Counted from the stretch's first letter, positions 1 to 64,000 are shown. The stretch is 64,000 nucleotides of DNA from Guillardia theta CCMP2712 (GCF_000315625.1 NW_005434552.1:50127-114126); one strand, 5' to 3'. Notes: generated by a model not told the origin, from the sequence alone. Numbers and translations are program-made.

Positions 1-240
1 GGGTAGGGGGTGGTACGAGGAGGGGAGAGGAGGGAGGAGGGGTGGTCCAAAAAAGAAAAGCTAATCCTACCAGCGGCTACGGGGGAAGTGTAAAACTAAA
101 AAGAAGAAGAATAAGTCTTGTTGCTGCCTTTTGTGTGCGATGGTACCTTCCGGGTATGTGTTGTTGCTGCCTTCTGTGCATTTGGTACTGATGGTCTGAG
201 GCGGGTGGCTCCGTTCTACTAGAGAGGACCAAGGGGATCA
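1..240. repeat. Dispersed repeat X (G-rich head GGGGGTGGTACGAGGAGGGG...CTAATCCTACCAG); second copy at ~27948-28190
   Basis: Near-identical sequence at 27948-28190; the head alone recurs at 6165-6225 and 34064-34085. Confidence 0.9.
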
Positions 241-311
241 AGGGGCTGGGCATACAGAGCTGCAGGATCTTAAGGATAGGTTGCAATCATTTCAAGATAT
301 CTGATCAAGAA

Positions 312-788
312 ATGACAACGTGGATGTCTGATGTGGAAAAAACGGCAATGAATCCTTTGATTGTGAAGTTCAACAGGATCAATCTTGAGAACTCTTGCTT
401 GAGTGATGTCAAGGACATCATCTTTGATAGGTACATGGAGTTATGCAAGTCAGAGATCGAGGAATTCAACAATGCCAACTTTATGTGCGAGATGTGCTGC
501 TCTTGGACACCTTCTGAAGAGTGCAATAGATTGTCTGCCTGCAAGACCTGCACAGATAATTATTTTGTATGGAGATGCTCTACATGTGATGATGTGTTTG
601 AGCACCTCGACGCGATGGAAACCGCAGTATGTCGCGATGGACGCTTGATAAAGGAGCGACACTGCAAGAGATGTGAAGAGGAGCTCGAGTTGTCATGCTG
701 GGATTGTGGAATGGTATACAAACTGTGCAATGGATATGATGAGGAATATTGCTCATATGGCTGCAAGTCTAGAAACGCATGGTTGTAG
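312..788 (+). CDS. Cys-rich hypothetical protein with multiple CxxC pairs (possible Zn-binding)
   Basis: 158-aa intronless ATG ORF with CEMC, CKTC, CSTC, CKRC, CWDC motifs; lower GC than the neighbouring genes. Confidence 0.55.
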   Translation: MTTWMSDVEKTAMNPLIVKFNRINLENSCLSDVKDIIFDRYMELCKSEIEEFNNANFMCEMCCSWTPSEECNRLSACKTCTDNYFVWRCSTCDDVFEHLDAMETAVCRDGRLIKERHCKRCEEELELSCWDCGMVYKLCNGYDEEYCSYGCKSRNAWL

Positions 789-1018
789 TCAACGAGAACC
801 CAGACAGGGGTACATCTTACTGACTGTGCAGCCTCATATGGTTGCTCATATGGTTGCTCATATGGTTGCTTATCTGGTTGCATGTCTGGAGACGATTGGA
901 GAGATTAAACAACAAGGATCCAGGGGGTATATTTTACTAACTGTGCACCCTGAATACAAGCTTATTGCTTGATCAATGTTTGGATATTCATTCTTACAAG
1001 TCTCTAGTAAACTCCTCA

Positions 1019-1190
1019 GAATCTAGCCTTCTTTTCTTGTGGCTACATTGTTCATCTTCACAATCTAGCCTTCTTCTCTTGTGGCGACATTGTTCATCTT
1101 CACAATCTAGCCTTCTTCTCCTGTGGCGACATTGTTCATCTTCACAACAATCTAGCCTTCTTCTCTTGTGGCTACATTGTTCATCTTGTG
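1019..1190. repeat. ~39-bp tandem repeat (AATCTAGCCTTCTTCTCTTGTGGCTACATTGTTCATCTT), ~4 copies
   Basis: Seen directly; a 25-bp triplication follows at ~1400-1478. Confidence 0.85.
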
Positions 1191-1354
1191 TCTGGCAGCC
1201 CTTACAGTTACAACTTCCTGCATTGGCTCCTCACCCTGTTGTGCTCACATATTTCACCTGCTTCCCCTCTCCTCTCCTCTCGTGCAAGATCTTCTTCTCT
1301 CCGGTCAGATCTGCTCCTCGCAGTCTCTTGCTTTCCTTCTTTCCGTCTCTTTCC

Positions 1355-2300
1355 TTCTCTTCATTCTCTCTGTGATACCTTTATCCCTTTCTCACCCTCT
1401 CTTAAAACATCCTATCTTGTAAACATCTTAAACATCCTATCTTGTAAACATCTTAAACATCCTATCTTGTAAACATCTCTCATTGTCTACTGCTTGTTCA
1501 TCTTTCCTGTTGATCACCCTCTCTCTCTCTCCCTTCCCTTGTCTTTCTCTCTTCTCTCGTTGCTCTCTCTTTGCTTCTTCCTGTCGAGCTGCTTCTCTTC
1601 CAGGCTCAGCTGTCAGCAGAGAGAGAAAGACGAGACGGGGGAAGAGGGAGAAGAGGAGAGGGACGAGACAAGTGAAGAACAGAAGAGCGTACCGTCAGAG
1701 GAAGCGCAGGGGACGCAAGGGAGAGGAGAGGGGATAAAAGAAAAGAGAGCGAAGGAGAGGAGACGAGGAGAGAGGAGGCGAGAGCTTCTCCTCTTGCAAA
1801 GGAGGTAAGGATGGAACAGGAGAGGACAGCAGAGTAGAAAGGCGATCAGAGAAGCAAAGGGAAGGGAAGAGGAGAGGAGAGAGGAGGGGAGCAGAAGAGA
1901 CGAGCAGAGCAGGGAGGAACAGAGAGCAGAGAGCGGAGGAGAGGAATGAACAGGAGGGAGGTAGTGGAGTGCAATGACAAGGGGAGCGGACAAGGGAGAG
2001 GACGAGTAAAGAGAGATGGAGGAGCAAGGAGAAGGGGGAAGAGAAAGAGCAGAATCACGACCAGCAGCCAAGATGCAGAAAGAGGGAAAGAGAGAGTGAA
2101 GGATAAGACGTAAGGTATGTATGAGGAGACAGACGCGAGCGGCCACAAGAGCAGAAGAAAACGCAGAAGAGAAGAAGAAATGTTTGCAACATAGACAAAA
2201 GAGAGGCAGAGGGAGACAAGCTGTCACATTGTGAAGAAGGATGATGACAAGGGAGACAGGAGCGAATGGGAAGCTCTCGGCATATGATGGGATGAGAGGC
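1355..2300. repeat. CT-rich/GA-rich foldback-like dispersed repeat; paralog at ~21386-22211
   Basis: 1355-2022 matches 21640-22211 directly; 2041-2300 matches 21386-21640 as reverse complement. Confidence 0.8.
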
Positions 2301-2899
2301 TGAGACGAGACAACAAGGGATGAGCAAGGGAAGCAGAGAGGTCTGAGATTGAGTGAGACAACCTTGCAGTCACTCTTGTCTCGTCTCTTCTTCTCCTTCT
2401 CTCTCCTCTCCTCTCCTCTTCACTCCTCCCCGTCCCTTCCCCATGGCAGCCCCCTTGTCACTGGACCCTACCCCCTCGGTATCTTTCTACCCCCTCACCC
2501 CCTCCCCCTTGCGACATCACCATGAGACTCTACAGACAGACTACCGGGTCCTGGCCCATCACTCTCACGACCACCTACCCCTCTCGTCCCTCTCCTTCAT
2601 GTACCCTCTACCCCCCTCCCATCAAGAGAGGTCAATCTTTTCTTTATTCGAGCAATACACCCTCACACTGAGTACCCTCCGAGTGACCGGGCCTGCGGCC
2701 CCGAGGCCCCGGGGCCCCGGCCCGGTGCTTCAGCTACTCCCGTCCCGGGCCCGAGGAGGGACTCCGGTGAGTAGAGGAAGAGAGCTGCGGGGCTGTACAA
2801 GACATGTGCTATCCGAGTCATACGGCAGTAGATGCCTCACTAGTGCAAGCACAAGCGATGAGAGGCCTAGACCAGTCTCCTCGCATGTCTCCCTAGTCA

Positions 2900-5441
2900 C
2901 TAGTAGATCCTGCACATGCTCGTCCCGCTCGAGCGACACATCGGGCATGACCTAGACGTCGCTGCCTCCTTGCAGTCCTCGCACAGACACTTGTGACCGC
3001 AGGGGATCAGCGCCCATTCAGCTCTTCGATCCATGCAGACGACGCATGGCTGCCCGCGCTCTCCGACGGCATCATCGTATCGCTGCTGAAGCTTCTTCCG
3101 CAGCTCGCTGAAGCTCGGCCGCTCCTTGATCTTCTCCCGCCAGCACTCTCGCATGATCGCATACACTGCTGGAGGGCATGCAGCAGGAGCCGCTAGTCGC
3201 TCCCCGTCCACAACCTTGGGTCCTACAAGCTCATCGTCGGTGATGGCCCAGTAAGGGACTTTGCCGTAAGTCCAGACCTCCCACAGCGTCACCCCGAACG
3301 CCCACACGTCGCTCTTCTCCGAGTAGCGATGTCTCAGCAAGCTCTCCGGCGCCATCCATCGCGCCCGTCCAGCCCTCGAGCCTGCCGAGCTCTCGCTCCC
3401 TACCCGACTCACTCCGTCACCGCGCGAGCCCATGATCCATCGCCCGTAGTCGGCTACCTTGACCCTCACCCCGAGGTGATCCTGCCCTTGCAGACTCCAG
3501 ACAAGCACGCTCCTCGCCGCCAGCTCCCGGTGTACAACCTCGTGCAGCGACAGCTGCTCCATCCCGTCGCAGATCTGCCTCGCCACCTCCAGCTGCACCA
3601 GCTCACCCATCGTCTCCTCCTCCTCCGCGAAGCTGCGCAAGGTCCTCTCGAGAGAGCCCTGGCAAGCGTAATCAGTCACCAGGCAGTAGTCGCCAGAGCT
3701 TGGCTCGACGGTGACGGCGAGGAGGCCAAGCAGGCTGCGGTGACGGCCCAGCTGGTGCCAGGTCTTGACCTCCTGCTCGAGAGCTTGTCTCCTGACAGTA
3801 GCTCCGCTGCCTCGGATACGTAGGATGGCCACATCAGCGGTGCTGGCGTGCGGCTGCCGCCAGCGAGCCTTGTAGACGAGCTTGGAGGAGCCTGAGCCGA
3901 CCTGACGACTGTCGACCAGGCTGTCGTAGTTCACCGATGGAACGCTTCCCAGCTGGAGACGAGAGGATCACATCAGTCATCGACCCTCATACAGACACAA
4001 ACAGGACCTGAGAGACAGCGCCCTGCTGGTTGTCGTCGTCAGACGCCTGCTGCTCCGCGTCTCTCTGCTGGCGCTGGTGCTGGCGCTTGCGCTTCTTCGT
4101 CTTGTCGCTTCTACACCTCTCATGTCGCTCGATCCCCTCCTGCGCGGGCTTGACGCTGCGTTGCAGTGCCGCTGACAGAAGCTCTCCGCTCCATAGCCGC
4201 CGCATCCAGCCCTCTATCTTGCTCGCCAGCTCCTCGTCCTGCCTCGCTCGCGCTGCCTCCGCCGCTGTTCGTCCCAGCGAGTCTCGCAGCTCCCCGAGCT
4301 CTCCGCCCCCGACCTCCAGCAGCCTCTCACAGACAGACCAGACGCCTCGCGCCGCCGCCACGTGCAGCGCCGAGCCATCAACCATCCTCATGTGAGTCTT
4401 GAGAGACACGCTGGATACGCTACGACTATGACCTCTGAGGCAGGCTTTCTCCTCCATGCTCTCAAGGTCCCACACTCTCAACGTCGCATCGCTACTCCCG
4501 CTGACGGCCGTCTTGCCGTCCTCGCTGATCGCCACGCTCTCTACCGCACTACTATGACCCTGAAGACAAGCCTTCTCCGTCATGCTCCCAAGGTCCCACA
4601 CCCTCAGCGTCGTATCGGCACTCCCGCTGACAGCCGTCTTGCCGTCCCCGCTGATCACCACGCTGTATACCGCATCAATATGACATCTAAGACAAGCCTT
4701 CTGCTTCATGCTCCCAAGGTCCCACACCCTCAAAGTCCAATCCCTACTCCCGCTGACAGCCGTCTTGCCGTCCCCGCTGATTGCAACGCTCCATACCTGA
4801 TCTTGATGACCTCCAAGACAAGCCTTCTGCGTCATGCTCCCAAGGTCCCACACCCTCAGCGTCTTGTCCCAGCTACCACTGACAGCCGTCTTGCCGTCCC
4901 CGCTGATCGCCACGCTCCTTACCAAGTCACTTTGACCCTTACGACAAGCCTTCTGCTTCATGCTCCCAAGGTCCCACACCCTCAGCGTCTTATCGTCACT
5001 CCCGCTGACAGCCGTCTTGCCGTCCCCGCTGATCACAACGCTGTATACCCAGTCACTATGACCTCCAAGACAAGCCTTCGGCGTCATGCTCCCAAGGTCC
5101 CACATCCTCAGCGTCTTGTCCCTACTCCCGCTGACAGCCGTCTTGCCGTCCCCGCTGATCGCCACGCTCTCTACCGCATCACTATGACCCTTGAGACAAG
5201 CCTTCTGCTTCATGCTGTCAACGTCCCACACCCTCAATGTCTTATCGTCACTCCCGCTGACTATGGTCGTGACTCTCGCTGGTCCTACTGGATGCTTCTG
5301 CTTCAGTCGCTCTGCTCCTGCACTCACGGCCAGCACTCTCACTTCCCCCTCATCTCCTCTCTCGATCGCTTCGATCAGCTGCAGCCGCTTCCTCTCGTCC
5401 TCCTCCATCCTCTCCCGCTCGTCGTCGGAGACCAGGCTCAT
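2900..5441 (-). CDS. Ankyrin-WD40(7)-ankyrin - tyrosine-kinase-like (pseudo)kinase - C3HC4 RING protein, copy 1; exons 5441-4008 and 3952-2900
   Basis: A 55-nt phase-0 GT..AG intron (4007-3953) joins ...AVSQ to LGSVPSVNYD in frame. WD repeats GH..V.SVAISGDGKTAVSGS.D.TLRVWD; ankyrin GSALHVAAARG...DSLGRTA; kinase HRELAARS, DYG, WMAPE, SDVWAFGVTLWE; RING CVVC..CGH.CLC..C..CPMCR. Confidence 0.85.
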
Positions 5442-6312
5442 CCTCCTCCTCGCTCGTCCTGCAGCCCCAGCACAAGGACCTCTTGTCTTCCCTCGCTCCT
5501 CTCGAGCAGACCGTCTGCCGTCCTCGTCGTCCTCGTCGTGCTTGAGGTCCGTAGGGAGGAGTAAGAGAGAGCGAGAGGCCTGTAGCAGGGATGAGCAGCG
5601 GGACCTCTCAGGCTTGTCTGACAGCCTTGAGCCTCTCACACGTCTATCTCTTGTATATGTCTAGTATGTCTAGTAGGCATCGCTTGTCTGTATGTGATGT
5701 CTTGTGCTTGAAGGCTGTCGACGTCGTCTTCTTGAACATGTGCGTTTGTTGTCGTCTCGTCATCAGTCTTTCTTCTTGTCTCTCTCTATCTGCTCTGTCG
5801 TGTCTCTCCGTCTCTCTTCCTTGTCTATGTGTCCGTCTCTCTTGTCCATCGAGAAGACATGTGAAGCAACCCTGCCCTACCTCCCCTCCCTTCATCTTTC
5901 CCTCTTTCCCTTCTCCCTCCCTCCTTCCTCCTTCCTCTCCTTCCCTTCCCTTCGCTTGTCTCTTTCTATCGCTTCTCTCTCCTTGTCTCTCCCTCACACC
6001 ACCTGACCTCTCCCTTCCCTCTCCCTTCCCTTCTCTTTCCCTCCCCTCGATCCTCTCCTCTTCCTCTGCTTATCCTACCGAGCTCTGTCAGGACCCCTCC
6101 TTTATCCCTCCCTCCCACCCCTACCCCACTCCCTTACCCCCAGTCCCCCCACCCACCCGATCCAGGGGGTGGTACGAGGAGGGGAGAGAAGGTAAGGGGG
6201 GTGGTCCAACTAATCCTACCAGAGAGGCTCAGGGGGGAGGGAGGGGTGGAGGAGGAAGGGGCGGGAGGGGGTGGTGGGGTGGGGTCGAGAGTTCAACCCT
6301 CTTTCTCATTGT

Positions 6313-6445
6313 TTGGGGCAGACAGCCAGGCGTCAGCCGGGAGACGGACAGGTGGAGGAGAAGCAGGAGAAGCTGACACAGTGAGAGATGGTACAGCTGG
6401 AGCTGAGAGGTGAAGGAGGCGAGAGAGGACCTCGAGGACATGAGG
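6313..6445 (+). pseudogene. Short remnant of the RAD5/HLTF-like cassette (region upstream of RING)
   Basis: TGGGGCAGACAGCCAGGCGTCAG... matches 34415-34477. Confidence 0.6.
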
Positions 6446-8510
6446 CTGCAACAAGATGAGGCACCAACAACCTGCAATGATCGGCGCATGAGGGCATGCC
6501 GATGGGGGTAGGAGCTGGAGGGCTTGAGAGAGCGCGGTCATGCGAGTACGCTTTCAATAAGGCATCAAACATGCTTCACAAGGTCCAGCTGCACATGCCA
6601 CCGTAGCAACTTCCAGCTGCATGCCTGCTGTCCTCCACCATACAGCAGAGAGCATCCCCGGCCAGCCTCCCCCCACCAGCACCCCAGCACAAGCCCTGGC
6701 TACCTCTCGAGCTGCTGGGCACATGCCTCCGTCTCGCTCCTCGGCGGCCTGATCCCAGCAGCCTCTCGAGCTCGAGCAGGCCTTATGTCGGATTGTGAGT
6801 ACCTTCCCAACCTAGAGCTTTAAGGGAAGGAGCCTGCTGGGAAACGAGAATGCGGCAAAAGGTTGGAGTTGTTAGTAAAGAGAGAAGCGGCAAGAGGAGG
6901 AGAAGGGGGAGGAGCAGGAGAAGTAGCGGGTGGAGAGGAAGAGAGGGAGGAGAGAAGGAGCGGGAGGAGCGGGAGAAGCAGGAGGATCGGGAGGAGGAGC
7001 TGCACCTTCCTCTCAGCGAGCTCTTCAATGTGCTCCGAGCAGGTCTCGTGAGGGAGACCATGAAGGCTGTATCGCACAAGTTCCATACACTCGCACGATC
7101 CTTCGGAAGGGGGTTGACAGACATTCTGTCTATATCCTTCAAGGTGATCAAGGGGCTCAACGCTTGTTGGAACATATCCTTGAGCAGCATGACGCAGAGG
7201 GATCGCAGGACTTGCATGTCTTTGATGCTGTTGCTGTTCAACCTAGTGACAACCTCCTCAATGTTGATCTTGCAAGTCACGACGTTCTGCATACTTGTTG
7301 CATGTCCTCAGGATGGTCACACGTTCTTGCAAACGAGGAGGGTCACTTCTCCTGGTATGCCGGGCTCTCATATGCCGCGGCTTGCAGCACTTCAAAGTAA
7401 GGAGGAACCGTTCGATCATGCACGTCAACGATCGACTGCTTCAGCAAGACTTGAGGGATCCTTTGCTAGTGGCGCGCTTATCCTGAGGTGGGGACGGGGG
7501 GGGATTCTATGTGAACGGGGGGGATTCCATAGTTCCGCGGATGACAACACCCCTATCGCCGTTGTCCACAACATGGTTGAGCACCAGCAAGACGATGCGC
7601 ATGGGGTCAAGGACGGGAGGAGGAGGGGAGAGGAGGTGCAGGAGGGGAGGATTAGACTCGTATCATGTGAGAGAAGCTTGAGAAAGGTTGGCGCTTATCC
7701 TTCCTCGTTCGCTCCTCCCCTCGTCAGGTCTCGCCAGTGTCCCCGCAGACCCATCCTGTCATCTCCACGCGCCTCATCTTCGGGAGGCACGGGCCGGGGG
7801 TAGAGATAACTGTAAGGACAGAGGGGGGTGGTGGGGTCATGTCCGTGCGGGGGTGATGTAGGGCCGGAAGTTAACCAGACTCGATGGGGAGACAGGGGTG
7901 GGTGGTGGTCTTTAGGTCAGATTTCGGTAGGGGTGGGGGTGGGGGTTCATTTGAGTGCCAGAGCAGGGGGAGGTGTAGGCATCTGGCTGAGCCAGAAGTT
8001 CTTACAGACGCAAGAAGTTCAGGGCTAGCTTCCTTTCAGGTGGTGGAGCCAAGCGCGGCATAGGGCTTGGAGCTTAGGATGTGACTTACGAGATTGACGG
8101 ACTGGGTGAGGGGGCGCTGGAGAAAAGGGTGTCGACGTGGAAGCGAGGGGACTCGGCATTGTGGAGACAGGAAGGAGAAAGGGAGCTGCTGGTGTTGGTT
8201 GCTGTGTCTGATCCTGAGAATGAACTGCTGGTGGTTGTGTTGGGAGTCTGGAGAGACTCATTGTGAAGTGCCGAAGCCGTGTGGTGTAGTCAGCCATCTC
8301 CGAAAGCCAACCATCTCCGAAAGCCAACCATCTCCGAAAGTCAACCATCTCCGAAAGTCCGGGTGTCCAGGGAGTGTCGTGAAGAGGAAGGTTGTTGGTT
8401 GCGTAGGAGATTGTTTTGTACAGATCTGTAAAAAGAATTCAAGGTGATTCCTTTAGTGTAGGGGTATAAGAAGCATTTCTATCGCTGAGACTTGTTGGCT
8501 CAGTCTCAAT

Positions 8511-11500
8511 CTACTCGATACCTAAACTTGTAAGATACTCCTGAACTGACATGTCCCAAGCATAAGCAGCGCATGTCTTGCCGTCATTGTCTTTCTCCCT
8601 CAGCAGCCCCTCCCCGCACCTCTCCGCCAAGTACCGCATAACCTCCAAGTGCCCTCCAGCACTCGCCGAGTGCGCGCATGTCTGGCCATCAATTTTCTTC
8701 TCGCTCAGCAGCCCCTCCCCGCACCTCTCCGCCAAGTACCGCATAACCTCCAAGTGCCCTCCAGCACTCGCCAAGTGCGCGCATGTCCAGCCGCCAATTT
8801 TCTTCTCCCTCAGCAGCCCCTCCCCGCACCTCTCCGCCAAGTACCGCAAGACCTCCACATGCCCTGCCTTGCTCGCCGCATGCGCGCATGTCGTGCCGGC
8901 TTTGGTCTTCTCGCTAAGCAGCCCCTCCCCGCACCTCTCCGCCAAGTACCGCACGACCGCCAAGTGCCCTCCCTCACTAGCCAAGTGCGCGCATGTCTGG
9001 CCGCCCAAGTCCTTCTCGCTCAGCAGCCCCTCCCCGCACCTCTCCGCCAAGTACCGCAGCACCTCTAAGTGCCCTCCAGCACTCGCCAAGTGCGCGCATT
9101 TCTGACCGCCCAAGTCCTTCTCGCTCAGCGGCCCCTCCCCAAACCTCTCCGCCAAGTACCGCAGCACCTCCAAGTGCCCGCCCTCACTCGCCCAGTGCGC
9201 GCATGTCCTGCCATAATTGTCCTTCTGCCTCAGCAGCTCCTCCCCGCACCTCTCCGCCAAGTACCGCACTACCTCCACATGCCCTCTCACACTCGCCAAG
9301 TGCGCGCATGTCTGGCCGTCACTTTTCCACTCGCTCAGCAGCTCTACCCGACATTGCTCCTCAACAGCCTCCAGCACCTTCACATGCCCATACTCCGCCG
9401 CCCAGTGCATAAAGGTCCTGCCTCCCTCATCCTTCGTTCTTACATCTGCTCCTGCCTCGATTAGCTCCCTCACGCTTCCCGCCCTCCCCAGCATCCCCGC
9501 TACAGGCACCCCTGTCCTCCCGTCCTTCATCCGCTCGTCCATGTCGCNNNNNNNNNNNNNNNNNNNNNNNNNNNNNNNNNNNNNNNNNNNNNNNNNNNNN
9601 NNNNNNNNNNNNNNNNNNNNNNNNNNNNNNNNNNNNNNNNNNNNNNNNNNNNNNNNNNNNNNNNNNNNNNNNNNNNNNNNNNNNNNNNNNNNNNNNNNNN
9701 NNNNNNNNNNNNTGTCCATCTTGTGCCGCAACCTCGCCATCGTCTTCCAGTACACTGACTGCATCGGCTCGTCCGCAATATCTCGACATTTATGGTCTCC
9801 TTGTGTGTCTTCGATCCAGTGCCTGAGCTTGTTCATCGCCATCTCCTTCACGCGGTTCGACACCTCGATCGCCTCCTTGTAGTTTGACTCGTCGTTGTAC
9901 CACTCCGCCTCCCTCCCCCTGCTCGCCTCCACCAGCCCCCAGCACTCCTCCACGATCGATTGAACAAGACCCTGATGATACTTGTACGATGAGTCCCATG
10001 GCGCTGTTCTCAGCCGCTCCTGGATCCTCCCCTCCTCCCCTCTCAGGTCTCGCTCTACCTCCCTCGCCAGGTTCTCCATCAGCCCTACGTACAGCTGCTT
10101 CCTCTTCCCCACAAAGTCCTCGATCGNNNNNNNNNNNNNNNNNNNNNNNNNNNNNNNNNNNNNNNNNNNNNNNNNNNNNNNNNNNNNNNNNNNNNNNNNN
10201 NNNNNNNNNNNNNNNNNNNNNNNNNNNNNNNNNNNNNNNNNNNNNNNNNNNNNNNNNNNNNNNNNNNNNNNNNNNNNNNNNNNNNNNNNNNNNNNNNNNN
10301 NNNNNNNNNNNNNNNNNNNNNNNNNNNNNNNNNNNNNNNNNNNNNNNNNNNNNNNNNNNNNNNNNNNNNNNNNNNNNNNNNNNNNNNNNNNNNNNNNNNN
10401 NCCTCCGGACACCCCGAGCTTGTCCTCGTTGAGGAAGCTCTCCGGCAGCCTCATCCCCTTCAGCCCCCTCCACACCCGCAGCCCCTCCGGCAGAGGCGTG
10501 TGACGAGACAGCTTCACGATGCCGCTGACGATGCAGTGGATGGTCGTCGTGTACTTGTTGGGGACCTTGTTGGAGTCTTGGAGGAGCTCTTTGGGAGCTC
10601 GAAGAACAGAGTTGTACTTGAAGTACATCGGCCCTGTCATAGCAAGCCTCTTGTCAGCTATCTCACGCTCTCTTGCTCCTCTCTCCTCCCCCATGCTCCT
10701 TCTCCCTCTCTCTCGCTATCTCTCTCACTTACCTGTGTAGAGCTGCAGCGCGATCAGCTCCGCCTCCTGTAGCCCTGCCTTGATCGCCGTGTCCAGCCCC
10801 TTCAGCTCCTCCATCCCTCGGATCACCCGCGTCCCGTCCGACAGCCTCCGCCTCCTCTCCGGGTCTGTCACGTTGAGCCACTCCTCCTTGGCTGTCGTCG
10901 TGATCCCGTAGTTGCTCGTCGTGAACGCTTCCTCCGCGTCCTTGCCCTTGCAGTGCTCCTCCTCTATCGCCTTCATCAGCTCCGTCTGAGGTAGCCCGAT
11001 CCGCTCCATCAGCCCACCGTAGTACTCCTCGATCTTCCCGTACACGGCCTCGCGTACCTCCCCGCTGCCTGTACCGTCCGACTCATTCACCGCAAACTTG
11101 CTGTTGTGCGACGTCGCACCGTCTCCTCCCGCCCGCCCTCCTGCCTCCGCCGGCCTCCTCAGCGCCTCCTCGAGCCTCCTCGCTATCGCCGTCTGCCATA
11201 GAGCCGATAGAGCGCTCTCCGTCATCCCCTGTAGCCCCGCAAGAGGACTCGCCGCGCTCCCGCCGGGGATGCACTCCGCCATGACTCGGAGGATGTTGAG
11301 GTCGCCGAGGCTGCTGGTCTTGCGCTCGAGCTCCCACTCTCTTGCCACTCTGACCTCGTAGTCGTCGTACGAGAGCTTGTCAGGGCCTGCGTGCGGCATG
11401 AGGGCCGACGCGTCGACGCCGAGAGCCATGCGGAGGTTGTTGAGAATCGTTTTGTAATCCTCGGAGTCTAGGGAAGTCTGAAAAAGCTTCTTGAGGTCAG

Positions 11501-11796
11501 AGCTGATGTCGTCGGGGATAGTCCAGCTGGTCGTCTGCTGGGCACTAGCTGGTGGATCAGCCGTGGGATGGTTGATTTGAGATTTGATCTCGATGTCGGT
11601 CTTGTTTGACGGCGGAGTCGTAGGGCTGGAGATGCTTGACGGGATGGTCTCTACGTCTGCTTGAGGGGCTGGGGGATCTTTGACAGTCTGCTTTCTCAGC
11701 TCGGCCTCGAGCTCTGAGATCCTTCTTGTCGCTTCTTCCAACCTCTGCTGGAGTAGCGAGTCATCACGACCCTCCTCGGGCTTCACTTTGGACGAG
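8511..11796 (-). CDS. R-S-E-type mono-ADP-ribosyltransferase - helical linker - ankyrin repeat protein, copy 1 (5' end and ART core in gaps); intron 10732-10634
   Basis: A 99-nt GT..AG intron restores LYTG/PMYFKYN; VWRG motif present; 35-aa ankyrin repeats G.TCAH.AS.GGHLEV.RYLAE; close paralog of 17715-20461. Confidence 0.8.
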
Positions 11797-13427
11797 NNNN
11801 NNNNNNNNNNNNNNNNNNNNNNNNNNNNNNNNNNNNNNNNNNNNNNNNNNNNNNNNNNNNNNNNNNNNNNNNNNNNNNNNNNNNNNNNNNNNNNNNTATC
11901 CTCTGTCCTCCACCACTCTCTCCCTCCCTCTTTTTACGTCTCTCTATCTTGGATCTTCCTCTGTTTGTTGTTCGGTTTACAGCACAACGATCGGATTACA
12001 GAGCAGCACAGCTTCGTGTTGTACACCTGAGGCTTTCTGTCTACACACTCTGATCCTACTGCCTGCAAATGCAACACCAAGAGCGTATCAGTCGCCTGCT
12101 TTTCAAGAGCTTATCAAGTATTCACCTAACAAATGCCATCTATTCTTGATGATAAGACCTATGATTCATTCTGACTTCCCCTCTCTTGCTAACGTATCCA
12201 TGCATGTCTTATTCTCTCTCGAGTTTCTGCCCTGCTTCCGACTCTGCCTCCTTCTCCCACGCCGTCTCCTTTCTCCCTTTCAGTGACTGTTCGTAGAGAG
12301 AGATGAAAAAAGACAGCGAGGGAAGAGAAGAGAAGGAGAAAGAAAGAAAGAAGGAGATCAAGACAGAAAGCTTCTCTATCTTTCCTTTTTCCTTGACACT
12401 TCCTCTCTTGAAGCAAGAGAGGAAGTAAGAATGCCGAAAACACATTAATCAAGCACAGAGAAGGTTTCCTCGCTCCTCTTGGTATTCGTCATATTTCATC
12501 CCTTCCTTCCATCGTTTCTTTTCCCTCCTCTCTTCTCCTCTCTTCTGTCTGTTGTCACGTCTCCTTCTCTCTGCAGCAGCTACAAGACATCTCTCACACA
12601 CTAGCGACATGACAAGCTTGTCCTCACCCTCCCTCAAGCTCCTTCCATCCTCTCTCCCTCTCTCCTCCCGCTCTCTCCCTTCATCCTCCTGCCATGTTTC
12701 CCGCCCAACCACCCCTCTACATGGAGCCCTACCCTAGTCGTATATCACCCTCATATTCACATGGTTTCAGCCTATCAGGTACGGGTGAGCAACACCAGCC
12801 TACCCTACCTGTTGATGTATTTTGCACTGCCCTACCCCACCCCTAGAAGCTCCAGGTATCCGCTAGTCAGCGTAAGGGGTGGACGCTAATTGGAGCAACG
12901 GATCCGAGGCGGACTGCTGGCGATGAAAACCGTTGAGAGGATTGACTAAAATCATCTACTGCGATCCGATGATCTCAGTGACCGGACCGGAGCCTCGGAG
13001 GCTGAAGATCGGACCGTAAGACAACGTGACGGTACAGTGACTGCGGCTGACCGGGCCCTGAGCCCAGGATGGGACGAATGAAACCAAATCGATCGAGTTT
13101 GTGAGAGCAGACTCAGATATGATAGTACCATCATCGTCACCAGCTGCCCGGCGCGGAACAAGACAATTTCAAGTTCCACTCAGGACTGAGTTGAATGCAC
13201 ACTAAACAGAGATTGAGGAGCACATGAGAGATAGACTGTATCAGGCTTGCATGTCGAGNNNNNNNNNNNNNNNNNNNNNNNNNNNNNNNNNNNNNNNNNN
13301 NNNNNNNNNNNNNNNNNNNNNNNNNNNNNNNNNNNNNNNNNNNNNNNNNNNNNNNNNNGATTTCGCGGAGAGAGATTGAATTGTCTGTTGCATCCTGACG
13401 GTTGCTTCTTTATGGTTTGCCAGTGCA

Positions 13428-14783
13428 ATGAAGCATGAAGCAAGCAAGGCTTTCGAGGGACGTACGGAGCGGAGAGCAAACGGCACGACAGGTAGAGGTC
13501 CGCAGTTGCTTGATCGTGAGAAACAAGACAATCAAAGTCGGTTTGCATGGAGTCATGACCGGTCACACACGAAGAAAAGGCAGGCAGATGTCGCAGGAAA
13601 CGAGATCGAGATCGCGAGGGCATCCAAGTTAGTCGACCAGACAGCCAAAAGCTTGTCGTTGAGCAAGAGAGAGGCTGAGCTGAAGGAGGCTGAGGACACA
13701 GGAGACGAGATCGAGATCGCGAAGGCACGCAAGTTAGTCAACAAGGCATGGCTAAGCTTGTCGTTGCGCAAGAGAGAGGCTGAGCTGAAGGAGGCTGAGG
13801 ACACAGGAGACGAGATCGAGATCGCGAAGGCACGAATCAGGGTCAGGGAGGCAGAGCTGGAGGAGGCTGAGGTCACAGGAGACGAGATCGAGATCCTCAA
13901 GGCACGAATCAGGGTCAGTGAGGCAGAGCTGGAGGAGGCTGAGGACACAGGAGACGAGATCGAGATCGCGAAGGCACGAATCAGGGTCAGGGAGGCAGAG
14001 CTGAAGGAGGCTGAGGACACAGGAGACGAGATCGAGATCGCGAAGGCACGAATCAGGGTCAGGGAGGCAGAGCTGAAGGAGGCTGAGGTCACAGGAGACG
14101 AGATCGAGATCCTCAAGACACGAATCAGGGTCAGTAAGGCAGAGCTGAAGAAGGCTGAGGACACAGGAGACAAGATCGAGATCCTCAAGGCACGAATCAG
14201 GGTCAGGGAGGCAGAGCTGAAGGAGGCTGAGGTCACAGGAGACGAGATCGAGATCCTCAAGGCACGAATCAGGGGCAGGGAGGCAGAGCTGAAGGAGGCT
14301 GAGGACACAGGAGACGAGATCGAGATCGCGAAGGCACGAATCAGGGTCAGGGAGGCAGAGCTGGAGGAGGCTGAGGACACAGGAGACGAGATCGAGATCC
14401 TCAAGGCACGAATCAGGGTCAGGGAGGCAGAGCTGAAGGAGGCTGAGGACACAGGAGACGAGATCGAGATCGCAAAGGCCCTTCTTGGCCTCAGGATGGC
14501 AGAGCTGGAGGAGGTTTGGCTGAGAGGAGACCAGATAAAGTTCGAAAGGGCAGTCGAGCTAGCCAGGCAGGCAAGCATAAGCTTGTCGTTGCTCAGGAGG
14601 ACGGCAGAGCTGAAGGCTGAGGACACAGGAGACGAGATCAAGATCGCAGACGCCCTCTTTAGCGTCAGGGTCGCAGAGCTGAAGGAGGCTGAGGTCACAG
14701 GAGACGAGATCGAGATCGCGAGGGCATCCAAGTTAGTCAACCAGGCATGGCTAAGCTTGTCGTTGCGCAAGAGAGAGGCTTAG
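13428..14783 (+). CDS. Alpha-helical tandem-repeat protein (24-aa unit EAELKEAEDTGDEIEIAKARIRVR), copy 1
   Basis: 451-aa ORF; the paralog at 28686-30215 differs by in-frame indels and repeat composition. Confidence 0.6.
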   Translation: MKHEASKAFEGRTERRANGTTGRGPQLLDREKQDNQSRFAWSHDRSHTKKRQADVAGNEIEIARASKLVDQTAKSLSLSKREAELKEAEDTGDEIEIAKARKLVNKAWLSLSLRKREAELKEAEDTGDEIEIAKARIRVREAELEEAEVTGDEIEILKARIRVSEAELEEAEDTGDEIEIAKARIRVREAELKEAEDTGDEIEIAKARIRVREAELKEAEVTGDEIEILKTRIRVSKAELKKAEDTGDKIEILKARIRVREAELKEAEVTGDEIEILKARIRGREAELKEAEDTGDEIEIAKARIRVREAELEEAEDTGDEIEILKARIRVREAELKEAEDTGDEIEIAKALLGLRMAELEEVWLRGDQIKFERAVELARQASISLSLLRRTAELKAEDTGDEIKIADALFSVRVAELKEAEVTGDEIEIARASKLVNQAWLSLSLRKREA

Positions 14784-16039
14784 CTTGACAAGGCTCGAAG
14801 CACAGGAGACGAGATCGAGATCGCGAGGGCACGCGAGTCAGTCGATGAGGCAGAGCTATGCTACTTTGTGCGCAAGACGGGGGCAGAACCGGAGTAGGCT
14901 CAAGGCCCTGGAGACAAGATCAAGCTCAGGCCACCTATACATGAAGCTGACCACGGCTGACTCTCTATATCATGTATTTCCCACTTGACGTTGCATATGT
15001 GCAGCACCACCCCGTACACCCACATTCGCCTCCTCCCCTTCCACACTGTGGCTCTTCTATCTCGTGAATCCTCTTCCGCCTCCTCGCTGAGCTGCCTCTG
15101 GTAGAGGACCTCCATCTTCTCCCAGTCCGCCTCCCCTCCTCGCATCCTCGTTTTACCCAGGTTTCCATCGCCTCTGCCTGCGTCTCTGCTGAAGCCCTTC
15201 ACGCTCCCCACGGGGTCTCCGTCCCTCTTTCCTCCCACCAGCCTGCACCACACCCGGTACGACTCCCTCCTTTCACACACCCCGCCGTCGGACCCCCTTA
15301 TGTCGACTTGCGCTGCTTGTTACAGTGAGACAACTGCTTTCCAACATTTGCCGTGATTGTTTTCCTACTCAAACATTATGCGCATCGACAGCATCGTAGT
15401 GGGAGTGAAAGAACGCAACTTGGCACATCCACAGACGTATTGAGCTATTCTTCTCCTCCCATCACTTTGTGTATCCTTTGAGATTTTTGGTGACCATTTT
15501 CATACAGTCTTTGGTATCACTTAGATCATGTTGAAGTCCCGTCTCATGCTGTTGGACGAGCCAGCAAGATCAGCGGATACTAGTGACGAAAGATTTTCAT
15601 GTGAACTCCCTATGAGGTGTTTACTGTCTGCAGCAATCTTGACGACGATGCCAAAGAAACAGCGAGCATTGCTTTCTCTGCTGTTCGTAATCCCTGGAAA
15701 GGATCTCGATTGTCATCGGAGCTCCTCGGAAGCTGTGCGTATTTGTTTCTGCCCTTGCGACTGTACATCCTCCCTCTCTTCCTTTGCATCTCCCTTTGGG
15801 ATGCTCCTCTCTGCTACTTCGATAGCTTTCCTTCCTCCTCCTTCCTCCTCCTCCTCCTCCATCACCACCTCCTTCCTCCTCCTCCTCCTCCTCCCTCCTC
15901 CTCTTCCTTCTTCTTCTTCCTCCTGCTCCTGCTCCTGCTCTTCCTCCTTCCTCCTCTTCCTTCCTCCTCCTCCACCACTCCATGCTAATGTAAGCAGCCG
16001 TGGCAGCTCCTGATTGCTTTCACCGTCAGCCAAGTCTCC

Positions 16040-16860
16040 GTTCGTTTGTCTTCTCCTTGATGATAAGCTCCTGCAACTTTCTTCGGGCGGAGACGCTGTC
16101 TGTCCCCTATGCCGCGGCAAACTTTCAAAGGGCGACGTGTTCTCGGTAGAGCAAACGCGGGAGGCTCGACAGAACCTTGCTCGCAACGCATCCGGCGAGG
16201 ACGAGGACGGGGAGAGGCAGACGGATCGGGTGCAAGCGGAAGAGGAGGAGCAGAGGCTGAGCCCCAAGATTCAAGCGCTTCTCGTCGATGAGCAGGAGGC
16301 TCAGCAGGCAGACAAGACAGTCAAATCCGTCGTGTCTTCCACCTTCCTCTCATGTTTGGATGAGACAGAAAGTGCCATGATCGCTGCTGCCATCCCCGTC
16401 TTTCGCATCGATGGCACGACGAGCATCCTCCAGCCCCGGCGGCTGATACAAGACTTTGACTCTCATCCTCAAGGCGCCCTTCTCCTCCTCAGCTCCAAGG
16501 TCAGAATCCTTTCCATCTCCTTCCCCCTGCTCCCCTCCCCTCGCTCTGACCTCCAGCTAGCTGGGAGGCGCGGGGCTCTCGCTCACCATGGCGTCGAGAG
16601 CTCACATGATGGAACCATGGTGGAACGCGGCAGTCGACGAGCCGCTCAGCAGGCGATGCATCGGCTCCACCGCATCGGGCAGACGCGCCCAGTCACCATC
16701 ATCGGCTACAAGTGCCAAGGGACCGTTGAGCAGAAGATCATGGAGATGCAGGAGAAGAAAGATTGGCTGGGGAAGGCGGCGATGATGAGGATGGAAGCCG
16801 ACGAGCTGCTGGAAATGCGCCTGCGGCTGTTCAGGACGCCCTTCCTGAGATCGAGTCAGG
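16040..16860 (+). pseudogene. RAD5/HLTF-like SNF2 helicase C-terminal fragment (RING end + HELICc), degenerate
   Basis: CPLCR, KSVVSS.FL, FRIDG, MASRAHMMEPWWNAAV, LHRIGQTRPV, TVEQKI..MQEKK spread over frames; N-terminal SNF2 domain absent. Confidence 0.8.
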
Positions 16861-16867
16861 GATGTCG

Positions 16868-16976
16868 TGGGAGACGACTACTCGGTGGGAGACGACTACT
16901 CGGTGGGAGACGACTACTCGGTGGGAGACGACTACTCGGTGGGAGACGACTACTCGGTGGGAGACGAAAACTCGGA
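16868..16976. repeat. 18-bp minisatellite (TGGGAGACGACTACTCGG) x~6
   Basis: Seen directly; the same unit occurs x~13 at 35591-35830. Confidence 0.95.
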
Positions 16977-17144
16977 TCTGATGTGAAATTTGTTCTTATG
17001 TTCATTTAACTTTGACCAGCCTCGGAAGTCCCTCGGCGTCGCCCACTTCTCCTCTTTCAAACTTGACTAGTAGTAATGCCAAGTTTGCCGCGGGGCGGCC
17101 GCTAGCGGGTTTCATCGTTTTCGTGCTCGCCGTCCTTCTCGCAG

Positions 17145-17615
17145 GAGCCTTGCGCTACAGATAAACGAGAAGCTTTACAGCAACAAACTTCAAGAAAGTC
17201 ATATCTAGAGAGTTACAAAGTCAAGAGCTGAAGGTTCACACTCGGCAGTCTGAGGAGCACTGAGGCACCCCTCCCTGCTTACAGCTGCCCCATGATTCTT
17301 CACTTTGGTTGTCACTCAGAAACTAAAGTGATCAAGCTCTTCCGATTCGACATCTCTCCCAAGAACCTGGCCGATGCCCTCAAAGCTCACAACAAGGAGG
17401 CGAAAGCACAGGTGCAGCTTGTCGTATTGAATTCTTGTTTCTCGCATGAACACGCAAAGAAGCTAGCCGAAGTTGTTGACTTTGCTATTGGGCACGAGGA
17501 TGAATTGGCGAATGACAGCACCATTGAGTTTTCGGGCATTTTCTATCAAAGTCTCTTCCAAGGATACACATTGTTGAACTCATTCGAGCTCGTGTCGACC
17601 TTGCTCGAGAGCTAG
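17145..17615 (+). pseudogene. CHAT (caspase-HetF clan) peptidase domain fragment
   Basis: ILHFGCH...LVVLNSC...FAIG...EFS..FYQSL matches the CHAT pattern H-F-x-G-H / LVVLNAC; the upstream part has stops and frameshifts. Confidence 0.7.
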
Positions 17616-17714
17616 GACTCAAGGGTGATGGGGTGGACTTGGAGAGGATAAGGCCGGGGGTATAGGGGTATGGGACCGAATAGGATTACAGCATTTTGTT
17701 GGCTCAGTCTTTGA

Positions 17715-20461
17715 CTACTCTATACCTAAACTTGTAAGATAATCTTTGACATCTGAGCCACGAGCTAACGCAGCGCACGACTGGCCGTTCTGGTCCTTCT
17801 CTCTCAGCAGCTCCTCCCCGCATCTCTCCGCAAAGTACCTGAGCACCTCCAAGTACCCTCTGTTACTCGCCTCATGTGCACAGGTGTTGCCGTCATTGTC
17901 CTTCTCCCTCAGTAGCCCCTCCCCGCATCTCTCCGCCAAGTACCGAAGTACCTCCAAATGCCCTCCCCTACTCGCATAGTGCGCGCACGTCTTGCCGTTA
18001 TTGGACTTCTCTCTAAGAAGCTCCTCCCCGCATGTATCTGCAAGGTACTGTACAATCTCCAAGAACCCTCCTCTACTCGCCGCATTGACACATGTCCTGC
18101 CGTCATCGTCCTTCTCCCTCAGCAGCTCCTCCCCGCATGTCTCTGCCAAGTATCGAAGTCCCTCCAGCTGCCCTCCATTACCCGCATAATGCGCGCATGT
18201 CTGGCCAAGATCGTCCTTCTGCCTCAGCACCTCCTCCCCGCATGTCTCTACAGCATACCGCACTACCTCCAAGTGCCCTCTATAACTCGCCAAGTGCGCG
18301 CATGTTATTCCAGAGATGTCGGGTTGCTCCATTATGTGTTTCAGCTGCTCTTTCCCGCATTGTTCTTCTACCGTCTTCAGCACCTCCACATGCCCATACT
18401 CCCCCGCCCAGTGCACCATCGTCCTCCCTGCCTTGTCCTTCGCTCCTACCTCCGCTCCTGCCTCGATCAGCTCCCTCACGCTCCCCGCCCTCCCCAGCAT
18501 CCCCGCTACATGCAGCCCTGTCCTTCCGTCCTCCGTCCGCTCGTCCATGTCGCATTCGCCCGCCTTCAGCAGCCCGATCAGCTCCCCTTGTCCTCGTACC
18601 ACCGCCGTCACTGTCGGCGGCTCCCCGTGCTGGTCCGACCTTGACATCGACAAGCCGTACATCCCGCACAGCCTCTTGCTCTGCTCTCGTCTGCCGTCAT
18701 CGCCTGCTGGAGTCCGCGAGCTGATGTCGTACATCAGACCTGCCATCGTCCTCCAGTACACTGACTGCATCGGCTCGCGTGCAAGGGCTTCACATTCCCA
18801 GTCTCCCTGAGTGTCTTCGATCCAGTGCCTGAGCTTGTTGATCGCCATGTCCTTGACTCGGTTCGACAGCTCGATCGCCTCCTTGTAGTTTGACTCGTCG
18901 TTGTACCAGCCCGACTCCCTCGCCCTGCTCGCCTCCACCAGCCCCCAGCACTCCTCCACGATCGATTGTACAAGATTTTGATGAAGGTTATTGATTGAGT
19001 CAGCCGGTGCTGTCCTAAGCCGCTCCTGGATCCTCCCCTCCCACCCCCTCACGTCTCGCTCTACCTCCCTGGCCAGGTTCTCCATCAGCCCTACGTACAG
19101 CTGCTTCCTCTTCCCCACAAAGTCCTCGATCGTCAAGCTCATCGTGTTCGCGTTGATCTTCAGCTCCAGCACCTTCACCCGCCTCCCCTCTACCTCCCTG
19201 TACCGCGGCGTCTTCACCACCTCCAGGTACGACAGCGGTGGATACAGCATCTCCCCCTCCCCCGGATACTGAGACACAAACGTCAAGCTCGCCCCCCGGT
19301 CGATCGCCCCGCAGCTGATCTCGAACACGATCGACTCTCCCTCCTCCCCGGCGTACTGCATCGCCGTCCTGACGTCTGTCGTCGTGCTCAGCAGCCCGTA
19401 CTCGACTCCTCCGGACACCCCGAGCTTGTCCTCGTTGAGGAAGCTCTCCGGCAGCTTCAGGCCTTTCAGTCCAATCCACACTTGCCGATCATCGGGCAGA
19501 GGCGTGTGACGAGACAGCTTGACGATGCCGCTGACGATGCAGTGGATGGTCGTCGTGTACTTGTTGGGGAGCTTGTTGGAGTCTCGGAGGAGCTCTTTGG
19601 GAGCTCGAAGAACAGAGTTGTACTTGAAGTACATCGGCCCTGTCATAGCAAGCCTCTTGTCAGCCTTCTCACGCTCTCTTGCTCCTCTCTCCTCTCACAT
19701 GCTCCTTCTCCCTCTCTCGCTATCTCTCTCTTACCTGTGTAGAGCTGCAGCGCGATCAGCTCCGCCTCCTGTAGCCCCGCCTTGATCGCCGTGTCCAGCC
19801 CCTTCAGCTCCTCCATCCCTCGGATCACCCGCGTCCCGTCCGACAGCCTCTGCCTCCTCTCCGGGTCTGTGACGTTGAGCCACTCCTCCTTGGCTGTCGT
19901 CGTGATGAACGCAGTTGCTCGTCGTGAATGCTTCCTCCNNNNNNNNNNNNNNNNNNNNNNNNNNNNNNNNNNNNNNNNNNNNNNNNNNNNNNNNNNNNNN
20001 NNNNNNNNNNNNNNNNNNNNNNNNNNNNNNNNNNNNNNNNNNNNNNNNNNNNNNNNNNNNNNNNNNNNNNNNNNNNNNNNNNNNNNNNNNNNNNGCAAAC
20101 TTGCTGTTGTGCGATGTCGGACCGTCTCCTCCCGCCCGCCCTCCTGCCTCCGCCGGCCTCCTCAGCGCCTCCTCGAGCCTCCTCCCTATCNNNNNNNNNN
20201 NNNNNNNNNNNNNNNNNNNNNNNNNNNNNNNNNNNNNNNNNNNNNNNNNNNNNNNNNNNNNNNNNNNNNNNNNNNNNNNNNNNNNNNNNNCTGCCATAGA
20301 GCCGATAGAGCGCTCTCCGTCATCCCCTGTAGCCCCGCAAGAGGACTCGCCGTGCTCCCGCCGGGGATGCACTCCGCCATGACTCGGAGGATGTTGAGGT
20401 CGCCGAGGCTGCTGGCCTTGCGCTCGAGCTCCCACTCTCTTGCGACTCTGACCTCGTAGTC
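17715..20461 (-). CDS. Mono-ADP-ribosyltransferase - ankyrin repeat protein, copy 2 (intron 19734-19640; 5' part gapped, apparent +1 frameshift near 19905)
   Basis: ART core LSTT...SQYPGEGEMLYPP (S-T-T and E-x-E); VWIG in place of VWRG; ankyrin array ending LTSLGIE*. Confidence 0.8.
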
Positions 20462-22736
20462 GNNNNNNNNNNNNNNNNNNNNNNNNNNNNNNNNNNNNNN
20501 NNNNNNNNNNNNNNNNNNNNNNNNNNNNNNNNNNNNNNNNNNNNNNNNNNNNNNNNNNNNNNNNNNNNNNNNNNNNNNNNNNNNNNNNNNNNNNNNNNNN
20601 NNNNNNNNNNNNNNNNNNNNNNNNNNNNNNNNNNNNNNNNNNNNNNNNNNNNNNNNNNNNNNNNNNNNNNNNNNNNNNCAGACTAGCAGGAGGGGACAAG
20701 GCCCAACAGATCTCAACGCCTGTCACAAGCGTCATGTCATCGAGAGTTGCTTAGAGGGGTGATTCGATCTTGTTGTCTTACACATAAACCTAAGGCTTGT
20801 CATCTACACACAGCTCAAGTTTCTCTTCTTGGGACCTTCAGAGAGCTCTAGGAGCGCGCAACGTTTGTAGCTTCCCTCTACTTGCAAACGAGAATGCCAA
20901 AAAAAAACACAACAAACCAGACAGGGAATATAATTCCCTCCCCTCTTCTCCTCTCTTCTGTCTGTTGTCACGTCTCCATCTCTCTGCAGCAGTTACAAGA
21001 CGATCTCACACTCTAGCGACAAGACAAGCTTGTCGTCACCATCTCTCAAGCTCCTTCCAACCCCTCTTGCACAATGAAACATACAAGCACTTTCACGACC
21101 ACCCCTTCCTGTGATATGATCCTACCCTACCCTATAGAATACCACTGGATGCGGGTGGGCAGTACACCCTACCTCCAGGAGAAACCTGCTACAGGTGCTT
21201 GCATTAGCCTGTTTGGAATATCCGCTCTTCTCTCCCTTCCTTCATGTCTCCCTAAGGCTGTTCGTCTATGTACTCTTATCCATCTTTCTGTCCCTGGGAA
21301 GTCTCGGAGAGCTCTAGGACACAGTGACAGCTGCGTCAGCTGCAACACAAGCACAACAATCTCCTGCTAGTTACGAGCACATGAAGCCTCTCATCCCATC
21401 ATATGCCGAGAGCTTCCCATTCGCTTCTGTCTCCCTCGTCATCATCCTTCTTCACAATGTGACAGCTTGTCTCCCTGTGCCTCTCTTCTGTCTGTCTTGT
21501 AAACATTTCTCGTTCTCTTCTGCTTGTTCTTCTGCTCTTGTTTCCGCTCGCGTCTGTCTCCTCATACATACCTCACGTCTTATCCTTCTATTTTTCTCTC
21601 TTTCTGCATCTGGGCTGCTGGTCGTGATTCTGCTCTTTCTCTCTTCATTCTCTCTTTGATACCTTTATCCCTTTCTCACCTTCTCTTAAATATCCTATCT
21701 TTTAAACATCTCTCGTTGTCTACTGCTTGTTCATATTTCCTGTTTCTCACCCTCTCTCTCTCTCCCTTCCCTTGTCTTTCTCTCTTCTCTCGTTACTCTC
21801 TCGTTGCTCTTCCCTGTCAAGCTGCTTCTCTTCCAGCCTCAGCTGTCAGCAGAGAGAGAAAGACGAGACGGGGGAAGAGGGAGAAGAGGAGAGGGAGAGG
21901 AGACAAGTGAAGAACAGAAGATAAAAGAAACGAGAGCGAAAGAGAGGAGACAAGGAGAGACGAAGCGAGAGCTTCTCTTCTTGCAGAGGAGGTAAGGATG
22001 GAAGAGGAGAGGACAGTAGAGTAGAAAGGCGATCAGAAAAGCGAAGGCAACAGAAGGGAGAGGAGAGAGCAGGGGTGAAGAAGCGACGAGCAGAGAAGGG
22101 GGGAAGCAGAGAGCAGAGAGCGGAGAAGAGGAATGGACAGGAGGGAGGTAGTGAAGTGCAATGACAAGGGGAGCAGACAAGGGAGAGGACGAGTAAAGAG
22201 AGATGGAGGAGNNNNNNNNNNNNNNNNNNNNNNNNNNNNNNNNNNNNNNNNNNNNNNNNNNNNNNNNNNNNNNNNNNNNNNNNNNNNNNNNNNNNNNNNN
22301 NNNNNNNNNNNNNNNNNNNNNNNNNNNNNNNNNNNNNNNNNNNNNNNNNNNNNNNNNNNNNNNNNNNNNNNNNNAAGGCTGGCGGAGAGGAGAGTAGATA
22401 ACGGAGAGAAGGCAGATGGGGAAAACGCAGAGGAGGATAGTCAAACAGCGGAGAAGACGAGAGAACAAGTGGGAGTAGACAAGGAGAGGAGAGGAGAGAT
22501 GAAATGAAATGAAGTGAGATGTGAAGAGAAAAAGAGAAGAAGAGAAGAAAAGAGATAAGAAGAGAAGAGATAAGAAGAGAAGAAAGAAGAAGTGAAANNN
22601 NNNNNNNNNNNNNNNNNNNNNNNNNNNNNNNNNNNNNNNNNNNNNNNNNNNNNNNNNNNNNNNNNNNNNNNNNNNNNNNNNNNNNNNNNNNNNNNNNGAG
22701 GAGAGGAGAGAGATGAGGACAAGACAAGACAAGAGA

Positions 22737-22950
22737 AGAGAAGAGAACAGAAGAGAACAGAAGAGAACAGAAGAGAACAGAAGNNNNNNNNNNNNNNNNN
22801 NNNNNNNNNNNNNNNNNNNNNNNNNNNNNNNNNNNNNNNNNNNNNNNNNNNNNNNNNNNNNNNNNNNNNNNNNNNNNNNNNNNCAGAAGAGAACAGAAGA
22901 GAACAGAAGAGAAGAGAAGAGAACAGAAGAGAACAGAAGAGAACAGAAGA
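22737..22950. repeat. 10-bp microsatellite (AGAACAGAAG)n interrupted by gaps
   Basis: Seen directly. Confidence 0.9.
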
Positions 22951-25045
22951 CAAGAGAGTATAAGTCCTTCAACGTCTTCGTTTTTCTCTCTTCCCTCTCC
23001 TCTCCTCCCTCCCGGCATGAAATGTTCAACCCAACCGGCAGGGTAACTACACGGGCAAGGTAAGTACACCGGCAGGGCGGTGACCGGCCCGGGCGCGGCC
23101 CGGGCCCCGGGAACTCCCATCCCGGCACTGGCCCGGCCGTGGGCGGGGCCTGAGACTCAGACTCTGTTTCATCGTGTTCGGTCCGTACTGTCTGTACAAG
23201 ATCAATAGTCAGGATGCGACGAATGAAATCAAATCGATTCTCCGATCCCGCCCAAGCCTCTGTGATAGCGACCTCAGCCTGATCGCTACGTTCACGGCCT
23301 GAGGTGCAGCTGTGGCCGTAGGTCGAGGACCGTGTGGCCAGCAACTTGAAGCCGAGGCTGCTCGTGTCACGGTCATGCGTCTAAGAGCGCTTGGGTGTTC
23401 CCCAAGCAACATCCATGATGACTAGACGTCACTAGAGCCTCCGACGCCTCATCGCCCCCCCGTGAGCAAGACCTCTCGGTACCTCTCAGCTCCTCCAGCA
23501 CAACCCGACATGCAAGACAAGAGGCTGCTGCTGACGTGACGCCTGCGGCCCGGGATGGACGCGACCTAGCCATGGCTGACGTCCGAGCACTCGCCATCAA
23601 GGTGACGACACGCTTCAGCTCTGAGCGAGGCTGCGAGAGCAGAGCACCAGCTGGAGCACGCATGTGTCATCTGTGAGCGCTAGAGCCATCAGAGCCTTCT
23701 TGGACTCCAGCTGCCATCAAGCGGCTCAAGCACCACGAGGACTGTAGAGGAGCTTGTAGACTAGCTTCACCCCTCAGCTCCTTCTCCTCTCATGCCCCTC
23801 CGTCCTCCCGCTCCCTCCCTCCCCTCCCTCCCTACCTCTCCTCACAGCACACACTCCCCTCCCCTCCTGCTGCTGTTCCTTCTCCTCTCTCCTCCATCGC
23901 TCCTGCCGCTGTAGCCTCTGCCCCTCCTACCCGTCGACCTTGTCCGTCAGAGCTCTGACAGCCTCAGCTACTCTTCATCCGCGACCTCCGTCACCGCCGA
24001 TTTCCATGTCAGCTCTCTCCCTCTCCTCGCATCTTTCTCTCCCTCATCAGACCTCCCACCAGCACCCCAGCACAAGTCCTGGCTACCTCTCCAGCTGCTG
24101 GGCACATGCCTCCATCTCGCTCCTCTTTCTCACTCCCTACCTCATGCTTGGATGGGTTGGAACCCCTCGCATGACCCCCCACCCCTCCCTCTCCGTACCC
24201 ACCCCTCTCTTCCCCTCGCGTCTGGTCAANNNNNNNNNNNNNNNNNNNNNNNNNNNNNNNNNNNNNNNNNNNNNNNNNNNNNNNNNNNNNNNNNNNNNNN
24301 NNNNNNNNNNNNNNNNNNNNNNNNNNNNNNNNNNNNNNNNNNNNNNNNNNNNNNNNNNNNNNNNNNNNNNNNNNNNNNNNNNNNNNNNNNNNNNNNNNNN
24401 NNNNNNNNNNNNNNNNNNNNNNNNNNNNNNNNNNNNNNNNNNNNNNNNNNNNNNNNNNNNNNNNNNNNNNNNNNNNNNNNNNNNNNNNNNNNNNNNNNNN
24501 NNNNNNNNNNNNNNNNNNNNNNNNNNNNNNNNNNNNNNNNNNNNNNNNNNNNNNNNNNNNNNNNNNNNNNNNNNNNNNNNNNNNNNNNNNNNNNNNNNNN
24601 NNNNNNNNNNNNNNNNNNNNNNCGGCTTGCGCCGTAGAGCAGAAGCGAGCACTAGCCCGCATAGACAGACATGGGGGTGGAGGACAAGAGGAGCTGAGAG
24701 GTAGAGAGCAAGACGCGCTTCTATCAGGTACAATCAAGGTTGACCGCAACATTGACCGACAAGNNNNNNNNNNNNNNNNNNNNNNNNNNNNNNNNNNNNN
24801 NNNNNNNNNNNNNNNNNNNNNNNNNNNNNNNNNNNNNNNNNNNNNNNNNNNNNNNNNNNNNNNNNNNNNNNNNNNNNNNNNNNNNNNNNNNNNNNNNNNN
24901 NNNNNNNNNNNNNNNNNNNNNNNNNNNNNNNNNNNNNNNNNNNNNNNNNNNNNNNNNNNNNNNNNNNNNNNNNNNNNNNNNNNNNNNNNNNNNNNNNNNN
25001 NNNNNNNNNNNNNNNNNNNNNNNNNNNNNNNNNNNNNNNNNNNNN

Positions 25046-27889
25046 TCCATCGCGCTATCCTCCAACCACCCGCTGCCCTCATGCCTTTGCATCGCCCTCG
25101 CTACCGCCTCGATCGCTCCCGCCTCCCGCGCCCGCGCCTGGCTGTCCGCCATGCCCTCCGTCATGCTGCGCAAGGCCTTGCATGCATCACACTGTAGCCA
25201 TCGTTCGTCCACATGTGTGGACATGGCGCTGACGACGGCCTCGATCGCTCCCGCCTCCCGCGCCCGCGCCTGGCTGTCAGCCATGCCCGCCGTCATGCTC
25301 TCAAGGGCTTCGCATGCTGACCACTGCAAGCACATCTCGTCTGCGTGCGTGGACATGGCGCTGACGACGGCCTCGATCGCTCCCGCCTCCCGCGCCCGCG
25401 CCTGGCTGTCCGCCATGCCCTCCGTCATGCTGCGCAAGGCCTTGCATCCATCATTTTGTAGCCATTGCTTGTCTGCGTGTCTGGACATGGCGCTGACGAC
25501 GGCCTCGAACGCTCCCGCCTGCATGGCCGGGAGCTTGTTCTGCTCGTGGCCCTTGGCTATCGCTGTCATCACCTCGCATAGACCTTGCTGTATCTTCGCG
25601 TTGCTCTGGTGCCTGGTCATGGCGCTGACGACGGCCTCGATCGCTTTCGCATCTCTCGCTGTGCCCTGGTATCGGAAGTACTGCATTGTGTACTTTAGGG
25701 CCCAGCACGCTGCCTGCTGTACTTTCAAGTCGTCCGCGTGCTTATCGAGGCATCTCATGACGGCCTCGATCGCTCCCGCCTCTCGCGCCCGCGCCTGACT
25801 CTCATCCCTGAAGCTGATAATGTAGTCCAGGGCCCAGCACGCAGCCTGCTGTACCCCCGCGTGGTCTGCATGCGTGGACATGGCGCTGACGACGGCCTCG
25901 ATCGCTCCCGCCTCCCGCGCCCGCGCCTGGCTCTCTTCGATGTGATCGACTATATGCTTCAGTGCCCAGCAAGCAGCTTGCTGTACACCCGCATAGTCTG
26001 CATGTAAGGACATGGCGCTGACGACGGCCTCGATCGCTCCCGCCTCCCGCGCCCGCGCCTGGCTCTCATCCCTGAAGCTTACAGTGTAGTTCAGGGCCTC
26101 GCACGCAGCCTGCTGTACCCCCGCATCGTCCGCGTGCGTGGACATGGCGCTGACGATGGCCTCGATCGCTCCCGCCTCCCGTGCCCGCGCCTTGCTCTCT
26201 TTGATGACACTGACGGTATGTCTCAAGGCCCAGCACGCAGCTTGCTGTACGCCAGCGTCGTCCGCGTGCGTGGACATGGCGCTGACGACGGCCTCGATCG
26301 CTCCGGCCTCTCGCCCCTTGAGCTTGTCAGCCCCCCCGTTCCGAGCCATGCTGACCAAGGCTTCGCACGCAGCCTGCTGTACCTCCGCGAGAGCCTCGTA
26401 CGTCCTCATCTCCTGCATCACTGCCTCTATGCTGTCGTCAGCTCCCGTCCTCAGCAGCCTCCATGCCTCCCTTGCCGGCTGCTCCGTCCCGCTTCCGTCT
26501 TGTGCCCCTACCGCTGCTGACGCCCCGACCGGCAGCGCCTGAGCTCCCGTCCTCAGCGAGCTGAGAGCGTCGCTGCCCGTGGACTCCAAGGCGGTGCAAG
26601 CTGACTCTTGCAGCTCCACGAGCTCTGCGTACTTGCGCTTCCTGACTCTCCTCGCCACCGCCTCGATCCCTCCCCCCGCTGCCTCTCCGATCCTTCTCCA
26701 TGCAGCTTCTGCCATGCTGCGTATGCCTCGGGCATAGCGACTGGGTTGCCGGCCCCTGCCTGCTGCTGTCCAGGCGTCCTGTCTGACCATGTCCATGCAG
26801 CAGCCCCCTCATCCCCCTCCGCTCCGGCTCTTCCCACAGCTACCGCAAGCTCGGCGAACCTCGGGCGGTCCTCCTCCCTCGTCGCCCCAGCAGCTCTCCA
26901 GCAGGGCCCACAACCCGTCCGGGGCATCCTCCGAGGAGGTGCTCTCGAGGCAGCCTCCCAGCCCCGCACACGTACCCGATCACAGTCGGGTCCGTCATGG
27001 GGTAGTAGGGGGTCATGCCCGAGGTCAGGATCTCCCAGCACGTGACCCCGTAGGCCCACACGTCGCTCTTCTCCGAGCACCGGCCTCTCTGCATCGACTC
27101 TGGGGGCATGTACCGCACCGGCAGCCCTCGCCCCGCTACCCTCCCGTCACTCCCGTCCACCAGCTCCCCTGCCCGCCCGTACCCCGCCACCTTCACCGAC
27201 GTCCTCCCCACGTCCTCCTTGTCGAAGCCCATGACCAGCACGTGCCGAGCCGCGAGGTCCCGGTGCACGACCCGCTGCTCAGCCAGGTGCTCCATGCCCT
27301 GCGCGATCTGCTCCATCATCGCCGTCTGGTGCCCTCTCGTCACCTGTCCCGCCAGCCTCCCCAGCATAGCCTCTCTCAGCGACCCCAGCTCGGCGAGCTC
27401 GGTCAGCAGCAGGGGACAGCCGTCGGCGTCGTGGCTCTGCCCCATGAAGCGTACAAGCCGAGGATGCGGCCCGAGCCTGAGCATGACCGCGGCTTGTCTG
27501 CCGCCGTCGTCTTGCCTGAGCTTGAGCACGGCTACCTTGATCTTGGCGGGCCCTGCACTCCTTCCTTGCAGGAGGAGGTGACCTATGTAGAGGGCCTGGG
27601 AGGAGCCTGCTGAGATAGGCTGCCCCTCCATCTCCACGTCGTGCCTGGGGACGAGCGACGCGTGTCGCTCCTGCCACTCCTAGATGGCGCTGCGGAGAGC
27701 GAGGTTGGGGACAAGGTGGTCGGAGGGGAGGAGGGCGCCGGTGAGGGGGCTGGAGAGACGATGGCGGAGCCAGGTCTCGATGGAGGATCTCTCGTAGGTG
27801 TGGCCATCGCAGCAGGTGACAGGGTCGGTCATGAGCGCCATGCTGATGGGGCAGATGAAGGACCGGAGCGCTCCCTGGTCCGCTGCCAT
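25046..27889 (-). pseudogene. U-box - tyrosine-kinase-like (pseudo)kinase - armadillo (44-aa) repeat gene with an in-frame stop and frameshifts; 3' end in gap
   Basis: U-box FICPIS..LMTDPV..DGHTYERSSIETW..SPLTG..LVPNLALRSAI is in the same frame as the kinase, separated by a TAG at 27680-27682; HRDLAARH, LPVRYMPPE, SDVWAYGV; ARM units REAGAIEAVVSAMSTHAD.AGVQQAAC.AL. Confidence 0.8.
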
Positions 27890-28198
27890 GGCGGGGCCGA
27901 GGAGCGAGGGGAGGGGAGGGGAGGGGATAAAGGTGGTCTAGGGAGGGGTAGGGGGTGGTACGAGGAGGGGAGAGGAGGGAGGAGGGGTGGTCCAAAAAAG
28001 AAAAGCTAATCCTACCAGCGGCTACGGGGGAAGTGTAAAACTAAAAAAAAGAAGGATATGTCTTGTTGCTGCCTTTTGTGTGCGATGGTATCTTGCGGGT
28101 ATGTGTTGTTGCTGCCTTCTGATAATTTGTTACTGATGGTCTGAGGCGGGTGGCTCCGTTCTACTAGGGAGAGGACCAAGGGGATCAAGAGGAGGAGA

Positions 28199-28353
28199 TC
28201 ATCTAGGGGGTGGGGTTAGAATCCTACCGAGAACTGTGTCATCTAGGGGGTGGGGGTGGAATCCTACCGAGAACTGTGTCATCTAGGGGGTGGGGGTGGA
28301 ATCCTACCGAGAACTGTGTCATCTAGGGGGTGGGGGTGGAATCCTACCGAGAA
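28199..28353. repeat. 40-bp tandem repeat x4 (ATCTAGGGGGTGGGGGTGGAATCCTACCGAGAACTGTGTC)
   Basis: Period of 40 at 28201/28241/28281/28321; no spacers. Confidence 0.95.
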
Positions 28354-28685
28354 GACGGGCATGTCGCTTGTTTCTTTTGTCGGAACCTTGCTCTACCTGC
28401 CGCTTGCGCCCTCCTTCAGGGACCCTCCTTCTCTGAGGCAGCTGCCGATCGCTCGCGGCCACAAGCAGAGGAGCTCTTCTGACCTGCTGCGCTTGTCGAG
28501 GTAGGCGATTGTGAAACATGGATGGGTGATCGGAGGTGAAGCCGGCGAGTAGAGGAGTGTGACGCAGCAGGAGTGAGGTGCCATAGATAGTGAGTCTGTG
28601 AGCGGAGGATCGGGAGGATTTCGCGGAGAGAGATTGAATTGTCTGTTGCATCCTGACGGTTGCTTCTTTATGGTTTGCCAGTGCA

Positions 28686-30215
28686 ATGAAGCATGAGCCA
28701 CGAGACGAGGGAGACTCTTTGACTCCCGAGAAAGACCTCGATGAAGCCAGCAAGGCTTTCGAGGGACGTACGGAGCGGAGCGCAAACGGCACGACAGGTA
28801 GAGGTCCGCAGTTGCCTGATCGTGAGAAACAAGACAATCAGAGTCGGTTTGCATGGAGTCATGACCGGTCACACGCAGGAAACGAGATCGAGATCGCGAG
28901 GGCATCCAAGCTAGTCGACCAGACAGCCAAAAGCTTGTCGTTGCGCAAGAGAGAGGCTGAGCTGAAGAAGGCTGAGGACACAGGAGACGAGATCAAGATC
29001 GCAGAGGCCCTCCTGAGAGTCAGGGTCGCAGAGCTGAAGGAGGCTGAGGACACAGGAGACGAGATCGAGGTCGCGAGGGCACGCAAGTTAGTCAACAAGG
29101 CATTGCTAAGCTACTTTGTGCACAAGAGAGAGGCTGAGCTGGAGGAGGCTGAGGACACAGGAGACAAGATCGAGATCCTCAAGGCACGAATCAGGGTCAG
29201 GGAGGCAGAGCTGAAGGAGGCTGAGGTCACAGGAGACGAGATCGAGATCGCAGAGGCCCTTCTTGGCCTCAGGATGGCAGAGCTGGAGAAGGTTTGGGTG
29301 AGAGGAGACCAGATAAAGTTCGAAAGGGCAGTCGAGCTAGCCAGGCAGGCAAGCATAAGCTTGTCGTTGCTCAGGAGGACGGCAGAGCTGAAGGAGATTG
29401 AGGACACAGGAGACGAGATCGAGATCGCAAAGGCGCGTTCCAGACTGACAGAAGCAGAGCTTGACGAGGCGAAGATCAAAGGAGACAAGATTAAGATTGC
29501 AGAAGCACATATCAAGTACAGGAAGACATACCTCGATATGATTCAAGTCACAGGAGACGAGATCAAGGTCGCAGACGCCCTCCTGACAGTCAGGAAGGCA
29601 GAGCTGAAGGAGGCTGAGGTCACAGGAGACGAGATCGAGATCGCGAGGGCATCCAAGCTAGTCGACCAGGCATGGCTAAGCTACTTTGTGCGCACGAGAG
29701 AGGCTGAGCTGAAGAAGGCTGAGGACACAGGAGACGAGATCAAGGTCGCAGACGCCCTCCTGACAGTCAGGAACGCAGAGCTGAAGGAGGCTGAGGACAC
29801 AGGAGACGAGATCGAGATCGCGAGGGCACGCAAGTTAGTCGACCAGGCATGGTTGCGCAAGAGAGAGGCTGAGCTGAAGAAGGCTGAGGACACAGGAGAC
29901 GAGATCAAGATCGCAGAGGCCCTCTTTAGCGTCAGGGTCGCAGAGCTGAAGGAGGCTGAGGTCACAGGAGACGAGATCGAGATCGCGAGGGCATCCAAGC
30001 TAGTCGACCAGGCATGGTTGCGCAAGAGAGAGGCTGAGCTGAAGAAGGCTGAGGACACAGGAGACGAGATCAAGATCGCAGAGGCCCTCTTTAGCGTCAG
30101 GGTCGCAGAGCTGAAGGAGGCTGAGGTCACAGGAGACGAGATCGAGATCGCGAGGGCACGCAAGTTAGTCGACAAGGCATTGCTAAGCTTGTCGTTGCAC
30201 AAGAGAGAGGCTTAG
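28686..30215 (+). CDS. Alpha-helical tandem-repeat protein, copy 2
   Basis: 509-aa ORF; shares its N-terminus, stop and 3' flank with 13428-14783. Confidence 0.6.
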   Translation: MKHEPRDEGDSLTPEKDLDEASKAFEGRTERSANGTTGRGPQLPDREKQDNQSRFAWSHDRSHAGNEIEIARASKLVDQTAKSLSLRKREAELKKAEDTGDEIKIAEALLRVRVAELKEAEDTGDEIEVARARKLVNKALLSYFVHKREAELEEAEDTGDKIEILKARIRVREAELKEAEVTGDEIEIAEALLGLRMAELEKVWVRGDQIKFERAVELARQASISLSLLRRTAELKEIEDTGDEIEIAKARSRLTEAELDEAKIKGDKIKIAEAHIKYRKTYLDMIQVTGDEIKVADALLTVRKAELKEAEVTGDEIEIARASKLVDQAWLSYFVRTREAELKKAEDTGDEIKVADALLTVRNAELKEAEDTGDEIEIARARKLVDQAWLRKREAELKKAEDTGDEIKIAEALFSVRVAELKEAEVTGDEIEIARASKLVDQAWLRKREAELKKAEDTGDEIKIAEALFSVRVAELKEAEVTGDEIEIARARKLVDKALLSLSLHKREA

Positions 30216-30813
30216 CTTGACAAGGCTCGAGGCACAGGAGACGAGATCGAGATCGCGAGGGCACGCGAGTCAGTCGATGAGGCAGAGCTATGCTACTTTG
30301 TGCGCAAGACGGGGGCAGAACTGGAGTAGGCTCAAGGCCCTGGAGACAAGATCAAGCTCAGGCCACCTATACATGAAGCTGACCACGGCTGACTCTCTAT
30401 ATCATGTATCTCTCACTTGACGCTGCATATGTGCAGCACCACCCCGTACACCCTCATTCGCCTCCTCCCCTTCCACACTGTGGCTCTTGTATCTCGTGAA
30501 TCCTCTTGCGCCTCCTCGCTGAGCTGCCTCTGGTAGAGGACCTCCATCTTCTCCCAGCCCGCCTCCCCTCCTCGCATCCTCGTTTTACCCAGGTTTCCAT
30601 CGCCTCTGCCTGCCGCCTCGAAACACGTAAGAGTCGTCTTGGTTTACAGGAGAGTTTTGTTAACTCGGCGCTATCTGACTGGCACGGCTGGCATGCGATC
30701 CATCAGCTGTACAAGACATGTGCTATCCGAGTCATACGGCAGTAGATGCCTGACTAGTGCAAGCACAAGCGATGAGAGGCCTAGACCAGTCTCCTCGCAT
30801 GTCTCCCTAGTCA

Positions 30814-33417
30814 CTAGTAGATCCTGCACATGCTCGTCCCGCTCGAGCGACACATCGGGCATGGCCTCGACGTCGCTGCCTCCTTGCAGTCCCCGCACAG
30901 ACACTTGTGACCGCAGGGGACCAGCGCCCATTCAGCTCTTCGATCCATGCAGACGACGCATGGCTGCCCGCGCTCTCCGACGGCATCATCGTATCGCTGC
31001 TGAAGCTTCTTCCGCAGCTCGCTGAAGCTCGGCCGCTCCTCGATCTTCTCCCGCCAGCACTCTCGCATGATCGCATACACTGCTGGAGGGCATGCAGCAG
31101 GAGCCGCTAGTCGCTCCCCGTCCACAACCTTGGGTCCTACAAGCTCATCGTCGGTGATGGCCCAGTAAGGGACTTTGCCGTAAGTCCAGACCTCCCACAG
31201 CGTCACCCCGAACGCCCACACGTCGCTCTTCTCCGAGTAGCGATGTCTCAGCAAGCTCTCCGGCGCCATCCATCGCGCCCGTCCAGCCCTCGAGCCTGCC
31301 GAGCTCTCGCTCCCTACCCGACTCACTCCGTCACCGCGCCAGCCCATGATCCATCGCCCGTAGTCGGCTACCTTGACCCTCACCCCGAGGTGATCCTGCC
31401 CTTGCAGACTCCAGACAAGCACGCTCCTCGCCGCCAGCTGCCGGTGTACAACCTCGTGCAGCGACAGCTGCTCCATCCCGTCGCAGATCTGCCTCGCCAC
31501 CTCCAGCTGCACCAGCTCGCCCATCGTCTCCTCCTCCTCTGCGAAGCTGCGCAAGGTCCTCTCGAGAGAGCCCTGGCAAGCGTACTCAGTCACCAGGCAG
31601 TAGTCGCCAGAGCTTGGCTCGACGGTGACGGCGAGGAGGCCAAGCAGGCTGCGGTGACGGCGAGGAGGCCAAGCAGGCTGCGGTGACGGCCCAGCTGGTG
31701 CCAGGTCTTGACCTCCTGCTCGAGAGCTTGTCTCCTGGCAGTAGCTCCGCTGCCTCGGATACGTAGGATGGCCACGTCAGCGGTGCTGGCGTGCGGCTGC
31801 CGCCAGCGAGCCCTGTAGACGAGCTTGGAGGAGCCTGAGCCGACATGACGACTGTCGACCAGGCTGTCGTAGTCCACCGATCGTACGCTTCTCAGCTGCA
31901 GACGAGAGGATCACATCAGTCATCGACCCTCGCACAGACACAAACAGGACCTGAGAGACAGCGCCCTGCTGGTTGTCGTCGTCAGACGCCTGCTGCTCCG
32001 CGTCTCTCTGCTGGCGCTGGTGCTGGCGCTTGCGCTTCTTCGTCTTGTCGCTTCTACACCTCTCATGTCGCTCGATCCCCTCCTGCGCGGGCTTGACGCT
32101 GCCTTGCAGTGCCGCTGACAGAAGCTCCCCGCTCCATAGCTGCCGCATCCAGCCCTCTATCTTGCTCGCCAGCTCCTCGTCCTGCCTCTCTCGCGCTACC
32201 TCCGCAGCTGTTCGTCCCAGCGAGTCTCGCAGCTCCCCGAGCTCTCCGCCCCCGACCTCCAGCAGCCTCTCACAGACAGACCAGACGCCTCGCGCCGCCG
32301 CTACGTGCAGCGCCGAGCCATCGAACTCCGTGACACACTTGATAGACACGCTGGTCACCCAAGCACTATGACCTTGTAGACCACTATGAGCTCGTACACC
32401 TAAATCAAGACAAGCCTTCTGCGTCATGCTCCCAAGGTCCCACACACTCAAGGTACTCATCCCACTCCCGCTGACAGCCGTCTTGCCGTCCTCGCTGATC
32501 GCCACGCTCGTCACCCAACCACTATGACCCTCAAGACAAGCCTTCTGCGTCATGCTCCCAAGGTCCCACACCCTCATAGTGTTATCGTTACTCCCGCTGA
32601 CAGCCGTCTTGCCGTCCTTGCTGATCGCCACGATCCCTACCGCTTTACTATGACCCTCAAGACAAGCCTTCCGCGTCATGCTGACAAGGTCCCACACCCT
32701 CAAGGAGCTTGTGCAGCCGCTGACAGCCGTCTTGCCGTCCTCGCTGATCGCCACGCTCCATGCCCACTCACTGTTATCTTCAAGACGAGCCTTCTGCGTC
32801 ATGCTGACAAGGTCCCACACACTCAAGGTTCTATACCAGCTCCCGCTGACAGCCGTCTTGCCGTCCCCGCTGATCGCCACGCTGTTGATCGGACCACCAT
32901 CACCCTCAAGACAAGCCTTCTGCGTCATGCTCCCAAGGTCCCACACCCTCAACGTTTCATCGTAACTCCCGCTGACAGCCGTCTTGCCGTTCCCGCTGAT
33001 CGCCACGCTCCACGGCGTACTCCTATGACCCTGAAGACAAGCCTTCTGCGTCATGCTCCTAAGGTCCCACACCCTCAGCGTCTTATCCCAGCTCCCGCTG
33101 ACAGCCGTCCTGCCGTCCTTGCTGATCACCACGCTCGTCACCCAGTGATTATGACCCTCAAGACAAGCCTTCTCCTCCATGCTCTTGACGTCCCACACCC
33201 TCAGCGTCTTATCGTCACTCCCGCTGACTATGGTCGTGACTCTCCCTGGTCCTACTGGATGCTTCTGCTTCAGTCGCTCTGCTCCTGCACTCACGGCCAG
33301 CGCTCTCACTTGGACCTCATCTCCTCTCTCGATCGCTTCGATCAGCTGCTGCCACTTCCTCTCGTCCTCCTCCATCCTCTCCCGCTCGTGGTCGGAGACC
33401 TGGCTCATCCTCCTCAT
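30814..33417 (-). pseudogene. Ankyrin-WD40(7)-ankyrin-kinase-RING gene, copy 2; 55-nt intron 31950-31896; 29-bp duplication frameshift in the kinase
   Basis: Paralog of 2900-5441; tandem duplication of GGTGACGGCGAGGAGGCCAAGCAGGCTGC at ~31624-31690 breaks the frame. Confidence 0.8.
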
Positions 33418-34414
33418 CGCTCGTCCTGCAGCCCCAGCACAAGGACCTCTTGTCTTCCCTCGCTCCTCTCGAGCAGACCGTCTGCCGTCCTCGTCGTCCT
33501 CGTCGTGTAGGGAGGAGTCAGAGCGAGCGAGAGGCCTGTAGCAGGGATGAGCAGCGAGACATCTCAGGCTTGTCTGACAGCCTTGAGCCTCTCACACGTC
33601 TATCTCTTGTATGTGTCTAGTATGTCTAATAGGCATCGCTTGTCTGTATGTGACGTCTTATGCTTGAAGGCTGTCGACCTCGTCTTCTTGTACATGTGCG
33701 TTTGTTGTCTTCTCGTCATCAGTCTTTCTTCTTGTCTCTCTCTATCTCCCCTGTCGTGTCTCTCCGTCTCTCTTCCTTGCCTATGTGTCCGTCTCTCTTG
33801 TCCATCGAGAAGGCATATGAAGCAACCCTTGCCCCTCCCTTCCCTCCTCTTTCCCTTCATCTTTCCCTCTTTCCCTTCTCCCTCCCTTCCTTCCTCCTTC
33901 CTCTCCTTCCCTTCCCTTCTCTTTCCTCTTTCTCTCGCTTCTCTCTCCTTCTCTCTCCCTCACACCACCTGTCCTCTCCCTTCCCTCTCCCTTCCCTTCT
34001 TCCCTCGATCCTCTCCTCCCTCCCACCCCTACCCCACTCCCTTACCCCCAACCCCCCGGATCCAGGGGGTGGTACGAGGAGGGGGGGGGAGGGAGGGGTG
34101 GAGGAGGAAGCGGCGGGAGGGGGTGGTGGGGTGGGGTCGAGAGTTCAACCCTCTTTCTCATTGAGGGTCACGTTGTCCTCCCGGCTGCACTACAAGGGCC
34201 CGGGCCCGTGGAATGTCCCGGCCCGGGCCCCGGGCCCGGTCTCTCAGTGACGTTGCCACGGTCCTAGGGTCTTGAGCCTCCGAGGCTCCGGTGACTGAGA
34301 GCCTGTTGAAGCGGGTGATGCCGTCGCCGCAAGACTGTGAGGGGCAGACAGCCAAGGACTCGGGAGGAGACGAAGCGTTACGCGAACTTGGTTACGCGAA
34401 CTTGGTGGGTGACA

Positions 34415-35576
34415 TGGGGCAGACAGCCAGGCGTCAGCTGGGAGACGGGCAGGTGGAGAAGAAGCAGGAGAAGCTGAGTGTGGTCTGCCTGGAGGACCTG
34501 GAGGTGGAGGAGACGAAGCGGGTAATTCGGTCCTGCTGTCACTGCTTCTGCGAGGACTGTGTCATGAAGCTCCTGCAACTTTCTTCCGGCGGAGACGCTG
34601 TCTGTCCCCTATGCCGCGGCAAGTTTTCAAAGGGCGACGTGTTCTCGGTAGAGCAAACGCGGGAGGCTCAACAGAGCCTTGCTCGCAACGCATCCGGCGA
34701 GGACGAGGACGGGGAGAGGCAGACGGATCGGGTGCAAGCGGAAGAGGAGGAGCGGGAAGAGGAGGAGCAGAGGCTGAACCCCAAGATTGAAGCGCTTCTC
34801 GTCGATGAGCAGGAGGCTCAGCAGGCAGACAAGACAGTCAAGTCGGTCGTGTCTTCCAGCTTCCTCTCATGTTTGGATGAGATAGAAAGTGCCATGATCG
34901 CTGCTGGCATCCCCGTCTTTCGCATCGATGACACGACGAGCATCCTTCAGCGCCGGCGGCTGATACAAGACTTGCACTCTCATCCTCAAGGCGCCCTGCT
35001 CCTCCCCAGCTCCAAGGTCACAACCCTTCCCACCTCCTAAGTTCCCCCTGCTCCCCTCCCCTCGCTCTGACCTCCAGCTGGGCGGGAGGCGCGGGGCTCT
35101 CGCTCACCATGGCGTCGAGAGCTCACATGATGGAACCATGGCGGTTATGGACCGTTACCGTTAGCTTAACCTTTTTCTCCATCAGGTGGAACGCGGCAGT
35201 CGACGAGCAGGCGATGCATCGCATCCGTTACATGTGCCAAGGGACCGTTACATGTGCCAAGGGACCGCTACATGTGCCAAGGGACCGTTACATGTGCCAA
35301 GGGACCGTTACATGTGCCAAGGGACCGTTACATGTGCCAAGGGACCGTTACATGTGCCAAGGGACCGTTACATGTGCCAAGGGACCGTTACATGTACCAA
35401 GGGACCGTTCACATGTACCAAGGGACCGTTACATGTGCCAAGGGACCGTTGAGCACAAGTTCATGGAGATGCAGGAGAAGAAAGATTGGCTGGGGAAGGC
35501 GGCGATGATGAGGATGGCAGCCAACGAGCTGCTGGAAATGCGCCTGCGGCTGTTGAGGACGCTACTCGTGAGATAG
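34415..35576 (+). pseudogene. RAD5/HLTF-like RING + HELICc fragment, copy 2
   Basis: C..CLEDL...CCHCFCEDC...CPLCR then HELICc motifs; interrupted by a 20-bp repeat expansion. Confidence 0.8.
35225..35450. repeat. 20-bp minisatellite (CCGTTACATGTGCCAAGGGA) x~11 inside the RAD5-like pseudogene
   Basis: Seen directly; single-copy in the paralog at ~16705-16728. Confidence 0.95.
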
Positions 35577-35590
35577 AGTCAGGGATGTCA

Positions 35591-35830
35591 TGGGAGACGA
35601 CTACTCGGTGGGAGACGACTACGACTACTCGGTGGGAGACGACTACTCGGTGGGAGACGACTACTCGTTGGGAGACGACTACTCGGTGGGAGACGACTAC
35701 TCGGTGGGAGACGACTACTCGGTGGGAGACGACTACTCGGTGGGAGACGACTACTCGGTGGGAGACGACTACTCGGTGGGAGACGACTACTCGGTGGGAG
35801 ACGACTACTCGTTGGGAGACAACTACTCGG
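35591..35830. repeat. 18-bp minisatellite x~13
   Basis: Same unit as 16868-16976. Confidence 0.95.
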
Positions 35831-36865
35831 ATCTGATGTGAAATTTATTCTTATGTTCATTCTGCTTGCATCGGAGATCCTCGTACTGATTCTACCTTAA
35901 CTTATTGTCCTCGTACTGATTTTAACTTAACCTCCACCAGCCTCGGAGATCCCTCGGCGTCGCCCACTTGTCCTCTCTCAAACTTGATGCTGCTGATAGG
36001 CACAAGGGGGGGGAGACTCGGAACTTACCGTACCGACTGATCGACCGTTATAAACCGTTGCCCGTGTCGCCACCGTAGCATCTACCGTACAGAGTCAGCG
36101 ACAACTTGTATTCCGGCAATGAAACAGGGCCACAGTGAAATCGAGTACCTTGCGAGCCTGGGAGCAGGTTCTTGCTGCCAACTTGGTACTGCAGCTGCTC
36201 GGTCACCTGCTGGGGAGGCATGTGCGACAGCGGGTGCTCAGGCGGGCAAGTCATGAGGATGCTGGCTTCGCTTCCCCTCTCTTGGCTCTCGCCTCTCCCT
36301 CCCTTCTCTTCCCTCCTCCTCCTCCTTGTCTCCCCCCCCGAAGCCTCACGGGTTGCTGACGCTGACAGCGAGTGCTCCCGGCTCCTCCGCTGCGTCGCTC
36401 AGAGGTCAAGTGCAGTGATGTCTATTGTACTGGCGATGCCAGACCAGCGAGCTAGACTCCAGCAGCAGACAGCAGCCCCTTGTACCTCAAGAGGCTCATC
36501 CCTGTACAGCCTGAGGGAAGGACTAGCGCTACTGCTCCTTGCTGCTCGAGCACACTCGCCTCGTGCCAGCTCTCGCTCCTCGCAAGCCTCTGCTCCTCGT
36601 CCTACCAGCAGTGAGGGAAGCCACCCGTACTTGCTAGTCTCTCTCAGGCACCAGGGGTCATCCTCCCGAGCACATCTAGTCCTTGTATGCATCAAGCGCT
36701 TTGAGAGTCGTTTGACTGACTTTGTTGACGATCAAGGCTGAGCCTAGCCTTGAGTGCTGTCCCCTAGCTGTGGTAGGTCCAGTCTGAGGTGAGCTGGCTT
36801 TTACTAGGGCTCTGGTAGGTATGAGAGCGACTTCTATGGCTGCAGCTTGTTGGCTCAGTCTGAGA

Positions 36866-38964
36866 CTAGTCGATACCTAAACCTCTGAGATAATCCTTGA
36901 CATCTGAGTTATCAGCCAAAGTGAAGCAAGTCCTGCCGTACTCGTCCTTCTCCCTCAGCACCTCCTCCCCGCATGTCTCTTCAATGTACCGCACTACCTC
37001 CAAGTGCCCTCTCATACTCGCCCAGTGCGCGCATGTCCTGCCGTACTCGTCCTTCTCCCTCAGCAGCTCCTCCCCGCATGTCTCCCCAATATACTGCAGC
37101 ACCTCCTGGTGCCCTCCCGCACTCGCCAAGTGCGCGCATGTCCTGCCGTACTCGTCCTTCTCCCTCAGCAGCTCCTCCCCGCATGTCACCCCAATATACC
37201 GCACTACCTCCAAGTGCCCTCCCTCACTCGCCCAGTGCGCGCATGTCCTGCCGTGCTTGTCCTTCTCCCTCAGCACCTCCTCCCCGCATGTCGCTGCAAC
37301 ATACTGCACTACCTCCAAACGCCCTCCCACACTCGCCAAGTGCGCGCATGTCTTGCCGTACTCGTCCTTCCCTCTCAGCAGCTCCTCCCCGCATGTCTCC
37401 CCAATATACCGCACTACCTCCAAGTGCCCTTCATGACTCGCCTCATGTGCGCATGTCCTGCCGTGCTTGTCCTTCTCCCTCAGCACCTCCTCCCCGCATG
37501 TCGCTGCAACATACTGCACTACCTCCAAGTGCCCTCCCACACTCGCCACATGCGCGCATGTCCAGCCGTGCTTGTCCTTCTCCCTCAGCACCTCCTCCCC
37601 GCATGTCTCTACAGCATACCGCACTACCTCCAAGTGCCCTCCCTCACTCGCATAGTGCGCGCATGTCCTGCCGTGCTTGTCCTTCTCCCTCAGCAGCTCC
37701 TCCCCGCATGTCGCTGCAACATACCGCACTACCTCCAAGTGCCCTCCCACACTCGCCAAGTGCGCGCATGTCTTGCCGTGCTTGTCCTTCTCCCTCAGCA
37801 CCTCCTTCCCGATCGTCGTCGTAGCATTCGTCTTCATCCCCATGTGCCCTCTTCTTCACTACAAAGCATGTGCATGTCGACCGTCATTGTCCTTTTGGAG
37901 CAGCACCTCCTCCCCGCATGTCTAGCAACATCAGCAAAGGATCCAAGTGCCCTCCCACACTCGCCACATGCGCGCATGTCCAGCCGTGTTTGTCCTTCTC
38001 CCTCAGCAGGTCCTCCCCGCATGTCTCAACAGCATACCGCACTACCTCCAAGTGCCCTCCCTCACTCGCCAAGTGCGCGCATGTCCTGCCGTGCTTGTCC
38101 TTCTCCCTCAGCAGCTCCTCCCCGCATGTCGCTGCAACATACCGCACTACCTCCAAGTGCCACACTCGCCAAGTGCGCGCATGTCTTGCCGTGCTTGTCC
38201 TTCTCCCTCAGCACCTCCTCCCCGCATGTCGCTGCAACATACCGCACTACCTCCAAGTGCCCTCCCACACTCGCCAAGTGCGCGCATGTCCTGCCGTGCT
38301 TGTCCTTCTCCCTCAGCAGCTCCTCCCCGCATGTCGCTGCAACATACCGCACTACCTCCATGTGCCCTCCCACACACGCCAAGTGCGCGCATGTCCTGCC
38401 GTGCTTGTCCTTCTCCCTCAGCAGCTCCTCCCCGCATGTCGCTGCAGCATACCGCACTACCTCCATGTGCCCTCCCTCACTCGCCCAGTGCGCGCATGTC
38501 CTGCCGTACTCGTCCTTCTCCCTCAGCACCTCCTCCCCGCATGTCGCTGCAACATACCGCACTACCTCCAAGTGCCCTCCCTCACTCGCATAGTGCGCGC
38601 ATGTCGAACGGTACTTGTCCTTCTCCCTCAGCAGCTCCTCCCCGCATGTCACCCCAACATACCGCACTACCTCCAAGTGCCCTCCCTTACTTGCCAAGTG
38701 CGCGCATGTCCTGCCGTCATAATCCTTCTCCCTCAGCAGCTCCTCCCCGCATGTCTCTACAGCATACCGCACTACCTCCAAGTGACCTCCCTCACTCGCC
38801 AAGTGTGCGCATGTCCTGCCGTACCCGGTCTTGTCTTTCATCAAGGTCCTCAGAGCCTCTTTCCCGCATTGTTCCTCTACCGTCTTCAGCACCTCCACAT
38901 GCCCATACTCCGCCGCCCAGTGCACCATCGTCTTCCCTGCCCTGTCCTTCGCTCCTACCTCTGC
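36866..38964 (-). pseudogene. Expanded ankyrin array (~17 near-identical 35-aa units), 3' part of a third ART-ankyrin paralog
   Basis: Begins in the same AEVGAKD.AG.TMVHWA context and ends LRGLGID* with the shared 3' flank TTGTTGGCTCAGTCT; 5-nt deletion near 38160 and foreign insert at ~37805-37945. Confidence 0.85.
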
Positions 38965-39215
38965 AAGAGTGCTGGCAGGAGAAGAAGACGGCACGGCCGA
39001 GCTTCAGAGAGCTGCAGAAGAAGCTTCAGGAGCAGTATGATGAAGCCGTCGAAGAGCGCTGCCAGCAATGCGTCGTCTGCATGGAGCGAATAGCTGAATG
39101 GGCGCTGATCCCCTGCGGTCACAAGTGTCTGTGTGAGGACTGCAAGGAGGGAGCAACGTACAGGCAATGCCCGATGTGTCGCTCGAGCACGACAAGCATC
39201 TACAAGATCTACTAG
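38962..39215 (+). pseudogene. C-terminal fragment (kinase end + RING) of a third, more diverged kinase-RING paralog
   Basis: QECWQEKKTARPSFRELQKKL...CVVCMER.AEWALIPCGHKCLCEDC...CPMCR..IYKIY*. Confidence 0.85.
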
Positions 39216-40226
39216 TGCGAAGGTCAGCCTGCAGCAGCTACGAGCTAGGTGAAGTCTGATGATCTCTATCTCTTATAACTTGATGGCTCAAAAGGCATGT
39301 CTCAGCTCGTCAGGAGATGCAATGTGTCACAGTGTGCTTTGTTTACCTTAAGTAAACCTAGTCTACCTTCACCCAGTCTAATCCTGTAAGCTGGAATATG
39401 AACCAGCCTCTGCTACCATGTCCTGTACATACCTTAGAACATGAACCGCATACCTTAGAACATGAACGATCCTCTGCTACCATGTACTGAACATACCTTA
39501 GGTTGGCACGACAGCACTCTCAGCGAGCATGACATTAGGATGATTCAGAACGTCCTGTGAACGATAAAACAGCTGGGAGTAGGGCAGGTGGACAGGAGGC
39601 AGTTGGAGCAGCTGGTGGTTTTAGGATCAGATCTCGGCGAGCGTCTCTTCGCTTCAGTTGGATCGCACATTTTGTATTCGGACTTGAGGAGACCTCAGAT
39701 TTTAGAATGCATCAGAGGGCTTTCATGAGTGCGGAATACGTCCTTCTTCGGGTGTTTGATATCTGTTCTCCCGCACCGTAAATGATCATTACAATCACCA
39801 ACATCATTATCTGCACACATAAGGTAGGGCTTTTCAGGTAAGGTTTCTTCTGACGAAATTTCTTCCGATTCAAAAACTTAAGGTCGATGGACATCGGATC
39901 TCAAACGAAGAAATCTTTCTTGATGGGCTATCACAATATTAAATGAAGAAGAAAAACAAAAAAGAGGACCGTGAAGAAAACAACTCACAAAGCGTTGATA
40001 ATTTAGGCCTCAAAACAATACAGCTGCTGACAGCCATCCACATCCTACTATTTCGACTTGGAAAACAAAGATGAATATGCTAGTTCTACTGACCTCTCTC
40101 CTCCACAAGACACACTTCCTCCTTCCTCCCTCCTCCAATCCCCCTCCCCCTCCCCCTCCCCCTCCCGCCTTCTCCTTCTCCTTCTCCTCCCCTCCCCCCT
40201 GCTCGCCCCACCCCGTGCCCCTTCCT

Positions 40227-42122
40227 TCACATCCCTAACGACTCCACGATCGCCTCCGCCTCTCCTTCCTCTATGCACCGCGATGCTCCTCGCACTCGCC
40301 TTATCTCCTCGCACCGCAGCCTCTGAGGCGCATACGTCATCATCTGCGCCTTGATGTTGGGCTCCAGCGCGTGCCATGGCACCTCGGGCGTCGCCCTCCA
40401 TGCTTGTCTCCCCGCATACGTCTCGATCGTTGCCTGGTACCCGGGAAAGCTGTACTCCACCAGGTCGTACGGAGCTGACGCCCAACGAGCCGGGATCAGC
40501 TGCGGAGACACCACGCTCTCCAGTGTCTCGGAGAAGAAGGTCGCCATCCATGAGAACGTCGAGCGCGACAGAACCAGGTGCCTCGCCTGTACCAGCTCGT
40601 ACAAGTCCTGCATGGCCGCAGTCATCCGGCTCTCCACGTCCGGAAAGAGCTCCTGCAGGTAGCTGATGCACGGGTTGAGGAGCCTCGTCGACGGCTGCGA
40701 TACCAGCACGACCCGAGCGTGAGGATAGAGCTTCCGGTGGACCGCAATGGTGACCACGTAGAACGCCAGCGGCGGCTGCCACTGTCCCTTCCCAATATGA
40801 TTTGCTGCTGACATTCGCTGGAACACGTCTCCTGATCGGAGGTGAATACAGAGGTCGTCGCCCCTCGCTGCCGTCTCGAAGCGCAGCAGCACTTTTGACA
40901 CGATCCTCCTGAAGAACCGAAGCGTCCTCTCTCTGTCGAAGTCGATAGTCTGATCCAGCCCGTTCCGAGCAAGGTAACAGTCAGGCATCTTGCACTCCTT
41001 GACCCAGCCCTCGCCTGTTCCGCACGCCCCCTCCTCCCCCTCCAGCCGTATGCATCCTCCAAGCACTTTGAACACGCTCGCGATCTGGCTCGCCCGCACG
41101 TGGCTGCAGGAGTTGTCTGGGCTTTGCCAGCTCGCCTGCGGGAGGCGGATCGACGACGCATTCATCATCCGCGCTGTATCATGAGCGATCGCTAGCGTTA
41201 CAAACGCGTTTCCCAGTCGCCCTTCAAAGTACCTCACCCATACAACGCCTTCCCCTTCCGAGCAGCCCCCTGGCTCGCTCCCTGCCTCGACCCGGAGAAA
41301 GGTGACCCTCTCTGACGTTGTCGCAAGTAGCAGCATCGAGCTTGCCTCCTCCAGCTCCACCCTCACCAGCCGTTCTCCCTCCAGCTTTCCCGGCACCTCC
41401 ACTGCCACGCACGCCTTGCGCATCAAAGCGTCTCGACCGAACGCCTGTGACCCCACCACCTCCCCGTCCACGTACACCCTGGCCACGAAGCCCCACATGC
41501 TCTCTCGCCATGTCGTGCAGTCCCCGCCGTACGGCCAGGACACCTCGACCGACAGCATGCCACCGTCCATTCCCGTGTACACAAACGGCGACAGCGAGCC
41601 CTGCTGGATGCGCACGACCGGGTTGCATGGCAAGCATGAGCCGTCGAGCACCAGCACCTGGTAGACGTCCGACACCAGCAGCACCTCCTGCGAGCTGTAG
41701 GGCCGTAGCTTCAGAACCCCTGAGTATCTCCCACAGTCTACGCCAGGCGGGAACGGACTCGACATGTTGAGGTCCGTACACGTGTTAGCGTTGTAGACAG
41801 CCGTGAAGGTTTCGTCCAGCTCCATGTCGACGGAGAAAGAAGTGCAGCCCTGCTGCTGCTTGCTGGCCTTGAGCCAAGGATGCGACACGTGGAACCTCCA
41901 CGGGTGTACCGCATGCCCGTCCTCAACGTCCCAGAAGAACAGCGACCCTCTGTCCTTGTCTCCCTGCACATTGGCGTCCTTGCCGTCGGGTGCAGTCGCT
42001 TGATGTTGGGGGTCAGACCTCGCCGCATCAAGGAGGGGAGAAGAAGCGAGGAGGGGCGGAGCGAGGAGGAGAGCAAGGCAGGTGATCAGCAGCCCTCTCC
42101 TCCCCCTTTCCCTCAGCTCCAT
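40227..42122 (-). CDS. Signal-peptide/anchor protein with a C-terminal GT11-like (alpha-1,2-fucosyltransferase-like) domain
   Basis: 631-aa ORF; hydrophobic N-terminus; motifs GRLGN, CIHLRSGD, DLYEL..ARHLVLSRSTFSW. Confidence 0.75.
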   Translation of the reverse strand: MELRERGRRGLLITCLALLLAPPLLASSPLLDAARSDPQHQATAPDGKDANVQGDKDRGSLFFWDVEDGHAVHPWRFHVSHPWLKASKQQQGCTSFSVDMELDETFTAVYNANTCTDLNMSSPFPPGVDCGRYSGVLKLRPYSSQEVLLVSDVYQVLVLDGSCLPCNPVVRIQQGSLSPFVYTGMDGGMLSVEVSWPYGGDCTTWRESMWGFVARVYVDGEVVGSQAFGRDALMRKACVAVEVPGKLEGERLVRVELEEASSMLLLATTSERVTFLRVEAGSEPGGCSEGEGVVWVRYFEGRLGNAFVTLAIAHDTARMMNASSIRLPQASWQSPDNSCSHVRASQIASVFKVLGGCIRLEGEEGACGTGEGWVKECKMPDCYLARNGLDQTIDFDRERTLRFFRRIVSKVLLRFETAARGDDLCIHLRSGDVFQRMSAANHIGKGQWQPPLAFYVVTIAVHRKLYPHARVVLVSQPSTRLLNPCISYLQELFPDVESRMTAAMQDLYELVQARHLVLSRSTFSWMATFFSETLESVVSPQLIPARWASAPYDLVEYSFPGYQATIETYAGRQAWRATPEVPWHALEPNIKAQMMTYAPQRLRCEEIRRVRGASRCIEEGEAEAIVESLGM

Positions 42123-42205
42123 GCTGGCCTGAAGCGGTCAATGACCCAGGTCCGCCTCGGCTTTCAAATTTTCCGTACGAGCACAAAACTAACGTACCTG
42201 TGGGG

Positions 42206-42324
42206 CCTCTAAAACACTCTTTACCGACGCCATCCTGCTTTGAAAGGTCTGCGGATCTTGAGGTCCTCTAAATCACTCTTTACCGACGCCATCCTGCTTT
42301 GAAAGGTCTGCGGATCTTGAGGTC
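42206..42324. repeat. Two tandem copies of a 59-bp segment of 51692-51750
   Basis: CTTGAGGTCCTCTAAAACACTCTTTACCGACGCCATCCTGCTTTGAAAGGTCTGCGGAT matches 51692-51750 (one mismatch in the second copy). Confidence 0.95.
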
Positions 42325-42770
42325 ACGCTCGGCAGGTAGTGGACGTAGGCCATGATGATCACGTTGTGCCGCTTCCAGGGCGTGTGGGAGAGGATATACT
42401 CCGTGCAGATCAGCCGTATCCTCTTGAGCATCGCGACGTGCCTGCTCTCAAGGCTACGGAGGCTCTTGATGACAATCGCCAGCCAGTTGATGGTCTTCCC
42501 GTCGTTGAGTGCGTGCGTGTCCGGCAGGAACACCATGTCTGCGTTGTCGATCAGCACGTTGTCCTGCTCCCTCTCCCCCTCGATCACCCCGTAGATCCAC
42601 TTCTTGGTCGGCAGGTTGATCTGGTTCTCCACGTAGGACACCATCTCCGTGCCAAAGGCCTGGTCTGGCGTGCAGGTGACGACGCAGCGCTCGTAGCTGC
42701 CGCCGTTCTTCTCCTTGGGCGTGATGCGGAAGGGTTTGTCCTTGTCCTCTGCCCCCCCCGATATCACCAC
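42325..42770 (-). pseudogene. DcpS-like scavenger mRNA decapping enzyme (HIT family), compact and 3'-truncated
   Basis: KWIYGVIEGERE...FLPD...DGKT..WLAIV.KSLRSL..H..MLK.IR...YVHYLPSV; broken just before the HxHxH triad. Confidence 0.7.
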
Positions 42771-42903
42771 GCCTCGCTGCAGACCACCTCACTCATAGCT
42801 CACTAGGCCCTTATCGGCCGTTGCGCAGGCCGGTGCCATTAAATAATAGGGGAGACCTTTATACTAATAAAGCAAATTCCCACTTTTCCCCTTCCCGCTA
42901 CGC

Positions 42904-43263
42904 TCAGGCCGCCGCAGCCTCCTCCTCCTTGAAGGTCATCTCCGCCTCATACTTGGATAGAGCGGAGGCGTTGTTGATCTGGTCCTCCAGCGTCTTCTTC
43001 CTCTCCTTGAGGACCTCGGCGTCCAGCTTGGCGTAGAGGCGGGTGATCTCCTTCTCCTTGACGATCCCCGACTTCACGGCGCCGGCCTTAGGCTTTGACG
43101 CCTTCCCACCCTTCTTGCTGCTCTTCTTCTTGCTCTTTCCCGCGCCCTTCTGAGCTGCCCCCTTGTCAACGGGCTCCTCCTCGTCGGCCTCCTCCTCCTG
43201 CTCCATAGCCTGCTCGATCTCGTTCTCGAGCTCCTCCTCGGTGTATAAGGTATCGCTCACCAT
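42904..43263 (-). CDS. Hypothetical acidic/basic low-complexity protein with a coiled coil
   Basis: 119-aa intronless ORF with strong G/C third-position bias. Confidence 0.6.
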   Translation of the reverse strand: MVSDTLYTEEELENEIEQAMEQEEEADEEEPVDKGAAQKGAGKSKKKSSKKGGKASKPKAGAVKSGIVKEKEITRLYAKLDAEVLKERKKTLEDQINNASALSKYEAEMTFKEEEAAAA

Positions 43264-43417
43264 TGCAACGGTCTGGCTGCTGAAATACGGCAGAGGCCGC
43301 CTCCAGCGTGCAAGAAGCGGTCAGTTTTTTTGGCCCCCAACCGCACCAAAACAGGGGACACTCCAACTGCCTTGGTGAGGTGGTCAAACGTGCCTCGGAT
43401 CGCCCCCACTCGAGTCG

Positions 43418-44053
43418 ATGGATGCGATGGATCTCCCTGCCAAGGGGCCGGAGGGGGAGGAGGGCGTCCACTACTACGCCCCGCAGAGCAACTACGCAAA
43501 CGGGTGCACGATGTGCACCCCGGCCTGCTCTCGAGGCTCTTCGACCGCTTCCCGCTGGCGGACTCGGAAGGAGGAGATGGAGCGGCTGATGGCGCTCGCC
43601 AGCCACCTCCACACCAAGATGATACAGGAGTGCCGGGGGATGCACCGCATGTTCTCGATCGCGGACGTGAGGGGGAGGATCGAGTGCCCCGAGTCGGTCC
43701 GCTGCACGGAGGTGATGGGCACCGTCCAGAGCCTCCCGAGCGACTTCATCCAGCAGTTCGACGGGGATGGGAACGCGATCTGCATCGTGACGGACCTCCC
43801 CAAGCTGGTGGAGTGCATGCCGGAGGAGTCCGCCGTCCTCGTCAACGCCAACTTCCACACCGTGGCGCTGGTCCGCTGGGAGGGGGGGCTCTGGTTCTTT
43901 GACCCGATGGTGGCCTGCATCAGGGGCATGGCGGGGCCGCGGGAGGCGCTCAACTTCATCTGCGAGCGCTGCATCCCCACCCACTGCCAGGAGTTCACCG
44001 GGATGTTGATCAAGCCATCGGCGCGAAGCCCACCATGTGATGGAGAAGGGTGA
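43418..44053 (+). CDS. Hypothetical protein, possible papain-fold cysteine peptidase/deubiquitinase
   Basis: 211-aa intronless ORF; Q....CTMCT near the N-terminus and FHTVAL.....WFFDP, a Cys-His-Asp-like order. Confidence 0.45.
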   Translation: MDAMDLPAKGPEGEEGVHYYAPQSNYANGCTMCTPACSRGSSTASRWRTRKEEMERLMALASHLHTKMIQECRGMHRMFSIADVRGRIECPESVRCTEVMGTVQSLPSDFIQQFDGDGNAICIVTDLPKLVECMPEESAVLVNANFHTVALVRWEGGLWFFDPMVACIRGMAGPREALNFICERCIPTHCQEFTGMLIKPSARSPPCDGEG

Positions 44054-44209
44054 GGCTGGTGTTCTCCAGCTCCCAGACGTTGCCGAGCTCCAGGGCGATG
44101 CTCCTCCCCTGGAAGGGGGGTGTCTGGCAGGGCTGGCTGTGGAAGAACCGCAGTTTCAGCCCCGCCCCGATGTTGCAGAGCTCCACCTGCCCCGACAAGA
44201 CGTCCTTGG

Positions 44210-45235
44210 TCAGGGAGCCCTGAACGCAGGTGAGCTGCGGGGACTGCCGCGACCGCGCCGCCTGCCTAAATCCCTCTCGGCTCTCTCCGCCTCGGTGAGC
44301 TCCGCGCAGAGCATCCGGTTGAGCTCCTTCAGCGTCCCCTCGTTCCTCAGGTACTTGCCCTTGTGCTGGGCCGTCATTCTCGCCGCCTCCTCCGACAGCT
44401 CCGGCCGCATGCGGATGATCTCCCGCATCACCTGGTTGGCCACGTGGATCTGGCTGATCCTCGCGCCGTAGCGGATGATTCCGGAGGAGTGCAGGGAGGC
44501 GAAACAGTTGAAGCGCCCCGCCCCGCGGTCTCGCTAATAAAGTCGTTGCTGATCGCGTGCGCCGACCTTCCCCAGCCCCTGGCCTCCGAGGCCGGGCTCC
44601 CCCTCATCCTGACGACGCTGACTCCAGTGAGGTGGAGGGCGTGGCCCCGGGAGGGGGAGGTCGGGAGGTAGACGGTGTCGAGGACGTAGCAGTGACCCCG
44701 CCCCGACTGGCGGTGAGGAGGTGCCGGCTGATCGTCGAGCCGCCGCCCCTCAGGAGCAGGTCGCCCTGCCGCGTGCGCCTGGGGGGCCTTGTTACCCCCC
44801 TCCACGCGCGTCCGCGGGCCCAGCCCCAGCGCTCATCGCGTGTCGGAGCATGGCCATCCGCACCTCGTAGCAGCTGTCGAAGATGCTGTTGTTGGCGTTG
44901 AGGATGCGGTGGAGCGGGGGGATGTACGAACCGAGATCGGTGGGGACCGGCGGGCTGCCCGGGGTCTTGAGCTCGCAACTGCCGTGCTCGTGCTCCACCC
45001 CCTGCCCCTCCAACCGCCTCAGCACGCTCCTCACCAGGGTGTGGCAGCTGGAGCCGCAGTCGAGGGGGAGGACGTGATCGGAGGGCCTGCACTGTGAGTA
45101 GGTGTTGAGGGTGTAGGCGATCGCCTCGCTCTCGTACGCCGGGCGGCCACAAACTTGCCCGAGAGCCGGGACAGGTACTTCATCAGGCAAAATACCGACT
45201 GTATGCATACTTTCCCCGACGTGGCAGGGACGCAT
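44210..45235 (-). pseudogene. Degenerate hypothetical gene(s) of the compact island
   Basis: Chain of overlapping minus-strand ORFs (44792-45235, 44428-44805, 44210-44443) with coding-like GC3. Confidence 0.4.
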
Positions 45236-45249
45236 CTTGTACGGTGGAC

Positions 45250-46110
45250 CTGGCGGCTAGTCGTAAAGAACAACAGCTTCCGCTGCTCGATTCCTCGCCA
45301 CCTCTCTCACATCAGTCCCCTCATACGTTATCTTGCTACTACTGATACATAAACAAATCTAGCTTCATTCTTCATTCCTCCAAGTGCACTTTGTTACGTT
45401 GTGGAACAAGTCTCACATCACATCGATCCTGCTTTGGTGATAGAAGCTTGCGCCACTTTCGACCAGATTGTCCTTCAACAGCTCGGGAAAGCCTTCGACT
45501 GGCCCTCATTCCCCGGCGTCCAAGACAGTGCTGACTCGGCCTCCCCTCCAACCTCACTATCACTCTTTCTTCAAGCGTCAGCTACCGTACCAGGTTGGCG
45601 GCGATGGCTTCACTCCGCAAAGAGGCGTCAGTATGTCCCCTTACTACATAGCCACTGCCAATTTTCTGCAATGGAGTTCCACCCTGCACTGCGTGCAAGC
45701 CTGGACTTTCTCAACCCCCGCTCTCTTTGCTCGGTCGGATGGGATCCTCCGCCAGTCTAATGAGCCGGACCTTGTCCTCCCTCCCCTGCTGGCTTCTTTC
45801 CTGCAAGTATATCAGACCTTGATTGATCGGGGTGTGCCTCAATACACCGACCTGAGTAATCTGGATGGGGCACGTGCGAACAATGCGATCCCTTCACCTG
45901 CTCTGTTTCAGCTTGCCGGAGAACCTCCGTTCATTCCCCCTCAGAGATCTGTGACGGGACGTTTGATGCAAAGCTATCCTCCACATCTGTAGCTCAAGGC
46001 CCAGCTATCAGCAACCCAGCAAGCTCTCCTCGTTGCTCACTCCACCTATGCGGTCGAGCTCTACCCTGCAGAGACAGCGAGTCAGTCCTCCACCCCCTCG
46101 GTCAATCCTA
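45250..46110 (+). mobile_element. Degenerate non-LTR retrotransposon fragment (RT thumb region, CRE/R2-like)
   Basis: RHLSHISP...ACATFDQIVLQQL...QLPYQVGGDGFT...YYIATANF resembles the LP...GGLG...AY.AS post-RT motif; stops and frameshifts. Confidence 0.5.
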
Positions 46111-46330
46111 CCGAATCCTTTGAGTGCTTTTTAACTTAACTTTGAGTAAAACGTTTGAGTAAAAAGAACAATACAAAGAAATCCCGCCTTTCTTGTTTTG
46201 TGGGTTCAGTAGTATGATGGAGCGATCACGGAGGAGGTACTAGGGAGGAGGAGGGAGGAGGGAGCAGGAGGATGGAAGAACAGGAAGAGAACGGTCTGTA
46301 GTGGAGGATCCTGAGAGAGAGGAAGGACGG

Positions 46331-48302
46331 ATGGATTCACTTGCGTCTACGAGCTTATTGAGGTCAAGATCAGTCCTGTTGTTATTCGTGATTCTACTTC
46401 AAACTCAGCATGCTTTTTCTTTGAGTTCTTTCTCTGGTTTGTCTCTGAGCGCCAGAAATGAATTCTTGCATGCGAATATAAAAAAGCCGTCAACAAACGG
46501 ACCAGAACATGCCGGACCAGAACATGCCACAAGGAATCATGTCGCTAGGCTTCGTGGAGGCAACGACATTCCCATTCACATGCCTACGGTCCATTTGCCA
46601 ACGGTCACTCACTCCAGAGGCAAGATTTGTGAAAGACAACCACATTTCATGTTGCCAAATTGTCCTGACCCATGTTACAGGCGGTCAGATCATGGCGGGA
46701 ATGGAAGAACAGGAAGAGAAGTCTGTAGTGGGATGGATGGAAGGACAGCCTGAGAGAGAGGAAGGAAGGGTGGAAGATGAGCAAGAGAGGACTGTAGTGA
46801 AGGAGCCTGAGAGAGAGGAAGGAAGGGTGGAAGATGAGCAAGAGAGGACTGTAGTGAAGGAGCCTGAGAGAGAGGAAGGAAGGGTGGAAGATGAGCAAGA
46901 GAGGACTGTAGTGAAGGAGCCTGAGAGAGAGGAAGGAAGGGTGGAAGATGAGCAAGAGAGGACTGTAGTGAAGGAGCTTGAGAGAGAGGAAGGAAGGGTG
47001 GAAGATGAGCAAGAGAGGACTGTAGTGAAGGAGCCTGAGAGAGAGGAAGGAAGGGTGGAAGATGAGCAGGAGAGGACTGTAGTGAAGGAGCCTGAGAGAG
47101 AGGAAGGAAGGGTGGAAGATGAGCAAGAGAGGACTGTAGTGAAGGAGCCTGAGAGAGAGGAAGGAAGGGTGGAAGAAGATGATGAGGGACATGGAGACGT
47201 TAAACGACTCAAAACAATGCGAACAATTCGCTCAAACGAAGATTATGAGACCATGGTCTTCTCCAAGACTGCCGCAGAGCTGCGTCTTGTGAGGAGAGAG
47301 ACCGTAATCTCGACCGCCGAGAGTGCTGACAAGCTGAAGGAGAGCGGATGTGGCTCAAGAGAGGACTTGAGGGACTGGAACTGCATTGGAAGGAAGCTAC
47401 ATCTTGCGCAGATTTCACTCCAGAACAAATTGAGCAAAAAGGCGGCGTCGGAGGCTGCGGCGAGCGCCGACTCTCAGGCTAACGGCACCAAAAACAATCA
47501 TGTGCCGAAGGCTGGAGATATATTTCAAGCTGACATCTGCATCAGACTCGAAGAAGACGCGAACCTGCAGTACATTTTTAATGGGATGATTGCCAATTGT
47601 TCGGAAGACGTCAAATCACTGGCAAGCATGAATCAAGAGTCCTTTAATGACGTGCGCGTGAACCGAGGAGAGTACGTTTGTTTTGAAATTACACGAGCGA
47701 TAGACAAGATTCTGGCCAAGATTTTCCAGCTCTCACGTTTGTATGCTCCTGGAGGATTGAAGGACCATTTTCTTGGACGTCAAGCAAAGATCAGGGCCTT
47801 TGGTCTTATCGTTAGTGGAAATAGGAGAGATTTCGAATCTGCTTGTGACAAAGTCAGGGCTTTCTTTGTGGAGACGAGCAAAAATCCAAACTTGTCCAAG
47901 AATCTGATCAACCAATCAATCCCATTTTTTCTCTGCCTAGTTAACCATGAAACTCTGTACAGTCAGGTCACAGATCTGAAGCTGTCAGTCGAGAGACTGA
48001 CGGAGACGACGGAGGGACTGAAGGAGACGACGGAGGGACTGAAGGAGACGACGGAGGGACTGAAGGAGACGACGGAGGGACTGCAGGAGACGACGGAGGG
48101 ACTCAAGAAGTCGATGGAGATGATGAATAAGTCGATTGAGGTAATGAAGGAATTTTTGTTGTCTTGCTGCTTTTGTAGAGACTGATTATCAACCCGACAG
48201 GAAAGATTTTCTCAACAGGACCAGAACCTGAAAAGTATGGAAGGTCGCATTGTAGCAGAACTTCAAAAGCAGCTTTCAGCTCTTTTGCCGAAATCATCGT
48301 GA
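46331..48302 (+). CDS. Signal peptide-RLRGG leader - 19-aa acidic repeats - globular domain - heptad coiled coil; exons 46331-46619, 46681-48140, 48201-48302
   Basis: GC-AG intron 46620-46680 joins HSRG/GQIMAG in frame; GT-AG intron 48141-48200 leads to a 33-codon terminal exon plus TGA; 57-bp unit x~8 and 21-bp unit x5. Confidence 0.7.
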
Positions 48303-48480
48303 TTGTTAGCAATCTTTTTGTTCGTCTTTGTTCCCATCAGGCAGCATTAGTGTTGTTTTGCTTCTTTTTTTTTTCTCTTTAATTAGCGTAATGAAACTCA
48401 ATTGCAAGAATAAGCACCGTAGTCTGGGGTAACAGAGGAGTGAGAAACGAGGCAGGGTCTCACAGGGAAGGATAGGCGAG

Positions 48481-49645
48481 TCCTCGCCGTCACTTCTCGT
48501 CTTGTCCTCGCCGTCGCTTCTCGTCTTGTCCTCGCCGTCGCTTCTCGTCTTGTCCTCGCCGTCGCTTCTCGTCTTGTCCTCGCTGTCGCTTCTCGTCTTG
48601 TCCTCGCCGTCGCTTCTCGTCTTGTCCTTGCTGTCGCTTCTCGTNNNNNNNNNNNNNNNNNNNNNNNNNNNNNNNNNNNNNNNNNNNNNNNNNNNNNNNN
48701 NNNNNNNNNNNNNNNNNNNNNNNNNNNNNNNNNNNNNNNNNNNNNNNNNNNNNNNNNNNNNNNNNNNNNNNNNNNNNNNNNNNNNNNNNNNNNNNNNNNN
48801 NNNNNNNNNNNNNNNNNNNNNNNNNNNNNNNNNNNNNNNNNNNNNNNNNNNNNNNNNNNNNNNNNNNNNNNNNNNNNNNNNNNNNNNNNNNNNNNNNNNN
48901 NNNNNNNNNNNNNNNNNNNNNNNNNNNNNNNNNNNNNNNNNNNNNNNNNNNNNNNNNNNNNNNNNNNNNNNNNNNNNNNNNNNNNNNNNNNNNNNNNNNN
49001 NNNNNNNNNNNNNNNNNNNNNNNNNNNNNNNNNNNNNNNNNNNNNNNNNNNNNNNNNNNNNNNNNNNNNNNNNNNNNNNNNNNNNNNNNNNNNNNNNNNN
49101 NNNNNNNNNNNNNNNNNNNNNNNNNNNNNNNNNNNNNNNNNNNNNNNNNNNNNNNNNNNNNNNNNNNNNNNNNNNNNNNNNNNNNNNNNNNNNNNNNNNN
49201 NNNNNNNNNNNNNNNNNNNNNNNNNNNNNNNNNNNNNNNNNNNNNNNNNNNNNNNNNNNNNNNNNNNNNNNNNNNNNNNNNNNNNNNNNNNNNNNNNCGA
49301 GGACAAGACGAGAAGCGACAGCAAGGGCAAGACGAGAAGCGACGGCGAGGACGAGACGAGAAGCGACGGCGAGGACAAGACGAGAAGCGACGGCGAGGAC
49401 AAGACGAGAAGCGACGGCGAGGACGAGACGAGAAGCGACAGCGAGGACAAGACGAGAAGCGACGGCGAGGACAAGACGAGAATCGACAGCAAGGGCAAGA
49501 CGAGAAGCGACGGCGAGGACAAGACGAGAAGCGACGGCGAGGACAAGACGAGAAGCGACGGCGAGGACAAGACGAGAAGCGACGGCGAGGACAAGACGAG
49601 AAGCGACGGCGAGGACAAGACGAGAAGCGACGGCGAGGACAAGAT
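48481..49645. repeat. 24-bp minisatellite (CTTGTCCTCGCCGTCGCTTCTCGT) in opposite orientations on the two sides of a gap
   Basis: Forward at 48481-48644, reverse complement at 49298-49645. Confidence 0.9.
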
Positions 49646-49929
49646 AAGAAGCTGCTGCGGGGGGTCTCGACCAACCTTGCACTCTCTCAGCATGTCACGG
49701 CCGCCGCACCAGTGCCCCCTTGCCACGGTCTGCGAGATTGACGCTCAGTACATACTCCAGATCCTTCCGTACCTGCAGTCAACAGGAAGCTTACTATGCC
49801 CCCAGCAGGAAGAGGAGAGAAGGGTTGACGGTGGACAGGGAGAAGGGTACTACGGTAAATTTTCCAGCCCCCCAACATGTCGGTAGCACTTTCCACGACG
49901 AAGCCTAGTATAAGGTTGAGAGACCGGCG

Positions 49930-50135
49930 ATTACGAGCAGCGGAAGAGGAGCGCACCGAGCCTTGACATCATCCAATCCCGTGTTGAGCGCCTGGGGTGG
50001 ACGAGGAGGATGAGTCGATGCGGGTGAGGAGGAGAGGATGCTGATCTCGTCACACGCATCGATGCCTTTTTGCCAGTCCTCTGACCTCACGTAGCACAGA
50101 GCTCGATTCATGTAACACACGCAATGCAGACCGGC
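49930..50135 (-). pseudogene. TPR-like exon fragment
   Basis: VCYMNRALCYVRSEDWQKGIDACDE...AL...DVKA. Confidence 0.5.
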
Positions 50136-50429
50136 GTCACATGGCAAGGAAGGAAGAGTAGGGCTGCAGGCCGATAAGATATGGATACACTCCCGCTGAA
50201 ACTTCTCCCTGTATCTTCTCGTCAGCTCCTCCTCAACTGCCTTTACGCTGCTTTCTTGCACCAATGACACAATATAACCCTGATACTTTCTTCTTTCGGG
50301 GACACAGGGCCCCTGGAGGGGCCCAAATCCCCCAAAGGCCCATTGCAGCGTCAAGCTCTGGCTGTTCAGCTTGTTTGTAAGCGGGTCGTGAGTCCTTGAG
50401 GCTTCTTTCGTCCAACAAGTGTCTTAGGA

Positions 50430-51848
50430 CTCGGAGAGGTCCCGTCCTCCGAATTTTGATCGCCGACAGATCCTTCCAGCTTGATTCTTTAGACCGCGAA
50501 GATTTTGAGTCGGAACAGCCTGAGGTCTCGTAGGCAGCAAACAACTCCTTGACTGCTGCGTACGTCTTATTTCGAAGGTTGGGGACCGAGCAGTACTTGA
50601 TCTAATTGAAGAGAATTAGTAGGATGATCGACTACCGAGCAGCATCACATTTAGCTTGCGAGAGAAAGTGTTGGTCTTGCGGTTCTTGACAGAGAGGCTG
50701 ACATTGAGTCCATAGGAAACTAGAAGCTTGGACAAGAAATCTGTAAAGCCATTTCAGGCTGTTTTCAAAGTAAGGTAAACACCTTGGACGTTCAGCTGCT
50801 GGCATGCTGCAGAGGCTTCAGTCGCATCTTGTGAGCAGTAGTCCATGACATTTTGCAGGAGAAGGACCACCGATGATATATACTCCCGTGAGTCCCCATA
50901 GCGATAGTCAAACAATGTTTGCATTGGGAACAGTTCTGGCAAACATTGAACATTAGCTAATGAGTCGTATTCATTTAGCTTGAGCAATACTGTAACACCT
51001 GGATTGAAGTCTGAGAAAGTTTTCGATGGTAGATATGTCCACTAGGTCAGATGTCTGCTTTTTTTCCGCAAAACTAGCGTGTATTCCCCATCGGGAAGCT
51101 CGAATGAGACGGTCTCGTTGTAGATATCTTTCTCAAACACATTCATAGTGTAGCTGTAGATGTTGTATGTGAACTTACTCCTGCTGGGGTCTAGACTCGA
51201 GTCCGAGAGCGTGAGGTCCCATCCCAGCAAGGTTCCGCTATCAGCTATGACATCCCTGAGGCTTAAGGACACGGTGGTCAGGTTGGGATACTTGCCACAG
51301 TCTGGGATGCAGCCAAAGCGACCGAAGCCCGGAAACTCCGCTGGTCTATCGCAGACACCATCGCCGCAGACCCGATCCTTGAAGACTCGGTTCAGTACGC
51401 TCTGCTGCAGCCACGAGAAGAGAATATCGTTGCTGCGGATATACCCGAGCCGACCGAGGGAAGGTCAGCTACAAGAGAAACAAGGAGAGAGCTCTCAATG
51501 CCGTAAAGGATCTGCGAGTCTCGCTGCAAGAAGACAAGGAGAACAAAGGCAAGGAAGAAAAGTCAAGTGCCAGCCAGCTTTCGGTACCTTGTCGAGCGAT
51601 CAATTCTTGCCTGTACCTTCTCCAGTAGAGCATGGACCTTGGATTCGGATTCTTTTCGGGCGTCATCTGTGGGTCCAAACAAGGATATCGACTTGAGGTC
51701 CTCTAAAACACTCTTTACCGACGCCATCCTGCTTTGAAAGGTCTGCGGATCCTCCAGCATGCCATCGAGAGCAAAGTCGATTTCATCTTGACGATCCTCA
51801 TCCCTCCTTCGCCTGTTAAGAGTAGCGGCCACAACAGCAGTAGCCATG
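50430..51848 (-). pseudogene. N-terminal part of an algal polycystin/PKD2-like gene, apparently truncated or degenerate
   Basis: Multi-exon; WLQQSVL..VFKDRVCGDGVCD.PAEFPGFGRFGC.PDCG resembles a motif I recall from algal PKD2-like proteins; no channel domain seen downstream. Confidence 0.5.
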
Positions 51849-52400
51849 ATGCTGAAGAAATCTGAGTCGAGTGACGACGATGTTGGATTCGTTAGATTTG
51901 ACAATGCATGTTTCGGAGTAAGATTGATTGCAGGATCGATGTATCACGGGTGCTCGGAGATCCCAAACATAAGAGGTTGGACAGCAAGAGGAGAAGAAGA
52001 GGGAACAAGAAGAGGGAACAAGAAGAGGGAACAAGAAGAGGGAACCAGAAGAAGGGTATGTACTGCAGCAAGAAATGTTCTGTAGCAAGGAAGGGAGCAG
52101 CGGAGAAAGGAAAGAGTTTTGACTGACAGCTCCCCCGAACTTCGGAAAGAACTCGGAAAAAATGAAAAACAACAGTCACCCGGCAGCACCGAGCAACCCA
52201 GCCAGTAAAAATGTTTGGATAAAATAAAAACCATCCATCATCAGTTTTTGACCACTTGCGGTCATGCAGGCTTGGAGGAGGACGTATGCAGCTGTGAACC
52301 TTGATTCATCAGCCGTCATATCCCAATGCCCTCATTGCCTTTATGCCCTCATAGTCTTGATATCCCGCCCTTGATCCTCTAGATTTTCTGTTCTGTCAAG

Positions 52401-55400
52401 ATGCCAAAGGAAGGTGTTCGTGGAGAAGAAGGTCTGACGACCATCAATCAATTCAAGACAACAAGAAATCAGGTCGAAGATTCTCTCAACATTGACCTTC
52501 AAGTGGCCAGAGATGCTATGCAAAGATATCACAGTAAGGCCCAGAAATTTGTAATATACACTACAGGATTTCGATGCATGCAACAATGGAAAACGCTCTT
52601 GGAAACAAAGAAAAAAATGATGAAGCTTTCGAATTCAATCTTTCGACGAAGCATCTTTCACTTGTTTTCTATATTGAGATCTCGCACGACGGTTTGTAAG
52701 AGAATCAGGGTGTTTTTGAAGTTATGTCATGAAATCTTGATAGATACAACAAATGACAAGGGCGAAAATGAGTTTCAAGACTTTGAATTTCCAGCTAGCA
52801 GCCACTTATCACGTAGACGGTTTGGATTCGTGACTGTATGCATCAAGAACATAATTTCATGTCTCAAAGAGTTCGACAACCTCTCGAATGAGTTGCTGAC
52901 TCAGATTGCAAAAAATATGCAACTGAAAAGATTTCAAGTTGGAGAGGAAATGTTGACAGATAGCATTACATACTATCTGATGATTGATGGACTGGCAATT
53001 CACCATCACAACGACACTGAACTCGAGCATGTAACTCCTGGATCGTCGTGGAATACATCTTGTACGGAAGTGCTGCATGCAACTGAAGCAACAGCATCTA
53101 CCGTGTACTCGGACTTCGCTGAAGACGTCGACAAAATCACTGCCAAAACAGAGTGCATATGTTTATGTATATTGGAATCAGTAATGAAATCTGCCGTGTT
53201 GAATGCTTTGTAACAAAATTCACGCAGAAGCTATACGAGATTTTGACGTATCTCGCTGGAATGCCTGAATGGATGGAAGCATTTCGAATGGTGTTCGTCA
53301 ATACCATCAATGAAAGCTCACCATATGATAGGATCGAATGACTGAGGACAAGAATTTGGATGCACTGGTTACTTGTCTTATTCCACATCTCTCCGATGAT
53401 TCCTTGGATTTCAGGTCAAAACACTGCCCTTGATCAACGAGATGTCAGATGACGTGAGGCGGAAGCTGGTCTCCAACTCTTCTGTAATGCATGCGATGTG
53501 TATTTGTGCACATCTTTCTGAGTTTTCTTTCTTGACAGATAAGAATGTATGACCCAAACTACACCATCTACAAGCAGGTGAGTCAGGAAAGCATGGCTAT
53601 GAGCCACTAAACTTATATCACAAGGGGAGACTTTGGAAACTTAACTCAGATGCGCAGCCCGTTTCTCTGATCGACAAGTGGCGTGAACGAAAGTGTGATA
53701 TATACGCGAAATGAATTCGACATGATGCAAGGGTTATGGCTGCAGGTTCATCTTTGAAGACGGGTCGATGCATTACATCACCGTCAAGAAGATCGGTAAT
53801 ATCATTCCTCTGTCTTTTTGTTATTTCAACATTTCTTCTCAGGAACTGGCGTAAGACTTGGGGATCTTGGTGTAATTGTGACTTTGTTTCATCGAGGCAG
53901 CGAGTTCAAGGCGATTCATAGACTTTCTGATCAGGTTCACTTTCTAATTTCGAATGCAGGTGTCAATTATTGATTCAGTAGCTTTTCCACAATCACTCAA
54001 GATTGATTACTTAGAAAGATCAGGAAAGAAGGTTCTTTCACGTACAATCTTTAATCTCATGTAACATGTATGGCTTGATAGAAAAAAGTCATTCTTTCAA
54101 CGGAAAACCAGACTGAATTGATGGACTGGTATGAAATTCTGCAAGCTGCTTCAGTTGCATACAAGGTTGGAATTGATCAAATCCTTGCTCTTTTGAATGC
54201 TTGAATCCAGTATTCAGTCTGGAAACATCAAGAAGTCCCGGTAGTAGATGAGTTGGACGACCGACCTCCGGCCTTATACCAAGTGAACACAATCTTGCTT
54301 GCCCAAGCTCGTCACTGAGCTATTAGTCAAGGTGGTCGTGGTAGGCGTTGCCAACATGCAGATGATAGCAGATGAAGACGAAGGTGGCGGAGTCGTCAAA
54401 CTCAGTATGGTATGCGGAGATCATTTCGGAGAAATCAATCGGTGCTCCAAGCATGCTGCTGTGCGTTTATGTGAAACTACTGCAGGTGGGGGGAATTCTC
54501 AGCGCAGAATAAAGTTTGCACCAGGGAAAAAGAAATTTTTTGCTTTTGCATCGATCGGTCAAGTGCTTTGAAAGCCGCCGTCCTTGTTCACGCTCAGGTG
54601 ATGACTGAAACGGGGCCATTTGAGAGTTGTGTAATCTTCTTTCAAGAAAATGAAGGAGCGATACCACTTGGTGATTGCTAGTTTTCCATCTTTGCTACAA
54701 GGCAAAACACCCTCCGCAGTATGCATGAGTTTTTTTGAAATTGTGTTTTGATTTGGAAACCAAGGCTCGAGAGCTTGTTCATCGGACAGCATTACTCATG
54801 GAGGTAGAGCATCTCTCTTGATTTTAGTCTATAATCCAGGATCTGTCAAGGAGCGATTTTTATCGCCAGGAGAAATGTTGTTCTGTCAGGAAAACTTTGA
54901 TTCTGCTGAGGGAAAGGCAGCAAGAGCATTGGGCGAACACAAACCAGGAGAGGGAATTTGGCTTGTACAAAAAGGTAATGGCAGAGCAAACAATAGTAGC
55001 AGTAGAGTTGGTTCTTTAATGCATTTGTTCAGTGTCATGCATCTCAGTTCACCAAAATTTGGTTTGAACATTGACTTGAATTTTCAGGGAAATGTCTGGT
55101 TAATCTAAATTGTAAGTTTGCTCGGTATGAGGATGAAAAGGAATACAGCAAATTCAAATCTCAGGTGAGTGTTCGCTTTTACGAAATCTAACCCCTACCA
55201 GTCGTGATAAAGCTATACATTACACACTTGATCATTAACTGGACAAACAGAGTCATCATTACAAGGAGTCCATGATTCAGAAATCGATGTGTCTGAGTGA
55301 ACTGTTGCAAGGTAAGCCGGGCTCAAATCAGTATGGATAACTAAATTCCTCAACCATCCAGGCGATTTCATCGGGGACGTGCATTTTTTTGCAGGAGCAG

Positions 55401-56150
55401 AGCTGCAGGTCAAAGTTTTCTCTTTTGTAAGCCATACTCATAACAAAACACAGATGATTTCAATACGCGCCGCTAAGGAGCAGGTTTGACAGAGGACAGG
55501 CGTCTCAATACTTTGTGTAACTTAGCACTCTCAGGAGCAGGCCAAAACAGACGAGCAGAAACTTGCCATAGCAAGGTGAGGATATCCAGTTCGGTTGATC
55601 GTGGAATACAACTTCTCTCTTGTCATATTGACAAGCCATCCCGCTTCCAGCAAAGCACGTCCGCGACGAAGGGAAAGTTTGTTCACAACCGCCAAGATCG
55701 AGATTGTCGAAGGTCAACAAGAACACAATTGGAACCTTTTACTAAACCCTCCAAGCCAATGGGCATGGGAATGCTGGTAGACTCAAAGCTGCTGAGACAT
55801 GGGACGGGAGCTGACGGGTTTCAGTGCTGATAAAGAAGGAGCAATGATTCTTTTCTTGCCTAATGAGAGCGTCAAGCAGCTCCCACAGGCTGTCCTCCTT
55901 GACCTACTCACACTTGCGTTCAGGTGAACCAGCTCCTTTGATGCGCTTGTTTGAAAGATTGCAGCCGTCAACAAGAGCGAAAGGCAATCTTTCAAGCTCG
56001 ACTGAAAGCCCTTGTAGCACAAGGTCTCAGTCCTGGTCAGTCCAAGTCTGGATCAGGCAAGACCTGACGGTAATGCAGTTTCAATACCTACGTTACCTCC
56101 AGATATCCCTTCACCTGCTTGTGTGGTCCGTTGCACAAGGTAAGTTTTTA
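52401..56150 (+). CDS. Multi-exon protein with several cyclic-nucleotide-binding-like domains (exon limits approximate)
   Basis: FDNLSNELLTQIAKNMQLKRFQVGE..YYLMIDG; MYDPNYTIYKQ; GDHFGE; GIWLVQKG; PGDFIGD; many short introns. Confidence 0.55.
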
Positions 56151-58326
56151 TAGCCTACTGAGAAATTATCAGCTCAAGAATCACGAACAAATCCGGGAAA
56201 AGCGAAGGTAGAAGTATCTTGCATTCAATACTCGAGACCTTTCAATGAATCGTCTTTTTCCAGATCTGAAATCCTCCTCTCCTCTGCACAGGTTGATCGT
56301 GAATCATATTTCTATGACATTTCGTATGGCATTGCATACATTCGATGACGTGTCTTACATTCTATGACATTTCATACATTCTATGACATTTCATACATTC
56401 GATGACGTGTCGTACATTCTATGACATTTCATATTGAATGCATGATCAGAGGTACGGTATTCGCACCGAGCCGTTGATGGAAAAGAAGACGAAATTCATT
56501 TCAAGATCACTCGACACGATGCAAGACGGAGATTGGTGCTTGGAATCGGGAAGGAACCTGTCGTGATTGAGCTTGTGCAGGTACGCTGATAAGGAAGCCA
56601 GCAATCCCTTCAGTATTGCTGGCACCTTGTCGTCGGCGCAATCAACGGAAGAAGCGGCGGACGAAACGCTGGCTGCAGGGCGAGCTATGGCCTTGAAAGA
56701 ATTTGAAAAAGGTATGGAGCAAGTCAGATCTACCCACTGGGCTACTAACTTCTTTGTGGTGGACAGCTGCTAGAAATAAAAGGTCATGGATTCGGCATAC
56801 TGATGACGTGCATAAACGTGTTCAGATGAGGTCAGATTTTCTTGCCATGCGCCTGGACTGAAAGTGTTTCAGTCGCCTGCTTGTATCGCTCCCTTCTCCC
56901 AGTCCAGACTCATCCAAGGACTGTGACCAGAAAGCCGACGAGGCGACTGGGAAGAAAACATCTTTGAAGCGTTTGCCGATGACCCCGAGAAAATTGTCGA
57001 TCACCCAAGACGTTAAACAGACTTCACGCACACAAAGTCAAGTTTCATTGAAACAAAGAGCAAGTCCTTTATCGGTGAAAGATTGAACTGCTTTCGTCAA
57101 CAACTCATGCTGAGCTTGTAGGCATCCATGTCGGCAAGAAGAGCAGAGGGTATGGATGTGAATCTGATCACTCTGAAGGCCCGTGTTGTGTGCCGAGACT
57201 TTCGGCGAGCTTCATCAGAAGGTGTTGTAACATGAATTATCATTCATCTGATTTTAGTTTGACGTTCAGCCATACAACGGAGGAAGAATTCTCTGTTTCA
57301 AAGGGTTTCCTCCGACTTGTCAAACAATCCATCCAACGGGGATGACTCGGAGTCTCTTTTACCAACTTGCACTTCAGTGCTCAAGTCAAGACCGGTAGTT
57401 AGTTCTTCTTCATATCGCACATCGTGACTCTGTCTCTTGCAGCAATCTGTTGGCATTCCAGCCACACGCGCACGATCTCAAGGAGCCTTTTCTATCATGA
57501 CTGCGACACCTCGATCCTTCAATAGATGAATGAAACAAGAGATAACCCACACATTACTATCCTCAAGATAAATAAATAATGGAATGCTCCAGCAATCTCG
57601 GAATGGCGCTAGAGGAGATGAGACTGATGCGATCTCTTGCAGTAGTTTGTTCGTCAGAGACTGATGAGGATCTCGTGCGATCTTGTCAGAGTTGCGGGCT
57701 ATGAAAGAAAGCTGAGGCAGAGGGCATTCAAGTGAGAACCTCTGAGAGGCTCCCATGCGACTCTATGGGGTCAGCAAGCCTGGACCATAGGGATTTGCAA
57801 CTTCAAGTCAGGCTACTCCCGTTGCTCACAGTGATGGGAAATTATCCTCGTCGCCCATGTATGTACGAGGAGACAGCACACATTCGAGCGACGTTGAAAC
57901 TTAGATTCTGTGGGACCGATGTTGTATCCTTGACTCATACCTGACGCCCCTTGGATGTAGCCTAGGGAAATAGGATGATGATGCCGGATAGCTGCCAGAG
58001 AGTATGGTGCTGATCTGATGAGTGTGTGCGCTTGATCCTAAGATCATCTGAACTCAACGTCTTACGCAAGGTTGTGTATAGCGGAAGGTTGGTACATCAT
58101 ATACCTTTGAACATGTTTTCCTCGGTTGAAAACGCTGGACACATACCGGCGATATAACAAACGGCTAGGCACTTAACCCTCTAGCTAATCCTGATAACCC
58201 GATAACCCTCTAGCTAATCCTGATAACCCTCTAAATCCCGACTATTGAGTAAAAGATTGTCAACGGCCAGACCTTGCAACCGGGTTACATACCGTGGCAT
58301 GGCCCACACCGTCGGCAGAAGGAGCG

Positions 58327-58820
58327 CTTGTGGTCGATACTCTCACTCTACGTAGTCGATACTCTCACTCTACTGCTTGTGGTCGATACTCTCACTCTAC
58401 TGCTTGTGGTCGATACTCTCACTCTACTGCTTGTGGTCGATACTCTCACTCTACAGATTGTGGTCGATACTCTCACTCTACTGCTTGTGGTCGATACTCT
58501 CACTCTACTGCTTGTAGTCGATACTCTCACTCTACTGCTTGTGGTCGATACTCTCACTCTACTGCTTGTGGTCGATACTCTCACTCTACTGCTTGTAGTC
58601 GATACTCTCACTCTACTGCTTGTGGTCGATACTCTCACTCTACTGCTTGTAGTCTACTAGTAGAGTGATAGTATCGATATCGACCACAAGCAGTAGAGTG
58701 AGAGTATCGACCACAAGCAGTAGAGTGAGAGTATCGACCACAAGCAGTAGAGTGAGAGTATCGACCACAAGCAGTAGAGTGAGAGTATCGACCACAAGCA
58801 GTAGAGTGAGAGTATCGACA
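58327..58820. repeat. Head-to-head inverted 27-bp minisatellite (TGTGGTCGATACTCTCACTCTACTGCT)
   Basis: ~12 forward units, palindromic centre TCTACTAGTAGA (58653-58664), ~6 reverse units; no gap. Confidence 0.95.
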
Positions 58821-60011
58821 AAAACTGAAGCATTAATGCCAATGGGGGGATGAAAACCGGATGAGAGTGAATAAGTGGCAAGATACCTGAAGCAAGGATG
58901 ATAAAAGAGGCAGGGCAAGGACGAGTGAATATCAAATTTCAATAGAATGGTTGAAGAACGTACTTACCTACCAGCAGAAGATTTCTGTTTTACAACTGAT
59001 GTCGATCTCAGTCAAACCTGGAACTTTAGACCCTAGCTGTTCGAGATGTCCCGATACTTGAGTTCTACCAACTCGACAGACTCGGCGAACATGATGAGGT
59101 GAGGACAATGATCGGATCAGGACATGTTTGCAACAACATGGTTCTCATGAACCGCAGATATCTCAAGGAAAGGCAATGCAGTCAGCTTCTACGTCATGCA
59201 ATGAGCTCATATTTTCAAGCAATTGCGAAGGTAATTGAAATAGAATGTCCTCTCAGTGAAACTGAAGCCAACAGGCTCGGCAAGAAAACGATTTCGATCG
59301 GCTAGCTTACCTAGAGGTCTGTTGACTGTCATGACTCCTTGACGCAACATTACTGACACAAGACCAGGACCCCAAGAGCTTTTTCCTGGATCATTTCTCG
59401 TACATTCACTCTGAGGTGCATCTATCTCTCACTTGAAAGCTGTAACGTGGGATACAAGTCCGATCAGCAACAGCAGGAGGAGCCAGACCATCGTTTGAAG
59501 ACTGTTGACGGCCCGTCAAACAGCAACATCAGGTGGAGCCTGCGACCTACTAGTGCTGGCGGTTGGCAGGCAAGACAACCAACGCAAGGTCAGAACCTCC
59601 TCAGCCTCGTAGACTGTGACAAGGATGTCAGATGTCAAGGCCAAGACAGCTCCTCCGGCAGTCAACGAAAACGAAGGCGAGTTAGTCAAGGTGAGATCAT
59701 GCTTGAAGAGTCAAAGTTCAATGCCGCAGCAGATAGCAATCGAACAGTTGCAACAACAATTTGACGACGAGACGACAAAAGTGAAAGAGTTGGAAGCTCG
59801 GTTGGCAGAACTTCATGAGATGAAGAGGATGAAAGAATCAGAAGTTTAGATTGAGAGTTGAAGATGCAACCATGACAGTTGTATTATATCACAGTGAAAC
59901 GTAACCGATGAGTGTAGTTTCATTACCCTGGTAATGAGTGAGAGTTGATTGTGCATTGACTGAATCGTGAAATGGTTGTGAGAAGCTTGATGAGACGCTG
60001 TGATAATTCAA

Positions 60012-61740
60012 TTATTTCTCGACGGAGAAAGGAGCTCCTGCTTCAACTTTCAGCACGAAAAAGCCCAGACAAAGGGAATTGAGTCACCGCAAGCAGATCG
60101 AAGTCTTCGTCATTGTCGTCCTCGTCCTCGTCCTGATTCGGTTATGGAGTTGTCAAGTTCACGCAAGAAACTAGTGTTGATACCGCTGGAATGTCTTCGA
60201 GCCCTGGCACAGGAAACCTGAGGAGCAAGTCAGCACAGCACATACGAGCAGAGCAGATCGTTGTGAGGCACTTCACCTCAGAATCGCAGCCAGGCCCGAC
60301 AGCATCTGGAGTCTCTCCCCGGACACTGATCTCGCGTGAGCGCAGCACAGGCAACATGATACATGCTTCCTCACCATGCATCGTCGAGAAGATCAGAGCT
60401 AGACCTCCACTGTCCTTGACAGTCTCTACCAGGTCCACGTACTTCTTTCGTGCTGGAAAGGTCATCGTCAGTCGAGAAGAGCTTGTCTTGCGAGACCTCC
60501 AGGGTCTTGAGAGCGGAACAGGTTGTCCGATATCAGGAGCGTGTTGATCGCACCGATCTGAGCCTGAAGCGACTTTAGGCACGAAGATGCAAAGAGCTTC
60601 GCCTACCGCATGCATCACGTGCGCCTCTCCGTAGGCCGTGCGATCTGACTTTGAGTGAGCAAGGTAGGAGAGGAGACTGAACCACCGGCATCGTTATTCA
60701 GCATCTTGAAGAAGTCGTTGAGAGCTCTTGATTCTGCCGCCGCCTGCATGCTCGTTAGCTTCTGCTTGGCAGACAAACTTGTCTTACTTTGGTGTCATGC
60801 AAACGAGAAGCTATCGCAGGATCCGACAAGATCTCCTGCAGACGTGGATGAAACCTGCGTCCGCCGACTCAAGGGGCGAGGAAGGGGTTACCTTGATAGC
60901 ATGCTTGTGTCCACTGCTGCAGTGACAGAGGAGAAACTTGGACCTGTGCTGTATTACAGTTGAAATCAATAGCGGAGAGAGAAATCACTTATGATCAAGG
61001 AGGCAGCGCAGATCTTGTTTGTGCGACATGACATCAATGTGGCGCATCAGGTACTCGTTCACGAACCCTGCCACCAGCATCAGAGGGCAGAGGGCCCGCC
61101 TCGAGGGTCTACCCGGGCTGGCGATGATGAGGCACTTGACGATGGAGAAGTCAACGTGCTGCATGATGGCGCGCATGACCTGATCGTAGAACTTGTTCAA
61201 CGCCTTCTCCCTCCCCATTGACGCTGCGCCCTGCTTGCGGGGGATGGAGACCTCCACCTTCTGGCGCGTGAGAGTCATGCTGCTGGTGATGAGACACACG
61301 AAGGCCAGCCCTTCTTGCATCACCACCACCGCCAGGTCAGCTTTCCTAGTCACATCGCAAGCCTGCTCGACCAGATCCGATGCGATCGAGTCCCATTCCG
61401 ACTTTGCGAGAGAGAAAGCACGCTGCGTCTCGAGCTCGAGCGTGTGATATTGACCCATCTTCACGAAGTCGTTCTCGACTATGTTCTTCCCCTTGAGCCG
61501 CAGCGCTGGGGTCTGAGCGTCGAAGTCTATCGACTCCACTTTGATAGTCAGCGTGATCCTCATCTTCTCGGTCGAGACTGACCCCGTCGAAGACTCGGAG
61601 GCAACTTTGCGAAATGTATCAGTTCGCACTGAGTCTCCCACAGAGATCAAGTTGTAGACTGTCCACAAGTCTTCTGCGTCATCTGGGATGAGTTTTATCC
61701 TCCCCCCGTCTTTGCTAATCGCTTTATGCAACAACCGCAT
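60012..61740 (-). CDS. PELO: Pelota/Dom34 ribosome-rescue factor (multi-exon; 3' end approximate)
   Basis: MRLLHK..DGGRIKLIPDDAEDLWTVYNLI..GD.V...TFRKV...GKNI.EN.FVKMGQYHTLELE...IIASPG; C-terminal AYGEAHV, RKKYVDLVE.VK..GG...IFS.MH, LRFP. Confidence 0.95.
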
Positions 61741-62316
61741 GGCGACGAGAAGTTGTGGTAAAACGAACAGCAGGATCAATCTCAAGTTGGAAATCTTTCC
61801 TGCTGCTCAAGAGAATTCTCTTCTTCACCTCTCTTCTTCACCTCATGCCAACCTGACCTGTCATCAGGTGTCAAGCACGTTCCGAAACATTTTCACGCAG
61901 TCAGCATTTTGATTCTGTTTGGACTACTTGTATCACCACAGTTTGCTTCCCTGGCTCACATCTCAAGTCTTCACTTCCTCCATCGTCACCTTCTCTGCTC
62001 CTCCCCCTCTCCATCTTTCAAGTCAGCCCCGTCGCTGCATGCGCCTCTAAATTGCTGCCCCGCGGTCGAGCACTTTCTCCCTAGTCCAAAGTTGCTGCCT
62101 CCCTTTGCGTCTCAGCGCACCACCCTACCCATCCTTTCTCTCCACAGGCGGTTTTCAGGGTACTGAATAGGTTCAAATGTACCCACCCCATTACCTCAAT
62201 TATTTTGTTTTAGACGGGGTAGGGTAGACACATACCCCTTGGAAACCAAGGAAAGGGCAGAGGAAAGGGCTCAAAAAGGGGTGGAGGGGTGGAGGCGGGT
62301 AACGGTGGTTTGAATC

Positions 62317-63300
62317 ATGCGTGTGGTGGTAGCGAATGGCGACGAGGTGGGGGAGATCGAAGATCGGATGCAGGCAGCGGCAGAGGACGTCCTCTCCTCC
62401 CTTCCTTCCAAGTCCTCCCTCGACAAGAAGATGATCCGCGGAAAGATCGCACAAATCTCTCAGTGCTTCATGCAGAAGGTTGTACAGCGCATCTGAACCA
62501 GCTCTCTTCGTTTCCCTCCTGATCGCTCGCATCTCTTTATCATTTGATGATCAAACCTTCATGTTTGATACTATGCTTTGAATAATAATGTTATTCTGTT
62601 TCTGTCATGATGACATTTTGTGCTGCATTCCTACAGGTCAAACGCAACACTCGATTGCAAGATGAAGAATGGAGCGACCAGGAGGAACGGGAAAAGAAGA
62701 TGGCTAAGAAAGGTTGACAAACTCCTTTCACACGAATGAGAGTGTTTGTAACGTTCTGAGCAGAGGTCCTTGAGCCAGAAGATTTGGTGTTGAAGGCGAG
62801 GGTTGAGATGCTGAGGAACAAAATCAAAGAATCTGCGGAAAGAGTCAAGAAGTATCGCACAAGCATTCCGGGCAAGATTTGTGAAGCCACCAAGGAACAG
62901 ATTCAGAAATCATCAAAGCTGCTTGAAGAGGCGATAGAGGAGGAGGAACAGAGCAGCAAGGAAAGCGAAGTCGAGCAAGGAAACACATCTGCCTTGAGCA
63001 AGAACAAGGACATCTTTCTGGCTGAAACCACCAACATTGCACTCAAGGTGGAGGCCTTGAGAAAGAAGATCCCCGATCAGATCAGGGAAGGTCGTTCCAC
63101 CGTCCGGGTGTGTCAGGAATGGGCTAGGAAGCCGATCAGCGAGGCTGAAGCTGTGCTGGCCGAAGAACTCAAGGTTTGCTCCCTGACGCTACCTGCTTGT
63201 CGTAATGTCTGTGCAGGAAACACAGATGAACGCGGAGACGAGAAGCAGGCAAGCCAGTGCCATCGCTCAGCTCACAGCGTCTACTCTCACCGTCAGCAGC
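62317..63300 (+). CDS. Multi-exon coiled-coil protein, possibly Nsl1/Mis14-like kinetochore subunit
   Basis: ATG 62317 MRVVVANGDEV...; EPEDLVLKARVEMLRNKI...VKKYRTSIP resembles the Nsl1 EP.D..L..R...L....RR..P pattern; divergent from pelota. Confidence 0.4.
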
Positions 63301-63402
63301 CTCCCTCGCTGATCTCTATCGAAAACATTGCTTGTAAAATTATCATAATCGCTTTAAATGCCTTCTTGCTTGAAAATTAAAATCGCATAATCGACGAATA
63401 CA

Positions 63403-64000
63403 TTCATGTCTCATCCTCATCCTCCCCCTCCTCCCCCTCGCCCTCTTCCTCATCTTCCGAGGCATCAAGTCCGAGCAACTTAGCAGCCTCTTCTTTGGTC
63501 TTTGAAAAATCATGTCAGCTGACGACGAGACTGGAACACTTACAGTTTCTCTGGGATCCTTATCAGGTTGGACCAGAATTGCCTTTCCTTCTTTTGCTAC
63601 CCCAGCCATCCAAATGAACTGTGAGAGGATAAGAGGCAACCACAGCTGAGGCCATGCCTTGATGGTTATCTCACATCTCCGTTCTTGCACAGGTGTATTT
63701 CCATCCCGGTCCCGTCTTCTTGCTCAACGATGGAGGAGTCTTTGGGTTTCGAAGTCTTTACAAACTTGAGGTCCTCTTGTCAGCTTTGCGAGATCGGGTG
63801 AATATCTTACCTTCATCTCATTCGAAATCACAGCCCCGTCTTCTCCGAAAGAATAAACCGTCCAGTTTCCCATCTCTACTTTTTCAGGCAGTTTCTTTCC
63901 CCCTCCCTACAACAAGCTTAGAAATGTTTTCAAAATCATTTTAGAATATCACCTTTGCCAGCAACTTCTCTAAGTTTGGCAACGTGAACATGAAAGGAAC
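63403..64000 (-). CDS. 3' end of an unidentified multi-exon gene with an acidic tail
   Basis: Terminal reading ...DASEDEEEGEGEEGEDEDET*; runs off the window. Confidence 0.45.

What the first reader, a model, noticed from the sequence alone, without database searches (positions are those of the whole stretch)
4170..5400. A complete 7-bladed WD40 propeller inserted into a loop of an ankyrin domain
The order is an ankyrin-like helix pair (LIEAIERGDEGEVRVL), half WD, six full WD, half WD, then ankyrin repeats (DGSALHVAAARG...DSLGRTAAE). The two halves make exactly seven blades in both paralogs, so the propeller is circularly permuted, with both ends entering the ankyrin inter-repeat loop. I do not know this nested architecture from characterised proteins.
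Basis: partly seen in the sequence, partly recalled or inferred. Interest (0 to 1): 0.85.

Follow-up and report, generated by a model that had tools for sequence, protein, structure and literature searches.

The report
WD40 propeller nested inside ankyrin unit
A cryptophyte-alga gene family encodes proteins in which a complete seven-bladed WD40 ring very probably sits inside the loop between the first and second repeat of a short ankyrin domain, ahead of a dead kinase and a RING ubiquitin ligase. This is an unusual, apparently undescribed way of combining ordinary parts.

Summary
One exon on the minus strand (ATG 5441, exon end 4008) encodes an N-terminal helix pair, then a partial WD unit, six full WD units and a partial unit, then ankyrin-like repeats. 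A 55-nt GT..AG intron (3953-4007, seen spliced in a public contig) joins it to a TKL-type kinase domain plus a C3HC4 RING.

AlphaFold2 gives a closed propeller of 28 strands, which is 7 blades (VIA Z 47.5 to a solved 7-blade WD40). The chain enters at strand b and leaves after strand a of the same blade.

The nested reading is supported but not proven. With the propeller removed in silico, the two flanks align colinearly, with a 1-residue gap at the junction, to a contiguous Pfam-recognised 3-repeat ankyrin unit in sister genes (hhalign 98.5%, E 3.7e-15). The helix pair alone reaches 83.6%. A split-chain fold test gave weak support (0.36 against controls of 0.02 or less). I could not inspect model coordinates.

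"Circularly permuted" overstates it: this is an unusual phase of ring closure.

The genome holds at least 12 copies. The WD units are 84% identical in DNA, with hypervariable positions at sites that known WD40 structures place on the top face. The kinase lacks catalytic residues. Sister genes carry an ADP-ribosyltransferase instead.

I read it as a diversifying sensor family and a new variant of known kinds.

The parts
5301..5426 (-). N-terminal helices. A long acidic/basic helix runs into the ankyrin N-cap helix pair (model residues 6-47; the cap proper is about 5301-5387). The start codon is probably at 5441-5439.
   Evidence: AF2 helices H6-28, H31-41 and H44-47. hhalign of the cap against the N-cap of a contiguous ankyrin unit gives prob 83.6%, P 8e-6. 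There is no Pfam hit for this part alone.
5274..5294 (-). Ingoing strand of the two-stranded ribbon that leads from the ankyrin cap into strand b of blade 1.
   Evidence: DSSP strand E50-64 is 15 residues long, about twice a normal blade strand. Its pairing with E342-356 is inferred.
4401..5273 (-). Closed seven-bladed WD40 propeller. Strand order is b, c, d of blade 1, then six full blades, then strand a of blade 1. The repeats have high internal conservation.
   Evidence: Pfam WD40 E 9.6e-64 with 7 stretches. AF2 pLDDT above 90 and 28 strands. VIA Z 47.5, rmsd 1.2, 286 residues aligned to 7bid; Z 42.0 to 2ymu. Mean DNA identity between units is 84%.
4374..4400 (-). Outgoing strand of the ribbon. 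It continues strand a of blade 1 towards ankyrin repeat 2.
   Evidence: DSSP strand E342-356.
4197..4373 (-). Ankyrin repeats 2 and 3 of the split unit.
   Evidence: Local alignment to the matching repeats of the contiguous unit gives z 10-13. The only Pfam families found are Ank families, sub-threshold: Ank_2 13.7 bits at profile positions 31-67. Ank_5 scores 33.4 bits on the Hanusia homolog. The representative search found only ankyrin proteins, E 2e-5 to 9e-4.
4008..4196 (-). Vestige of a second ankyrin N-cap, then a basic K/R/Q-rich linker. The exon ends at 4008.
   Evidence: Alignment A1 places this stretch on the N-cap of unit 2 in L012 and P0075. The sequence is shown.
3953..4007 (-). 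55-nt GT..AG intron, in phase.
   Evidence: Sequence read. A contig of run X1 skips exactly 3953-4007 (ends CT..AC on the + strand), while a contig of X14 runs through it unspliced.
3089..3910 (-). TKL-type protein kinase domain lacking the canonical catalytic residues (a likely pseudokinase).
   Evidence: Pfam PK_Tyr_Ser-Thr E 4.1e-57. The beta3 lysine site reads VAIL. The catalytic loop is HRE (HRQ in the window paralog) and ends in S instead of N. DYG replaces DFG. This holds in all 9 distinct copies read.
2927..3052 (-). C3HC4 RING finger at the C-terminus.
   Evidence: Pfam zf-C3HC4_3 at 49.2 bits against a cut-off of 27.
30814..33408 (-). Paralogous gene in the same window with the same split-ankyrin/7-WD module and kinase-RING.
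   Evidence: tblastn and the ORF list. Flanks are 86-92% identical to the first copy (96.6% over the 119-aa C-flank) and the propeller 71%.

Best explanation
The gene encodes a modular protein. A closed seven-bladed WD40 propeller is embedded between the first (N-cap) and second repeat of a short three-repeat ankyrin unit. The chain leaves the ankyrin cap, enters the propeller as strand b of blade 1, goes round the ring, returns as strand a of the same blade and continues into ankyrin repeat 2. The two connecting strands form a ribbon that takes the place of the ankyrin beta-hairpin and of one A-B turn of the propeller. In known WD40 structures this puts the ankyrin unit under the bottom face and leaves the variable top face free. 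A basic linker, a catalytically degenerate TKL kinase domain and a RING finger follow.

Shown here: the domain order, the 7-blade closed fold in prediction, the homology of the flanks to an uninterrupted ankyrin unit, the intron, the multi-copy family, the hypervariable sites and the loss of kinase catalytic residues.

Inferred: the physical packing of the N-cap on repeats 2-3. Also inferred is the function: the propeller is a fast-diversifying ligand sensor whose occupancy is passed through the rigid ribbon, ankyrin unit and pseudokinase to control the RING E3 ligase. In sister genes the output would be an ADP-ribosyltransferase.
For: Pfam WD40, kinase and RING hits. AF2 model at pLDDT 87.7 with 28 strands and the two long terminal strands. 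VIA Z 47.5 to a 7-blade WD40 over model residues 58..350. hhalign of the flanks without the propeller against the contiguous ankyrin unit: 86 columns, prob 98.5%, E 3.7e-15, 1-residue gap at the junction; the cap alone reaches prob 83.6%. Pfam Ank_2 covers the contiguous unit including its cap and covers the post-propeller part only from the second repeat of the model. The split-chain ESMFold2 test scored 0.36 against a best control of 0.02. The mark was reached by 51 of 78 solved complexes and 2 of 108 mismatched pairs, but a pass at 0.60 or under is rated weak. Runs agree in at least 81% of contacts and partner pLDDT is at least 70. The module is conserved in at least 12 genomic copies and in a Hanusia phi transcript-derived protein. 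It occurs with two different effector ends: kinase-RING, and ankyrin plus Pfam ART (E 1.5e-10). Hypervariable positions are 2, 3, 4, 6, 22, 24 and 41 of the 42-residue unit. Flanks are near-identical between the window paralogs (dS 0.03-0.05) while the propeller is not (dS 0.30, dN 0.18).
Against: No coordinates were available, so helix packing was never seen directly. Flank confidence is moderate (pLDDT 63-85). In that model the loop before repeat 3 comes out as one long helix rather than a canonical ankyrin hairpin. The N helix pair has no Pfam Ank hit and its pairwise similarity to the other cap is weak for the window copy (z 0.7-1.8). A natural 2-WD variant folded poorly (pLDDT 64.5) and gave no ankyrin structural match. 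dN/dS at the hypervariable sites is 0.85, not above 1. No ligand, partner or activity is known. The sensor role rests on analogy with fungal NLR repeats (PMC4986451).
Confidence: 0.62

Rival explanations
1. Plain linear architecture. The N-terminal helices are an independent helical or coiled-coil segment, for example for dimerisation. The WD40 ring is an ordinary domain followed by two ankyrin repeats. The resemblance of the helix pair to an ankyrin cap would then be fortuitous or vestigial.
For: No Pfam Ank hit on the helix pair. Weak pairwise scores for the window copy. The complex test is only a weak pass. The poor short-variant model had no ankyrin match. The first helix is long (23 residues) and highly charged.
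Against: The colinear profile alignment runs through the junction with a 1-residue gap. The Ank_2 profile starts at its second repeat on the post-propeller part. The two ribbon strands bring both chain ends to the same point. The helix pair is conserved with the module in kinase-RING genes, ART genes and Hanusia.
Confidence: 0.28
2. The architecture is an artefact. It could be a mis-assembled repeat array or a decaying pseudogene family, so the count of exactly seven blades and the nesting carry no functional meaning.
For: Copies with 2, 5 and 6 WD units exist. Short-read contigs do not assemble the WD region. Several copies are truncated or carry stops. The raw RNA reads laid only on the 3' end and carried two fixed differences.
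Against: The window copy has an uninterrupted 478-codon frame from the ATG to a correct splice donor. The intron is seen spliced. Seven units are found in most copies, including the 58%-identical C35 copy. The same split module, with a different WD count, is found in a second genus. Non-variable propeller sites have dN/dS 0.42.
Confidence: 0.07

Closest known systems
Fungal NLR WD40 domains with high internal conservation (HET-E/HET-D/HNWD family; PMC4986451, PMC2873952)
   Same: 42-residue WD units that are nearly identical to each other. Variation is concentrated at a few positions after GH and in the B-C turn. The number of repeats varies among paralogs. The family is multi-copy with swapped effector domains. 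Fungal members of this type are among the best sequence hits.
   Different: There is no NACHT/NB-ARC module. The propeller is internal and embedded in an ankyrin unit rather than C-terminal. The effectors are pseudokinase-RING or ART. The organism is a cryptophyte.
Highly repetitive bacterial WD40 propellers and designer 7-blade WD40 (PDB 2ymu, 5yzv, 7bid)
   Same: These are the best structural matches: Z 47.5, 42.0 and 40.8 at 38% identity. Cyanobacterial WD40 proteins top the sequence search.
   Different: Those are terminal or stand-alone propellers. None is described in its entry title as lying inside another repeat domain.
Propellers nested in another domain, e.g. prolyl oligopeptidase, where the propeller lies between the N- and C-terminal parts of the hydrolase domain (my own knowledge, not tested here)
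   Same: Both chain ends of a closed propeller emerge side by side, and the host domain is built from sequence on both sides.
   Different: The host there is an alpha/beta hydrolase and the propeller is not of WD40 type. Here the host is an ankyrin solenoid and the joint is a hairpin-to-hairpin fusion.
Ankyrin domains with loop insertions, e.g. the short primate-specific insertion in the Skd3/CLPB ankyrin domain (PMC7343390)
   Same: An ankyrin repeat domain is interrupted by extra sequence.
   Different: That is a short peptide insertion, not a folded 300-residue domain.
TKL kinases joined to repeat domains (RIPK4/ANKK1, LRRK-type; PMC9573974 mentions Guillardia theta TKL/RIP-like kinases)
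   Same: Ankyrin and/or WD40 repeats combined with a TKL-type kinase domain.
   Different: The order and topology differ. The kinase here lacks the catalytic K, D and N and is followed by a RING.

Membership tests
WD40 beta-propeller | Tandem units of about 40 residues with the GH...WD signature, recognised by the Pfam WD40 model | tested here: met
   PF00400 E 9.6e-64 with 7 stretches. Several whole-propeller models pass their cut-offs, e.g. PF25173 at 325.6 bits against 154.
WD40 beta-propeller | Closed ring of four-stranded blades (here seven) | tested here: met
   The AF2 model has 28 strands and pLDDT above 90. VIA Z 47.5, rmsd 1.2 A over 286 residues to the 7-blade 7bid. This is a prediction, not an experiment.
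Ankyrin repeat domain | Repeats recognised by Pfam Ank models above the gathering score | tested here: inconclusive
   In the window protein the post-propeller part scores Ank_2 13.7 bits (cut-off 27.3) and Ank 12.3 bits. The N helix pair gives no hit. In the Hanusia homolog Ank_5 scores 33.4 bits on the same post-propeller region.
Ankyrin repeat domain | The helix pair before the propeller is homologous to an ankyrin repeat and colinear with the later repeats | tested here: met
   hhalign of flanks against the contiguous Pfam-validated unit: prob 98.5%, E 3.7e-15, 86 columns. The cap alone gives prob 83.6%, P 8e-6.
Ankyrin repeat domain | Repeats stack into one solenoid (N-cap packed on repeat 2) | tested here: inconclusive
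   The split-chain fold test scored 0.36 against controls of 0.02 or less and is rated weak. No model coordinates were available. The short-variant model was of low confidence.
Active eukaryotic protein kinase | Beta3 lysine, HRD aspartate, catalytic-loop asparagine and DFG aspartate | tested here: not met
   The sites read VAIL, HRE or HRQ, and S in place of N. Only the D of DYG is kept. This is the same in all 9 distinct copies read. The fold is a kinase, so I file it as a likely pseudokinase.
RING-type E3 ligase | C3HC4 zinc-binding pattern recognised by Pfam | tested here: met
   PF13920 at 49.2 bits against a cut-off of 27. Ligase activity was not tested.
NLR / STAND receptors with high-internal-conservation WD40 repeats | Central NACHT or NB-ARC nucleotide-binding domain | tested here: not met
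   The two exons are fully accounted for by helix pair, propeller, ankyrin, linker, kinase and RING. Only the best 25 of the 48 Pfam families hit by exon 1 were shown, and none of those is NACHT/NB-ARC. There is no room for such a domain.
NLR / STAND receptors with high-internal-conservation WD40 repeats | Internally conserved repeats with a few hypervariable positions and variable repeat number | tested here: met
   84% DNA identity between units. Entropy peaks at positions 2, 3, 4, 6, 22, 24 and 41. Paralogs have 2, 5, 6 or 7 units, though assembly collapse is not excluded.

The most novel reading that the evidence does not exclude
Cryptophytes possess a receptor family that lacks a NOD domain. 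Its sensor is a cassette-like, rapidly diversifying WD40 propeller, rigidly mounted inside an ankyrin unit. Ligand binding there switches on interchangeable effectors: a pseudokinase-RING ubiquitin ligase or an ADP-ribosyltransferase. This would be an independent invention of repeat-based non-self recognition, in a gene island that also holds variable ankyrin and ARM arrays.
Probability: 0.15. Interest if true: 0.8.

Novelty: new variant of a known kind. Interest (0 to 1): 0.5.

Why it matters
All the parts are common domains, so the interest is in how they are joined. A folded 300-residue ring is spliced into the hairpin of a repeat solenoid through a continuous two-stranded ribbon. Three full-text searches found no description of this, and nothing similar turned up in the protein searches outside Guillardia-like algae. 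If the packing is real, it is a natural example of hairpin-to-hairpin domain grafting, which is useful for protein design with DARPin and WD40 scaffolds. The wider pattern suggests an immune-like sensor repertoire in an algal lineage where none has been characterised to my knowledge. That pattern consists of near-identical repeats with hypervariable sites that known WD40 structures place on the top face, a constant scaffold, swapped effectors and many copies.

Tried and rejected
- **Pfam on the flanks alone:** nothing for the N helix pair, and nothing for the C flank when it was cut after the LH motif. Sub-threshold Ank hits appeared only once the preceding residues were included.
- **Homolog search with the whole module:** swamped by WD40 proteins. 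Only one informative hit, Hanusia phi P0075.
- **Same search restricted to the C flank:** no hit at E 0.001 or better. This says little given the length window and the word index.
- **Exhaustive representative search with the 80-residue C flank:** only 8 weak hits. The five I checked are all ankyrin proteins. No homolog with an empty loop was found outside the family.
- **Folding a natural 2-WD variant (contig C194) to expose the ankyrin part:** pLDDT 64.5. The structural search gave only partial WD40 and generic helical-repeat matches, so it was uninformative.
- **Complex prediction:** weak support only.
- **ESM Atlas features:** ankyrin clusters at 0.84, below the level that counts.
- **Kinase-RING paralogs at 50-72% identity:** no ankyrin or WD40 within about 5 kb upstream. 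So there is no 'same scaffold with an empty loop' among them.
- **Positive selection:** dN/dS at hypervariable codons is 0.85, so it is not demonstrated.
- I repeated it with sequences taken from the files.
- **Steps deliberately left out:** the spliced two-exon protein was never assembled or searched; the exons were handled separately by reference. The propeller-less concatenations used for hhalign were built inside a script from one exon and were sent to no search tool.

Full report
**Source and gene model**

The window is eukaryotic. Its assembly has 87.1 Mb in 669 contigs. The only close database relative of the module is a transcript-derived protein of the cryptophyte Hanusia phi. From memory the size fits Guillardia theta, but I did not verify the name.

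On the minus strand, ORF 3987..5639 has its first ATG at 5441. It ends functionally at 4008, where a GT..AG intron of 55 nt (3953-4007) joins it in phase to ORF 2900..3952. A contig of run X1 skips exactly those 55 bases, while a contig of run X14 reads through them. That contig has a few mismatches and may come from a paralog. Raw RNA reads covered only the 3' end.

Each exon was analysed by reference.

**Observation**

Exon 1 contains, in order:
- a helix pair;
- a partial WD unit, six full 42-residue WD units and a partial unit;
- two ankyrin-like repeats.

Pfam gives WD40 E 9.6e-64 with 7 stretches, and whole-propeller models above their cut-offs. Exon 2 is a TKL-type kinase (E 4.1e-57) plus a C3HC4 RING at 49.2 bits. 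The paralog at 30814..33417 has the same layout.

**The propeller**

AF2 was run on an alignment of 10 family members and gave pLDDT 87.7, with values above 90 in the ring. DSSP shows 28 strands: 3, then 6 x 4, then 1.

VIA-align gives Z 47.5 (rmsd 1.2 A, 286 residues, model 58..350) to the seven-bladed designer WD40 7bid, and Z 42.0 to the repetitive propeller 2ymu.

So the N-terminal partial unit supplies strands b, c and d of blade 1, and the C-terminal partial unit supplies strand a. The ring is closed across the a|b junction. In the textbook G-beta arrangement (my knowledge) the break lies between c and d. This is an unusual phase of closure rather than a rearranged fold. For that reason I call 'circularly permuted' only partly apt.

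**Is it nested in an ankyrin unit?**

Four lines of evidence point the same way.

1. *An uninterrupted counterpart exists.* Sister genes (contigs C35 and C15, and Hanusia P0075) carry a second three-repeat unit directly after the module. Pfam Ank_2 covers that unit from its first helix. I removed the propeller in a script and aligned the family's flanks to that unit with hhalign. The result was 86 colinear columns, probability 98.5%, E 3.7e-15, with a single-residue gap exactly at the junction. The helix pair alone against the other N-cap gives 83.6%, P 8e-6. Pairwise, the post-propeller repeats score z 10-13. The caps score only z 0.7-4.3.

2. *The Pfam match starts at the second repeat.* On the post-propeller part the only Pfam families that appear are Ank families. 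They are sub-threshold, and Ank_2 matches from profile position 27-31 onward, which is its second repeat.

3. *The chain ends meet.* The first and last strands of the AF2 model are 15 residues long (50-64 and 342-356), about twice a blade strand. The N helices end just before the first (H44-47, three residues earlier) and the C helices begin right after the second (H358). I infer a two-stranded ribbon that replaces the ankyrin hairpin.

4. *The separated flanks are predicted to associate.* Folded as separate chains, the helix pair and the post-propeller part scored 0.36 against a best control of 0.02. The tool rates this as weak support. The mark was reached by 51 of 78 solved complexes and 2 of 108 mismatched pairs, but passes at 0.60 or under are more often wrong than right unless the guess was likely beforehand. 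The runs agree in at least 81% of contacts and the partner's pLDDT is at least 70.

Against this:
- I had no coordinates, so packing was never seen.
- Flank pLDDT is 63-85.
- The N helix pair alone has no Pfam hit.
- A natural 2-WD variant folded poorly and gave no ankyrin match.

I put the nested topology at roughly 0.7.

**Family and evolution**

The genome holds at least 12 copies of the module. Most have 7 WD units; others have 6, 5 or 2. Those may be real, decaying or collapsed in assembly.

The 42-residue units are on average 84% identical in DNA within a gene. Variation is concentrated at positions 2, 3, 4, 6, 22, 24 and 41. These lie in the D-A loop and start of strand a, and in the B-C turn. 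In known WD40 structures those elements form the top face (my knowledge).

Between the two window copies the flanks are almost identical (dS 0.03-0.05). The propeller has dS 0.30 and dN 0.18, with dN 0.95 at the variable codons against 0.10 elsewhere. This looks like cassette exchange or repeat shuffling on a homogenised scaffold. dN/dS is not above 1, so positive selection is not shown.

The pattern matches the high-internal-conservation repeats of fungal NLRs (PMC4986451), but no nucleotide-binding domain is present here.

**Effectors**

The kinase domain lacks three catalytic residues in all 9 distinct copies read. The beta3 lysine is L. The HRD aspartate is E, or Q in the window paralog. 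The catalytic asparagine is S. It is therefore probably a pseudokinase.

The C35 and Hanusia genes carry further ankyrin repeats and an R-S-E type ADP-ribosyltransferase instead (Pfam ART E 1.5e-10). The C35 gene also has a cysteine-rich N-terminal region.

The kinase-RING cassette also occurs behind unrelated upstream regions elsewhere in the genome. None of those has an ankyrin unit, so no 'same scaffold, empty loop' version was found among them.

**Mechanism (inferred)**

The propeller's variable face binds a ligand. The ribbon and ankyrin unit hold it rigidly against the pseudokinase, which gates the RING E3. In sister genes the output would be the ADP-ribosyltransferase. Nothing here tests binding or activity.

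**Novelty**

Three full-text searches found no paper describing a propeller inside an ankyrin domain. Domain insertion as such is well known, and every component is ordinary. I therefore class this as a new variant of known kinds, of moderate interest.

Noticed in passing
window 3089-3910 (-) and 30814-31877 (-); loci L003-L010: The kinase domain of this family has lost the beta3 lysine, the HRD aspartate (E, or Q in the window paralog) and the catalytic asparagine in every copy read. It is a conserved pseudokinase in front of a RING.
   Followed up: partly
L012 (contig C35) 3642-8003 (+); P0075: The same split-ankyrin/WD40 module sits in a 1454-codon frame. Before it come ephrin-receptor-like/TNFR-like cysteine-rich repeats. 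After it come a second, uninterrupted ankyrin unit and a Pfam ART / ADPrib_exo_Tox domain. So effectors have been swapped on a constant sensor module.
   Followed up: partly
window 8511-11796 (-): An ORF with near-identical ankyrin repeats and an N-terminal part resembling the ART region of the C35 gene, interrupted by N runs.
   Followed up: no
window 24724-26796 (-): A 690-codon ORF made of highly similar ARM/HEAT-like units of about 42 residues with a few variable positions. This is another internally conserved repeat array in the same island. It is followed by a kinase-like ORF (26840-27637) that keeps HRD but has GYG in place of DFG.
   Followed up: no
window 36866-38994 (-) and 38964-39215 (+): Two arrays of near-identical 35-residue ankyrin-like units. 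On the opposite strand lies an isolated fragment matching only the last 84 residues of the kinase-RING (74% identity), probably a gene relic.
   Followed up: no
window 28686-30215 (+): A 509-codon ORF of tandem acidic coiled-coil-like units of about 35 residues with high internal conservation.
   Followed up: no
L016 (C194) 4604-5200 (-); L007/L015 (C239); L011 (C50): Copies of the module with only 2, 5 or 6 WD units but intact flanks. These are either repeat-number variation by unequal exchange or collapsed assembly.
   Followed up: partly
L021 (C234) 2322-5669 (-); L027 (C6) 2421-6287 (+); L025 (C166) 183-4103 (+): Kinase-RING paralogs at 50-70% identity lie downstream of large ORFs with other domains: kinase plus PARP catalytic domain; beta-helix plus SPRY; eight MgtE_N repeats. 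I did not establish whether these belong to the same genes.
   Followed up: partly
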